A DNA stretch of 64,000 nt from Bigelowiella natans CCMP2755. Lineage: Eukaryota; Protista; Cercozoa. Shown here piece by piece: positions 1-64,000 of the stretch (positions are counted from its first letter, which is position 1; every line of letters starts with the position of its first letter). The translations under genes were made by a program, and so were the position numbers. The stretch covers positions 124,001-188,000 of the forward strand of contig ADNK01000828.1 in NCBI GenBank assembly GCA_000320545.1, written 5' to 3'. The notes under the pieces are model-generated. The model was not told the DNA's origin. It saw only the letters and a list, made by a program, of their open reading frames with translations, and did no database searches.

Positions 1-24
1 GCGCTCTGCTTTGTTTGCCATTTA

Positions 25-320
25 GTCTAGCGCTAGCTAATCATGCTAGCTAGCTCTCTAACTTTGGCGGACGCCATTTTTCACACTCTACACATGCAGT
101 CTAGCATCTGGCCTGCTAGGCTTCTGGCTATTTAGCTACACTAGTACATGCCAATCCTTTCTTCATGCTGTTCATGGTTAGTGGCATCGATAGCAACACA
201 TGTCTGATGTGGTTGTGCGATAAGCGCACAATCGCAGCCGATCATGAGACGCATGCGTCAGCTAGCACACGATAGATGCGTTGTTACGCGCGCTGGAAAC
301 TTGAAACAACTAGATAATGA
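25..320. other. CTAG-rich spacer downstream of the FIH-like gene
   Basis: At least 8 CTAG in the first 270 bp, together with GCATGC/CATG/TGCA-type words. Confidence 0.75.
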
Positions 321-428
321 CGCTCTAATCTGATGTAGATTGCTATCGCGGCACACGTCAATAACATACATGCTTGTCGCAAAATACTATAACAAGTGCT
401 ATCTTGCGGATGCTTAATTTAGTAAGAC

Positions 429-2553
429 TCATGCATTTGGCTGTATCCATTTTTCAATATCATTGCAATACCTTCCTTCTAGCATGTCTAGAATGAGGGG
501 CTCGGCTTGGGTACGACCCATGAAGTTTGATAAACAATTTACCATGAATTCTTTGACTTTCGAGTTTCCTTCACTCAGTTTCGTTGAGGGTTTTGAGGAA
601 TGCTTGGCTGAGAGCTGTTTCGCTAAATTTTGCAGCGATTCACTACCGAATATATTAAATACCTGTAGGGTCAAATGCCATCGGTTTTAGTCATAAGACT
701 ACGGAATGGGTTTTTGGTCTTTCCATTGTAACATACCATCTCCTCTAAGTTTCGTCGAACCGTTAAAAGATGACGTTGATCTAGAGGTAGCTTTAAAGTG
801 TCAAGCGATGCCTATAATGAAGAGACTAACCGTCAGGGCGGCAGTAGTAAAGAGGATTATATTTGCATCATTCTGGTCGCTGCTACCTACTACCTTTTGT
901 TGCTTTGACCAGAAAGTAATAGAAATAGCAAGGGGATCAAGGTTGCGAAGATGGTGCCACCAGCCAACAGGAAGATACAGTAAATCTCCTGACAGTGGAG
1001 ATATAGGGAAGGAAGTTAGAACTTAATCATTAGTAGATAGTTTGCTCATACCTGGTTGGAGAACAGCATAATGTGGCCGTGCATGCCGATACAGCGGAAA
1101 CCGGTGAAGGTCTGGATTGTCAGGATTTACCATGGCCTTTGTTTGAACAAGTTTTTGTCATCGATACTACTGTCCGATCCACTCTCAAATGTTCTTCACC
1201 TGTCTATCACAGGCATGATTGCACGGAAAAGCGTACATTCCTTGCCAATCACCAGGAGGCCATAAATAGACTTCCTTGCGTCCGCGCATTTGTGCAAACA
1301 TGTTCTCCTGCTCGTCGTAATGGGCTGGGGTTGTGGCTCCTTGCATACCAATGAGTAGGATATTTCTATCTGGAGTTCCCCATCCATACTTCTGCACTAT
1401 TCTCAGCAACCAATTCCAATTCCAAGATGCAAATTCAGATGAAAACTCCGAATGTCCTGATAAACTATGAAAGAATTTCAAGCAGCACCATTGAATCAAG
1501 ACGTTGCAATGCATATATGATAATAACTAACATCCCTTAGAAACTAACCTTTCTTGTAAGTATAACAAACCGCTTCTTCCCTTTTTGTTTCCATCTTCAT
1601 CTATTGCTGGGCCCTCTTTCGTTGTTTCCTGGACACGTTGTAAAAACTCGCTAATGGTTATGCTCTTTTCAGATGTCGGTGCCTGAAGGAACAGTCCAGC
1701 TTTTTATGATAGATATATAATTGACACATTGGAAGAAGTACAACCTTAAAGACATAAGGCCCCGTATGCTGCTCTTTTTTCCAATACCTGTTGATATTCA
1801 AGAGCAGCAATAGCAGTAGCATCTACCTTAGATGACAGTATATCTGGTGCGACATTTGTTGCACACACAATACCTAAAGTATTGGCTAGGAGACTCATAC
1901 ACTGTGACTTTCTTTGCCGCAAGCATACTTTGAATATGGCCCGGAGTCCATTTCGATTCCTTCGACTCTCCTACATGTTACATTTTTTCTAATCTATTTG
2001 GGTACACGACATATACGAATGTGTATACGCACGTATCCATTATGCTGTTCTATTGCATGCTGACCGGTGCTGCCCCCCCTCTTAATCAGTTGCGATCCAC
2101 GGATGACGATAGGAAGGTGAGCCTCCAGAAACTGATCCAATAGCGGAGACCCCCAGGGAACAACGCAGACAGGTCTATTGAGAATGTGACGAACACATCA
2201 GAAATTATGTTAACACGGATGAGCCAACGTAGGCTCGAGACGTCATTTAAGAAGTTAGTTTACCTTATGTTTCTGTAGGAGTCAAGGGTATCATCGCTTG
2301 GACGAGTTTCAAGTGACTCTTTATAACGTTTTGGATTTTTCTTGACGAAATCCTCAGTGACTTGAGGATGCATGAGCACCGGGTAGGTAAGCATTGCGTG
2401 GTTGCGCCATCCTAGATATTCCTCTATGGCTTCCAAAATGATATTCGTGGTAGCAGCAGCACTTTCCTTCCTTTCATCTGCTCCGTGGAGAAACAATGAC
2501 GAAATGGTATTTCTCGCTACCGTAGTGTTCCTGGTCCTCATCCTGATGCTCAT
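429..2553 (-). CDS. HIF1AN: JmjC 2-oxoglutarate/Fe(II) hydroxylase, Factor-inhibiting-HIF (FIH/HIF1AN)-like, multi-exon
   Basis: Spliced exons read NILLIGMQGATTPAHYDEQENMFAQMRGRKEVYLWPP...PCNHACDRQ / AMVNPDNPDLHRFP...VLQPG / DLLYLPVGWWHHLRN...ISITFW / ...LLTVRRNLEEM / ...LILDMLEGRY. This is colinear with FIH, including the HxD...H iron triad and the C-terminal dimerisation helices. The start is uncertain (2553, or a further exon up to about 2870). Confidence 0.9.
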
Positions 2554-2982
2554 ACGTTGATGATGATGGTTACGTTGCTACAGTTCTTCCCCATTCACTC
2601 ATTCATTCACTCATTCGTGCGCTCGGAGATTGCACTTCCACCTGCGACGCACGTGTGGCTTGCCAATTTAGGTATTCCTACCTTGTCGCAGACCGAAAAT
2701 CCTCATCCTTCGTAAATCCAAAACAAGTCGCAGGTTGATGATCCAGGCTATTTTCCACATATGGTCCTGGGGTTGTGGTTGTCGTAAGTTGATATCGGAG
2801 GGCCTACTCTCTTGGTACGAGCACAAATTGTTGCATCCCCCTCCACCGCGCCCAAAGCATCGGTACACTCATTGGAAGAGGATAAAGACAACCCACTTCA
2901 AACAATCAAGTCGTTTGTCGTGTATCTTTGTATGTCTACAATGCCCTATGCTTAGGTTCAGCTAATCCGAATTTAAATCTAG

Positions 2983-3574
2983 ATGGAGGCTGTGGCCGTC
3001 GTTGTTGGAGCTGGTGCAGGTGCCACAGTTAGGTCGCAACATTACTCCGATGTAAGCCATCAATAAAGACTGATACTTACTTTTTTTTTCTAATTTTGGT
3101 TGAATAAGACATTTCGCCTCTCAATTTGCGAAGCGGAAGCATTCAGACCTGGGGCCAGTGGCCATCACTGCTGTCAATACTGCTGGTATTTGTCAGATGC
3201 TTCGATAGATTTCATCCAGTAATTATGTGTGGCAACCTTTATGATATAGGTTCGTTTATTCTAGGGGCTGTAGTTGGAACTCCAAATCTGTCAACGAGAT
3301 CCCGGTGCTTGCTTGAACTAAACTACCTGCCATGCTGGCTGACTTACTCTGCCCATTTATGTATAGAGTATGCCTTGGGACGGGATTTTGTGGTGCTCTT
3401 ACTACTTTCAGCACCTACTCTATGGATGTTGTGACTATGATTGAAGCCAAGGAGATCGGAAGGGCGTTGCGATATATCGGCATGAATCACGCTGGCGGTT
3501 TAGGAGGTGCAACCCTAGGTTACCTACTGGCAAAACAATTGGCGCGGAGCACACTGGTGAAAAAGAAATGTTAG
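2983..3574 (+). CDS. crcB: Fluc/CrcB fluoride export channel, single domain, 4 exons
   Basis: MEAVAVVVGAGAGATVR / HFAS...AITAVNTAG / SFILGAVVG...SR / VCLGTGFCGALTTFSTYSMD...; GFCGALTTFST is the Fluc signature. The ATG directly follows a possible acceptor (ctag), so an upstream exon is possible. Confidence 0.9.
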
Positions 3575-3848
3575 TTCGGCTTCGCTTATTAGACAGCTTG
3601 AGTTGTAGTAGTGATACATGGAAACATGTATTAGATTAAATTGAAGGCATTAGAATGTGTAAGGTTATCTTACTAAGAATGAATTACAAGTCCATATTAA
3701 AGATGTGCGATTTTATTTGTTGCTAATGATGCATGCATATATCGTATCATACTTCGACACATGCCAGCCGGTACGTGCTTAAATATTGTAATTGCTACAC
3801 CATCTGCGGATTTGCGACAATGCTGCGAAATCATATTCACTAGTTCAT

Positions 3849-3893
<45 letters not shown>

Positions 3894-4374
3894 TGTATGC
3901 TATCTGGGTATACATAATATCAAACGTGCAGTGCTGGAGCATCACATGGTGCTTGTCTTTATTCTCGCTTCTGCCTTGCTCTACGTATGGTGTAAGCTAC
4001 AAAGCAAAATGCGTAAGCTCACTCGCAGCGCTAAAACTTTTTGGGTTGATTTGGGGCGCGAATGATAATTGTATACATTTACTCTTCAAATTTGGAATTT
4101 AAACCACATCTAATTCATTTAGACCTTGAACGTATATTTGGAGGCAGCGTATTATTAGCAGCAGAAAATTCTCTTTGTGCACATAGAACAAGGATTCTAG
4201 TCACCTATCACGGCAAGTAATGATGCCACCAGATGTCTGACCTCGTCACACGACGTACTTGAATCAAAGGGCACATCAATGCTACTGCAGATTCATGCTT
4301 TCAAGAGCTGGCCATGAGGTATTACTTACAAGTTTATCCCAAATATAGGTGCACATAGTGAAGTCGTTACTTAA

Positions 4375-6462
4375 TCATGCAATTCTCCAAGGAGACTTGA
4401 ACTTTGTCCTACAAAATGAATTTGCCCCTGGAATTTCGAAATCGGAATTGTCTTCCCGAAATCCATCTTTTGGAAGAAATAAACGCCGGTTTTCTAACAT
4501 ACTACGACAATGCAAACATAAGCAAAAGTAAAATGTACGTAAGCTGAGAGACTACATCAATTTGATTATGATACTACCGGTCAATCCGATTTATGATATC
4601 TGGCAGTTCGTCATCGGGGACACTTGCATGTCTTTGCCGTGAAAGCTTCTCAAAGAACTCCATATCCTTCTTGGGGAGAGTATTGTCGACGTTAAATTCT
4701 GGAATCTTCTCCCCAAGTATTTCAGCCCTAACTTTGAGACGTTCTTGCAGAGCCTATGTATGAAATGTGTGTTCCAAATTTGTAGAATATAAAATAATGG
4801 GTTGTTGACAACGAAAGCGTCAATGGATGTTGTTCAGAGAGCCGTTTTGCTGATATATTCGCATTTTATCCCTGGCTCGTAGCAAATTTACATTTTTTTG
4901 CTCTATCCTGTTATCACTTAATGATGCTGTTATTAAAGTAGAGTACACAAAGTAGACTACAAAGAATTACCGATGGATTGAATGTTCCTGCTCTGACTTC
5001 CTCCATCTAAAACGGTAAGGACTTTATACTCATCTTATCCCACACGTTGCAAAATTTACATTTGTACCGTTCGTTTCCATGAAGTCTTCGGAATGGTTTT
5101 CTTCGTTAAAGGCTAAAAAAGGTAAGTTCAGTCTTGTTGGATGATATGCTCTATGTACAGTTGAGTTATACGAAGAAGAAGAAGAAGGAAACCAACCACC
5201 TTGATCTGATGCTCAGCAGGATCGTAGGGCTGTATGTAGACCTCCTTACCTTGTGAGAATAGTCTCTCTTGCTCCACTTCATAATCATGCTGTGCTGAAT
5301 CAATACCGTGTCTTGACTTCTTCCTCATCCCATTTTTCGTCATTTTTCCTGGCAAGAATATAAATGATCTTACGACAAAGCTGCTTGCCGTGAGAGCATT
5401 GATTAGTTATATGGTGGTGTACACCTCCTTTAGGCATGCGGGTAGAGTGTGTTGGAGCATCTTGCACGTCGTCATTCTGTTCAGAATAGATGGCAAGGTC
5501 AAAGCAGCAGGATGATCATATATCTGGAATGAATCTATCGATGGTTGATAGACTGACCTGTGGAAGCATAAGGTCACTTCTTGTTTCGGTATCTAGCTCA
5601 CTTACTTCATTAAAGTGTTGTTGATGTTTGATCTCATCATTCTCTGTAGGATGATGTTCTAAAATGCTTGTTCCTTTGGGGAATGCTGCTTCCCGTTCAG
5701 ACTCGTCGCTTACACTGTCAACTCCTGGACATCAACAAGATCTCATTGTTGGAGACATCCTTATCGTGAAGAAATTAAAACGTGTGTGCGTGCGTGCGTG
5801 CGTGCGTGCTCAAATTGAATCCTATTATGTGTCCAAATACTTATAATGTAGACAAAAACAGACCACCCTTCACCGTGTGACAACAAACATTTACCAGAGT
5901 CATCTTTGCTTGAGCGACTGTGTTCCATATAGTATCCAGTGTCTAAGCGATTCATTTGCTTTGCCCTTTCTTCTCTAAACTGCCTCTCAAGACTCCTATT
6001 TTTCTTTGGTGTCACGTAGTCCTCTTCCGTGACTTCACTAGGTTCTTCTTCATAATAATTGGTAATGTTAGTTACGTTAGTTACAGTATGGGCTCAAATA
6101 TTTCTAGTATTTACCTCCTGGAAATAATGAAATTGGTACTTCTTTCCTCGGATCCTGCCTCCATTCTTCATTCCAAGCTTTCTTCCTTCGATCGCCACCT
6201 TGTTCATGCTTGGAGCACAAAGCATGCAGCATCATCATTATCAAGAACTTGCCACGTATATTTGAGGCGTAACCAACAACAAGCGGCAAATTTTACATTT
6301 TGTGATAGAATGTGCTTCCACCATCACCTTATTGAGTAGATTTCGAGCTGCTCTTGAGAGGCCAAATTCTTTTTCTTGGTCTTTGTCCTTCCTTTTCTGA
6401 CCCCGCTTGCCCGACAACCATGGATGATGGTGCGGATGATCGACAGCAGGCTTCATCACCAT
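4375..6462 (-). CDS. Hypothetical multi-exon charged protein, no recognised domain
   Basis: Chain of GT-AG bounded open segments, e.g. RSLERQFREERAKQMNRLDTGYY, GIDSAQHDYEVEQERLFSQGKEVYIQPYDP, ALQERLKVRAEILGEKIPEFNVD...DELPDIINRIDR, and a final MLENRRLFLPKD...SPWRIA*. The 5' end is uncertain and may extend to about 6757. Confidence 0.6.
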
Positions 6463-7065
6463 TATGAAAATCTGCGCACAGGAGAAGGCTTTCAACGCAA
6501 AGAAAACACGTAGTATAGCCAGGATTCATCGCATACATTATTGTGATGGATTTTATTAATTCGACGTTGGTCGAGTTGAAGTAGAATAAACAAGAGCCTC
6601 TGAAATGGGATGGATGCTGCTTTAAACAGTCCGCACTGTTTTTCGAAGAATATGAAACCCCAAAAAAATCACCAAAACTATTCACCATTCTCCTCTCACA
6701 AACCAATATCAAAGCGAGGCAAGGGTGGAAGGCACGCCATATTTTATCCTCCCGCATCGCATGCGAGCTCCGCTCGACGAGGATCGTCGGTGTTGATCGA
6801 GTTTTTGCAGGCTTTGTCGTTTTTTGTTTGCGACATGGAAAACTTGATGATTTTAGATCAATGATGCTTGGCGTTTATCCACTGCGACAAGACTTTTTAA
6901 TCATAATTCAAATACGACTGAAGCAACAACGGATAGTCCCCCCTCTATCCCTCTCTGGGGTAGGCAGTAGTGCGTAACACATAAAACGAGTGAGCGGTGA
7001 CGGCTGTTGCATTCGAATAATTTTGAAGGGGTTTTAAACTTGTTCTACCTTAGCGTTCAACATTG

Positions 7066-9672
7066 ATGGGAAACCATATTCATCACCATGATAAGCGGAC
7101 TAAAGCTGCTCTGAATGAGCTAGATCGCCATGAATTTATCGCTCCTCTTATGCACAAAGCTACACTTCAATGCCGCTATTTCGCTCAAGGAAGCAATGAA
7201 GATCAAAGAAAGTCCTCTTTTGAGGTTGATATAACGCTGAGCTTTTTCATGTTGAATTCATGCGCAAACGCTTGTCGAAGTTGTTATTGTATGATGTTTG
7301 AATCGAATCTATAATAATATTGAAAGGCATTTGAATTTGTTCGTCGAGAGGCATATCGAAAGTTTCATAGGAAAATTTAAAGGAAAGGCAAAGCTTACGA
7401 CATTAGAATGCCTTCTGCGCCTCAAATCTGAGTCGCTGACAAGGCCCGACGGGTCGAAACATCATTATCATCACAAGGTACATTCTTATTACTTACATAG
7501 CGGCTTTAGTAATTTATTCTGTTTACCCATCTAAGTACACGTGTGGATTTGTCAATTTTGAATTGGTTTCATCGCATATAATTGTTGCTGCTGGCAATTT
7601 TGCCTCATGTTTAAAACTTTGCCAACAATTAAGTTTCAGAATTTTTCTATTCTCACTTCTTACTATGTTCAGAGTTTAACTGTTTCATGGTCTAACGACC
7701 CCTATTTACTGGAGAAGAGCCAAGCTCCTGTTCAAGACTGGAAGATCCTCCTTCTTTCATCCAAAAATTATGAGATCTTTAGAAGCTTGATGGAGAAGAT
7801 GTATCAGCAAGTTTACCAAGAGGTAGTACATTTATAACTAGGTGGCTAGCCAGCTAGATAAACCATAAAAACGATTGATTCAGGTATTTTTCTGTTTCTA
7901 GTTTTCCTAAGTTGTTGCCGTCCATAGCACCTTGACTGCTGCTGATGCTGCTGCCGTGTAAGTTGAAACATCTTGAAAACACCACAAAAAGGTCTTATCA
8001 GAAGCCATTGCGGAGGTGAAAGCAAAAAGCAACCTAATCGTCACCCTCAAAGAGGAAGTAGCAAACTTAAGGGAAAAGTTGAACAATTGTAAAAGAGAGA
8101 AACGGAGATATCGTCATAGAAAAGTTGAACTAGAAGGTCAGTTGCTGCGAGGTGATCACGTAATATCCACACACCTACGACAATTAAGAGCTGCAGGAGA
8201 TCGATCTTCAAATTGTAAAAAGACAGCGACCCTACCGGAGAATATGAAGGTGACTATTCCTCAGATATAGCTGCTCTTCACATGATTATATGAGGAATCT
8301 TGTCTGTATGATTGCAGTTAAATGTTGCATCATTTGAAGATATTGGCAAAGAAGAAGCAAATGGATCGTCTACAAATGATTTGGATACTAACACCATCCA
8401 AATTGCACCTGAAAAGTTCAAGATGAAAGACGAGATTGTTCGTACAAAAGAAGATATTTCCGATGAAAGTACCGTGATGAAGCGAGAGAGGAAGGATGGG
8501 GAAAAAGATCTACCTGCAAAAATGCGTGAATGGTAAATCGACAAACCGAGTCTGTTAAGAGTACTCATAATTAATAGTAGTTCTCTAAATACTTCAGTTT
8601 AAAAAAGGCGAGTGATTCAAGCGAAGAGTCAGAATCTACTTGGAGGAAATCAGATGAAGAAAACCGAGTGCTGAGGGTAGAGTGATATAAGCAGTATTTT
8701 ATTTAGGCATGAGCTCAAAGTCTCATTCCCCCTCGCCCTTTTTGAAATTCAGAAGGAAAATGAGGAAAGTTTTAACGAGCGTTCTGACTCCAGCATCCAG
8801 CTAGATAGGAAGCTAAGTACGAAGAACGATGCCTCATTCTCTGCAACAGCTCCATCAGTATCAGCACAAAAGTCAGCCATAAGGAGACGTAGGCTGCTTC
8901 TTGGATCATTATCAGTTCAAAAGCACGATGATCATGAGGAAGACAAAGAAAACTACCCCCACAACAAGAGAAGGGCAACGATTTCACTCGCAAGAAGTAA
9001 CAATGATGCAAGCAGCTCTGTCAATCGAAGGAGGAAAGCTAAGATGTCTCACAACAATCATTCACCAAAGAACACACGCACAGTTGTTACTATTTCCACC
9101 TCATCAAATGCTGCAACTCCCAAAAGCAGTCTCTCGCGTAGCAAATTAGCGAGAACAGAGCACAATACAAGACAAGGTTTAATATCAAGAGGTTCTGAAG
9201 GAAGGAAAGCAAAAGGACAGAGGCACAAAAATCGTGGTTGGTGGGGATATGCAAGATTTGACTATCAACCCTCTCCTAAGGAGGTGAGTAGTGCAACATA
9301 GAAATGTATTGCTAGTGCTAAAGTTTATAATATAAACAGAAATCAACATCGACCTATGCACCATGACCAGGAAAAGACATTACTTCAAACATTGTCTTCA
9401 CGATTATGCCTTGTATTTAGGTGTCAAAAAAACTCGCTTTGACAAAAGGGGATGTTGTACACGTTTTGCAGGAAACAAATAAGGTTTATATGAAAACCTG
9501 ACTCTTGATTCATCAACGCTATGTGCAGACGTTTCTAACGATTAGTTGTGCTTAGGGATGGTGGTACGGAACAAAAAGTGTAAATGGAACATCGTTTGGA
9601 TCGGAATCGGGGTATTTCCCGGCAAAACACATCCAACAGTGTGACTTGTCGACCTGGAACATTTTCAGATAA
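7066..9672 (+). CDS. SH3-domain protein with coiled coil and possible BART/ARL2BP-like N-terminal domain
   Basis: The last three exons give GYARFDYQPSPKE / VSKKLALTKGDVVHVLQETNK / GWWYGT...GYFPAKHIQ, a clear SH3. Coiled coil at about 7960-8150. N-terminal MGN is a possible myristoylation site. Segments IERHLNLFVERHIESF and LLLSSKNYEIFRSLM only weakly resemble BART. Confidence 0.8.
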
Positions 9673-9865
9673 TGTGATTAGAGACCACCTTCGCTTAATT
9701 TGTTGCCTCATCATCCGATTGGCTTTGCTCTGTTGATGTCATAGGCTGCCATGCATTTAGGTCGTATTTATTGGCTGTTGTTGCTTCATATTTGATGAAG
9801 CTGCACTCGCCAGACATGTGTGTTATTAACTCATGACTGAAGAATTGTTGTGCATTGCATGCAAG

Positions 9866-10365
9866 CGCTAGCGCAGCTATGCGAGCAATAAGTAGAAGTA
9901 AGTGTCTTTTCTACTTATATGCTTTAGTTTGTCTAGTCGTACTCTACTAGTTTTGTTAGCTAGCATTGCACACAATGCTATCTCTAGACCAGGCTACCTG
10001 GACTATGTGACGCACTAGCGCATGTTGGGTCCACAGTGGCAAAATGATTATCGATCAAATTCACACATCCTGCCACGCACATCGCTAGATCGTATAATCG
10101 GCACGCTAGCACCGCTGATCGAATCGAATCGTCCGCACGTTCATTAACTTGTGCAGAGCTCTAGAGCTAGCCTTCTGCAGTCATGTGCGTGCGTCTATGT
10201 TAGCTAGCTAGTATGTAGCCAATGTATGTGCGTCACATGCTAGCATGCCATTCTATTATAGCAACGTGGCCATTCTAACATGCTAGCATGGCAACGTGAC
10301 TATAGTAGCATATGTTTAATTTATTCATTCCATACATCCGTCTTATACTAGCTAGCTAGCTAGCA
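9866..10365. other. CTAG-rich convergent spacer (SH3 gene / AP2 gene)
   Basis: About 18 CTAG in about 500 bp (roughly 2 expected), including (CTAG)n runs. Confidence 0.85.
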
Positions 10366-10560
10366 TATGTGAAATTCACCGTCCTCTCACACAACTCCGT
10401 ATGCCAGCTGGTATGTGCGGCGCATGAAGTGCATACATGCAAGCATTTATACAGGCCCAATGCACACATTATAAATCCATGTTAAAATATGACAGAATTT
10501 GAAAATCGGCAAACTTTAGTGTAATGATAATCTTGACGCACTTGATCCCTAAGATCCTTA

Positions 10561-10851
10561 TTAACCAACATGCCTTTCAACAGAAGCAGATTGAATATCC
10601 TGAAGAATTTTGTCATGCAACTTAGCTAGTGTGCCGAAGTAGGATTTGACATAAACTCCCCCACGAGCAATTTCAACCTAACACAGAATTATGACTACTT
10701 TTAGAATCATATTGGGAATGTGGTACATTGCACTCACGAACCGCCTTATTCTGTTTGAGATATTCCAGACCCTCCCTACATATATGATGTGAGGTGGAGG
10801 AGGAAATTGACCAACACAGTACAAAAACTGTTAAGATGGGATAGACAGACA

Positions 10852-10902
<51 letters not shown>

Positions 10903-11238
10903 ACATGCTATATGGTTTGAAATAAGCACCACCTATAATTAGAGGATCCGATTATGCGCGACAGCCTGTGCTTGCCTGACGATTCGAAACAACAACATTG
11001 AAAATGTTAGACTTGAGTGTCCTCCTAAATCTAAACCATCATTAGTAGTGGTACATGGATATGGCACCACCCATGTTTATTCACACCACAAACAAACAGA
11101 TAAAGAAAGATAACTTTGATGATATGACAGCCTAATCAGTGAGTCAGTGAGTTAGAAGTAGTAGCAGCAGATGTACCAAGTAGAATGCCACATCCTTTCC
11201 CTTGCACCTTGATGGAGACAGCCACCTTATTAAGCAGA

Positions 11239-11273
<35 letters not shown>

Positions 11274-12180
11274 TTATATTAATTAAATAATAAACAGCAG
11301 CAGCAAAATGATAATGATGCCAGACGCATTCTTCGGGTGCTGTATAATAAAATTGAAGGTCAACCAATTTTTTGGCTATCATCAGCTTCTTCAGTTTACG
11401 ATCCTTAGGCGAGAAAGTTGGTTCATTCTCGGGGCCACAGATTGCATCCTACAAACCACCAAAACATAAGACGCTTGTTTCTACTTTCTTTTCGAAAAGA
11501 AAATATTTGAATTTTTGAAGGCTGCAGTAGCATGTAGCCTACCAGATCATAATCGGTTGCAGGGAAATTTGTGAATGCAGATCTTCCTCGTGCCTAATGA
11601 ATAATGCTAATGTTACTACCCGCCAGTATTAATATATCGTTGCCAGAATCAGATAGAGGTCTATTTTCATCAAACTAGGGAATATGTACACCGTCGTAGT
11701 AGCTACTATTCATCAAGAGCATAGCAATCACTGTTCTTCTTCTTCCGTATTGACAACAAGTAAGTAACCACCTTCAGATTAGCTCTATCATAAGCCCTTG
11801 CCTAACGACAATTGCAAGCATTTAAGTACACCTTGGAACAACTCAATAATACTGGAAATATGATGATAATGATGATGATGATGATGATGATGATATGTCA
11901 TATTAATATAATGATGACTAACCGCGTCCTCTTTTGTCAAGAACCGGCCCAAATGAATCTCCTAAAAGATGATACGTTGAACAACATAATTATTACCGTT
12001 CTCATTATTATTATTCTTTATCTTGTTCTTATTATTAGTCTTATCGTATTAACCATTTCCAATCTCATTCGTTTACAAAAGTGAGAGATGGCAGCACTGG
12101 TTGCTGGTAATCATTGATAGTGTATGTAGCACTGGCAACAACAACAACAGGTGTTCTTATAGCAGTCGTCGTCTCTATCA

Positions 12181-12215
<35 letters not shown>

Positions 12216-12605
12216 GTAGTAGTAGTACCCTGTTAAGGTAAGAGAGAGTTGCTTCGAAATGCATCGGTCCTCTCTTTGGTATCTTCCGTGGCATTCTAAC
12301 TCCTTTGTACCCGCTCCTATTGGCTGGTGATGATAATAGTAATCATAGCAAGGAAAGAGCAGGAGGAGGAGGAGGAGGAGGAGGAGGGAGAGTGAGAGGC
12401 GAACGATAATTATCCACATAGCTATAATTTGTGAGATCACAAGGTCAGATACGCTTTCACACTCCTCGAAGTATCACTGGCCTCCTCCTCCTCCTCCTAC
12501 TCTCCCCTCTCCTCCACCTTGATCTATGTGATCTATTTGTTGTTGTTGCTTACCGATGTAGAGATTTCGCCCATCATTGGTCCTAAACAGCAACCCCCTA
12601 ATAAT

Positions 12606-12645
<40 letters not shown>

Positions 12646-12764
12646 GTGCTCTGTCATATCATTTATGCCTACATTCTGTTGTCTGAGCTACAAAAAGAGC
12701 GAACGACGTTATTTTCGCTATTAGTAGTGATATTCTTAATGCGCTGATTCTTGCTGCAAATAGC

Positions 12765-12799
<35 letters not shown>

Positions 12800-14936
12800 C
12801 AAATGTTTCCTTTTCGGTCGCTCGATGTATTTTGAGGGGTAAGAGTGATGATGATGATGATGATGATGATGATGGGGATGATGATATTGCACCCTTTTCG
12901 TGTGTCCTGTGTGCCTTTTCCTTGCCGCCATATTTGTTGCTGCAGCGTTGTATCATTCGAGTATTATTATTACTATTATTCCGCACATATACATTCCCAT
13001 TTGAAGGTGATGATTCATGATTGAGAGTAGAGGAAATGCTCTTGGAGAAAGTAATGTGGATTACTGCTCACTGTTCAATTACCGGTGAGATCTTTGCAGT
13101 AGTAGAGTTATTGTTGTCGCGGTTAAAAGGAAGCTGGTGTTCTTCTTCTTTTTCTTCTTCTTGTTTGTGCTGTTGTTGTTGCTGTGCACGTATCTTAGCA
13201 GCTAAGTAATACCTAAACATAACATCAAGCAAGCGCTTCAAATATACAATTTTGGGATACAATAGTCATCATGCAAGCTCTTCATGTGTACATTTTTTTG
13301 TTACAAGAATAGTGCCCTGAGGTACATTCGGTTCGTATTTAGAATCAATATGAGTCATGATCGTATCATGCTGAGGTACATTCGGTTCGTATTTTGAATC
13401 AATATAAGTCATAATCGTATCATGCTGTATGTTGATTTTTATCGATGACATTTTAATAGTCGTTTCATTACCTATCATTAGAATGACTCCAAGCCCCATA
13501 AATTTTTTGATATTTCTGTTTTAAGTCCTGAATGCTGCAGCTGAGGAGGTTATCTCTCCTAGATTCAGATACCTTTTAATAATGGAGGACAAAGCGATCA
13601 TTGATTCGCAAGGCTGACGAAATAGCTGCTGCGACGAATCATAACATGATGACAACGACTGCTTTTGCTGTGCAATTACCGATTGGCCAAATATACTACA
13701 GCTGTTCTGTTGCGTTCCAACCCCTCCTCCAGTAAATCTAGTGTTGTAAGCCTTGTTACCTTGAAGAACATCACAATAAGGGTGATAGTTTGATTAGAAT
13801 ACTTGCAAATATTTAGTACACACAACGGGCCATGGATATATCTTGTGTTGTTTGACTTACCTGCTGCCTCAATGAGAGGGGAAAACTTTTGCCATCCATA
13901 GCCCGAGGTCCACATTGAATCCAAACTGAACAAAAGGCCAGTTTAGTTGTGCTAGTAGTTGTAGCACTACTACTAATAGCTGTAGTAGAAGAAGAAGAAG
14001 AAGAAGAAGAAGAAGAAGAAGAAGAGGTAGTGTAGTGACAGAATTTTGGTGTCTATTCAAAATAAATAGTAATGGCCACAAAGTAGAAACAGCATTCGGT
14101 AGTAGTCGTTGACAAGCAACCTTGTCGTATTTAGTCTCAACATGCGAGAGATTCTTCGAAGCCATGTTCGATGTTGTGTCGTCGCCTCACTTTCCAGCGA
14201 GTGAGAGGAATTAATATTCAAGCTACCAATTGGGCGTGTACTGTTGTTGCTATTTTCGTTGCTGGAATTACGCATAAGTGACAGATAATGCTTGACTACA
14301 TATCGACGATTTCTCTCCAGTCGCACAAGTTTCTCAGCATCAGAAGCTGATATTTTGTTGCCCTACAGAGTAAAGTAGAAGCAGCAATACAGGATATCAT
14401 TTGTGTGGATAATGAACGTGTCAATGCAAGCGAAGCGCGTGATGTGAAATCTTAAACTTACAGCTTCCATAGGATGCCACTTGGTTAGGTCAAAATACAG
14501 GTTCCTAACACCCCCGAAGCAGCTGCTTGTTACAGGAGAAGAGCTTCTGAGAAAAGTGTGCGACGCACGTCCATCCTGACCGGATCCATACCTCCACTTG
14601 GCTTTGTACTCGCCGAAGCGGCATAAATCTGGACCAAGAAGTAGACTGTTTTTTATTATGTTGAAAAATACGATTTAGTTTGAAGAGTGAGGAGTATTTT
14701 GAGGAACAATCGGCACCTGATATCCAACAGGAGGACAACAAGGAGCGAAAGTGGCAACCCAAACCTCCTGGCAACTCCTCCCTTCCTTCTTTGTGGCGAG
14801 AGAGTCGTTTCTTTGAGTTGGAGGTCCTTCACGTGGTCGCCATAGGCGGGACAGAGTGCGGAGTAGTCCAATATGATCAGCTATGTGTTTTGAAGGCGAC
14901 GAATGAACGCTCGTCCATGCGTCGTCTACATACCAT
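10561..14936 (-). CDS. AP2/ERF DNA-binding-domain protein, many small exons
   Basis: Four small exons at about 11540-12313 splice to SGYKGVRMPRKIPKRGPMHFEATLSYLNR / EIHLGRFLTKEDA / ARAYDRANLK / ARGRSAFTNFPATDY, matching the AP2 consensus YRGVR...LG.F...E.AARAYD.A..K.RG..A.TNFP. Outer boundaries are inferred, and the span could hold more than one gene. Confidence 0.75.
13317..13424. repeat. 54-bp tandem duplication (2 copies), in frame (18 aa) on the minus strand
   Basis: Copies at 13317-13370 and 13371-13424 differ at 3 positions; they translate as QHDTIMT[Y/H]IDSKYEPNVP twice. Confidence 0.95.
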
Positions 14937-15438
14937 TATGATGATCTCTTCTTCTCCTTATCTGAGCCCTTTGTTCGTCTGGTTCACGTTCCTCTTCTCC
15001 TTCTCCTCCCCCCCTCTGCCCTAGTATGCCACTGTGTGCGAGTGGTAAGTTTGTTAGTCCGTAAATTGTATAAATTAGTCTTTTTTACATGGGTATACTT
15101 CGTAGTTTATGTTATCTTATCAGCTAGATCATGATCATTTGTTGCGACCATATCTACATTGTAGGAAACTACTTCTTAGGATAAAATATCAACATATTTT
15201 TAACCACCTTGTTGTGTTCTGCTTCTGGATGATAAATATACGAGATCTATGCTACCATATTTTGAGATCTGTAGCGCAACACAAACAACAACAGCTAGCC
15301 AAACGCTGCAAGCAGGAGCGATCAACACACACCCGCTATTGCTATTGTAGCACACGCTCACACTTGTGCACAGTATTTGGAGCGTAAAGATTTGGTAAAC
15401 GTGCTCACTTGAGCCTAAAATATCCAACTTCACGCAAG

Positions 15439-16813
15439 ATGAAACGAAAGCACGAGGAAGAGGAAGGAGAGAGCCCGAGCGAGGAGGATCCGGAGGATAG
15501 CGAAGAGAGCGATTCAAGAAAGAAGAAGAAGAAAAAAGACCATAAGAAGAAGGTAACCATGTCTAAACAATGAATGATGAGTGCACCGTATGACTGAACT
15601 AAAATACGTGAGAGTCTGAGGACCTTCATTCACAACGATGTGCGTGTTGTCATCAGGATAAGAAAAAAAAGAAAAAGAAGGATAAGAAGAAGAAGAAGGC
15701 GAGGAAAGACGATGACGATGGCGATAAAGAAATCAAAAGATTGGTTGAGCTTGGAAAAAAGATGCGCGAGAAGTTCCCGGATTGGAAGCCGATTTCTAAA
15801 AAAGATTACTTCAACAAGAGCACTGAATTCAGAGTGTGGTTGCAGGTTTGACTTATTGCAAAAATTTAGTGTTATTGACAGAACCTTTGGACTAATTCCA
15901 ATTGTGGCAACAGGCAAGGAAAAAATTCCTTGATGACCTTCCACGCGATAAGGCGAATAAGTTGTTTGAGAAGTTCACGAGCAAATGGAACTCGGGATCT
16001 CTTCCAGACAATCTGTATGGGGGCATCAATCGGACACAATTAGAATCATCGGCTCTAACCAAACATAAATGGTCCTTTGTCAAGGTAGTTCTGTGTAAAA
16101 TTAGGATTAAATATTAAGATAAGTCACTTCTGTCTTCTTACTCTGGTCTGTTTTAGAAATTAGGAGAGAAGGAGAAGTTTGAATTAGCCAGGCTTCGCGA
16201 CGATGTCGATACAGACAATCAAAGGCAATCTTTTCAAGCCAATGCTTTGACCCGCACATGTGATATTCCGACTGGTGGTCGTGGGAAAACTGGACAAATG
16301 CGGAAGCAAGAGACTCCATATGAGCGTGAAATGAGGCGCAAGGCTGAAAAGAAAGAAAGGCGTGATTTTCAGAAACACAAAGACATGGTGAAAGTGTAAT
16401 GTCTACGGCAACTTGCACCCAATCATTTGCTTTTGTTCCCAGGTAATGGAAGAATTAGTTCCAAAAGCAACTGGACGAGAGGCTTTGATTGAAAAGCGGA
16501 AGCAAAAAGGCGCCTATGCACGTGCTGGTGCACAGAGGGATGACAGCGTGGCTGCAGTACCTGATAGTCAGCTGATGGGGTACCCACAATCCCTAGAGAT
16601 AGATACTATATCTATTTATTTAACTTACTTTTTCTCCAAAATTGTAGGGGAAGTAGTGACTTCCACGCAGCTGTTGCACGTAGAAATGCATATAGAGCCA
16701 AAAAACAGCAAGAAAAATCCCTGCGGCTGGAACAAGCCAAGCTGAATGAAAAAGCGCGCATGCAGAATTTCCTTCAGTCGATGGGACTCCAAGACAAATA
16801 TAAACTTAAGTAG
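15439..16813 (+). CDS. SCI1 (style cell-cycle inhibitor 1)-like nuclear protein
   Basis: Lys/Asp-rich N-terminus, then ISKKDYFNKSTEFRVWLQ / ARKKFLDDLPRDKANKLFEKFTSKWNSGSLPDNLYGGI...TKHKWSF, and C-terminal MEELVPKATGREALIEKRK. Family recognised from memory. Confidence 0.75.
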
Positions 16814-17029
16814 TACTCAAGTAATTTTACTGAGTTGTCATCATTGCTGAAATTGGGATGCATAGTCAATATGATGTGATATGGCGATTTATGTTTTGTG
16901 TCGTATTATATCATAAACATTGTATCTATCTGATATCGGCATACATCATAGTCGATGCAGCATTTGCTGTAGCTACATATATGTGTAACTAAATGTACAC
17001 ACAGTATACGTGTCTGTTGTTGTACGTCG

Positions 17030-17850
17030 TATGCTAGTATGCATCGCACTTTGCGCATGCACAACCAATGTGGCACACAAAATATATGAAAATATGTGCA
17101 TCACCATTATTTAAATTGCATCAACTAGAAAATTCGGCGGCTGGTGACGACAGCTGTACTGTGATAATTTTTAGTTAACCAGAGACTATGTCCCTGCTAT
17201 TATGAGACGATGTCATGTACGTTGTTAATAACTACGTTATTTCACATGCACGCTCAAGCTAGATAGCTATGTCTCTCTAGCTCTGACTATACTAGTACAT
17301 GTACAGCGTAGTTCTATTTTTTCACATTGAGCGCCATACTAGCAACAATACGTGCATGAGCAGAACATGCTAGCATGATGAACCTGACAATCGTACAGTT
17401 TGCAACGCAACGCAATGAACTAGTGAAGTTCGCATCGGCTAGCCCTGTAGAGTCATCCAGCTGATGATCGACACTAGCTAGACTACAACAGGACAGACGA
17501 GAGACGTGATGATTTTGTCAGATGCATCATTTCAATTGGAAAAATTCAAACATTTCATCACGCATGCATCTTTATCTGTCTCATCATTTTATAATTTCAC
17601 ATTGGGTTTGCATGCCCACCTCTACTACGATGTACCAGTCTGCACCAGACCTGCTACACACGTACTGGCGGCAAACAAGTAGTAGATCTAGAGCTGCTAG
17701 CTTATGCGATGTGTCTAGATCACACATACGCAATGATAGCAGCCAGCGAGAAAGGGTGTGCATTGTTAGACTGCTAGCTAGCTAGGTAGATATATACACG
17801 ACGATGTACGGAATATCTCATAGATATGCTTCTGCTACCTGGCTAGCTGG
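17030..17850. other. CTAG-rich convergent spacer (SCI1-like / atpG)
   Basis: About 18 CTAG in about 820 bp. Confidence 0.85.
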
Positions 17851-18075
17851 TGTTTGTTACACAAATCCTATGCGCGTGATAGCATAGCGCATGCAGCAAA
17901 AACTACTCACATTTAACCCACAGCGTCGATACAACCGTGCATACTAACTGTAAGAATTATCTAACGTGTTATGCCACTGGATTTAAATTATTCATCATAA
18001 AGACACAGCTTCATGATTATCCCTAACCCTCAGACACGAAATGTCGGACGTGGCGCGGAAGTCACACTCTTGAAT

Positions 18076-19033
18076 TTAAGCAGCGACTTTGAAAAGCTTG
18101 TCGTCCATTGCCTTAATGTCTTTCATTTCAGAGTCATCCAACACCTTAGCCATAATTTCCCAGCAGAAGCCTTCAACTTCCTGTGCCATGCTCTCAAGTA
18201 CAACAGTGCGGTCCTTCTCAATTCCACTAAGGGCAGCTTCAATCTCCTTGTTAACCTTATCCTTGCTAGCAGCCATAGCAGCTTCGCATTCTGCGTTCAG
18301 AGCGGCAAGCTTTTCGTTTCTCTCACTGTTGATAGTTGCGCGCATATTGTTGATAGATTTTTCAGCGAAGGAAATAATCTGATCGCACTCCTCTAAGTTG
18401 CCACTCGCAGACTCGAGGTTAGCCTTCAAGATACCGTTACGCTGATCAATAACTTTGCTGAGAGGTCCAAACCAGAGCTTATCAAGGAAAAAACTCAAGA
18501 GTACGATCTCGGTTGCCATGTACGGCAAGGTAAGATCGAAATCGAAGAGCAATCCACCCGCAGCGAGAGCAGGGAAAGTGTTTGCAAGGTTGCAAACACC
18601 CACAGTAGCAGCAGTGGCCAGTGGAGCCCCAACGCGAAGACGGATTTTGTTAGGCGCAAGGTCAACTAAATATAAAATTTGTTAGTACAATTTCATCACA
18701 GAAATTCTCAAGAAATTCCACAGTACCTGGACGAGGGCGGACAGCAATTTGCTTTTCGTTGGAGTGTGCAAAGGCAGAAACGGATCGAGATGAAGGTGCA
18801 ATTCTCATATTTACAGGAGCAGCCATCCTTGATCGCGAGACGATACCGGTGCTAACATTACCTATCGAATTTTTAAAATTGTTCATCACCCAACCCCATG
18901 AATTTATTTACACTTAACAGTAATCGACTTTCTTTTCAAATCTACCTTGAGTGTTTACACTGAAGAGGACAAGGCCCACAAGGACACAAGCCAGTACTAC
19001 GTTAAGAACGGCAGAGGCGTGGACGGCCTTCAT
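18076..19033 (-). CDS. atpG: Plastid ATP synthase CF0 subunit b' (II) precursor, 3 exons
   Basis: Mature region GGLLFDFDLTLPYMATEIVLLSFFLDKLWFGPLSKVIDQRNGILK. Exon 1 (19033-18946) encodes the signal peptide MKAVHASAVLNVVLACVLVGLVLF. Exon 2 is a Ser/Arg-rich transit peptide. Exon 3 starts with a thylakoid signal ending PALA. Confidence 0.95.
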
Positions 19034-19743
19034 TGCTACTAGGGTTTTAAAAGAGTTCAGACGTAAGTAAATCATATTTCGAACGAGAAATATTTAGCTT
19101 CAATATGTCCGTCAGCAAGTACGTATGTCGCAAAGGAAAATTATATTCTATTTTGTAATTCTTATATCTCAATTATAAATTCTCTGGTTCTGAACTTGCT
19201 GCGTCGTTCAGTTGAAAAGGGGGTCGAATAATAATAGCAACGACAATGAAATATCATTACCGCAAGGAGAATTACCATTATGATATTGAATGAATGTTGA
19301 TAATCGCAGGGATTGACGGAGACATAGTGGGTGCCCGCGCTTGGTACGTGCTAAATTCTCCTCTGGCTCTTAGGTGTACCGACCGCTTCTAACCGTGGAT
19401 TCCCGATAATAACGAGTGCAAATATTCGCTCAAATCCTCCGGTAGAATCGGGGATACATCAATATGGTCATAAATCCATAAGATTTTTACTCTTGCTTGC
19501 CAAATCTAAGCACCAGAAAATGAAATTAGCTATCTTGGAGGAGTTACGTGGTGACCACGTAGAACACAAAGCTCATTGCCGAGAAAGAAAGACCCGCTCC
19601 ATCTGGATTCCGAGTATTTTCGGTAGCCAACTCATACTGATCGAAATAGGATATGAAGATCGATGTTTACGTATTCATTATTGCTGTTCACATACTTCTC
19701 AGGGTTGTTGTAAGTGTTGTTGCAGGCGCATCTCATAAAAAGA

Positions 19744-20707
19744 ATGGACGTCAATCTTGAACCTTCGTTCTTCTCTCGCAACACTGGCTTTGATGACGAG
19801 GAAGATGAGAAGAATGCAAAAGATTCAGAGTGCCCAAAACCAACTGTTATTTTCACTGTACGATACTCGCGAATTCTTTTTCATTTTATGAATGTAATCT
19901 GACAATATGTGTACTACGCAGTGGTGTCCATCAGTCAAAGCAAATCTGAAGAACGGATTGTTCAATACCGAGCTTCTTGTGATCGGCTGTAATGATATGT
20001 GCTCGTTAGCTCTTCGACGTGCTGTAGAATGTGGGGAAAATAAGATGGACTTGCTAGGAAGTTTAGTGATGGAGGAAACTCCTATTAGGACTATGAGCGC
20101 AGCGAATCCCACTATTGCTCAGCAAACCTGTATGTTTTACTACCTACCAAGTTCCAAACTTACAATAGCTATGGTGGGGGGAGGTTTACCTGCATCAAGT
20201 GCGTTCAACGTTACGGAGACCATATTTAAGCATTTCGATTGTAAAAATGTTGTCCTCTTGGACACGACGATGACTGCAGCAGCAGAAGCTGATGAAGAGA
20301 AACTGTCATCCCTGGCATGCATAGAGACTAGTGAAGCGTCCTCAAGCAAAGGGCTGGAGATTATAGATAGTAAATATTTATCACCACCATCCATGATTCG
20401 TGGCCTCGGAGCTGCTCTCATGATCCATTGTGAGATAAAGAGTATTCCAGCAAGGCTATACACTGCTTTTGAGGATATGCATAGGACCCTAGACACATGT
20501 CTTGTCTTTGATAGATTACTATCGAGCTCATCCATTGCACTAATTCCCAAAAACGTATTGTCGATGGAACTCTCAAATAAAAGATTAGAAATCAAAGATG
20601 TTGCTGAAAAAGCAGGCCTTGACTGGGAAAGTCCTCTACAGGCACAGCAGCTAGTATATGCGGAAGGGGGAACTAATGTACCACCTCCCGATGGGATTTA
20701 CATTTGA
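19744..20707 (+). CDS. PSMG1: Proteasome assembly chaperone 1 (PAC1), 2 exons
   Basis: Acidic N-terminus (SRNTGFDDEEDE), motif YLSPPSMIRGLGAALMIHCEIKSIPARLY, and a C-terminal HbYX motif (-GIYI). Phase-0 intron at about 19858-19921. Confidence 0.8.
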
Positions 20708-20859
20708 AAACTTTTAACAAAAATTGTTATTAAAAGAAGGTTTGGTGCGTCACAAATGTACGTACATGCATACTTGCATGCTGCTACAACAATGTGAGCG
20801 CGGCCATGTTAGGCCGCTGCTCGATCAATAATGTCATCTCCCAATATGCATATAGGGCT

Positions 20860-21290
20860 CTGGGATCTAGTCATGCGAAGTGGTTCGCTGGAATGTATTA
20901 CAATTGCATCAACTAAAATGCTACTTGCATTAGGGCTTGAATAAGAGCACTCGGAACTACTCTGTGCATACATACATATACACTAGATAGCTACATTAGG
21001 ATGTTAAACATTTCATTACATCCGTCTCACACTAGATGTACTACTAGTAAACTATATCTGACGATGGTAGTGGCCATTATTATAATTAGCATGTTGCGTT
21101 CATGCCTATGCTTCTAGTTATACGCTTCCCACGCGCGATGCGTACGCTACATATACCAAGCACACATATCTAGATATATTTATATGTATGTCAACATCGT
21201 GTGTTCTGTGTATCTATGTATGCATCTGTTGGTAGCTAGATGATAATGGGTACATCGTGATCCAGTATTCGTATCGTCTAGCTAAGAATG
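20860..21290. other. CTAG-rich convergent spacer (PSMG1 / C2CD5)
   Basis: About 8 CTAG in about 430 bp, plus many alternating purine-pyrimidine words. Confidence 0.7.
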
Positions 21291-21552
21291 ACACGCGATT
21301 GGATAATATTCTAAATACACATTGTGTAGATGTAAAGGTCTGTATGCACCACAATTGTGGGCATGTAATGAGCCAGTGATTCACGTCACATGCACATTCA
21401 GATACAAGCATCGTAAGGGCTGTGACGTTTTCTGTCAGGCGTGGTCTGGGGACTATCATTACTATTGCTGGCATTTTGTTATTCCGATGATCAACGGAAT
21501 CATGTGTATCGTGCATTTACATGTAGCAGCTTGAATCGAGAAAGTTTGGGAG

Positions 21553-22483
21553 TCAGCAAAAGCCAGGGTGTGCCCGAGGAGGAGCAAGCTGTACAGCATC
21601 CCCGCTCAGGCTCATTATACTATAGCTCTGCCGTGTGCTTTCTTGGTCAACCTTAGGTGGGATTTTATTATAATCATCATTTCTCAAAGGTTTGACAGAG
21701 CGTAGTATGACATCAATGCATGTAATGAAATCGCTACTTAAATACTATTAACAATGACATTTATGATTAGATATTACCTGATATTCAAGAAGTGTATAAG
21801 AAAGTAGCGCATTGCCGCCCTTAGCAAACACTTGAGCTCTCGCTGTAAATAAACCACGTAGGCACAACTCGTCGAGAACCATTTAGTACAGATTCATCAA
21901 AATAATTGTTTAATTCAGCGCCAATTGAAATTGCATGGGGGATCAACAGTTAGTCTATCATTCATTGGCCATCATCCACTCTGTACATGCAACAACCACA
22001 ACTACTTCTGGTACTGCTACTACTTAACATACCTATTGAGTTAATTTGAGCAAGGAGTTCGTGCGTAAACTTGGCAAGCGTACTGATTATTGGTTGGGGG
22101 TTGTGCGGACGATGAACGACTTTGATGGCGATGAAAGATTTATTTTGAAGAATAGGAAATATAAGACTAATTTGCATGGTAGAGACAACTGCCAGGCATG
22201 TATAATAAATGAGCACGTTGATTCGGTGCTAGGACACACATTCGTCGTTACTACCCTCTTTTCTCCTCAAACGATTCACGTATTATATGAACAGATATTC
22301 TTCCAAGATGTTTCGATATTGACCGACACGGAAGCCTAAACAGAAATGACCAGGATTTGAAAAAAAATCGAGTATTAATTATTTTTTAACTATTACTCTA
22401 CAATTCATATTGCTAGCAGCCTGTTTCGAGATAGTCGTTTTTTTCATCATTCCAACCCTTCCTCTTCCTCTACACTATAAATA

Positions 22484-22545
<62 letters not shown>

Positions 22546-23748
22546 AAGCACCACCTTTCCAGCGTTGATAGCTGAACGTGGCCAAACACACTATTGAAAG
22601 ACCGCTGCCGATGGTGTGCAAGCTGGTGGTGTTCCCTATTATGACTGATGACACTCCGTAAGCTGCTGCTGCTGTCGCGTGGGAAATCCTGCAGTAGTAC
22701 ACATTGTTACATAGTAGTAGCAAAGAATACACCAAACAAACATAAATATGCAGCAGTTTATGATGATGATGATGCTTAGTGGGTGATGAAAATAGACCGC
22801 ATCAGTATGATCATCATCATCATCACCAACACCGAGGAGGAGGAGGAGCACACATAGCTGCGTAACACGTATTGTACTCCACTACCAACACGAAGACAAA
22901 CGATACGCGCACGACCTTGTGAAACGATGATGCTGCTACTGCTTGTTGTTGACTATTCGTATGTGCTAGTGGTGCTGCTCCTCCTGCATTACTCATATTA
23001 CTAGCAGTTGTTGCAAGACGTCCTATCTGCTGAATGAATCCTTGTTATTGTGACGACGACGATGACGACAAAGTAAGAAGAAAAGAAGAAGAAGAAGAAG
23101 AAGAAGAAGAAGAGAGAGAGAGAGAGAGAGAGAGATAAAGAGAGAGATCGACAAAGCAGGGGAGGAGGAAGAGGATGAGAACAAGGGATTGGAATTCTAC
23201 AACGAGAAGAGATGATTCGTTCCGATGAGATGCCGTTGTTGTAAATGACCCACCCCAGTACCTACAATAGTCATTTCACCCTCCTCCTCCTCCTCCTCCT
23301 CCTCCTCCTCCTCTTTTCTTGTCTTTCACATCATGTCATTCCTCCTCCTCATCCTTGTTGTGTGTCAAGCATCAATATTTACCTTTAAAAGGTGGGATCA
23401 GCCATTCTCCATAGGGTCTCTCGTGGGAGGCTGGTGCTGGCCTCCTGTTACTACTGCCACCTAAGTCATCTGTGGGTAGTCCTGGTGATGATGTTGGTGT
23501 TGATGCTGTTGGTAGGGTAGCACTTTGGCGAAATCCCTTCACATCATCCTCATCATCATCTTCATTATCACCCATGTTTCTTCTTATCCTTCTTCTTCGT
23601 TGGCGTTGTGCGTTGTTACCAACAGCAGCAGCAGTAGGAGGGAGGAGGGCCACAGCCATCATCACTATCTCGATCTCATTCTCGTCAGGAATGTTTAGCT
23701 GCAGCACGTATATGCGTAGTACACTCGCTCACATCGATCAGTCAATGC

Positions 23749-23783
<35 letters not shown>

Positions 23784-23840
23784 CATATCTGTAAAATTCA
23801 TTTTTACATCATATTGTGGAGTTAGTTCATCGCAAAAATG

Positions 23841-23896
<56 letters not shown>

Positions 23897-24064
23897 GACG
23901 AATGAATATGCTACACGTATTGTTATCATCCAGCACCTGTGACTGAATGTTGCAAGCTATCCCACGCGATTTGAACAATAAAGACGCATATCTGAGCAAT
24001 TTGAATAGCAATGACGACGGTATTGATGATAGTGATGATGGTAATGATGATGATGATGATGGTA

Positions 24065-24097
<33 letters not shown>

Positions 24098-24406
24098 CAG
24101 CATTTTGACTGATGAATGATGGCGGTTGATGATAAGATGATAATCATGATCATAACATCAGCAAACGGTCTATCACGATAACACAGCAGAGGATTTAGTC
24201 CTACCACTTCTACTACTACTACTACTACTACTACTACTGCTACTACTGCTACTATAACTAGTGCTAAAACTAACAGAATCATTACAGGTCTTGGAAGATA
24301 GAGGCCAATTTCTGATTTAACTTATGAGATGGAACATCTATATATCATATAATACTCTTTCAATATTACTCAATCCCCACATTGTTACCAAGTACTCTTT
24401 CTCTTT

Positions 24407-24448
<42 letters not shown>

Positions 24449-25122
24449 TTCTAAGATGTTCATTCCATCATCATCACCAATGCGCCTATATGTACAAAGC
24501 AACCACTGACGATACTACTACTAGCAGTACCTCTCCATCTGAATCGTCTCACAAAAGTCAATAGCCTCGAAGTGACACCAGGCAATGATGATGACGATGA
24601 AGAACCGATGTTAACTACTACATTCGATGAGAATGGCGCGATGACCGACGACGACCTAAGAAGAGGTGTAAATAGAATAACAACATCCAACACAATTTAG
24701 CAGTCCAATCTATTTGATTGCGCGTACGTGAAAAGAAGCAAAGAAACAGCGAAAGAAGAGTAGTGACGCGATGTTGTTGATTGCTGTAATACATAGCTAC
24801 TATTATTATAATAATTATTATTGTTATTATTATTATCACTATTATTTGTTATTACTTATTTGATTATGACTTACCTACTACCGCTACTACTGCCAAACTC
24901 ATCGAGAGATAGGGGCATGTTCAGAAATCCTTGCATCCGAGGCTCTAACAACACCTATGATATATATTTATATATGTGGTTTTATACTACCATCTTCCAT
25001 TCCTTATACGCAGTAGTAATATCGATGAATGGATGATGATGACGATGATAATGATGATGATGATGGTGGTGGTGATGATGATGATTTTTATGCACGTAAA
25101 GATAAATACAATTTTGTAGGGG

Positions 25123-25164
<42 letters not shown>

Positions 25165-25597
25165 AATGAAATTGATGTACAAGGGATGCAGCATCATGCT
25201 GCTGCTTCATAAGCGATTTAGTGATGAATACTACTGCATTTATATGAAAATGGATGATAATAATAATGATGATAAGAATAGCAATTGCTAATCACAGCAG
25301 TAGATCACTTGCAAAAACAGCAGCAGCAGCAGCAGCAGCTACTGACCGCCATAATATCCTCATCGGCTTCGTCATCGACATGTAGCACAAACTTCCGCTA
25401 TTATTGGTTGCACACATCATTCATCCATTCATTTATTTATTTCCCACCAAAAATAAACATATTGTGTGTCAAGTTACTCACCCACTATGATGAGATCGGA
25501 AGAAGAGGAGGATTAAACTTGTTACCATTAATATCATTTATTCCCTCCTCCTCCTCCTCCTCCTCCTCCCCCCCTTCCTCCCCGGTTCTCCTCGATC

Positions 25598-25629
<32 letters not shown>

Positions 25630-26816
25630 GCTGTACCCGTCCATCCTCCTCTTCATCACTGTCTGAAGATGAGCTCGAGCTTTCCTCTCCTCCTCCTCCT
25701 CCTCCTCCTCCTCCTCCTCCTCCTACCTCAATTCCCCCTCCAGTAATAGCAGCATTGTCTAGATGATGATGGTGGTGGTGGTGATGGTGATGGTGATGCT
25801 GCTTGGAAGGAGATGGAACTCGTAGCAAGCCTGGAGGATGCTGCTGATGATGCTGATGATGATGCTGCTGCGGCGAGGGGCTTGGAATAGTTGTGCTACT
25901 GGCTGTACCTGCCCCACCAACAGCAGTACCGGAAGGCGAAACGGAGATATTCTGTTTATTAAAAAGAAGATGATGATAGGAAGAGGCAGCACTGTCTGTC
26001 ACTATGTAGTAGAAATATATTTTGTGCGAACTACGGGTAATATGCGACGAATACTACTTTGTTATCAGTAGCAGCATGCTGATGATGAGGAGGAGTTACT
26101 GCTACTGGAGAAGAAGGCGAATATGCAGAAGTCATCATCCCCTTTGTCGTCGTTGTCGTAGTCCTCTTCTTCTTAGGAGTTGAATGAGTCTGTTGTAGAG
26201 GGGGGGGGTGCTGAAGCATTCCTCCGTCCATAGCAGTAGTAAGAGTAGTAGTTGGAGCAGATGAGTATCTAAGGGGGATGATCAAGTCCGCGCCGCACAA
26301 CAACAGCAACAACAACAACAACAATAGTGCAAACACACACATAAAATCGTGTCAGCACAACGAGGAGAGAGTATGTTCATTATGATAATCATCATCACCA
26401 AACCACAGGAAGATGACGTTATCTCATCACGTAATTTGGAAAGATGAGTTGTCGCTCGATAATTAGAATAATAATAATGATGATGATGATAATTGTGGCA
26501 TTTGCTGTATGCTGCTGTACCATAGACAAAACAACAACCTATACATTTGAGGGGGTTCCAATAACATTTTGAGAGATTGCAGCCTCTTCTGCCAATACCT
26601 TTCCAAACAATAAGAATAAGAAAAAGAATAAGAATAATATCACTCTGAGTAGGAATTGGTGTGCTGCTCAAAGATGATGATAGGAGGAGGATGGGCATCA
26701 CACAGGTGATGGTGACTACTCATAATTCTGGGAGGCAGCCCTCATAATCTTCTTCTGCAGCGCAAATAACCTATTATTATCAGTAAGCAGCAGTGAACCA
26801 GGAAGCAGAGATTAAG

Positions 26817-26849
<33 letters not shown>

Positions 26850-26961
26850 TGGCATGCGGTAGTAGCATGAGCACAAACAAACTACGAGTCGAAGAACTTG
26901 TTTTTCAGCTACTACTACTACTTAACCAACAAATCAACAATAACACACACACTACATTGTG

Positions 26962-26993
<32 letters not shown>

Positions 26994-27319
26994 CTTCCAC
27001 AATTTCTTCTCCTGATATCAATACTACTACTTCTTCTTCTTCTACTACTACTACTACTACTCACTCCTCATCTTCTTCATCTTTGACTTCAATGTTTCTT
27101 GATATTCGCAGCACGGCAGGAGGTGGAAGAGCAGTGACATAGCACCCCTAATCATAATAATAATAATCATCATCATCATCATCATCAACAACAACATCGT
27201 GTGGTGCTGCGGTGTTATCTTATCATTCCTGAACCGTCATGTACTTATCGTATTTCATCCAGTTAGCATCGATTTATGTTCAATACAACACACACACACA
27301 CACACACACACACATGATA

Positions 27320-27359
<40 letters not shown>

Positions 27360-28640
27360 CGTTGCTGTTGCTACAGCAGTGATGAGGTTTTCGCCTAGAG
27401 AGAGCTGTTGTTATGATTGCAAGGAGGCGGTATCTATCAGTTGTCAGCAGCCATGAGGATGATAAATGGGTACGGTGGAATAACATAACAGACAAAAAAA
27501 GAAAGAGATAGAAGAGGATAAGGAGGAGGAGGAGGAGGAGGAGGAGGAGGAGGAGGATTATGGTAGAGTAGTAGATCAGCATGGATTTAATAATCAACGA
27601 TTCTATGAGACCTTTACTGTAAGACCGAAGGCAGCATTCAGTCCCAGCACACGCAACTGATACATATAAATTTATTGGTCAGAATGATGATGTCGTTGAT
27701 ATGATGATTAGACAGTACAATAGCAGTGTGATAGGAAATAATAGTATTACATGTCGTCCTTTGTACTTATAATGCATGTATACTCTTCACACTTCTTTCA
27801 GCTATGGAAAATAATCAACGTTTAAACCAGAACTAACTACAACAACAACGCCAGCAATTACTATCTACACCATTAATATTATATCATAAACAATAAACAT
27901 CAAACTAACCTTGTATATCAACTGCCGATATAAGTCGTATTGAATAAAGAGAATATTCTCGCTGACCTGATGATGACGATGAAGATAAGGACGATAACGA
28001 CAATTACACGGTTATAATATGGTGTAGAAATCACACCTGCATTGCCATTGGCTCTCCCTGTAGCTTGGAAAGATGACGGCACACTCTTGCTTCCACAAGT
28101 TGTCGTGAATCCCGAAGAATCAAAGGTAGCAATGGCGACGAAGAAGAAGAAGAAGAAGAAGCAAGATGGGGCGACGAGGGTGCGTCTCCTCTATGAGCAC
28201 CTCCAACACTATCAGCACCATTACCACCACTAGTTCTGGCAGTCGCAGTTGTAGGAGAAGAAGGTGTAGTGTTTGCATTAAAATTCAAACTAGATGATCT
28301 TGTCATCTTCCCTTTCTGCTGTGCTGCTGCCGCATAGTAAGGGTCAGGTGGAGGCACTACAGTAGATAGTACAGTTTCGGGCACACAATACCCCCTGTTT
28401 GAATGTTTGGTTGTTTGTTATTTAGTACAAGAAGTAGTATTAGAGGGGGGGGAGGAGGAGGAGGAGGAGATTGTGCTCACATCATCATGATGAAAGGTAA
28501 GAAACTAACCAAGAAATGACAAGCGACACCCAATAAGTACACATAGATATATGGGATAGTAGCATGTTCTTCTCCTACTCCTTATTATCTCTACTTCAGG
28601 TAGTACGTGCACACCAATTGTGTTTCTACGATTACTACCG

Positions 28641-28673
<33 letters not shown>

Positions 28674-28999
28674 ATACTAATAATAATGATTGTACTCGAG
28701 GCAGCATCTGCATCCTGCAAGAGAAGACTGAAACACACAGTAAAATCATAGCAGCCATCAGCATCTAGTCAAATATGAGGATGATGATACATGGTGCATA
28801 TCTTGTATGATGATGATGACGATAATGATGATGATGATGATGATGACAGTGAAGTAGTAGCAGCAGCAGGTAGTGGTGAGTATGATCAAAGCAGCTGCCA
28901 GTAGTAGTAGTAGCAGCAGTAGTAGTAGTAGTAGTAGTATATTGTTGACTGTTATACTATACCACCTTGGATAAGCCAGAACGTCTTGAAAACCTATCG

Positions 29000-29037
<38 letters not shown>

Positions 29038-29092
29038 GACTACTGTAATTCGTAGCATAGATGCGAGAGATTGGTTGATCTTATGGAAGAGA

Positions 29093-29127
<35 letters not shown>

Positions 29128-29884
29128 TTACGGGCTATGGAAGTAAGAACATGGAGGAAGTTGTTGTTGAGAGTAGTAGGCCCTGCTTTGATCATGAGTG
29201 CCACTCGCTTGAGATAGTAGAATGATAATAATAATAATAAGAAGAAGAATAAGAATAAGAATAAGTAGCAGTAGTAGGAGTAGTATAAGGAGGATATCAA
29301 TGATGACGATAATGGCAATCAAAAAGTTATTATATTTATGTTAATGCTGTTGTTTTGGTTGAGGATAAATATTGTTCATAGCCATCGTTAACCCTCTTTA
29401 TTACAAAGATAAGACTATAAGTTGTTGTTGTTTAAAATCTACGTCAAAGGCTAATGAGCTTCATTTATGTTATTTTATTACTCCTCATTATTCTTCTGCC
29501 TCGTGATCTTCTTCTCTTTTCATTTTCCGTGAGAATCTGATAGGAGAATACAGTCGGTGCAATGAATAGCACGACTACAACTAGCTAGTAGTAGTGACAA
29601 TATTATTAATAATAATAGTATTAAATATGAAAATAATATTCTGCAAAAGCAACTTAACGATGGGTCCTCTTCTCTTGATCATGATTCCTCGTCTCTTATC
29701 TTTGTGTTCGTTGGTGCTGTTGTCGTTATTACCCTTATTGCTGTTCCCGACGCAGATAGGATGCATACGTCGTCGTATATCGTGGCCCTCTCACAGTACC
29801 TAAGGCAGATGATGCAGCAGATAGCAGTAGCAGTAGCAGTAGCTATGAGAGGACTAATCTTCTATCTATCTTATGTGTGTTTGG

Positions 29885-29917
<33 letters not shown>

Positions 29918-31430
29918 CCATTAACAACAGCAGCAATAACATATACTACGTTTTGCAAGAAAGCATGGGCACTGTGATTCTGATTGAAATTGAAGATAAT
30001 TCGAATGATCGTGATGTTGATAGGTTTTATAATAATAATAATAATACCCCAGTACATGGGAGCACTGAAGCGATTGTGCATGAGATCTGGTGATGATATA
30101 AACACATAACATAATGATTAATAAACCCAACAACTCTATCTTGCCGTTGTCCTCCTCCTCCTCCTCCTCTTCCTTCTCCAACACACGAAGACAATCACTA
30201 CTGAGCCAGAGCAGGTACATACCTGATCTCGTCCCGCACCTCTGACCACCATTCATCCTAACGATATCATGTTGTTTGTTGTTGACGACGTAAAGAAGAA
30301 GAAGAAAATATGGATCATGAAACAATAACATCACAAGAAACAATAACATCACAAGGAGGAGGGAGGAAAAAGAAGGGGGGGGGGGGGGGGGGAGAGAATT
30401 GGTCCGACTCTCAAATCTTGCTTTGCTCTCTTTCCAGTGATGAGGCGCACTACACGTGCATTTACAGCCTATAAAAACAAAGTAACAATACATTAGAAGG
30501 CCTGGAGAAGAACATAACAACAATAAGAACAATGATAGCCATCACCACCACTTTCACCATTCTAGGATGTTGTCGTAGTCGTATTATGTGTACTGCTACT
30601 GCTACTGCTACTACTGTTACTACTACCCCTCCAAGCAGGTATTTTCCATTATCGGGAGGCAGTTGGTCAACCGTCAAAAATTCTACGGCAAATTTCTAAT
30701 GATAATGCATAAAACGAAGAGAAAGGATAGTCATCATCATCATCATCATCATCATCATCACATTTGTCTGCTTGCACACAGGACCAAACATTCCCGACAA
30801 CAACACATCGTTGTCTGTCATCATCATCGTTGTGGTCGCATAAAAATGATGATCTGATGCACCAAACCACCAATCATTTAAGCATTTCTCCTCCTCCTCC
30901 TCCTTCTCCTCCTTCACTGCTGCTGCTACTACTACTACTACTACTACTACTAGCCCTCTGGGTGAGTGAGAGAGGAGCCTTACGATAATACTAATATTAG
31001 CCTAATATTGCTCACACCAACCAGCTTACCAGCACCACCACCACTACTACTACTACTACCTGTTTCTCCTGTCTTCTTGACACAAGAGGCGAAGACCGAG
31101 GGAGGAGGGGAAAGAGTCCACTGTCTTCTCGATGCTGCTTTCGCTGTGTATTTTTGCACATGCTAGTTGTCAGATTGATCATAAGTACGATCAGTGATGT
31201 AGCAGCGTATGATGATGATGATGATGATGATAAATAACGACGAACGGTAATAGTACAATGTGATAAATACAAGCTGTATTATCTACTACAATGGAAACAA
31301 CAATGAGCAATACTACCTCCCCTCCTCTTGTTCTCTGCTTGTAATCTGTACTTCTACCGCCGCCGATTTTCTTGCTCTTTTTCACTTTATGCTCATCCAT
31401 TGCTTCGACTTTGCTGTTAGGGTATGGACT

Positions 31431-31465
<35 letters not shown>

Positions 31466-33249
31466 GAGTACATCATTATGTGACCTTGAGGACTTCATAC
31501 TATTATCACCAAACTAGTAGTACTAGTAGTAGTAGCAATACCTGAGTAACACTGCTGTACCATAGCCCCGTGCTATCACACCATGGGAGCCTGTTAGGTA
31601 AGTAGTAAGATCAGATCAATGCAATCAAACATTCAAGGATGATAATAATGATGATGATGATGATATTATCAATACTCTCCACAAGGACCTCGACGACACT
31701 GTTCTTCATCGTGCATGAATATTATTAATCATAATAGATGATGACTGACTCACAGGCTGATGCATCAAGGATGGATGGATGGATGGATGGATGGTCAAAT
31801 AGTAGAAAGATGTCTCGTAAGCTATTTTTACCTTCAAAGTCGATATCAAACCGATATCCAATCACGGAGTTGGCTCCTGCATATAACCGAAGAAATTATT
31901 GAGAAATATGGCAAAGAAAAGCTGCATGGTTGACTCGTTACTCTGTGAAGCTGCCTACTTTTTAACTTAATAAGAGCTCCTCCTCCTCCTCCTCCACTTA
32001 TCCACTATCATTAAATACTTTTACTAACTACAGAAGAAAACGACGCCCAATATGATGACAAAATGAATCACTCACTACTGAGGAAACCACACCTAAAGCA
32101 GAAGCTTTTCTGGAGATGTTCTGTTTCACCTGAATTATTGATGACACCGATGATGATGGTTGTGGAAGAGGATGAGGACGTATCTAAGAAAGTATCAAAA
32201 AAGATATCCATTATTTATAGATTTACGCATCTTGCTTACTTGCCCCGCCATTTGATAAAAAAGCAACTGTCTTGATTCATTTGTCCTGATTTGAACAATG
32301 TTTAAGCCATCGTCACATAAGCACCGAGCAAGATGATGATGATGACGACGACGACGACGATGATGATGACTATGCTGCTGCAACGTGGTGATGGGTTCTG
32401 TTGTAGCAGAAGGAGTACTAGTGACGATGTTCGTCTACTGATGCTGCTACTCTATGTAAAAGTGATGGTGATAGTGATGGTGGTGGACTGCTGTGTGAAT
32501 ACTGAGCAGTGATGGTTGTAGTTGTAGTAGTAGTAGTAGTAGTAGCAGTGCTAGTACAATTTACAAATGCTACTACTTCTACTTATCCTTTTCAAACGTT
32601 TTGTTATGTTATTTGCATTATTACTTTCGTGCACCGGATATAAGCCCTTGCCATCTGTGCTCAGGATCAGCACTCACAATCAACTCATCCACAAAACCAC
32701 AGTATCTACGTTGTTGTATTATCCAAATATCGTATTGTTTCATCTTCTCTTTAAGTTGATAATGTTCAGAATAAATAGAAGAAGAAACCTTGTAATATTA
32801 TAGCCTTCAATCAGAGATGCAGAGTAAAATTGTGGGCACAACCCTAAAATTGTGTTGGCGACGAAAACGACGACGGCAATTATGTTTTCAAGCAAATCTT
32901 TGCAATCATCAAACACCAACGACAAATGAATATAAATATAATTTGTCCTATAGATCAGCCAGCTGCCGACAGACCTGCAACTCGTTGCACACGTACTTGA
33001 ACATACAAATGGCCAACGATACCCTATATACCCACAAATCCTTGATGAAGAAATGAAGGACGAAGACCAAGAGGATCATCACCGCTTGAGCGGCAAACAG
33101 CACTAACCTACTCACTGCGTACCTTTAGAGTGTCATACACTGGAAACCATCCTTGAAGACGTTGGGCAGCTTTCTGTTGTCAGTTAAAAACAACAACAAC
33201 AACAACAACAACAATATATTAGCAGTGAAGTAACCGATTCAGTACAATC

Positions 33250-33297
<48 letters not shown>

Positions 33298-33822
33298 TAA
33301 GGTACGTCATCGCTGCTGATCATTGATTCCAAAGCGATGACCACTGTCCCGATGGGATCATTCGCAGTGAATGTATCCTAATGAGGAAAAAAAGCCCAGG
33401 GGGGGACACACCAGGAGAGGTGAGAACAGCAATAAGATAGAAAGAGGAAGACGATGACGATTAATACGACAACAACGCAAGGAGTCGAGAGAATGGAAGA
33501 ATAATTATACAATTACCTTGTCAAAAACTGTGAGTCTGAGCGGGTTTTCGTAGATTAAGGATTCATCCATGAGCTTAAAACGAAAGCTTTGGTTCCAAAC
33601 TGGATCGAGGCTATTGTAACAAATTCTTGTCTCGCGTTTCAAATTTTGATTGCTTCCATCCCCAAGGCGTATAAGAACGTATGCATCAGTCGTATTTCGG
33701 GTTGAGTCCATGACAGGAAGATTACGAGCGCCATAAACTCGCACCTAACAGATGATGATAAATTAGGGCGCGCTGTCGTGAAATGAATTAAATGTTTCTC
33801 CTACCATGACAAGAGCCGCCAT
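21553..33822 (-). CDS. C2CD5: C2 domain-containing protein 5 (C2CD5)-like, about 12.3 kb, microsatellite-filled introns
   Basis: MAALVM/VRVYGARNLPVMD...TDAYV...LDPVWNQSFRF...VFDK/DTFTANDPIG.../GWFPVYDTLK; GFVDELIVSADPE; GANSVIGYRFDIDFE/GSHGVIARGYGTA; VSENILFIQYDLYRQL; LGLNAAFGL; final exons ARAQVFAKGGNALLSY / YSIMSLSGDAV. All are in C2CD5 order. Confidence 0.9.
22480..33300. repeat. Dense microsatellite field: (TA)n, (TG)n, (GA)n, (GAT)n, (TAG)n, (GAG)n, (GAA)n, (CAA)n
   Basis: Dozens of perfect arrays of about 25-40 bp in C2CD5 introns and exons. Similar fields occur at 10850-14030, 41380-44470 and 48600-64000. Confidence 0.95.
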
Positions 33823-34060
33823 TACGGCTCGACTGTGTAATCGGAGAGTATGGCCAAGCTTGTGTGTGCGTGCTTATGTGTTCTTCCAAGAGTCTATGCG
33901 AGCACGAGAACGAATGTTGATCAGAGAGTGTATCTAGAGAAATTACACCTGTCTATAGAAGTATAATATCGGTAAAACATCTACTTTTTTTTTCCTATTA
34001 AACTCATATTACTTCTTCGCGGTGGTAGTGGTTAATGGTTGTTTATAGCAGTGAGGAGCT

Positions 34061-34842
34061 ATCACTGAAACATCTGCACTTTTTGTTCCATTTTGCCAAG
34101 AAGCCTTTGATGCTCCTGACATGCTGCATGCCAATGTCATCATTTTTCATTGCTCGTCGCACGTTTCTTTGTTGAGTGTTTGTTTGTTTGTTCGTGCAGA
34201 GCAGCAGGGATGTGACATCAAGTGTTCAATGCTCAAATCACAATTGGTGCCTGCGCATGCGGCGACCATGTCGATGCAAAGTTCAGTTCAATCAACTCAC
34301 TTGAAATCGTCACAAAATGGCAGTGCACAACTGCAGGGCTCTCGTTCATTGTCTTTTCACACACTTTGCTCCTCAGTTTTGTTCCTGGGTTCTGCACGCA
34401 CCAGCGCACGCTGCAACGTGCCGTCCTGGCGTGGACTGGCTGCACGTCAGCATGGCCTGATTGCCCGATTTCCAAAGTTGTTCTGCGAAAACGTGCAACG
34501 TCGTGGTCACCTCACGTTCGTTGACTTCCGTGCGACCCTCGTCACGAAGTCCAGAAGTGCTGGAAAACGTGACACATGCAAGCTGCTTTGTGTGATCGTG
34601 AGAGAGTGGCACCAGCAGCAGTGAAGCTCTGATGCCACACGTTCGACAACGACCGCCGCAGCTAGGCAGGCCAGCTAGCCAGTCTAGCAGTGCGAGCACA
34701 GCGAAGTGAACGACAGAAAAGTGCGCAATGAACGATGGAATGCGGCTGTGCGCACGCCGCTGGAACCAGCTGCGTTCGTGCAATGACAACTAGCTAGCTA
34801 GGTGCTGCACACTGGCACAATGCGCAACGTGAATGGCAATGT
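34061..34842. other. TpA-depleted intergenic island 1
   Basis: No TA dinucleotide between the TA at 34060-61 and the TA at 34663-64. The 6 TAs from there to 34842 are all inside CTAG. Confidence 0.95.
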
Positions 34843-35184
34843 GTATGAGTGTGACGCATGCCTCTTTGAATGACAAAGGTTCGTCACTGCTAGTGCGGTA
34901 CCTAACACAGGCATGGGTTAATGTGCAAGCCTAGCAATCGATGAAATAGATAGCACATCTGACATCATGTCTGCTACTCGATTGTGCTTTGTTTGAATGC
35001 GATCATATGATTTAGCTCGACAAAACTAATCAATAGTTATGGCATGTTTTCGTTGTGATGAAGTAATGAGCGTAAGATGAGGCTGAAAGATAGTGTGCTT
35101 TATCATGCTAATCAAATCTACTACTAGATTAGATCCCTGGGGGGTTGCGCATGATGGATAGCAGTTGACTTATCATCTGCATCT

Positions 35185-37987
35185 TTAATCTTTCTTATCA
35201 CCGTTTAGGGACAGAGGGTTGCCTTTTACATCTAAGTCAGGGAGTGATTGGTGCGAATTCAAATTCCGCTCCCAGATTCTCATCTCTTGTAAAGTGTTCG
35301 AAATGGACGGGAACAATGTTTTTTTCGACAAAGCAGCGGCTAACAGAAGCTGCTCTGCTTGGGCATCGGGAGCATTCAGAACGATAACATCTGGTGGGAG
35401 TCCAGATGCAGCTCCATGCCGGCTTCGAGCACGCAATCTTCCATCCCCATCTCCATCTTCAGGTTCATCGAGTGTTTGTAATATGACACGGCAGTCAGGC
35501 ATTTCTCCGTTGATATGTATGGCAACTTCCTTCGCAACACGGTAATTCAAGAACACGACGAGAACTTTTACCTCGTCAGTAATCATTTTGCTGACATACT
35601 CAAGCAATTTTGTGACTTCACCGCTATTTAGGTCGCCGCTTTTATCTTTACCGTCTTCTTCGTCTTGTTGTCCTGTGGTAGATACTCTCTTGCTAGCATC
35701 GAGAAACATGCATTCCCATCCGACCTGTCCAAGTCCCTTCATGGCCCTTCGCACCATGCTGGTTTCTTTCATAGCTAAGACAACTACTTTCCCTCTTCTC
35801 CGTGGCGGTTGTCTGCCAGCTTCTGCCAATGTCCAAAGAGCATGTTTAAACAAAGGAGGGCCCACCACCTGGTTCAAGACTACCATTGCCACGATCAGTG
35901 TTGCAAAATCCGCTCCCCATTCAGGAAATTGGCCGTGGACTTTTTTGGCCAACCCTAGGGCCACACCAGCCTGTGTGACGTACGCATACCAAGCCATCTT
36001 ATTGTGATGGTTTGGTTCATTTGCAATCCACCCTCCAAGAAATGCGCCGCATATCAGGCTTCCAATTCTCACCACGAAAAACAGCATGGAGATGCCGAAG
36101 GTATTCCCAAATGAATCAAGTCCGAGAGAAGCACCAACCAGGGTAAAGAACATCACATACATCACCTGCGCGGTTCTATCCAGAATCTCATGGAATTGTT
36201 TGCTGTAAGGTGTGTGGTTTGCTATCGTGTATCCTGCCACCATAGCTATGATAAGAGCGTCCAAGAGGTCATCATCGTAGTGATCTAGAATGAAAACTAG
36301 AAGTCCAATGGCAAGAAGTATGACAACTTGTGCATGGTGGATGTATGCAGTGTATTTGCACTGCCCTAACCTAGAAGGCCACCACCAGAGGGCATAAGGG
36401 CAGATAAATTTGCCCATAAAAGCCCCTAACAAGCTCGAGAGGATCAACCGTGCTATAGACTTTCCAAATATCTCGGTTGAGTTCTTGCCATTGTCGAATT
36501 GACTGCTTGCAATTAGATTGTTCACTGCAAACATGAAAATAACCAGAACATCCATGACGCATGTGACCGCCATTGTTAGCACTGTAAAGGGGCCTGAGGC
36601 CCTTAAGTCATCAATAATAGCGATAGCTGAAGACGGAGACCTTGCGCAAGCCAGAGTACCAACAAGTATAGCTACCCCTCCCTGCTGTGATGCTGTGAGA
36701 TCTTTTGTGAATTCAAGATCCGGGGAGATCAACACCATGACGAGAGTCACCATCGAAAATGTAAACAGCACCAGACAGAGAGTCACCGTGATAATGCTCC
36801 GCCCTAAATCAAATCAATCAAGGTTTGACGATGAGATTGCTTCCATTTTACTCAATTGTTTGGCACCTTCATATGTACAACCGAGAGAGATGATTACAAC
36901 TAAAAGCTAGCTACCTCTGAAAATATATGACTTAAATTGCTATTTTTTGGTCCTTTCGAACGTTTACCTCCTACTATGGGTTTGGAGCCCGCAGCAAAAG
37001 CAATATATGCCAGAGAAACCTTATAAAGCGTGGAATTATCACGTCTTTAATCATGATAAAGTAACGATGATATTGATGGTGACAATGAAAATTTCTAGAC
37101 CATTTTGCTTATAATTCTCCCGTTAACTAGCTCTCAATGTCGTCGTCCTCAATTACTTCCATTGACAACTAATCACCCGTACCCGCCCAAAAACCCACCC
37201 AGCACCTTGTCAATAACATCTAAGTTCCTAATCTCGTCCTCCGGAATAATGCCGAGACAGTATCCTCCCGCAAGCACACCTTGCACCAATCAGACAAATT
37301 TTGAATGAGAGAGAAACTAGCTTCGAGGACTTCCCCCTTCCTCCCTCCCTCCCTATTTCAACAACTAAATGGTGTTAATACCAACGCCAATATACGCTGT
37401 GATCTTGGGCAATCCAACCTGTGAGCGCAGTATGGTATATCATCGGTTGGTGCTGGTGCTGGTGGTGTTTCACATTAGCTTCGATATAAATTTAGAATAA
37501 TACAATTTCGAATAACTGGTTAAATCATTTGATTGGTGGCACCTTTGGGGCGACATTGCCCATGACCCATGACGCAATAGCAACAATGGCGTACCTTAGT
37601 TGTTGTTGTACATCTTTTGTCATAACAATTGCTAAATGGATAGTAAATCAAACCGCCTACCCTAGTATCAGGCGAATGCTAGGATTTCCGAACACATTAA
37701 TATTTTCGCAGGTATCTCCGTCAAATCCAACAGGGCATTGGCAGGTCATTGAATCCGTGCAGAAACCATCGTTCTTGCATTCATTCTCGCAAATGGCTGT
37801 TTACCAACATATTTCAGATTTCAAAACAGATAGGTTAGATTGTCGTTAGAACATACGGGTTTCGCAATTGGATCCGGAATATCCCGAGTTGCAGACGCAC
37901 GTTGAATTTTGCAGACTTCCGTGTCCATTACAATCGACTACAGAAAAAGAAGAACACACAGATGAAGGAAGCAAAGGGGCGGATTCA

Positions 37988-38023
<36 letters not shown>

Positions 38024-38024
38024 T

Positions 38025-38067
<43 letters not shown>

Positions 38068-38241
38068 CGCGCGCATGCGTGTACATTTATGTATATACTA
38101 TCAAGAAGTGCAGTCATGCGCTCTCTGCTCCGCAATTGATCATCAGCTACCTGCGTAGACTGGGTTCGCTGTGAATAATAACACGGAAAGTGGGAACATA
38201 AAGTGCCACGGAGTAGTAGACGATGTGTCCACTAACCTCAT
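35185..38241 (-). CDS. Cation/H+ antiporter (CPA, Na_H_Exchanger-type) with signal peptide and two N-terminal EGF-like domains
   Basis: MRLVD...FPLSVLLFTANPVYA / VDCNGHGSLQNSTCVCNSGYSGSNCET / PICENECKNDGFCTDSMTCQCPVGFDGDTCE, then VGLPKITAYIGVG/VLAG, VSLAYIAFAAGS, ARSPSSAIAII, TCVMDV, FFTLVGASL and TQAGVALGLA, followed by a soluble C-terminal domain. Confidence 0.88.
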
Positions 38242-38859
38242 GAGAGAAGATGAAGGAACCTTTAACATAAATAATGCTCGAGAGTCATTGCCGCAGACAA
38301 ACGATGCCCTAACAGAGCAGCCAACAACTGCCTGATACCCAATTCATACATCGCAGCAAAGGAGGACACCATTTCGGCTTCGATTGGCACGTACCCGAAA
38401 CTCCGGTTATTTATGTCGCTTGACTAGTAAACTTGGAGAAGTAGTCTTCCAGCTACACAGATCCCGGCGGCGGCGAAATGGGGAGGGCGGGTTGAGGGAG
38501 AGAGCACCGGAATTACAAGAATAGAGTTGTCCTTTTTAAGACCTAAATATTAAGGATAAATGCTGTCGCTCTCGCTAAAAATGCAACACGTAAAGGTGAA
38601 TTTTCCTCAGATCAGCTTGCACGCTCAACATAAAAAGAAGTCAAAGGAGAAAATTCTATGAGATATTTTGGACCTTGTCTTAACCAATCTCCCCCTATTT
38701 TGCCTGTGTTTTTCATCAAGCGACAAGGAAGGAAGGGCAACGATGTGACGTGCGAGCACTCCTGGCCAAAATCGGAGGACAATGAAACTGGGAATGGAGG
38801 AGTGGCCAAATTGCCATTCTTGATTCCTTTTTGTTTCACTAGTTAGTTCTCACTAGCTG

Positions 38860-40045
38860 CCAAAGTCAGTTCGAGGCACAGTTTTCAGTCCTCACTGAAG
38901 CCAGTTCGAGGCACTGCACTTCGCACACTGGAAGTGTCTTGTCACACTGCTTTGGAAGTGCAGTTTTTCATCATTGTTCTCATTGTTCTCGTGGATGACG
39001 AGTTGGCATGTCTGACCTTTCGAATCAACCTCAGAACCACTTCATGCATTCATTCATTCATGGAAGCAACCCTCAATTTTCACAATGGTCTCCCTCCAAT
39101 GGAAACACTTCTTTCTTTTTCCTTGTTGATTGAGGAGAAACGAAGTGGATGAGTTGGCACATCGTCCGCGGCCAATGACCCTTCGTTTCGCAGTTGCACC
39201 GTTGGAATGACTTCGTTCATTCATTCATCTAGTCATTGCGGCTGACGTCGGCCAGGTGGTGTTCCAGTGGTGCCTGGTCTACTGGCGACACCATGGTCAG
39301 TTCAGAGTTGGGTGCTTCAATTCTCTGGCTGGTGCGCACGTGTCTCGCGTGAGAAACTGGCACTCACAAGGATGCAAAAAAAAGTGAAATACTCGCGATG
39401 ATGTTTGTCACAGTGAGTGTCACTGCACGTTGGGCTTGTTTCCTGAGTGGTGCTCACAAGTGCAGTCCAGCAGTCCAGCAGTGCGTGACTGCACACGCGT
39501 GCGTTCCACGCGTGCCAGCCTGCAGCCTGCTGCGCTGGCCTGTTGGCCTGTCAGCCTGTGTCATCTGTCAGCTTCCCTGGCTAGCTAGCTGCTCAACACG
39601 TGCATCATTCTGCAGAAGTCATGCCACAGATCATTGGCATTCCAATTGTGCGCTGTCATGGAGCATGCGCCATGACATGCAGCTGTGCGGGACGCCTCAC
39701 TCAGGCAGTTGGCATGGAAATGCGTCTTTTTCGTGGTGCTAGCTTGGCTAGTTGGTCTAGAGGGTGGCGTGGTGGCATTTTTTTTCTTTTTTCACCACCA
39801 CGTGGTAGCAGGAAAGTGCATGCCGCATGACGCAACGTGTGCACACTTGCTTGCGAGTTGAAATGACATAGTCGCAGTTTTGGAGTTGTGCAAATGTGCA
39901 CGCACATGTGCAAGTGCATCTGTGCACGTTCTTGCTTTGTCTCTGTTGAATGCTCCTAACTTCAAAGTGAACAAGACATTGTCCACATGCATGCTGACGA
40001 AACAGACAAAGAACATGCGCACAGTTTTTCACATCTTTGATCAAA
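38860..40045. other. TpA-depleted intergenic island 2
   Basis: About 11 TA in about 1190 bp, 6 of them in CTAG; 38860-39229 has none. Confidence 0.93.
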
Positions 40046-43000
40046 TTAGAGCACTAAACGCGGAAGGCTTGCAGCGTTCAACCCGCATGAATCTGCTGCT
40101 GGTACTTTTTCGATGACCCAAGTTCAATGTAACTATATCCTTCTGGGACAACTTCAGGACAAAACTCCATGCTGATTGCTTCCTGCCCACCGTATGTATC
40201 TTCAAGACTGGACATTTTTTGCATTCTTTGTGGTGGAAGCGCATGAACGGCAACAGCAAATTTTGGGCAAGCGCTTCGCTTCCACACCCAATTCTTGGGC
40301 TCATGGTGAGAGAGGAGAAAAGTGTTTCTTGCCGCGTAAGAAAAATCTCTGAAGTAATGATGGAAAAGTCACATATATTATACGATAGTTTAGATAGAAA
40401 AGTATCGCTATTGGAAGAAAAGGAAGACATTTCTCGAGACCAGACGAGATAATCGCCAGCATGTAGAAATGGAAACAAAAAATTTAAACCAAGGAGGAGG
40501 CACTAAAATTGCCTGGAGTAAAGCTACATATTACATACGTACCTCGTCACATCTAAAGAGTTTTCCATTATCGTGAGAGGTGTGATATTATGTTTTTGTA
40601 ATATGATGGCAGTGTTAACGTCCTCGAGAGGAAACACAAGATCCTAGTATTGAAAGAAAAGAAGGAATGGGAAGAGAAAAATGAGAGAACTCTTGTGTTT
40701 AATAGAGAGTACATCAATGTTATAACATCCATCACCCGTGCTTGCCTTCAGGTACCTTTCTGCCTATTTTCCTTTAATGCTCTCTACATATAAATGCAAC
40801 GAACGCATCGGCACCTCCCCTCCCCTGTTTCCATTTCTCTCTAACCACACATCTATCTAACCTGAGGAAGGTTGGAATCGAACTCCATGGCCAGAAACCT
40901 TGTCGCGTTCTGGGATAAGATATAAAAAGGACCCTCTGCGTAGTCCGGAAAGTGCCTAGAAATCATTTTCATTTTACATGTGTAAATTGATTAAATAGGA
41001 TGCACTGTGAGGCCGCGAGTTACAACGACGGGTACCTTGGCTTGAACATTCGGAAAGGTACAGCCCACTTATGATGATGCTTTCGTTTCACAATCGCCTG
41101 ATGTTTGGATAATCGATATTTCCATAATTACAATTTATATGAGTGGTAGCAATGAGCAGCAACAATGTTAATCAGAAGCAGAGGCGAGAGATAACACGCA
41201 ACTGAAGCAAAATATTTATCATCTTTGTCCTTTTTTTTTTAATTCTGCTACCACAACCAGCACTAATATCACCATCATCACCTTATGTCTTAGGCGTCCG
41301 ATGTAGAAATCACCTTCAAGACTATTCTCAATGGCAAAGCATTTCCTCCTCCTTCTACTCCTTCGCATCCTCCTGCTGCTGCTACTGCTGTCGTGGGTAC
41401 TGAGATGATGATGGCGACGATGTTGATGATGATGATGATAATGATGGAAGTGTGGACTTTGATGCCGTTCGACCTCCTCCTGTTCTCCTTCTTCCTTGCC
41501 CCCATTACTTTTTCCTTTTATCTCTTTGCTCTTGGTAACACTGGTGCTTCTGCTGCTGCTGCTGCTACTGCTGTGGTTATCATCGATAATCTGCCGCTTC
41601 TGTCGCTGATGCTGCTGCTGCTGCTGCATAGGGTCGTCATAGTTATATTCCCTACAATCAGACTCATTATTATCTAAACTTTGTTGTAGTCCCCGAATCT
41701 TTTGTACAAGTTCCGAAAATTTACTCGTAGAAATGTATACGTCGTCATCTACTTTGACAAACAACCACTGGTCCTCCTCCTCACCAGTATCATGGTGTTG
41801 CTGTCGATTTTCATTACTTCCCTTGATCATGTTGGTGTCAGTGTTCGCACTGGTAAAGATGGAACTGCTTTCATCATCATCTTGAGCATCATGATGATCA
41901 TGGCTGTCGAATATCTCTTTCTCTGTCCACCATGCTGCTCCCAATGTCTGTGTAGATAGACGGTGGTGGTGAAGGTCGTAGTCACGATTTGATGATAGTG
42001 ATAATAATTATAATGACGAGGAGGTATATTGCCAGGAAAAAGAAGAGGATATGAACATATATCGTGGTTATAAGAAAGGTAACTGAAATGGAGAATATAT
42101 ACGAGAAATATGAAAATCAGTATCATTCTACTACAATCACCCCCTACCTTTCGTGACAAGTTATAGTAGCCATCTCCAATGGGGAGTAGTATCAGATCGC
42201 CCTCCCGCTCCTTTTCTGAGATAAGCTCTGATAAGCCAGAACAGGTGGGGGGAGAAAAGGCAACAGAGTGGAAGAATGAGCAATGAAAGAGAAGCACATG
42301 ATTGACTAACACCCAGCAAGAACTGACGACGAAAGAGTGGGAGGTTAAGTATTGTAATATACTGTATCCAAACATTAATGTGTCTATTACTGTCATGTAA
42401 TTCTGGGTTATTCCCTAATCCTCCGACAAAAAATTTGTAGACAGCCCCTGTGGTAGTGATAATAACCGTAATTGATAGTGAGGTGGTGTCGAACCAACAC
42501 ATATTTGCAATTTTGCTACTTCGCATTCCAAAGAACGAAAAATTGAAAATGCAGCTAAAATACAACCTCGTTATCATTTGCAAGCGGCGAGAAAAGTGAT
42601 AACATTATGCATTGAGTCATCGTCGTCATGTGATCTGTTTTGTTGTATCATCCCTTTATTAACTACCTCTTGCAACAACCCTAGATATCCATGAGTTTCT
42701 CAAAGCCTCTCTCTGATCCTCGTGCTGCGGACTTGTCATCACGGCAAAGAATACCTTCTTTAACGAGAATTTGGTTGCTGCTGCAGCACCACCATTACCA
42801 CCAGTCGCAGTGGTGTTAAGGTAGTTGTGCCCCGCTTCTCCCCGACCCCCAACTCTTTCGTTTTGATCATGTTCTGCGGAAGAAGTTGGGGTGGAAATGT
42901 TTGTTTTTCCTTCGTATGAAAGGTGTAAAGGACGAGGAGGAGGCGGAGGAGGAGGATCACTGCTGTTATTTCTATTGAGCTGTGTGTCCTTCTCGACATC

Positions 43001-44209
43001 TTCCGAAGGATAAAAATTATCATCTCCCTCATCCACTTCCTTCTCTTCCTTGTCGTTGCGATGATGATACGATAAGCCTCGATCAGAATTATTTTCGTCA
43101 CCAATACTATCGTGATCAAACTCCTTTGCAACACGCTGGAGCTCTAACAGACCTTCATTATCGAAGGGGGAGGAGGAAAATGCTGACCCACTATTATTAT
43201 TACTGATGCTGCTGTCGTGAGTATAATCAGCTTCTTTCCGTTGTCCTTGCTGCACAGACGATAGCTTGCTACCCTCCTTCTCTTCATCTTCCTCCTTGTC
43301 GTCCTTAACATAATAACGATGATGATACTCCTGGTGGCTCATTCCATCATGATCTCCATCCTTCGTTCTTAAGCTGCTGCTGCTGCTGCTACTGATGGCC
43401 GTGGTGTTACTGGTATCACTGCTTGTTGTTGTTGTTGAGGGTTCCAAACTCATCATAGTAGTGCTACTGCTGCTATGGTTTTGACTGTTTTCATTATTAT
43501 CGTAACTGTGCACCTCTCCCTCCTCTATTTCCTCGTTATACACCCTCATCGTATCAGTATCTTTGTCGTTGTGTTCCCGCATCGTATTAGTATCTTCGTA
43601 GTAATCGGCCTCAACGAATGACATCTTTCCTCCTCCCCCTTGTATCGAATTATGCTCAGAAAATACCTGATCGTAGTATTCTATTCAGGAACTACCCAGT
43701 GCGTACATTTATGTTAGAGGAAAAAGGCAGGAACATCGTTCTCGCGATGATTTTCATCCCAGTAACAAAGAATAAAAGTCATTCTAAGACATACAATCAA
43801 TACTTCAGAAGTAAAATTTTTAGGTACCGTTCCAGCAAGATCACGTGCAGCGTCGTGAAGTAGCAGCTCACCTATCCAATCAACAACACAACCGATTCAG
43901 CAACCTTGGATCGATCAACGGCAGTACAATGAAAACGAATGATAATGGATTTCATATGGACGTATTGTCATTGAAAATATTGAAGATGCCTTTTAACGCG
44001 GAACAACATCGCAGAGCTAAAAAGTATGCTGACAGGATGACGACATGCACTTCTGCTTTTGTGGCATATGTTATCTGACAACCCAAGAATTGTGTACTAC
44101 TGCTACTGCAGCATTATCAAAGATCAGCACTACCTTCAAAGGCCTCCACATGGACTGTCAGTGTAGAAAGTATAACTAGCAAGTTAATATAGAAGAAGGC
44201 TGTTGTCAT
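40041..44209 (-). CDS. Glycosyltransferase family 31 (beta-1,3-galactosyltransferase-like) with long low-complexity stem
   Basis: Signal/anchor MTTAFFYINLLVILSTLTVHVEA; VFFAVMTSPQHEDQREALRNSW; YKFFVG; LISEKEREGDLILLPIGDGYYNLSRK; FVKVDDDVYI (DxD motif); FYIG; FPDYAEGPFYILS; FPLEDVNTAI. Confidence 0.88.
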
Positions 44210-44406
44210 TGCAATAGAGCGCTCCTCTACCTCGTCCCCCCTGCCTTCAGTTGAGCGTCTAATTAATGATTGCCCTCTTTATCCTCTTCATTATCAGGCT
44301 TGACATAAATCGCTTCTGAGTCCAATCATTACATATATTGCACTCGGTATACAGGCATTCAACGTTCTCACGTTGGTAACTATTTTAGACATTTAAATAT
44401 GTGTGA

Positions 44407-44466
<60 letters not shown>

Positions 44467-45088
44467 AGCAGCAGCAGGAGGAGGAGGAAGAAGGTAGAAG
44501 AAGGGATAAAATTCAAAAGTTGTTTGTCAAGGCAAGGAGAAGAAAAAGGGTGATGGCTGTAGGCTGCTGCTGTCCGATTTTCCCATTGTTTACCTACTAC
44601 TACCGCTACTACCTATAAGTAGGCATCATCATTATTGTGCTCCTTCATCATCACATGTACTGTGTGTGCCCCATCTGATCGATTGATAAGAAACCACTGA
44701 ATCCTGTTGCTGGTGCTGCTTGCTAGTTCGTCTCTGTCTCTCTCTCTCTTATGTGCTATTTAGGCAAGTTGAGTTATTTGAAAATTCGAATTTTAGAATA
44801 GCAGCAGCCCTGGGTTTTGCGGAGAATACCGGTATTTTCGGTGGAAATATTTCATCGAATTTAAAAAAGCGGCAGGCATTACGTGTAAGAACATGTACGA
44901 CAAGTCACAACTACTAGGGTATGGTGTTGAGAGGCATGCCAGTTACTACCAGTATTCTTCTTCTTGTTATTTTAGAACAATAATGGCCTCAGTTTGGTAG
45001 ATGCGACAAAGAAATAATAGTAATTCATCTAGTCATCAGCTTATTACCCAACAAATCGTCAACAACGTGCCAGATACTGCACACAACC

Positions 45089-45748
45089 ATGGTGCCTTAC
45101 GAGCGGCTTATTAGCCTTCTCCTCCTCCTCCTCAGAGCTAGTACCACACATGCTATTAACATTACTGGTACTGGAGCTTCCTTTATGGACTGTGGTTCTG
45201 CGCCGTTGTGTGGTGAGACAAGCTTTTTACAAGAAGCTGAAAGCTGTAAACTTTCCTCTGAAACTCATTTGAATTATTTAGGCGTAATGGTTCTGGAGAC
45301 GGGTTACGGTATAGTCAACAATGCGTGCTAAAAAACAAAAACAACAACAATATAGTGAATTTTTACTGCATTATAGGCCCATCAGCGTATCACCACGATG
45401 TACCATGCGTGCATGGAATCTGGCCTCAAGTTGGAAGCTATGGCTCTTCCCAATGCATCGCTCCTTCTGACACCTCTGATCCAACTTCCATGGCTAGCTG
45501 TTATGTACGTTTATCTTCGTTGTGTGTTTGTGTAAAGTAGTACAATATGGAGGAGAGCAACAACTGATTCGTCGTTTTCCACTTAAAGGATGATTTGAGC
45601 TTCATGACTCACGAATGGGAGAAGCATGGAACTTGTGCTGGTGTCAAGGACTCCGACGATTTTTTCAGCCAAGTTTGCTCACTATCAGCGCAGCCTCTCT
45701 CGGTGATGCAGCCTCTGAGGGCCCAGGTAGAAATTGATGATAAAGCAA

Positions 45749-45789
<41 letters not shown>

Positions 45790-46705
45790 TATATTTGAGT
45801 ATGTATTTGTGCGGTGTTGTTAGATCATTCTCCTCGTCCTTATATTGTTCAATTTATTATTAGAGTCAAAGCTTGGCCGACATGGCTAGTGCTTTAAAGA
45901 ATGGTGGATATCCTGTTTACTACGTTGACGACGTTGACTCTCAGATCTACATATCTGTCTGTGCGTCCAACGACGGGCAGTGGAAGATCGCTGATGTCTC
46001 GCAGTTCTCGACTGTGTGCAAGGGTGGTGTAATTTAAACGACGGTGACTAATCGATTGTGTTAGCAGCAGCCGCCATGTAGTATTAGCATATATCTGTTT
46101 GAGTAGTAGTGATGATAATGTGTGGATGATGGTATTATTATTAATCACAGGTACTGCACCTGCACCAGGACCGTCTCCAGGCCCTTCTCCCTCCCCTGGT
46201 ACTACTACTAGTACTAGTAGTAATGATAGTAATAGTATTATGATCAGTTGCGATGCTATAAATAAATTGATGATAATGCATGTATTTCCTGATGGATGCT
46301 CTCCTCCTCCCCCCCCCTCCAGGTGGAAGTAAGTGCATCGCAGACCAGCACGGCCCAGCTTGTTCTTCTGACTCTGATTGCACGCAATATGACTCCTGCA
46401 TCCGCTGTGCCGGCTCTGGTTATTGTACTTGTGTTGATGAGACCACGGGACAATGTGCTGCTGCTGCTGCTACCTCTGCTGCTCAACTATCATCTGCTAC
46501 CACTCGCACTAGTAAATCTGCTTTGGCAAATGGTACTACTACGGGTATGAAACATCATCATCGTGGTGGCGGACTAGGCGGTGCACCGTACATGAATTGT
46601 GGATCTTCATCGTTATGCGGTACTACAAACTAGTATTGGGTTATCATAACAACCTCGACGACAATCGTCGCTGCTAGTAGTGCTGTTTACTTGCTGGCAG
46701 GGATA

Positions 46706-46740
<35 letters not shown>

Positions 46741-47699
46741 CCACTAAAACGACATACGCGTAATTTTACATCGACGACTAGTTAGATGTTGCACGACTAT
46801 TCGCTGCTGCTGCCGCTGCTGCTACTACTACTAGAATAGTAATAATCATCGATGATCACACACTTAAATTGTTGATGGGATGTAGGTGTGTTGGTGCTGG
46901 AAAGTGGCTACGGTAAACAACAACAACAACTACTACTACTACTACTACTACTACTGCTAATGATCTCTTTGTATACATAACAATGCACACTATTTTCTTT
47001 TTTAACTCCTCCTTCCGAAGCAACGGTAAAAGGAATGGTGATTGTTATCATTATCATCTTTAAACCTCCTCATCCATGCAGGCCCACCAGACTATCACCA
47101 CGATGTACCATGCGTGCATGGAATCTGGCCTCAAGTTGGAAGCTATGGCTCTTCCCAATGCATCGCTCCTTCTGACACCTCTGATCCAACTTCCATGGCT
47201 AGCTGTTATGTACGTTTATCTTCGTTGTGTGTTTGTGTAAAGTAGTACAATATGGAGGAGAGCAACAACTGATTCGTCGTTTTCCACTTAAAGGATGATT
47301 TGGGCTTCATGACTCACGAATGGGAGAAGCATGGAACTTGTGCTGGTGTCAAGGACTCCGACGATTTTTTCAGCCAAGTTTGCTCACTATCAGCGCAGCC
47401 TCTCTCGGTGATGCAGCCTCTGAAGGCCCAGGTAGAAATTGATGATAAAGCAAGCATGTATAGATATATATTTGAGTATGTATTTGTACGGTGTTGTTAG
47501 ATCATTCTCCTCGTCCTTATATTGTTCAATTTATTGTTAGAGTCAAAGCTTGGCCGACATGGCTAGTGCTTTAAAGAATGGTGGATATCCTGTTTACTAC
47601 GTTGACGACGTTGACTCTCAGATCTACATATCTGTCTGTGCGTCCAACGACGGGCAGTGGAAGATCGCTGATGTCTCGCAGTTCTCGACGAAGTGCTAG
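45089..47699 (+). CDS. Secreted ribonuclease T2 family protein with two tandem catalytic domains
   Basis: Signal peptide, then CAS I (VHGIWP) and CAS II (FMTHEWEKHGTC), each present twice. The domains are joined by a Pro-rich linker and a small Cys-rich module. Stop TAG at 47697-47699. Confidence 0.92.
45388..47689 (+). repeat. Near-identical direct repeat, 45388-46012 and 47093-47689, including introns
   Basis: About 600 bp with 5 substitutions seen and a net 28-bp length difference in (TA)n tracts. Confidence 0.95.
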
Positions 47700-48428
47700 A
47701 TATTCGAATTACTATGTAGAGATGCAACTTTATCATAGAAATTTATCCTTTTTTCCGTCCCAATAGATATTGTTCAGTTGCAGAAGCTTATTCAAATTGT
47801 GGTGATTGAATGAACTTCGCATAATTCAAATGACACTGAATATTTTTGGTACTTCGCAACTGAAGATGTCAATCTAAATTCGACGAAGTTAAAACCGGTA
47901 CGTTGTATTCAAAAAGTGCAATGTAAAACTAAACTGGTGAAAGCAAATAAACATATTGAGATTGTTACAAGTGCATTCATCAGCGCATACATGCGTATAC
48001 AAGCGAACACTGCAGCTGCATGCATGGTGCAGCACCGGGTGTCATGCAAAATGATGCATTTTGTCCGCATCGGCAATGATGTCTGCATGTAGACGGTGTC
48101 AGATGCATCATCGCCAAAATGATCTACAACTGGATGTTTACAACGTCGTTACAAGCTACTCTTTATCTATAGTAGTGACGGCCATGCGTGCTGCAAAGGC
48201 ATGTAGAGTCATTTGTATGTAGCAATAATTAACGGCTCAACGTGCAAGGATCAAAGCAAGGAGGTCCCATCTAGCTAGCCATGCCGGGGTGCTAACAATT
48301 AATGAAGCTTTTGATCAGTGTCTAGAGTGTGCCTTATTGTTATAATTATGTCTTCTACATATCTAGATATCTGGTGAGTTCAAATAATCGTTACAGCTGC
48401 GAGATCATTAGGCAGTAGACTTGTACTC

Positions 48429-49704
48429 CTATCGGTTTGAGTCATCCTCATCCGGATCCTTCCAGTTATTTTCATCTTCAAAAATATGTAACAAGAGTGA
48501 ATGAAAAAGATCAACTTCTAAATGCTAAGGAGAACCAAAATATTGTGCTTGGCAAATTTTGGTATTGCTTGTGACATACATATTCTGTACATATATACAT
48601 ACATATGTATATATATATATATATATATATATGCAAATATGAATACATTTATCATGTATGCATATGTGACAATTCATTACTTAATATTTTTTTCAAGTTA
48701 TATAATCCTGAGCGATAACTTTGTGTAAATCGTCATCACGATAATAAATACCAGTCCACCAGTTGGTGAAGCTTTTGATCGCCTTTCCCGGTACAGATGG
48801 AAGCGACTCAAAAGTCTCAAACATGTCAAGAATTTCCTAATGTTGTATAAGGATGTTATAAATATCATCATCATCATCTACTATTTTTTTACTCTTCATG
48901 ATCGTCATAAGCTGTATTGCGGATTAAAGCGCATAAGCGTAGACTATTATAATTATCACACACGATTAAAGTTTTTACTGTTCAACCTCATCACCATCCT
49001 CTTTTTTGTTTTTAATATCTCATAATTGGGTAGTTATTCTTCAATAACCTGATTTTGGTTCTCCATTCCTTTCTTCGTTGGAATCCCTCGAATAGGTGCC
49101 AATCTTGTTCGCACCTTTGCAATTTATTGTTGTCCACTCAGTGAGTTGTTTGCTGCTATTCATCGTGGCACAACATGCATTGCATACATACATGCACCAA
49201 CAAATATTATTTGGAAAACATCAATTTTGCGATGAGAAATACTGAACATCATCGAGCACCGTTACAACGAACCGATAAAATTTCTTGTGCTGATATCAAT
49301 ATTGTAATGACTACAACGATCCAACCTCTTCCATATTCTCTCTCTCTCTCATTCTACATTACTAATATTATCTAATGTAATCATTATTAATCAATATGAT
49401 TATTATCACCGTATCCATAAACGACGAAACAACTTGCTTCTCACCAATACGAAGCAGCTACGAAGTAGTAGTAGTAGTAGTAGGAAGTAACGAGATGTTG
49501 ATAAAGTAGTACGATAGTTGTGCGTGCACACGATAAATATACCCTAATACAATCACTTATACCCCCTTATACCCTCCTCCTCCTCCTCCTCCTCCTCCTC
49601 CTCCTCCTCTCCTCCTCTCCCCCTCCTCCTCTTCATGACCATACTCAAATCACGATAACTTCTTTACTTGAGCATAGCTCATTGATATCATTACAATTCC
49701 TTTA

Positions 49705-49739
<35 letters not shown>

Positions 49740-50304
49740 GTACTAACTTAACAGTAAAGCACAAAACATTATCAACCGCTGCTAACTTTGCCGGAACAGA
49801 AGATTCCATGTCTTTGAGAACAAATCGGTCAGAGTCAGTGTCAGGAGTCCGATATCCCTGATAGATAGATAAATGCTTATCGTCGTCGTCCTCCTCCTCC
49901 TCCTCCTCCTCCTCCTCATCATCATCATCATCATCATTATGATCATCATCTTCGAACATACCGCAGAAATCATCCTAGCCTCGGTTAGTAAGAGCTGCAA
50001 AATCTGTTCCAAAAAATCATTATCATTTTATGTTCATAGTATTAATCCAGTATTTCCTCCTCCTCCTCCTCCTCCTCCTCTCCTTCTCTCCCTCCTCGCC
50101 ATCATCATCATCATCATCATCATCATCATTGGGTAGTCACGTTATCAAATTGTCAATACCGACAGACACAATTGCTACTACTACTACTCTTATCAACACC
50201 ATCAGAAAGCTTGTAGGAATAGGTTTCGTATATCTTACACGTGTTTGTAGTCATTAAATCGTCACATTAATTCTTCTTGATTACGACGGTATGAGGTGCA
50301 GTAG

Positions 50305-50337
<33 letters not shown>

Positions 50338-51160
50338 TATGATAGTGATAGCAACCTCGTATTCATTCATTTCACTTATCGGCTTGTCGCCTTCAAAATC
50401 AAGCTTTAACAGCTCATCGGTACTACACACAGTAGTAGTGATAGTCATTTAGTTGTTGTTTGCATCATGATGATATATTCAACCATGCAATACTACTACT
50501 ACTACTACCACTACCACTACTACAACTACTGCTGCTACTACTTTTGCAGTCGTGATAAGCGAAGATATCTGCCAAGCATAGCAATATAAGAAAACGGATA
50601 AGATTAGGAGGGTAGTAGGAAGAAGAAGAAGAAGAAGTAGTAACATATAGACGACGTGGTGTGTATGGAAACATTGTCATCGTTATTGTGGTGGTGTGCG
50701 TACGATAACAGCTCTAGCGGAAGTCGGTCTTTGTAAACGAGGAATGTCTGTTCTTCGGACATGTTGTAGGCATCCAAAATCTTAACCACGAAGAAAAACA
50801 AAAGCAAGAACAAGAACAAAAGACCACCAACGAGAAGAACAAAATCAAAACAAAGAATTATCATCAAACTCACGAGTTGTCAATGAGTCATGTATTACTA
50901 GTTATGATTTATGATCCAATGATGCAACCCCTACTACTCTACCTACTACTCTACAAAATGAATGAACAGTACAATGAAGTCACTAATGCACTTGATAGTA
51001 CTACTCTTTTAAACTCTCTCTCTTACCTGTTTCTTCGCTGTATACAAAGCATCAGCCATTACGACGTTTGCTTGGACGGTTACAAAGTCGTCGGGGTTAT
51101 CAGATCTAGGAGAGAATGAGTAACACATGATCTCTCTTAATGGACAACATTCTATGTATC

Positions 51161-51206
<46 letters not shown>

Positions 51207-52261
51207 CCATAATATTGATTTATGATCATTACATATTGATTTATTTTATCGGTTTCATCACAGTTATTATTATCATTATCATACTATTCATATCTTGGTG
51301 ATTTTTATACCATATATCAGCACGACTACTACTCGTACAGAATGAAACACAGGGCAGTACACAAAGTGAGGTAGTAGCAGAGCAGCACCCACCCACCTAC
51401 AATATCCCTTGGTCAAGAGAAGCTCAGCATTGGACATACCTGAACAACAATTCAACAACAACAATCAATCATCAAATTGTGATAACAAGAACTAGTTAGC
51501 TGAAAAGGAGATGATGTAGTAGTAGCCAGTATCATATCCAATGCTGCTGCTGTTGTTGTTGTTGTTGTTGTTGTTGTTCCTGCTTTTGAACTAATAATAG
51601 CCTTCTTTTTAACTAATAATATCACCCAATTATGTATTATTATCTCTTTGTGTTGCTGTTAATGATACGTATACCGTGAATGAAGGATTTAATAGGGTTG
51701 ATACTCTCCCTCTTCTTCTTTTTGTAATGGTTGTTGTTGGTGGTGGTGGTGGTGATGATGGTGATGATGATGATGGAAATGGTTGCTAACCAACGGGCTC
51801 TGTGACATAGATTTCATCTCCTTTTCCAATCTATGGTCGGTATGGATTAGACAAAAGAACAAACAACTTAGTAGTAATAGTAGTCATAAATCATCAACTT
51901 TAAGAAGAGAAGGAGAGATATAGAGAGAAGGCGAATAATGATTGATGACAATAAGGCACATAGTGTTATTACCTTGGTATCAGCGGTCAAGACTACCGCA
52001 TCTTTGCTTTGATCGTAGTCAAGGGTGGCCATCAAAGTAGTACCACCAGTTGAAGAAGAAGAAGAAGAAGAAGAAGAAGAAGAGACTACAACCCTTGGAA
52101 GAAGCTCTGTTAGCGGTACCAAAGCCACCTGTTTCACTGACTCTAGATACACCTAGAAGAAGAAGAAGAAGAAGAAGAAGAAGAAGAACATCAACAACAA
52201 GAAGTTGTAGCAGTAAGTCCTCTCACACACACTCAGTCGTTGGTTGTTGCTGCTTATCTTG

Positions 52262-52297
<36 letters not shown>

Positions 52298-53049
52298 CGC
52301 CGCACCGCGGTTTATACGAATATCAGTGATCATTTTCATTATCATCCTCCTCCTTCTCCTCCTCCTCCTCCTCCTCCCCATTCTTCTCTATTTCACCATC
52401 ATTCAGATATTATTAGTAGTAATAAAAACCAACCAACCCCGTGAGCCAAAACAACCGAGAATGCGTCTACAAAGGCTTGGAACGTAAGTCCTCCACGTAG
52501 TGCATCCAGTGATGACGACGAAGAGGAGGAGGACGATATTAATTCATCGATTTTCTGATGATGATGATGATGATTACGATGATAGTAAATCTTGTTAGTC
52601 GTCATACAACACCGGTATATCTGCATCATCATCATGATCATCATGCAAGATGATCACTGTTTATGGTTATATTATTATCCTCATTATTCTGATCATCATC
52701 ATCATCAACATCATTCTAGTTCCTACTACTACTCTACCTGTTCAAGTGCTATCCATCTTTTCTCCAAAGCCTTAATTCAAAACATTGAAGCGAGTAGTAG
52801 GAGTACATTTACACATTATTTATTATTATTAAAAGCCTTCTCCAGCAACTTTCTCAAAATAGACTAATTTCTACTCATTATATCTTCTCTTCCCTTGTAC
52901 ATATTATAATGCGATCTACTACTTCCTTCGATTATCTACCTGAACTCGTTGATTTGCTTCCTCTTTTATGAAAGAGCCTTGGAGAAGTGAATTACGTTCT
53001 TCCGATGTCCAGGTTATCGGAGAATATCTGATTATGATAAGATCACATA

Positions 53050-53085
<36 letters not shown>

Positions 53086-54025
53086 GGCAAAATCAAATCC
53101 AGAGAATAATAATGTAAGAAGAACAAGAATAAAAACAAAAAAAAATACAAATAAGAAACAATATGGATATGTACATATATACATTTCGTCTGTTGTGGGT
53201 TTTGTTTGGAATGTATTTATGTGTTCTTGAAGCATCCACAAATATTTATCAACGAGTGTTTCTCTAGTGTGTAAAGTTATTTCATCATCATCATCATCAT
53301 CACCATCATCATCATATCACCATAACAAATAATTTTAATAATCGTAAAGACTGCTTCTACTTACGTGAATAATGGCAAAGTTTTAAAGTACCCAACCCAT
53401 TTCGAATCCTGATGCAATGAATTATTCAATCAATGAATAGACGATAACGATGATGACGATAATTGAATAGATGCTCCAATTATGCACATACGTCGTTATT
53501 GTTATCATTCAGTGCTATATCTGATTCAGATAAAAATGATGATGATGATGATGGTGATAATGAGCAATAAAATGAACTACTTCTCTATTAAATATTGTAG
53601 CACATTACTTGTCCTAATGCTCTTTCTCTCATAATCCACAATGCGAGGGATGTTAAAGTATCTTGCCCTTCCGAAAGCTGGTAGTAGTTTTGTGTGCATG
53701 CATATTATAAAGAAGGAAGAGGTGGAGAAAACACGCAACGTCGTCCATTTTTTACGACGTCATATATTTGAGATCAAATGCATCAAAAACAAAAACAATG
53801 GCAGCAGCAGCAGTAGCATATAGAAAAACCAACCTCCTTGAGTAAAGGGTCGTCCTCTACATCCTTCTTTGTGATACAAAGCATTGATGGAACGCTTAAG
53901 ATGGGCTCACCTGTCATTATCATCATCATCATCATATTATCATATCATCATCATGTGAGATAACCTATTTCAATTGTGGCCTCCCTTGCTATCGTGCGTG
54001 TATTATAATTTTGTATATACCATAA

Positions 54026-54058
<33 letters not shown>

Positions 54059-55482
54059 TAATAATGATAAAGATAGATAATAATAAAACAAAAAAGAACG
54101 ATGTATACAAACCCTTTGGAATCTCCTCAGTGCTAATCATGCTCATTCGTCCGCCTAGCATTGCCGGTTTCATCTTCTGCATGTTGGTTATTCAAGATGA
54201 TAAAATCACGATGATCGCAATGCACATCACGCATGCATGAGAGGTGAGTATAAACATTGCTTATTATATGTGCATCTTAAAGTGGTTTGTTCCACCACAT
54301 CCGTGAGGCCTTTTGACTGGAAGAATTCATAGGCTTGCTCTACGAGGTTGCTAGCTACATAGATAAGTTAATAAAGTAGTAAGGAAAAAACGTTATAATA
54401 AGATGGCAGAAGGAAATAAAATTAAGCTTACTAAAGATAAATTAAGGTAGTAGAAGGTAGGCTTAATTTAGATCAGCAATGCCGCATTGTTTGTTTGATA
54501 TTAGCTTCAGGTGCAGTTGACGGATTCCAAACCTGGTTCTGGCATGAAATCAGGTATTTTCGACACACTTTGCAGATTTGCAATAGTGGGGATGGTTGTT
54601 GCTCTAGGGGAATGATGCTCAAGTCTTCGAAGTCTTCGCACCGAAAAGCCTAAAACAAAAAGACGATATGCAAGAAACATAAAGGTATGTTTGAAGCCGT
54701 ATACCGGCACATAGGCACATGATTTTGTGCATCGAGCTTAATATGCTCTTTCAGCATCATCCTGGGGATCTCTCGTCCATGCAGGAGGTTCGTTGTTGTG
54801 GTTGTTGTTGTTGGAGGGGGAGGAGGAGGAGGAGGAGGAGGAGGGTTTAAATAAATTTATTCGACGTTAGCAAAATTTTGTCGCTCTCTCTCTGACAGAA
54901 CTCCCCCTCTTGATACTACAATACGAGGAGGGGCGAAAAAGCAGGACAGGTTTCTCATTGTTAATGAGGAGGAGGGAAATAAGTGCTACCCCGAGCCTGG
55001 GACTTCCTATGCAAAAAAGTCGATTTGGACGAGCTTGTGAACCTTCTTCCAACTATAGAACCTGCTGCATATGTTATCGCTGATGAAATAATGCAGCAAG
55101 AACCACAAAGGAGGGTATTATAAGCACTACTCGAAGGTACCTTGGACCACTTGGTTCATAATGAGGAGACAGCAAAGTAAGACAGGGGAGGGCATGCTTT
55201 TTCGAAGAACCCATCTATTGTCCGACAAGATGCACATCGTAGTTTTGGTAGGTAGGGATGCTGCGCAACGAGGAGGAGGAGGACGAGGAGGAGGACGAGG
55301 AGGAGGAGGACACGAGGACAGCAAGTCCTGCTCGTACCAGAGACTCGTTCTACTTCTGCTAATTTTTTATTCTCCTTGTCGTCAATACGAAACCCGATCC
55401 AATACCATGATGCGACAACGGAGAAAATCAGGAAAATTGGGATAAACCTGTAAGCATAAATCCAACATGAAAATTGTGTCAT
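48429..55482 (-). CDS. SET-domain protein lysine methyltransferase, Rubisco-LSMT/SETD3 family, probably plastid-targeted
   Basis: EQAYEFFQSKGL / GGRMSMISTEEIPKG/EPILSVPSMLCIT / LALWIMRERALGQ/DSKWVGYFKTLP / SPITWTSEERNSLLQGS / VALVPLTELL / SNAELLL / SDNPDDFV...LYTAKKQ/ILDAY...LPLELLSY / PISEMNEYE / RLAPIRGIPTK. The 5' boundary above about 54650 is uncertain; the hydrophobic leader at 55156-55482 is assigned tentatively. Confidence 0.82.
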
Positions 55483-55960
55483 TGGGGAGAGCCAAGGTTG
55501 TATAGAGAATACGACATCTGAAACTGCGAATTATTCATGATGTAATGGGCTAAGGTTGTAGGGAAGTATACCTAGCGTGATCTGAATTCATGAGTGAACT
55601 TGGTAAAAAGAAAGAAAGAAGACAGACCGAACTAATATAGAAAGAGAATTGAATCTACGACGGAGGGGAAGGGAAGGTAGTAGCCACCCGCAGTAAGAAG
55701 AAGAAGAACAACAACAACATCAACAACCAGAACAAGAACAAGAAAAAGGAAAAAAGCACAGGCACTGACTAGAGAGCTCTTATAGTTCCTCTAGGAAGCA
55801 AATTCCAAATCTGCATCAGGAATAAAGCTAAGCCATCGTTGTGACAAATAAATTCATTGATTTTGACTTCTGATAGACAGATAGGCAGACGGACAACAGC
55901 AGTAGCAGCAGAAAATTACGAGATTACCCACAGAAGTGCAACGGTAGCAGCGTCCTCAAC

Positions 55961-57608
55961 ATGGATTTCCTGAAGAAAGGTCTTGCCTCTGCAAGCAAGA
56001 TGGTGGGTTCAGCGTCGGACATGCTCACATCCGGTGTACTTAAGGAGAGGAGGGACAAGTCGTTGGAGGATGACAGGCAAAAACTCAAGGCCTTGGAAAA
56101 GATGTTAGCAAACTTTAAAAAGACACTCAAATCCTTCCAAAAGAGGGCATCTAGTCAATCACTTGCACAGCTTCAACTTGCACAGGTTAGTGAATTTATA
56201 GTTGTCGTTCTTTTTTTTGCAGCAAGCAATTACAGTCTGATATCTTATTCAAAGGATTGCCTGTATATTTTTGGCATTGTGGTAACATTTTTTTTGCCGT
56301 TATGGTATGTTCGTTAGCACATTGGTGTAGTCTACAAGGCAAGCAAATCCAGGCAAAAGTCCATTCGAGAGTTCATTGACATCCACACTCAGCTCGATTC
56401 GGTACGCTGCCATTAACAGTGATTTAATGAAAAGTAAAACCTCTTCTGAAGAAAATTTCTCGCACTCAATATTAGTTATATTTATTGAAAAAGTTTATCC
56501 TCTCCCTTGTCATTAGAGTGTAACAGTCGTAGTATTGACTCCTTCATTATATTATCTAGATGACAGGAGGGATGTTCCATATGAACTTCGATGACGTAGT
56601 TGTATCTGTCATTGATGAGTGGGCCGATTTAACAAGGAAAACCGCAATATTTCTTAAGAAAACTAATACAGAGATTAACCGGTTGAGAAAGGTAAGGTTG
56701 CCATTTCTCTCCTTTTAGTTCGTCAATAGCTGACTCGTGGAAGCAGTAGCAGCAGTAGCGGGTGTAACTGTGTGACATTTCTACTATCCTTTCATAACAA
56801 CACAGGAGGAAGCAGAGTTCATCCGTGAAAAAAAACAAGCTTTGAAGGCCAAGGATATGGGGAGGTTAAAATGTCATAGACACGCCATCACCATCATCAT
56901 AACCATTATTATTTGGTTTCACCAGATTGACAGAAGAACACAGGAAAGAGATTCGCATGCGAGAGAGTCGGGTGAATCACGTCAAAGGCGTGGTGGCTCA
57001 GATGAAATCCGATGTATGTGCGTATATCGCTTTATATATTAAAGTATATAATGTGAACGTGTGGGAATGTGAGTAATCTTTAATATGTTTGAATATGAAT
57101 CAGAAGGTCAGTTGGTACTTAGTTGTGATAACCGTTACAACAATTATTCAAAAGAAGATTACAAAACAACACCCCTTTCCTTCTTATTATGTTTTTATTA
57201 TCACCATCGTCATCATCATCATCATCAAAGCCGTACAAACAATATTACAATCAGTTAAAAGCCATGGTCAAAAAACTGGTTGACAACCGATTCTCCATTT
57301 TCGACGAGTGTTTTGTGCGATTGATGGAAACGCAGGTAACCAGGGACTATTGTGAAACACAACATAAGTATTTTCCTGCTTGACATTATTTCCGCAATCC
57401 GAACTTAATAAACAACATTCTTTACGTTATATTTGATGCATCGTTGTTATCACGCCATCCATTATTCTAACCCGCATGTGCACACTATATGTTTAGGTGT
57501 CCTACTATGAGAAGGCTGCAGAAATGGTGAAAAGCCTGAAAGTGAAAATAAATGTGTACCGTTCTAAGCGAGCAAGAATCCTCTCTTCTCCTGGTACGAA
57601 GGCCTATT

Positions 57609-57646
<38 letters not shown>

Positions 57647-59363
57647 ATGATGGTCACTCATTCACGCACTACAACGTAGTAGTAATAAATAGTAGTAATA
57701 GTCGTCGTCGTCCAAGAGTAGTGAGTCACTGGGTTGCATCCCCCCGCATGAAAATGATCTATGATCCTATCCTCCTCCTCCTCCTCCTCCTATTTCCTTC
57801 CTTAGTGGAGAAAATGCTTGGTGATGTTCCTCCAAGCATCCTTGCTCCAGGAGATGTAGACGACGTCGCAGATATTCCAGAGCCAATGATGAGAGAGGTC
57901 GAGTAGTAGTCAGTGGTGTTTGATGATGATCATGATGATGATGATGATGATGATGATCATATTATACGGTAGTATCACGATTTTCTCTTTACTACTAGCA
58001 AATAAAGATGACGTAAGATACAAAAATAATAATGAATGAGTGGATAAATGATGAAGCTGCTCTCTCTCCATTTGATAGTAATTATTGTTTTGTTTGACTA
58101 ATCTCCTCCTGCCAGGATGCTAGTACAGATTTTGACTCGAAGAAGAAGAAAGGAGGGAAAGAGAGACACTTCAACGCTACCCAAGTTAACGGCAGCAGCT
58201 ATGCAGTACACTCGGATGATGATGAAGACGAAGACGAAAGCTCGGTTAATATTACAAACATATCACATGATCTTGATGATATGATCTTGATGATGGTTAT
58301 GGTGATGGTGGTGATAGGGCTTGGATGAACCTACTATGCCTTCAAGCGACCAGAGAAGGCAACAGGAGGAAGAACAAATAGAAAAAAAGGAACAAGAAGA
58401 AAAGGAGCAGCTACCCCCAAGAGTGCAACTTACACAACAAGACCTGAACAATATGGTTATTATTATTATTATTAGGGTTAGTACTCTGTCTGTAGAGGGG
58501 GAGGAGGGATTTAGTCAGTCAGTCATTACACCATCGAAGAGAACATAAGAAAAAGAAGAAGAAGACGAAAAAGAAGAAATACACAAGAAGTACTTGTTGT
58601 ATATTGTTACTGCCACCGCCACAAAATTGTATACTTATGATGGCGTTGATGATTCGAATTTCCCTTATTATTGGGTTGGTTTGCCAATAGATGATGGGTT
58701 TGATTTCGTGAACGATACTCTTATGATGATGATGATGATCATCACCATCAATGACAATAACAGGCGACTGCTGAGATGTATAAGAAAGCAGGCGTTGCTG
58801 CCTTCAAAGAGAGCCACTTCGAAGAGGTCATATTATATTTTTAATTCAACTCTCTCTCTCTCTCTCTCCCTCCCTCCCTCTCGCTCTCTCTTGTGCACTC
58901 ATACACTCATATATTTATAAAAGTAGAGGGGGGAGGGGGGGAGTGAAAGAGGGGACACGAAATAAGGCCTTGCCGTCTTTTCTGATATTCGATGATCGCG
59001 GTAATGATCTGTTTGTCTCACCTCTCTCCTCTCCTTTCCTCTTCTTGACTAGGCTGTGACAGAGTTCGGGAAGGCTCTGAGTGTGTTGGGTTTTAATGTC
59101 GACAGTAGTAGCAGTAGTAGTAGTAGTAGTGAAAATAAGACGAGGATCATGATGATGGCGAATGCGGCGGAGAGGTACTTCTACTATTGTTATCAAATAA
59201 ATAACTACAAATGCCAAGAAATTATTGTAGTGGTGGTAGTCGTAGTAGTAGTAGTAGCAGTAGGTGGAAATTGAAGAAGTGGTGGTGGAAATGGTGGTTA
59301 TTAAGGCAACAGCAGCAGCAGCAGCAGCAGGTTTTTGTAGGGTATGCATGTAAGTAATAACAA

Positions 59364-59396
<33 letters not shown>

Positions 59397-59977
59397 CTAC
59401 TCAAAGGAGGGCAGATGAGGTAGTGGATCTAGCTTGCAGCTGCCTCAGCAACAGGGCAATGGTAATACAAAATAAGAGCGGAGACGAAAGGAGTGACCGT
59501 TATGGTGCTGATGATGATTATTGATGTGCTCTAAACCAATAGTTACTTGAAATGAATAATAACTAACACACCAACAACGTCACCACATGATGTAGTGTCA
59601 AAAGCAGCTGAGAAGCTGGAGCAAGATCGTAAAGGATGCCTCTCTTTGCATTTCCCTCAAACCTACCAAGTATGATGATGTTTCAATCAACAAGACATTA
59701 GGGGAGGGAGCGGGGAGGGGGGATTATTGTGCTCAGAAAATCACCAGAAACATGCACATACAACAACACCACACACAAGTTTTCTAGAAATTGATATTTT
59801 CCCCTCCTTTCTTCGTCCTGCGCATTGTTGTCGTTACAATGGTGTTTATGATTACGATGTAATTGCATAGAAACATCATCATGAAGAATCTGATAAACCG
59901 AGGTTTTGCATACGAGGCACTGGGAAAAGTAATTTATGTAGTATAATAAAAGAAAGGAAGAAAGCAGAAAACACCTA

Positions 59978-60018
<41 letters not shown>

Positions 60019-60665
60019 ATACACATACACATGCGGGGAGAGGGAGAGAGAGGGGGGGGGGGGGTGGTGATTGAGTTCTGATATACATGCTACATACATC
60101 CAATGATCCATCCTCCTAATAGTTAATCCTCTTCTTGACTCCTCACTCTTGAGTTCCTCAATATTGGTTTCCCCACCTTATGCCAGCATCATCATCAGCA
60201 TCATCAGCATCAGCATTTCATAACTCCTACTACTACTACTACTTACAATTATGATGTAGATGCAAGAGGCTTTGAATGACTTTCTCTCTGCTCGAAACAT
60301 GGGAGCTACCACCCCCAAGGTCCTTCAAACCATCGGCAGGATCAAGAAAGCAGCAAAACAACCAAAAATCATTCCAATGTACGAATCGAGGCCGTATGCG
60401 GTAAGTACATAATAGAAGTACAGCAACAGCAACAGGAATATCAAAATTCGCAATGATAATTAAACCCCCCCCCCCCCCGCTTACACACAACTTTGTGCGT
60501 AAAACAGGGAACTAAAGCATCATCATCAACAACAACCAACGCAACGGCGACAACAACAGCGAAAAAGTATGCTGCTGGGACGAAGAACATGAATTCGCAG
60601 CAGCAGCAGCAGCAACCAGCAGCTATTCCAAGCATCTTTGAAGGATTGGTAAACTTGTGTGTGTA

Positions 60666-60701
<36 letters not shown>

Positions 60702-60739
60702 TAAGAGCGAGGGCAAAGTATTGCTTTTGATATTAGCCT

Positions 60740-60770
<31 letters not shown>

Positions 60771-61324
60771 GACTGTGGTAGAATGAAGAATTCGACGATG
60801 ATGATAGTCAATGGTTTGTTCCTTTGTTGTTGTTATTGTGCATGTTGTTGATTCTCTTTCCGTTCCTTATTATTAGGATATTCCCTCGGGGCACAAACCA
60901 GTTCCTCCATCATCATCATCATCATCATTGGGTGGTGGTACTACTTCTTCTTCTTCTTCTGCAGCTCCTCCTGCTTCTACCAACCTTTTTGATTGGGACG
61001 GAGGTGGTGGTGATGGTGGAGGATCATCATCTGGGGTAGTATAGTAGTAGTAGGAGTAGTAGTAAATGTATGGTTAATCACATCTAATATGTGCAGTAGT
61101 AGAAGTAGTAGTAATAAAATACCAATAATAATTGTATGAATACCACAACATAAGATTTACGATCGGGAAATAGAGAGAGGGGGGGGGGGGGGGGGAGGAG
61201 AGAGACAGAGAGAGAGAGAGAGAGAAGGAGAGAAGGAGAGTAGAAGAGAAGAATGGTGAAATAAAAAACAAATAAAATCGGCAGTGATGTTGACTTGATC
61301 GTTTTCATCATCATCATATCTGTT

Positions 61325-61358
<34 letters not shown>

Positions 61359-61505
61359 CTATTATCGTCCGTTCACATACATACATCTCTCATCCATCTA
61401 CGCAGCAGCAACAACCAACGGCAGCAGCTGGTAGCGCTGCAAGAAGAGTCTCTAATGATTGGACTAAGTATATTGGAGGAGGGAATTCGGCATCAAGCGT
61501 GGTAT

Positions 61506-61550
<45 letters not shown>

Positions 61551-62442
61551 TGTGTATCAATGCTGCTGCTGCTATTCCATGTGTTGTGCCGTATGTGTGC
61601 TGGTGGTGGTAGTGGTGATGCTCTGTCTGTTCCTTGCTTAAAATAACAACAACAACAACAACATTAATTCGCTGATTGATTCTGACATATATGATTATGA
61701 TGATCATGATCAGATCAATGAGTTCAACCCAAATAACGTCAAACCTACGCCGTCCAAAAAATCGGGTGGGAAGAGGAGTTCAGGTAGTAGTAGTAATAAT
61801 GATGTGTATTATTATACAAGCCCTCACACCTCACTCACTGACTCACAAACAAAAGTAATATAAGGAATGATGATCCTCTTGATCATTGCCACAAATTTGG
61901 TGGTGGTGGTATATTTTAGCTGTTGTTATGAGTGCATTGTTTGATTGTCATCCTTATGTATCCTCCTCGCTGCTAGCAGCAGCAGCAGCGCCCACAGTTA
62001 TGTACTGTGGTATTGCTGTAGGAGGAATCATTCACTGCATGTTTGCTTGTGTTTCTACTGGTGGAGGTGATGATGATAGTATGCAAATGCTAATGATATT
62101 TCCTGCTAGAACTCCTATTCTTATAATAGTTTTTGATGTTATTGTCGTTGTTGTGATCCCTTTCCGTCCCCCCCTTCTCGCTCTCAAGGGATCATATTCG
62201 ACGAAATATTTGGCTCGGATGGCGGTGATGAAGGAGATCTTGATGTACCCGCTCCATCATCATCATCATCATCATCGTTACCGACTGGCGACGACGTTAA
62301 AGAAAGAGGAGGAGGAGGAGGAGGAAGCAGCAATAGCCACAATGGTGGCCCAGCACAATCATCATCGTCCTCTGTCATTTTCGATGATCCTGGACAACAA
62401 CAGGTACTGCTATTGCTACTACTCCTACTACCACTACTGCTA

Positions 62443-62486
<44 letters not shown>

Positions 62487-63142
62487 AATATAAATAGATA
62501 GATATATTTATATATAAACTGGTATTGTCTAAATCATCAAAAATAAGAGGACGATTACTGGATCATCTTCGTTTGTGTGGACCGCTGCTCTTCTTCTTCT
62601 TCTTCTTCTTCTTCTTCTTCATTTTATTACTATTATCATTGTTGTTGTTACTTTCACTAGGGTGGCCCTATCACGCAAATGTGCAACATCCTTGAGGCTA
62701 TGGAAGACCAAAAATTTTGGCATTTCGCACACGATAATCTGTCTCCAAACCAGTATGCAAGAATTCCTCGCGACAAGAAGATGGCCATAAGGTGGTATTT
62801 GGCTACTACAGTGCTATCATTAATATAACAAAATGAACAAGATATGACGACACAGCAAGGAAATTTGATCGATGAGTCATTAATGCCTTGTTGGTAATCT
62901 TGGTATTTCTATGCCTCCTCTTCTTCTCCTTATTCTTATTCTTCGCCTTGTCCTGGATGATGTCACCTAACAAACACCCAAATAGACCTATATGTCTATA
63001 TTCTAATCATCATCGTCGTCGTCATAAAGATTCTTGATGATATGATGTACTATATTACACACCCCTCCCTTTGGTAGATATTTGATAAAGTTGGGCATTA
63101 ACAACACGTCTTTCGTCACAAGCTGGGAAACAACATTGTGTG

Positions 63143-63175
<33 letters not shown>

Positions 63176-63449
63176 ACGTTACATACCATACCAACCAACA
63201 CCAAAGATAGATAAAAACGATGATGAGGAAAAAGGAAGAGAGTGACCGGTTTTACTCTGAGATCGAGGAAAGGGGAGGATAAATATTAGCGACAAAAAGG
63301 ATTCATGAATTGAACCCACACACACACACACACATACACACACACACACACGCCACTTTTTTGCAAACCATTCTAAGAAAAATCAATGATAAATTGTAGG
63401 GAGGAGAAGCGTTACATGCAGGCCCTTGATCAATGGGAGTTTAGGGTGT

Positions 63450-63480
<31 letters not shown>

Positions 63481-63493
63481 CAGTGGTATGATG

Positions 63494-63530
<37 letters not shown>

Positions 63531-63949
63531 GATAATGGTAATAAATTTCTCCTTCCTCATACTTTCTCTCTCCTCATCACCGCGATCGTGATCGTTATCA
63601 TCATCATTCACAAACAAACTCCAGGGAGGGATACGGAAAGACTTGATGGCTCTTCTCTCGGGACTTCATAACCTCTGTGATCTAGTCCCATGGCAAGGAA
63701 GAAAATGGAAGAGGGTCAGATCATTACTTTAGCTGGTCAATAATTAGGATGATGATGATGATATATGGGCTTTACAGATATTGTATTTGTACTCCTCTCT
63801 TCCATTCGTGGTTGTTGTTTGTTCTTATCACACTTACGATGTTAGCACCACCGCCACCACCGACTGACTAGCCTTGTTTGTTAAAGGTTGGTCTAGGGGA
63901 TCTTCAAGACCCAAATGCTCGCAAAAAATACTTCAAAAAGGCTATGCTG
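55961..63949 (+). CDS. BAR-like + TPR + auxilin-type J-domain protein, 3' end beyond the window
   Basis: N-terminal amphipathic helix and long helices (LKALEKMLANFKK...; LVDNRFSIFDECFVRLMETQ/VSYYEKAAE) resemble a BAR domain. AEMYKKAGVAAFKESHFEE/AVTEFGKAL, CLSNRAM and LINRGFAYEALGK/MQEALNDF are TPR-like. Final exons WEFR/GGIRKDLMALLSGLH...KWKR/VGLGDLQDPNARKKYFKKAML match an auxilin J domain just before the expected HPD motif. Confidence 0.8.
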
Positions 63950-64000
63950 GTAACACTATGTAGTCTGGTTTTTCTTTGTGATATAATATATATATATATA

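Follow-up and report, generated by a model that had tools for sequence, protein, structure and literature searches.

Why does the four-base word CTAG crowd into the space beyond the ends of genes? The question is raised by positions 9866-10365 of the window, by which we mean the whole 64-kb stretch of DNA, on which all statistics were computed. This segment holds 18 CTAG in 14 runs, 10 as GCTAGC, against a window mean of 1.5 per 500 bp. An earlier note on this DNA had put the number at about 18 in 500 bp. Exactly 18 were counted, and 0/1000 dinucleotide shuffles reached that figure (mean 4.3, maximum 11). The further clusters it listed hold up as well. Those at 25-320 (9 CTAG), 17030-17850 (18), 20860-21290 (8), 34660-34935 (8) and 39580-39760 (5) were each reached by 0/1000 shuffles, and the weakest, 48270-48370 (4 CTAG), by 2/1000. 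An unbiased scan of the window returned nine clusters, where chance would give 2.6 (95th percentile 5). Seven of the nine are in 3' flanks, one lies across a stop codon and one in an intron. Those beyond the earlier list are at 7838-7898 (four CTAG, in an RNA-confirmed intron) and 46509-46674 (four, around a stop codon).

The window is B. natans-type nuclear DNA. RNA was mapped on 3900-10850 and 14050-22460, which is 15.4 kb of the 64 kb, with 4 RNA runs per stretch, one of which contributed nothing for 3900-10850. Gene ends beyond both stretches are inferred from reading frames alone. RNA contigs give presence and not exact ends, and the sole read-level poly(A) site is the atpG end. The genes and gaps that matter for position are these:

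27..313, no strand: cluster in the 3' flank of a gene whose stop is inferred near 430
6930..9730, + strand: upstream gene transcript, from RNA; stop ends at 9501, 3' end near 9730 as estimated from contig depth
9866..10365, no strand: focal CTAG cluster, within the untranscribed convergent gap ~9731-10454
10455..15098, - strand: downstream convergent gene; stop 10561-10563, 3' end ~10455, RNA mapped at both ends
16900..17945, no strand: convergent gap with 18 CTAG; ends at the atpG poly(A) site 17949/17951
18076-19050, - strand: atpG, nuclear-encoded plastid ATP synthase B' subunit (Pfam PF00430)
20790..21290, no strand: convergent gap after PAC1, with 8 CTAG

The closest hit to atpG covers 98% of the query at 100% identity; members of the cluster carry the names Bigelowiella natans and B. 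longifila. The ORF of the upstream gene ends at 9301, inside an RNA-confirmed intron; its true stop ends at 9501. RNA puts both the focal cluster and that at 17030-17850 in RNA-free convergent gaps, which bears out the claim that the clusters lie past gene 3' ends. Depth is zero in every run for the bin 9932-10163, and 17141-17421 is free of RNA. The cluster at 20860-21290 is partly RNA-covered from both sides, as 3' UTR or read-through. CTAG stands at 19.0/kb in RNA-mapped convergent gaps (42 in 2215 bp), 2.1/kb in transcribed RNA-mapped DNA (25 in 12155 bp), 0.9/kb in 3' UTR (1 in 1068 bp) and 2.0/kb in RNA-mapped divergent gaps (2 in 992 bp). The first CTAG comes ~70-150 bp beyond 5/6 mapped 3' ends and 22 bp beyond the sixth. 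The note was also right that divergent promoter gaps lack clusters, with 8 CTAG in 3415 bp over all six (three of them delimited from sequence only), and that the convergent gap 3574-4375 has few, with 2 CTAG, which is chance level. That gap is mostly 3' UTR, and RNA extends to 4043 and weakly to 3952.

Two side observations concern the genes themselves. Over 1-56000 divergent and convergent orientations alternate; the only exceptions are two head-to-tail gaps, each with a TA-free island (gene models partly inferred). A partial gene duplicate, 45375-46012 against 47080-47689, is 94% identical and presumably RNase T2-like (HGIWP motif).

One can imagine a scenario where CTAG or GCTAGC is a terminator or insulator motif, bound or modified at transcription ends and therefore selected and shielded there. 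The sharp confinement beyond 3' ends speaks for it. ApiAP2 proteins are known to bind GCTAGC and TAGCTA (passages of PMC6631176), and GCTAGCTAGC is present in maize accessible chromatin (a passage of PMC12492591). Other observations do not go with it. The convergent genes at 3574-4375 have no cluster between their ends, and the methylation motifs in the cited part of 10.1101/2025.11.19.688996 on viruses of B. natans do not include CTAG. CTAG shows no helical or 4-bp phasing. Folding goes beyond shuffles (z -3 to -4) in only 2/8 cluster segments, so there is no consistent hairpin, and longer shared words lacking CTAG do not clearly exceed what 4-mer shuffles give. An ApiAP2-type cis-element was rejected on location: it would be expected in promoters, and the RNA-mapped divergent gaps have 2 CTAG in 992 bp. 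PMC8360572 has no passage on CTAG or AGCT.

What binding or modification does not predict at all is a variable 4-bp direct repeat around CTAG. We defined seven 3'-flank zones from gene ends and clusters before direct repeats were noticed. In these zones 19/61 CTAG runs have the exact form X-CTAG-X, where X is a variable 4-bp word, while flank permutation gives a mean of 0.8 and a maximum of 5 in 2000. With one mismatch or less the count is 26/61 against 4.3 expected. The repeat length is specific: 3 bp gives 0 and 5 bp gives 1, which is near chance, and the signal ends sharply at the borders of X. Outside the zones the count is 2/119, one in the short 3' gap at 3840 and the other just upstream of an inferred start codon at 45029. 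We call the exact units scars. The focal gap has 5/14 runs exact and 3 more with one mismatch. The scars and near-scars are:

9864..9899: short-form candidates, AGCG-CT-AGCG (9864-9873) and AAGT-AG-AAGT (9890-9899)
9929-9940 and 10102-10113: one-mismatch scars in the focal gap
10011..10022, no strand: CGCA-CTAG-CGCA, exact, non-palindromic 4-bp repeat
10081..10092, no strand: ATCG-CTAG-ATCG, exact
10157..10170, no strand: AGCT-CTAG-AGCT, exact, overlapped by CTAG-AG-CTAG
10236..10247, no strand: CATG-CTAG-CATG, exact
10279..10290, no strand: CATG-CTAG-CATG, exact
10344..10367, no strand: (CTAG)4 run flanked by TATA and CATA, which differ at one position
3836..3847, no strand: TTCA-CTAG-TTCA, exact, in the short convergent gap without a cluster
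141: exact scar in the 3'-flank cluster 27..313
17034, 17277, 17370, 17420 and 17843: exact scars in the convergent gap 16900..17945
21170: exact scar in the gap after PAC1
48267..48370: CCAT-(CTAG)2-CCAT and ATAT-CTAG-ATAT, both exact, in a weak cluster

The flank listing adds TGAA-CTAG-TGAA as a further example. Some smaller observations belong beside these. The (CTAG)4 run (10348-10366) is matched by RNA contigs of other loci, one with CATG before it, which suggests similar runs elsewhere in the genome. The word TACATCCGTCT stands just before CTAG in two convergent gaps (10326-10351 and ~21008-21035), though such shared words as a class are not clearly above shuffle expectation. Outside simple repeats there are two 5-bp versions, at 6104 and 48322; the one at 6104 is in an intron and reads TATTT-CTAG-TATTT. 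In the intron cluster 7838-7898 one of the four CTAG has a 4-bp repeat with one mismatch. The microsatellite-packed genes of 21500-33300 and 48500-64000 ((TAC)n, (CAT)n, (GAG)n, (TA)n), which alternate with compact repeat-free genes, have no exact scars in their packed stretches.

The direct repeats also bear on neutral turnover of simple sequence, that is (GCTA)n slippage, hairpin-templated symmetrisation or CCAG/CTGG deamination. Flank palindromy is indeed above within-gap permutation (24 vs 16, of 40), and purine-pyrimidine alternation is high in the gaps (0.61 vs 0.51). However, non-palindromic flanks repeat directly in 13/52 cases and inverted in 0/52. We reject hairpin-driven symmetry for the flank palindromy, which is largely a by-product of palindromic targets. 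The CCAG/CTGG precursors are not depleted (22 vs 15). Tandem runs of CTAG do occur, but full explanation by slippage, the refuting result that the earlier note had named beforehand, fails: the whole window has only 9 such runs, and 40/55 CTAG in five gaps are isolated. Slippage probably contributes only the even-numbered runs. Neutral turnover is thus very unlikely, and the direct-repeat result has already largely refuted it.

The spacer is as specific as the repeat length. CTAG is the commonest spacer between 4-bp repeats (18/53). Of other palindromes in the zones, CATG, AGCT, GATC and GTAC each give 0 and TGCA gives 1. Against 4-mer-preserving shuffles the spacer CTAG occurs 18 times vs 0.35, CTG/CAG 6 vs 1.1 and CCAG/CTGG 6 vs 0.28, and the short form CT/AG has a modest excess, 9 vs 4.1. 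The other spacers in excess (TCT/AGA, AGAT, TCTA) are in part the same scars read in a shifted register, and their numbers are too low to support a claim. The duplicated words start with G or end with C in only 1/42 orientations, and this is why CCTAG is rare. Much of the GCTAGC and TCTAGA excess is likewise due to palindromic targets such as CATG and ATAT. The RNA-mapped convergent gaps (2215 bp) contain 11 exact single-CTAG scars; 12155 bp of transcribed DNA and 992 bp of divergent gaps contain none. Peeling the scars gives 32 events against 2.2 expected, with two nested layers in each TA-free island; elsewhere it gives 4 events across 11957 bp of transcribed DNA and a single one across 3425 bp of divergent gaps. 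It must be noted that 49/73 CTAG in 5.7 kb are left after peeling, so exact scars cover only part of the excess. Two or more mismatches are found in 35/61 runs, and among these there is a weak excess of palindromic flanks (16 vs 10.9, p 0.04).

A constant few bases between two copies of a target is what cut-and-paste excision leaves after end-joining repair (PMC3878927, in its passages on excision). X-CTAG-X has this anatomy of target-site duplication and excision footprint. We therefore argue that the clusters are dense fields of X-CTAG-X which are likely the excision footprints of a putative cut-and-paste DNA transposon beyond gene 3' ends. We infer the step from scar to transposon, and with it an element that has a 4-bp target duplication and ends starting 5'-CT. 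The element would insert just past a 3' end, duplicate the 4-bp target X and then excise. A few terminal bases would stay on each flank, and end-joining would give mostly X-CT+AG-X, or X-CTG/CAG-X and X-CT/AG-X where ends were trimmed. Overhangs of CTA or CTAG that anneal to themselves would lead to the same main product. Every round of insertion and excision would then lengthen the site by a net 8 bp. The pile-up in post-poly(A) gaps may come from element targeting, or from full-length insertions being tolerated only there. Local hopping, which is frequent among cut-and-paste elements (same source, in part), would help. Scars that are older, have mutated or are nested probably make up much of the remaining CTAG excess. 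From the number of one-mismatch relative to exact scars we estimate ~4.5% divergence, a rough figure biased to young scars; with the published rate of 3.46 x 10^-10 this corresponds to some 6 x 10^7 generations, again rough.

The 8-bp insertions could also have a non-mobile origin. A nuclease or topoisomerase could make 4-bp staggered breaks in termination zones, and repair could add a fixed CT/CTAG linker. The X-CTAG-X counts speak for this too, and the 64-kb window yielded no complete element that has CT...AG ends and is bordered by a 4-bp duplication. Nor was a scar-free allele seen, in RNA that does not reach into the gaps or among 30 metagenome loci with atpG relatives, the best of which has 47% identity, none being a usable chlorarachniophyte locus. 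Topoisomerase II does give 4-bp duplications by fill-in and end-joining, but the published ones have no constant spacer (10.1101/2020.05.03.075358 and PMC8795545, in the passages cited). Empty 4-bp duplications with non-CTAG units are no commoner in the five 3' gaps (17) than in the six divergent gaps (16); the shuffle baseline, for all units, is about 11 in both gap sets. We know of no repair pathway that adds a fixed palindrome. This origin is unlikely, and we keep to excision footprints of a transposon as the preferred reading.

The two head-to-tail gaps provide a separate line of reasoning through their TA-free islands:

34061..34843: TA-free island 1, with intact scars at 34662, 34675 and 34684 and edited ones at 34385, 34401, 34551 and 34812
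38845..39805: TA-free island 2, with intact scars at 39229 and 39748 and edited ones at 39467 and 39475

Hypermutation from TpA to TpG/CpA has been measured in Bigelowiella natans, with cut-offs of TA o/e <=0.43 and CA+TG o/e >=1.52 (bioRxiv 10.64898/2026.01.13.699255, in part). Islands 1 and 2 pass both, with TA o/e of 0.28 and 0.21 and CA+TG o/e of 1.69 and 1.74, and by their sequence they appear to match the published process. Repeats that differ only by TG/CA/TA number 3 per island against ~0.2 expected. The main-text passages of that paper cited here make no mention of CTAG or its flanking context. As for a viral or transposon origin of the islands, their ORFs have no Pfam match above cut-off, one ORF searched has no protein relative, and the pattern of island 1 has 0 matches in metagenomes, though the ends of island 1 resemble terminal repeats.

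The earlier note had claimed that CTAG survives in these islands. This stands insofar as 13/15 TA remaining in the island cores are within CTAG, which a shielded motif would also predict. CTAG is not immune, however. Edited scars of the form X-CCAG/CTGG-X are found in 6/28 cases in the islands against 0/23 in other gaps (Fisher p 0.027). The six edited island scars, which lie beside five intact ones, mean that CTAG can be edited. TpA editing would have rewritten the older island scars, and the intact CTAGs would have arrived later. Insertion probably continued after editing, by about two to one, although slower editing of A before G may account for the intact CTAGs instead. An enzyme rule that CTA is refractory gives no fit (71 CTG[ACT] vs a baseline of 35-39), and TAG may still be the refractory word (52 [AGT]TGG vs a baseline of 24-36). 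CA or TG inside X is uninformative for dating the island scars, being equally common outside the islands (11/16). With variable duplicated flanks and editable cores added to the missing phasing, hairpin and longer motif, the claim that CTAG is bound or modified, and therefore selected or shielded, is distinctly unlikely. A terminator, bound-motif or base-J role is unsupported, although scars may secondarily serve such a use.

Island 1 is bracketed by a TA-led 12-nt inverted pair (34046-34057 and 34881-34892, 11/12 matching), and a pair like it occurs at 1/400 random boundary pairs. It may be a miniature element that targets TA and is separate from whatever made the scars. A 23-nt inverted pair (38708-38730 and 39119-39141, 83%) marks the left border of island 2, where an obvious target duplication is lacking. 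Helitrons end in CTAG (PMC4778049, in part), and the clusters might be relics of their 3' ends or of one dispersed repeat family; the pair at island 1 could also be taken to favour this. We find this barely credible. CTAG is followed by T in only 26/132 orientations, and the upstream hairpin is no stronger. Helitrons insert between A and T without duplication. The clusters share no homology beyond short CTAG words in self-BLAST and pairwise alignments.

A bolder scenario, which we offer tentatively and would ourselves bet against, is that the transposon is still active. Such a hit-and-run element, of a type not yet described, with a variable 4-bp target and CT/CTAG ends, would be steered to termination zones and add 8 bp per visit to every 3' spacer. 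Its stay would draw TpA editing, so the TA-free islands would be its former residences, and intact versus edited scars would date the editing episodes. If the footprints are confirmed, the ends and target length of an apparently very active transposon can be predicted from a 12-base pattern, and this transposon shapes the intergenic DNA of a model rhizarian alga. An apparent regulatory motif becomes a readable mutation record. Intact scars beside edited ones would be an internal clock for TpA hypermutation, with which to test whether editing follows transposon visits. At the very least, GCTAGC-type words near the gene ends of other genomes should be treated with caution since they may be scars, and a one-line test suffices.

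How do the clusters compare with known systems? Rfam gives 0 matches in the window. Among the results listed by a literature search not aimed at footprints, there is no description of CTAG clusters in chlorarachniophytes. Nucleomorph-type telomere repeat addition was rejected, with no CTA or CTAGG among the enriched spacers. Tandem CATGCTAGCATG in viral contigs was set aside too; there are 15 matches, and the one inspected has the look of an intergenic site in a phage. ApiAP2 words, the maize chromatin motif and base J resemble the clusters in position or wording only. Base J in kinetoplastids likewise sits at transcription ends, where it is a modified base ending polycistronic arrays (PMC7055916). 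Here, in contrast, each gene is a single unit with a poly(A) end of its own, and what marks the site is an insertion pattern. The ApiAP2 words GCTAGC (TgAP2XI-5) and TAGCTA (AP2-O) are the same hexamers that are enriched in five gaps, 21 and 16 times. They are regulatory motifs, and that of AP2-O is in promoters (PMC6631176, in part), whereas the promoter gaps here lack the words and the flanks are duplicated target words. Hypermutation in B. natans accounts for the islands, not for the CTAG clusters, and the islands here are ~1 kb, gene-free and between host genes. Topoisomerase II duplications are likewise 4 bp from a staggered break, with AGCT the commonest unit in human data. They are enriched in transcribed DNA, which scars avoid (PMC8795545 and 10.1101/2020.05.03.075358, in part). 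We reject that signature, empty 2-4-bp duplications in transcribed DNA, because the scars have a spacer and are absent from transcribed DNA.

Among mobile elements, the Tc1/mariner footprint of Sleeping Beauty, TA-C(A/T)G-TA, likewise has a short constant spacer, trimmed variants and local clustering (PMC3878927, in part). Here the target is a variable 4-mer and not TA, the core is CTAG and the scars are concentrated past 3' ends. We reject Tc1/mariner since the 21 duplicated words are varied 4-mers and not TA. piggyBac and hAT were taken as defined in PMC3878927. piggyBac, with its TTAA target and footprint-free excision, is rejected because none of the 21 targets is TTAA and a spacer is present. 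hAT, with an 8-bp duplication and a random footprint, is rejected because the zones give 0 at 8 bp and the spacer is constant. None of the superfamilies in the descriptions compared combines a variable 4-bp target with ends in CT. Judged by those descriptions, the combination of variable 4-bp target, CTAG core and dense 3' fields appears to fit none of Tc1/mariner, piggyBac, hAT and Helitron. Transposon excision footprints as such are already known, and it is the combination of features that differs here from the described ones.

Follow-up and report, generated by a model that had tools for sequence, protein, structure and literature searches.

The 64,000-nucleotide stretch of DNA analysed here (the window) is nuclear DNA of Bigelowiella natans, judging from one protein that it encodes. 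Its plastid ATP synthase b′ protein, the product of one gene, is identical at 196 of 196 positions to B. natans P0014 (jgi Bigna1 47572) and 95% identical to that of B. longifila, and the named relatives of this protein are those of chlorarachniophytes. By naming convention the JGI model name points to scaffold 15, which we take to place the locus outside the hypermutating regions of this species (scaffolds 10 and 146). An exon on the minus strand (1185-1526) presumably resembles a JmjC/cupin hydroxylase. The features of the locus are listed in Table 1.

Table 1. Features of the locus, in window coordinates.
Feature	Position	Strand	Remarks
Nucleus-encoded plastid ATP synthase b′	18079-18681	-	PF00430
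Proteasome assembly chaperone	19898-20707	+	PF16094
C2-domain host gene, spliced 5′ exons	33320-33880	-	ATG at 33822; RNA contig to 33880; continues to the left of 33320
TA-retaining stretch between gene 5′ end and edge of island 1	33881-34061		Likely promoter, as inferred from position
Island 1, TpA-erased intergenic spacer	34062-34890		Core 34061-34663 free of TA; 7 TA remain, 6 of them in CTAG
(TTTG)n tract	34177-34192	+	Sole such tract of at least 3 units in the window; possibly a product of (TTTA)n
Two clusters of three surviving CTAG each, the second a tandem (CTAG)3	34662-34801		The six TA that follow the core of island 1
Spliced, expressed host gene, likely cation/proton antiporter	34941-37900	-	RNA contig reaches 34941, leaving ~50 bp to island 1
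Island 2, signature as for island 1	38698-40040		14 TA remain, 8 of them in CTAG; two (TTCA)3 tracts

Island 1 occupies most of the spacer between the C2-domain gene and the 3′ end of the antiporter-like gene. The former had been named C2CD5 from the letters alone, and a C2 domain was recovered in its product (PF00168, E 5.5e-14); splice joints at 33376/33516 and 33742/33803 were provided by an RNA contig. The gene on the other side likely encodes a cation/proton antiporter, as suggested by an Atlas search that gave a lead of 0.89 to PF00999 clusters; Pfam and NCBIfam returned no match. Its 5′ part extends past 37900 towards island 2. Within this gene a single-exon frame of 542 aa (35185-36813, minus strand) encodes an expressed membrane protein, and a 35-bp intronic stretch (37048-37082) has an imperfect second genomic copy in both DNA runs described below.

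The original prediction held that no TA occurs between 34061 and 34663, where about 35 would be expected. In agreement with this, a recount gave 0 TA against the 35.6 expected from the composition of the core itself, over the 603 bases that separate the TA starting at 34060 from the next one at 34663. This gap is the longest among the 4651 TA sites of the window. None of 20,000 shuffles of this core left fewer than 16 TA, no order-3 Markov simulation (60 times 64 kb) contained a TA-free run above 163, and with the islands and their margins set aside the longest TA gap of the window is 126. The left edge is as sharp as had been described, with five TA in 34026-34060, and it lies 239 bp from the ATG of the C2-domain gene (about 240 had been claimed); the region 33823-34061 contains 24 TA, at an odds ratio of 1.14. 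Within 34062-34890 the odds ratios were 1.72 for CA/TG, 4.0 for TGCA and 0.90 for CG, which bears out that the first two are abundant and that CpG remains common. The (TTTG)n tract near 34177-34191, which had been read as converted (TTTA)n, is present but counts merely about four units. The window holds three tracts of the type (TTTG)3+ or (TTCA)3+, all of them inside the islands, a pattern noticed post hoc; both types are possible products of (TTTA)n.

The absence of TA from the core of island 1 is real. In each of two DNA runs one contig spans the island, with 0 differences; both runs are possibly the source of this DNA, and they thus speak against an error in the window yet do not represent independent strains. 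No second copy of at least 80% likeness was present in the contigs of these runs, which show presence better than absence, and island 1 is apparently a single-copy spacer. In RNA run X15 no contig was obtained over 33932-34849, and both flanking genes were covered; the depth of this run is low, so that silence of island 1 is likely, not proven. Run X21 also lacked a contig over the island, but there the C2-domain gene was missing too. The read-based evidence on assembly, copy number and transcription covers island 1 and comes from these two of 14 DNA runs and from two RNA runs; the marine metatranscriptomes X18-X20 (share 0.06-0.10) do not enter into it.

The process had been thought to be confined to the island 1 spacer. 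This part of the original prediction is contradicted by island 2, which had been missed, as well as by the 124 clusters of TpA-poor, CpA+TpG-rich 1-kb windows reported for B. natans (Mettrop et al., 10.64898/2026.01.13.699255). Island 2 has a length of 1.34 kb, with a milder TA depletion continuing to about 40340, and the next four longest TA gaps of the window (376, 192, 154 and 144) all belong to it. When the 1-kb thresholds of the preprint were applied, 10 of 631 sliding windows passed, all of them on the two islands. The cluster rule of that study, at least three consecutive 1-kb windows, is failed by both islands (0.83 and 1.34 kb); they are therefore less likely to be among the 124 clusters, which does not affect the view that they arose in the same way. 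Each island begins with a sharp edge, located 180-240 bp upstream of a minus-strand gene, and tapers off on the opposite side; the gene start beside island 2 is taken from the sequence and not from RNA. The position of the sharp edges upstream of gene starts suggests a promoter boundary. No significant homology between the islands was detected (p 0.06-0.72 in 6 tests).

Within bounds that were set after the data had been seen, the TpA odds in the islands are 0.15-0.17 and the CA/TG odds 1.7. Mass balance indicates that in both islands the TA lost are offset by the CA and TG gained: restoring 40-50 TA to island 1 and 70-80 to island 2 brought the TA odds to 0.81-0.94 and at the same time the CA/TG odds to 1.22-1.34, the corresponding values for the background, which is mostly genic sequence, being 0.84 and 1.20. 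A single pass of TA>CA/TG conversion on the masked background produced CA/TG at 1.73 (1.70 observed) and CATG at 2.78 (2.72 observed). This was the best fitting of four single-step models (rmsd 0.17 versus 0.26-0.33), and models based on transversions or on TA>CG fitted more poorly in the simulations. CA and TG were counted in nearly equal numbers (85/93 in island 1 and 135/147 in island 2), as predicted by action on two strands. CA and TG showed no strand clustering (p 0.75 and 0.66, at low power), and strand-processive runs were rejected on this ground. The CpG odds are 0.75 in the islands and 0.76 in the background, which shows that decay of methylated cytosine is not the cause; adding CpG decay to the model made its fit worse. 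Fungal RIP was rejected on account of the direction of the change, TpA being reduced and CA/TG raised, and because the contigs of the two DNA runs contain no second copy of island 1. The original prediction had likewise set both processes aside.

Conversion of TA in the background does not reproduce every feature of the islands. The misfits (island versus model) concern GC (1.35 versus 1.09), AT (0.77 versus 1.03), GAT (0.52 versus 1.26), CCC (0.21 versus 0.59), GCAC (3.5 versus 1.9) and CTAG (1.66 versus 0.76), and the low AT, GAT and CCC and the high GC, GCAC and CTAG persisted in long-run simulations. The residual word biases are common to both islands (r 0.81, matched by 0 of 951 null pairs), which means one of three things: a shared type of ancestor, a mutation spectrum broader than TA, or a genic background that is unfit for spacer DNA.

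Some further word preferences were observed. CpG in the islands falls largely within RCGY (90 of 210 versus 826 of 3778 in the background, both strands counted), beyond what TA conversion alone would give; CCGG is absent from both islands and GATC and CCC are rare, for which TA conversion alone gives no explanation. TGCA and RCGY, both enriched in the islands, are named as methylated motifs of the B. natans-infecting ChlorV giant viruses in 10.1101/2025.11.19.688996. This overlap is probably a coincidence, because full conversion of TATA yields TGCA. The available portion of 10.1101/2021.06.11.447926 contains no B. natans methylation data.

In agreement with the remark first made on island 1, the six TA that follow its core (34663, 34676, 34685, 34791, 34795 and 34799) are all part of CTAG; a seventh, at 34844, is not. 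Island 2 provides a replicate, in which CTAG holds 8 of 14 TA as compared to 174 of 4257 in the background (p 2e-8), a value that overstates the true support: the CTAG sites lie close together, in 6 of 12 TA clusters, and site-level p values are thereby inflated. For the two islands together, the TA surviving versus those expected from the background were 14 versus 6.5 in CTAG, 5 versus 52 in half-sites and 2 versus 99 elsewhere. This gradient agrees with a sequence context that prevents the reaction on one strand, the palindrome alone being blocked on both. A C 5′ or a G 3′ of TA would then block the reaction per strand, and CTAG would be blocked on either strand. Alternatively, CTAG as a whole might be protected, by a protein or by a modification, and the data fit either possibility. 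The product counts (CTGH 80 versus 48.6 expected; CCAH 59 versus 46.5) agree cleanly with neither a 5′ C nor a 3′ G model. The idea that CTAG is a sink for decaying CCAG/CTGG was discarded, as these words are enriched (28 versus 10.5) and CTAG falls in simulations; so was a Dcm-like CCWGG origin, CTAGG occurring at 2 of 14 sites and CCTAG at 0. The words 'CTAG', 'context' and 'trinucleotide' have 0 occurrences in the main text of 10.64898/2026.01.13.699255, the only work returned by a literature search for CTAG in this connection; within these searches no CTAG exception was found in print. The exception provides a fingerprint for any candidate enzyme and can be checked against existing mutation lists.

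A mutator acting on TpA is already known in B. natans. In mutation-accumulation lines two integrated viral regions mutate ~1000-fold faster, and of the 231 mutations found there 230 change A to G or T to C, each of them at a TpA; low-TpA genes are enriched in transposase and reverse-transcriptase domains (10.64898/2026.01.13.699255). These direct measurements, together with the mass balance and the simulations presented above, support the regional TpA>TpG/CpA mutator of the original prediction.

Several explanations do without such a mutator at this locus. The islands could be foreign DNA that arrived already poor in TA, having been mutated or selected elsewhere. The residual biases that they have in common, unexplained by background plus TA conversion, would be in line with this, but the islands cannot be aligned with each other, the mass balance restores host-like values, and 38 phycodnaviruses have TpA odds of 0.75 +/- 0.13, far above those of the islands (10.64898/2026.01.13.699255). 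Searches also failed to identify a donor: 0 of 10 candidate viral contigs were confirmed, blastn gave no match for island 1 against phages and plasmids or for island 2 against phages, and Pfam gave none at its cut-off for six ORFs in or beside the islands. Neither a terminal inverted repeat, nor homology between the islands, nor a further copy (of island 1), nor an element-type domain was found, and a recognisable transposable element was rejected for these reasons. These searches thus detected no viral, transposon or foreign ancestry; aged, mutated non-coding relics would escape them. An import of TA-poor DNA is in our opinion very unlikely. Slightly less probable still is selection against TA in a functional non-coding element (protein-binding, nucleosome, Z-DNA-like or RNA), with CTAG as the bound motif. 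The sharp starts of both islands at 180-240 bp from a gene would fit such an element, as would the presence of CTAG at about twice the expected number and the enrichment of alternating purine-pyrimidine words. However, selection would have had to eliminate ~45 sites in island 1 and ~80 in island 2, each separately, which seems implausible; Rfam produced 0 of 13 matches at the gathering score and no RNA contig covers island 1; and a mutator with a matching spectrum has been measured in this very organism. The 189-aa frame at 34055-34624, which is open across the TA-free core, could point to a gene or pseudogene with TA-avoiding codons, but its length is unsurprising once TAA and TAG are gone (p 0.14), phmmer found 0 matches among 1.84 billion proteins, Pfam none at cut-off, an Atlas search reached 0.75 without a family, and an RNA contig is lacking. 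A coding reading is extremely improbable and can be considered largely refuted.

Taken together, it is very probable that the B. natans mutator acted on a spacer that is likely silent and changed almost all of its TpA. Regional TpA>TpG/CpA hypermutation would have emptied island 1 of TA and spared the TA in CTAG. According to the mechanism we propose, a predicted nuclear DNA adenine deaminase would convert the A of TpA to inosine, on either strand, in silent chromatin, and the conversion would have approached saturation and been halted at the promoter edge by chromatin or by selection. No polarised TA>TG/CA substitution was obtained at the locus (0 differences in two DNA runs) because neither an ancestral nor a sister copy was found; of 16 metagenomic candidates for orthologous DNA, sought via the neighbouring gene, 0 were confirmed. 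Moreover, the islands retain almost no TA that could mutate. As to the chemistry, we favour with moderate confidence a nuclear DNA adenine deaminase acting in silent chromatin, the ADAT2-like Bn78255 being the candidate. Of the two chemistries originally put forward, adenine deamination is also the untested hypothesis of the preprint, which names Bn78255 and cites the 5′-U preference of ADAR (10.64898/2026.01.13.699255); the hmU/base-J route gained no support. A mutagenic thymine modification of the latter type, or biased mismatch repair, would have an equal outcome, since sequence alone does not reveal whether A>G occurred on one strand or T>C on the other, and the deaminase is a candidate. 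Yet hmU pairs like T, no result obtained here speaks in favour of the thymine route, and we consider it rather unlikely.

The substrate of the mutator was, on balance, an old inserted element that is past recognition; an ordinary host spacer is possible and, of the two, the old insertion is the likely target. We tentatively propose, as a possibility on the doubtful side, a four-base rule under which CTAG is immune, and a spectrum wider than the published one, together with a mutator that saturates short single-copy host spacers up to promoter edges. If true, the mutator would edit silent intergenic DNA within limits set by chromatin, and its role would go beyond anti-viral defence. The sharp promoter-side edges point to protection by the host of its own genes. 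In the small saturated islands the process is seen at its final stage, and their size suggests that a count of three-window clusters overlooks short targets.

The islands resemble the system of Mettrop et al. in that they lie in B. natans, show a regional loss of TpA with gain of CpA+TpG on both strands and pass the thresholds of that study; island 1, like its targets, is apparently single-copy and likely silent, the latter as judged from low-depth RNA. They differ in being host-flanked spacers of 0.8 and 1.3 kb, whereas the viral regions measure 25-186 kb, in being near saturation (0.15-0.17 versus 0.45), in the lack of a detectable foreign origin and, with respect to the main text of that study, in the CTAG exception and the sharp promoter-side edges. 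A parallel to RIP as genome defence was drawn by the same authors (10.64898/2026.01.13.699255). Both processes represent local, dinucleotide-specific transition mutagenesis of two strands and a proposed genome defence, but RIP changes C to T, gives rise to TpA and depends on repeats, whereas the islands lose TpA and increase in GC, and no second copy of island 1 is present in the contigs. The process can thus be viewed as RIP in reverse and possibly as a natural A-to-G DNA editor. DNA editing is also ascribed to amphioxus ADAT2 (PMC10354150). The islands share the A>G outcome and the 5′-T/U preference with TadA/ADAT2 and ADAR deaminases. They are very probably another case of a process described only recently, to which their CTAG exception and their small, promoter-bounded form add modest detail. 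ADAR is active on dsRNA, with a preference for UAG; in the islands, by contrast, it is the TAG-containing CTAG that survives.

Follow-up and report, generated by a model that had tools for sequence, protein, structure and literature searches.

A segment of 1.35 kb between two Bigelowiella natans genes is almost free of the dinucleotide TpA, and is probably a scar left by a mutator, reported from this species, that changes A to G at TpA only. The segment (38697-40046, called island 2) lies in a stretch of 64,000 nucleotides, which was analysed at its full length and is referred to as the window. Direct evidence of conversion is given by a repeat copy at the left end of the island, in which TA has been converted to CA or TG. 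Island 2 adds a new locus to a process known from B. natans. Added here are the polarity of the change on a short non-viral repeat, the exemption of CTAG, and a possible collateral editing of host DNA.

The process was reported by Mettrop et al. (bioRxiv 10.64898/2026.01.13.699255) as hypermutation of integrated viral DNA in B. natans, from T/A to C/G and on TpA only. According to this preprint, 231 de novo mutations occurred in two integrated viral regions, with every GC-ward one on TpA, the mutation rate of the viral regions being about 1000-fold the nuclear rate, and B. natans has 124 TpA-depleted clusters, each 3 kb or longer. An ADAT2-like adenine deaminase is the predicted candidate mutator. 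In the candidate chemistry, adenine would become inosine and be read as G at the next replication, and an edit on the other strand would change TA to CA. The preprint uses cut-offs per 1-kb window of rho(TpA) at most 0.43 together with rho(CpA+TpG) at least 1.52. Two of the 64 one-kb windows fall within these values and correspond to island 2 and a second island, island 1; the one at 39001-40000 has a rho(TA) of 0.19 and a rho(CA+TG) of 1.74. Each island gives one such window on the grid used, which is short of the at least three consecutive windows that define a cluster in the preprint. A literature search on TpA hypermutation in algae gave nothing relevant beyond the preprint.

Island 2 carries 14 TA, eight of them in CTAG (at 38840, 38854, 39229, 39581, 39585, 39739, 39748 and 39757), and has a rho(TA) of 0.17 and a rho(CA+TG) of 1.67. 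The original prediction had counted about 11 TA in 38860-40045, 6 of them in CTAG, and a recount gave exactly these numbers where about 72 TA are expected. For 38856-40045 the expectation from 2000 base-preserving shuffles has a mean of 72 (SD 6.5, minimum 52). This part has a rho(TA) of 0.15 and a rho(CA/TG) of 1.74, and the lowest rho(TA) among windows of the same length outside both islands is 0.49. A two-state segmentation on non-CTAG TA found exactly two segments in the 64 kb, 34061-34898 and 38697-40046. The depletion is thus as predicted; the left limit is not, as the segmentation starts about 160 nt further left. The borders of the islands are sharp. The (TTCA)3 tracts described earlier are present at 39049 and 39216, and so is the cagtccag repeat; their derivation from (TTTA)n and TAG-rich repeats is a proposal.

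Conversion of TA was simulated on background DNA with CTAG spared. This reproduced the rho(CA) of 1.75 and raised the GC content from 0.41 to 0.48 (0.51 in the island), and left the excess of CG words and the deficit of CC in the islands unexplained. In both islands CC/GG is low (rho 0.5-0.62), CCCC and CCGG are absent, and CG words (ACGT, CACG, GCGC) occur at 3-5 times the simulated level. This bias may come from a weaker CpA-to-CpG editing or from the ancestral sequence. An Rfam search over 33500-40600 gave nothing reaching the gathering score.

The features of the window used below are the following, of which the last four are ordinary host genes:

34061..34898, no strand: island 1, 8 TA, 7 in CTAG (segmentation and counts)
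34941..38553, minus strand: downstream host gene with EGF-like exons, its last exon long and hydrophobic (spliced mRNA)
38697..38778, no strand: TA-free flank left of the repeat, 82 nt, 0 TA
38779..38990, plus strand: copy of a dispersed repeat's 3'-terminal module, 81-84% identical to its relatives L004 and L006
38959..39625, no strand: middle of island 2, identical low-depth contigs in two of the three contig runs (X15, X17)
39924..40077, minus strand: 3' UTR of the upstream gene (RNA contigs)
39924..44169, minus strand: upstream host gene, resembling a galactosyltransferase (Pfam Galactosyl_T, weak, E 0.003 and under the cut-off)
1188-1526, minus strand: cupin/JmjC-like gene
3317-3571, plus strand: CrcB fluoride channel
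18079-18681, minus strand: nucleus-encoded plastid AtpG
19898-20704, plus strand: proteasome chaperone PAC1

The AtpG exon at 18079-18666 is identical (196/196) to Bigna1/47572 of JGI, which is B. natans nuclear DNA. RNA evidence came from four RNA runs, three of them contig runs. Around the islands there are three consecutive spliced minus-strand genes: the galactosyltransferase-like gene, the membrane protein with EGF exons, and a C2-domain gene (from 33742). The spliced frame of the upstream gene stops at 40078-40080; island 2 lies between a point about 30 nt behind this stop codon and one about 140 nt short of the next RNA 5' end. The last exon of the downstream gene (35188-36813, minus strand) is a hydrophobic exon of 542 codons without a Pfam match and looks transporter-like by eye. 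An association of the islands with untranscribed DNA had been raised. It does not apply to island 2, where identical low-depth contigs of spliced-RNA runs cover 38959-39625 and 39924-40348. The few raw reads on 38959-39625 are on the plus strand.

The original prediction had overlooked a dispersed repeat at the left end of island 2, where 212 nt belong to a dispersed, transcribed and non-coding family. In the RNA runs the bin 38605-39011 has a summed contig depth, which does not equal copy number, of 614 and 1944, compared with 19 and 70 on the adjoining exon, and up to 29 and 40 contigs differ at one site of the bin. This depth together with dozens of differing contigs indicates a dispersed transcribed repeat. 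Raw short reads on the same bin (run X21) amount to 87 on the plus strand against 0.9 on the minus strand, while raw reads at the 3' ends of the neighbouring minus-strand genes are on the minus strand. Many RNAs seem to have a member of the family near their 3' end, in plus sense.

A pattern scan of metagenomes returned 12 loci, of which only L004 and L006 are true relatives of the repeat; the other ten were rejected, having no alignment beyond the pattern. A longer relative is found in Bigna1/138586, a B. natans gene model that is probably spurious. The module ends in a short tandem tail and has a 7-nt terminal inverted repeat and no recognisable protein. Its class is either a candidate retroelement-like 3' end or a candidate MITE-like module. 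Many transcribed copies with a common 3' end and a short tandem tail are as in a non-autonomous non-LTR retroelement (SINE/LINE 3' end); no target-site duplication was seen by eye around 38779-38990, and only two candidate proteins for a retroelement partner were found, neither with a Pfam family. The fold of the L004 module is stable (z -3.15). L004, P0024 and P0025 have common sequence upstream of the module, although MITE ends should delimit the element. Searches for known families were negative for Pfam (18 read-through frames taken from the two islands and L004, none reaching the cut-off of a family) and for Rfam (L004 and L006), and an atlas search with P0024 was uninformative (top score 0.76).

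L004 (1-1192), which matches Bigna1/138586, contains internal direct repeats of 172 nt and 110 nt; at 967 nt from its module part of the module occurs once more, so that L004 is possibly a tandem unit. In L006 (1-1565) the algal repeat meets, at an A run, AT-rich sequence that by eye resembles marine phage genes, and L006 is likely an assembly or library chimera.

The direction of change was read from the alignment of the island copy with these two relatives. Compared with L004, 8 of the 10 aligned TA are converted, 6 to CA and 2 to TG, while other A/T bases changed to G/C in 5/95 cases and CA/TG changed to TA in 0/28 (Fisher p 2e-7); one ancestral TA is counted twice here because the copy has an internal duplication, and two TA sites at the edges of gaps or of the alignment are omitted, which by eye would bring the count to 9/12. 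The changes, 6 T-to-C and 2 A-to-G, are on both strands of one copy. Compared with L006, 9/12 TA are converted, other A/T bases changed to G/C in 5/94 cases and CA/TG to TA in 0/25; as L004 and L006 are about 95% alike, the two comparisons are not independent. The relatives retain 9 (L004) and 11 (L006) TA in 170 nt and the island copy 3 in 212 nt. Over its whole length L004 has a rho(TA) of 0.59. The internal duplication, 42 nt within 38846-38915, is missing from both relatives, and two TAs kept by its left unit are converted in its right unit. The list of RNA paralogs alone shows no significant enrichment of C>T/G>A differences at CA/TG (8/14, p 0.2), which is expected if many paralogs have been edited themselves.

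The remaining TA are concentrated in CTAG. For both islands together, sites of the form C-(TA/CA/TG)-G have TA in 15/43 cases compared with 39% outside (p 0.74), and all other contexts have kept it at 7/441 sites. The latter divide into 5/144 sites with TAG on one strand and 2/297 with TAG on neither. Depletion is seen in all nine other flank classes, including TTAA with 0/23 where 5.9 are expected. Log-likelihoods of the context models are -87.2 for a flat model, -63.4 for a CTAG-only model and -61.7 for a graded one, the graded model being ahead of CTAG-only by just about 1.6 log units. In the repeat there are five unambiguous converted sites with TAG on one strand (38867, 38886, 38897, 38902 and 38961; two of them go back to a single ancestral site by duplication), and by eye all five were edited at the A that does not precede G.

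CTAG is strongly but not absolutely spared, since a conversion is seen at 38790 (CTGG here, CTAG in both L004 and L006) and, in paralogs, at 38840, where 88/177 raw reads have CCAG. Slow editing of an A before G, a context that CTAG has on both strands, is slightly favoured as the cause; the other candidate is a mark or protein that protects CTAG itself. Two strict rules were rejected: that an A before G is never edited, by composition (80 DCAG against 59 DTGG, 80/139, p 0.003), and that an A after CT is never edited (p 2e-9). The DCAG/DTGG composition is compatible with no strand preference (p 0.13). That cytosine deamination has regenerated CTAG is disfavoured, as CCAG/CTGG is enriched and not depleted and the CTAG at 38840 is ancestral. 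The main text of the preprint (10.64898/2026.01.13.699255) has no mention of CTAG, TAG, context or trinucleotide, literature searching gave nothing that links Bigelowiella with CTAG, and a B. natans methylome was found neither in the text of PMC5890265 nor by literature search. A clustering of CTAG toward the upstream gene, proposed for both islands, holds for island 1, where the relative position averages 0.83 (p 0.007 after collapsing clusters); in island 2, with the CTAG at 38840 and 38854 taken into account, it is absent (0.48-0.53, p 0.37-0.55).

Island 1 served as the comparison locus. Its core has no paralog and no RNA cover in the RNA contigs, and a repeat as possible seed was not identified. 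That the two islands look dissimilar by eye agrees with a best BLAST cross-match of 23 nt at 83% (E about 3), and local alignments between the islands, and of the islands with L004, are within compositional noise. A conversion-blind alignment was dropped, as it gave equal scores in both orientations (352, 334) and had an unsuitable single-base shuffle as control. An imperfect direct repeat of 33 nt (33967-33999 and 34060-34092) spans the left edge of island 1, and the copy inside has TG where the copy outside has TA. The evidence supports the proposal that the islands have a process in common and not an ancestor: they are non-homologous, the relatives of the repeat keep TAs that are lost here, and the process has been measured in the species.

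The proven repeat covers just 212 of the 1350 nt of island 2. The 82 nt to its left have no TA (p 0.002 at the background rate, which is optimistic because the flank was chosen by the segmentation), and they do not match the upstream sequence of the repeat family significantly, with 73/300 shuffles scoring as well. The upstream gene's 3' UTR has a single TA in the 120 nt of 39924-40043 (p 0.001 at the background rate). The depleted flank and 3' UTR suggest that depletion has spread from the repeat into the host spacer and the 3' UTR. A single chromatin state of H3K9me3 plus H3K27me3 is reported to mark both transposons and repressed genes in B. natans (10.1101/2025.03.17.643675). In the proposed mechanism, insertion of a repeat into the spacer would seed a repressive domain with these marks. 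An adenine deaminase with specificity for TpA would then act throughout the domain, on one strand or the other, and leave little TpA except in CTAG. Editing would halt near the upstream stop codon and the downstream promoter, and host spacer and 3' UTR would have been rewritten too. For this sequence of a repeat-seeded domain, a mutator acting across it and rewritten host DNA, we consider the chances to be even. The same mutator could also have acted without spreading, if the island consists of old foreign DNA, inserted once or several times, in which the upstream gene has come to use a poly(A) site. The sharp borders fit such an origin, C-xx-G and CG words are commoner in the islands than converted host DNA would give, and the preprint (10.64898/2026.01.13.699255) ties TpA-depleted DNA to transposon and viral domains that are mostly unannotated because they are degraded. 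On the other hand, 39012-40046 is without paralogs at 85% in the RNA contigs, and no match was found to the upstream sequence of the repeat, to Pfam or Rfam, to phages (blastn) or to viral contigs (exact degenerate pattern, two scans, 0 hits); these negatives weigh little, as the searches lay outside B. natans genomic DNA. We regard foreign insertion as a possible but less probable origin.

Gene layout might instead steer the mutator to head-to-tail spacers, the repeat having landed there independently. Both islands had been placed in the only two head-to-tail spacers of the window, which the approximate gene map supports for 0-49 kb; a duplication of RNase T2-like sequence may however add a third, with a rho of 1.17. 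Among 11 measured spacers, the two clear tandem ones have a rho(TA) of 0.51 and 0.24 compared with 0.75-1.27 for the other nine, which include two convergent spacers of more than 1.2 kb; this comparison uses the approximate map and excludes two spacers and 49-64 kb. A head-to-tail spacer has neither a shared promoter nor overlapping 3' ends, RNA confirms the three minus-strand genes in a row, and island 1 shows no repeat. The association is suggestive with n=2. However, the spacer limits, and several of the orientations, were taken from a rough coding model in which one of seven training pieces was out of frame, and island 2 is partly transcribed. Steering by layout is rather unlikely. A lesion or modification of thymine at TpA, or an error-prone polymerase, in place of adenine deamination would have the same outcome, and we rate it as unlikely too, if a little less so. 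A-to-G on one strand cannot be separated by sequence from T-to-C on the other, and the deaminase of the preprint (10.64898/2026.01.13.699255) is a predicted candidate only. Almost pure transitions in one dinucleotide nevertheless fit deaminases, and no result here indicates a thymine-modifying enzyme. Finally, as the island is partly repeat and partly transcribed, the repeat could be intrinsically TA-poor, or TA could be selected against in a functional RNA or a chromatin element. The polarity test largely refutes a TA-poor repeat, with numerous TA kept by L004 and L006 and changes that go one way, and the Rfam gathering score is reached nowhere inside island 2, which makes this explanation highly improbable.

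The RNase T2-like duplication (45375-46012 and 47080-47689, plus strand) is direct, 94% identical over 638 columns and near-identical apart from a microsatellite, and represents two genes or one two-domain gene. Two of the few differences between its copies are TA/TG swaps in opposite directions. This recent duplication of about 600 nt keeps its TAs (rho 0.98 and 0.78), so duplication alone is no trigger there, though the copies may be under selection or not yet old enough.

A nearly complete scar gives the sequence fingerprint of the mutator: CTAG is spared, TTAA is not, and TAG is not preferred, which argues against an ADAR-like preference. The blind spot at CTAG could help to identify the enzyme. 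The polarised repeat means that small non-viral repeats are also targeted, and the depleted 3' UTR raises the question of host DNA as collateral. More broadly, and tentatively, the mutator may act beyond foreign DNA, with short repeats seeding the rewriting of entire host spacers and 3' UTRs, thousands of islands of 1 kb, and CTAG shielded by a dedicated and still undescribed DNA mark or binding rule. If so, 1-kb islands would map past heterochromatin, and a mark or binding rule would separate editable from protected adenines.

Fungal repeat-induced point mutation (RIP) makes dinucleotide-specific transitions that are concentrated on repeats, and leaves sharply bounded compositional islands in which TpA is made from CpA. 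Island 2 resembles RIP in its dinucleotide-specific transitions, its linkage to a repeat and its sharp compositional limits. The direction is opposite, as RIP changes C to T and creates TpA, which is lost here. RIP also mutates long near-identical duplications; the recent 600-nt duplication keeps its TAs but may, as said, be young or selected. RIP is named as an analogue in the preprint (10.64898/2026.01.13.699255). Hyper-editing of repeat RNA by ADAR, from A to I, prefers 5'UAG (PMC10661471), and the islands share with it an A-to-G change with a 5' U/T neighbour that is directed at repeats. In contrast to ADAR editing, TAG contexts survive best in the islands, and the changes are fixed in DNA on both strands. 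A hyper-edited retrocopy was rejected as an explanation, since it needs UAG preference and edits on one strand.

The closest system is that of Mettrop et al. Their clusters differ from island 2, which is about 1 kb long, lies between expressed host genes, is partly transcribed and has nearly complete conversion. The mutations measured by them are in viral DNA, whereas any seed of island 2 is a short non-viral repeat, and their NCLDV region is silent, whereas the middle of island 2 is transcribed. Species, dinucleotide and the products on both strands are the same.
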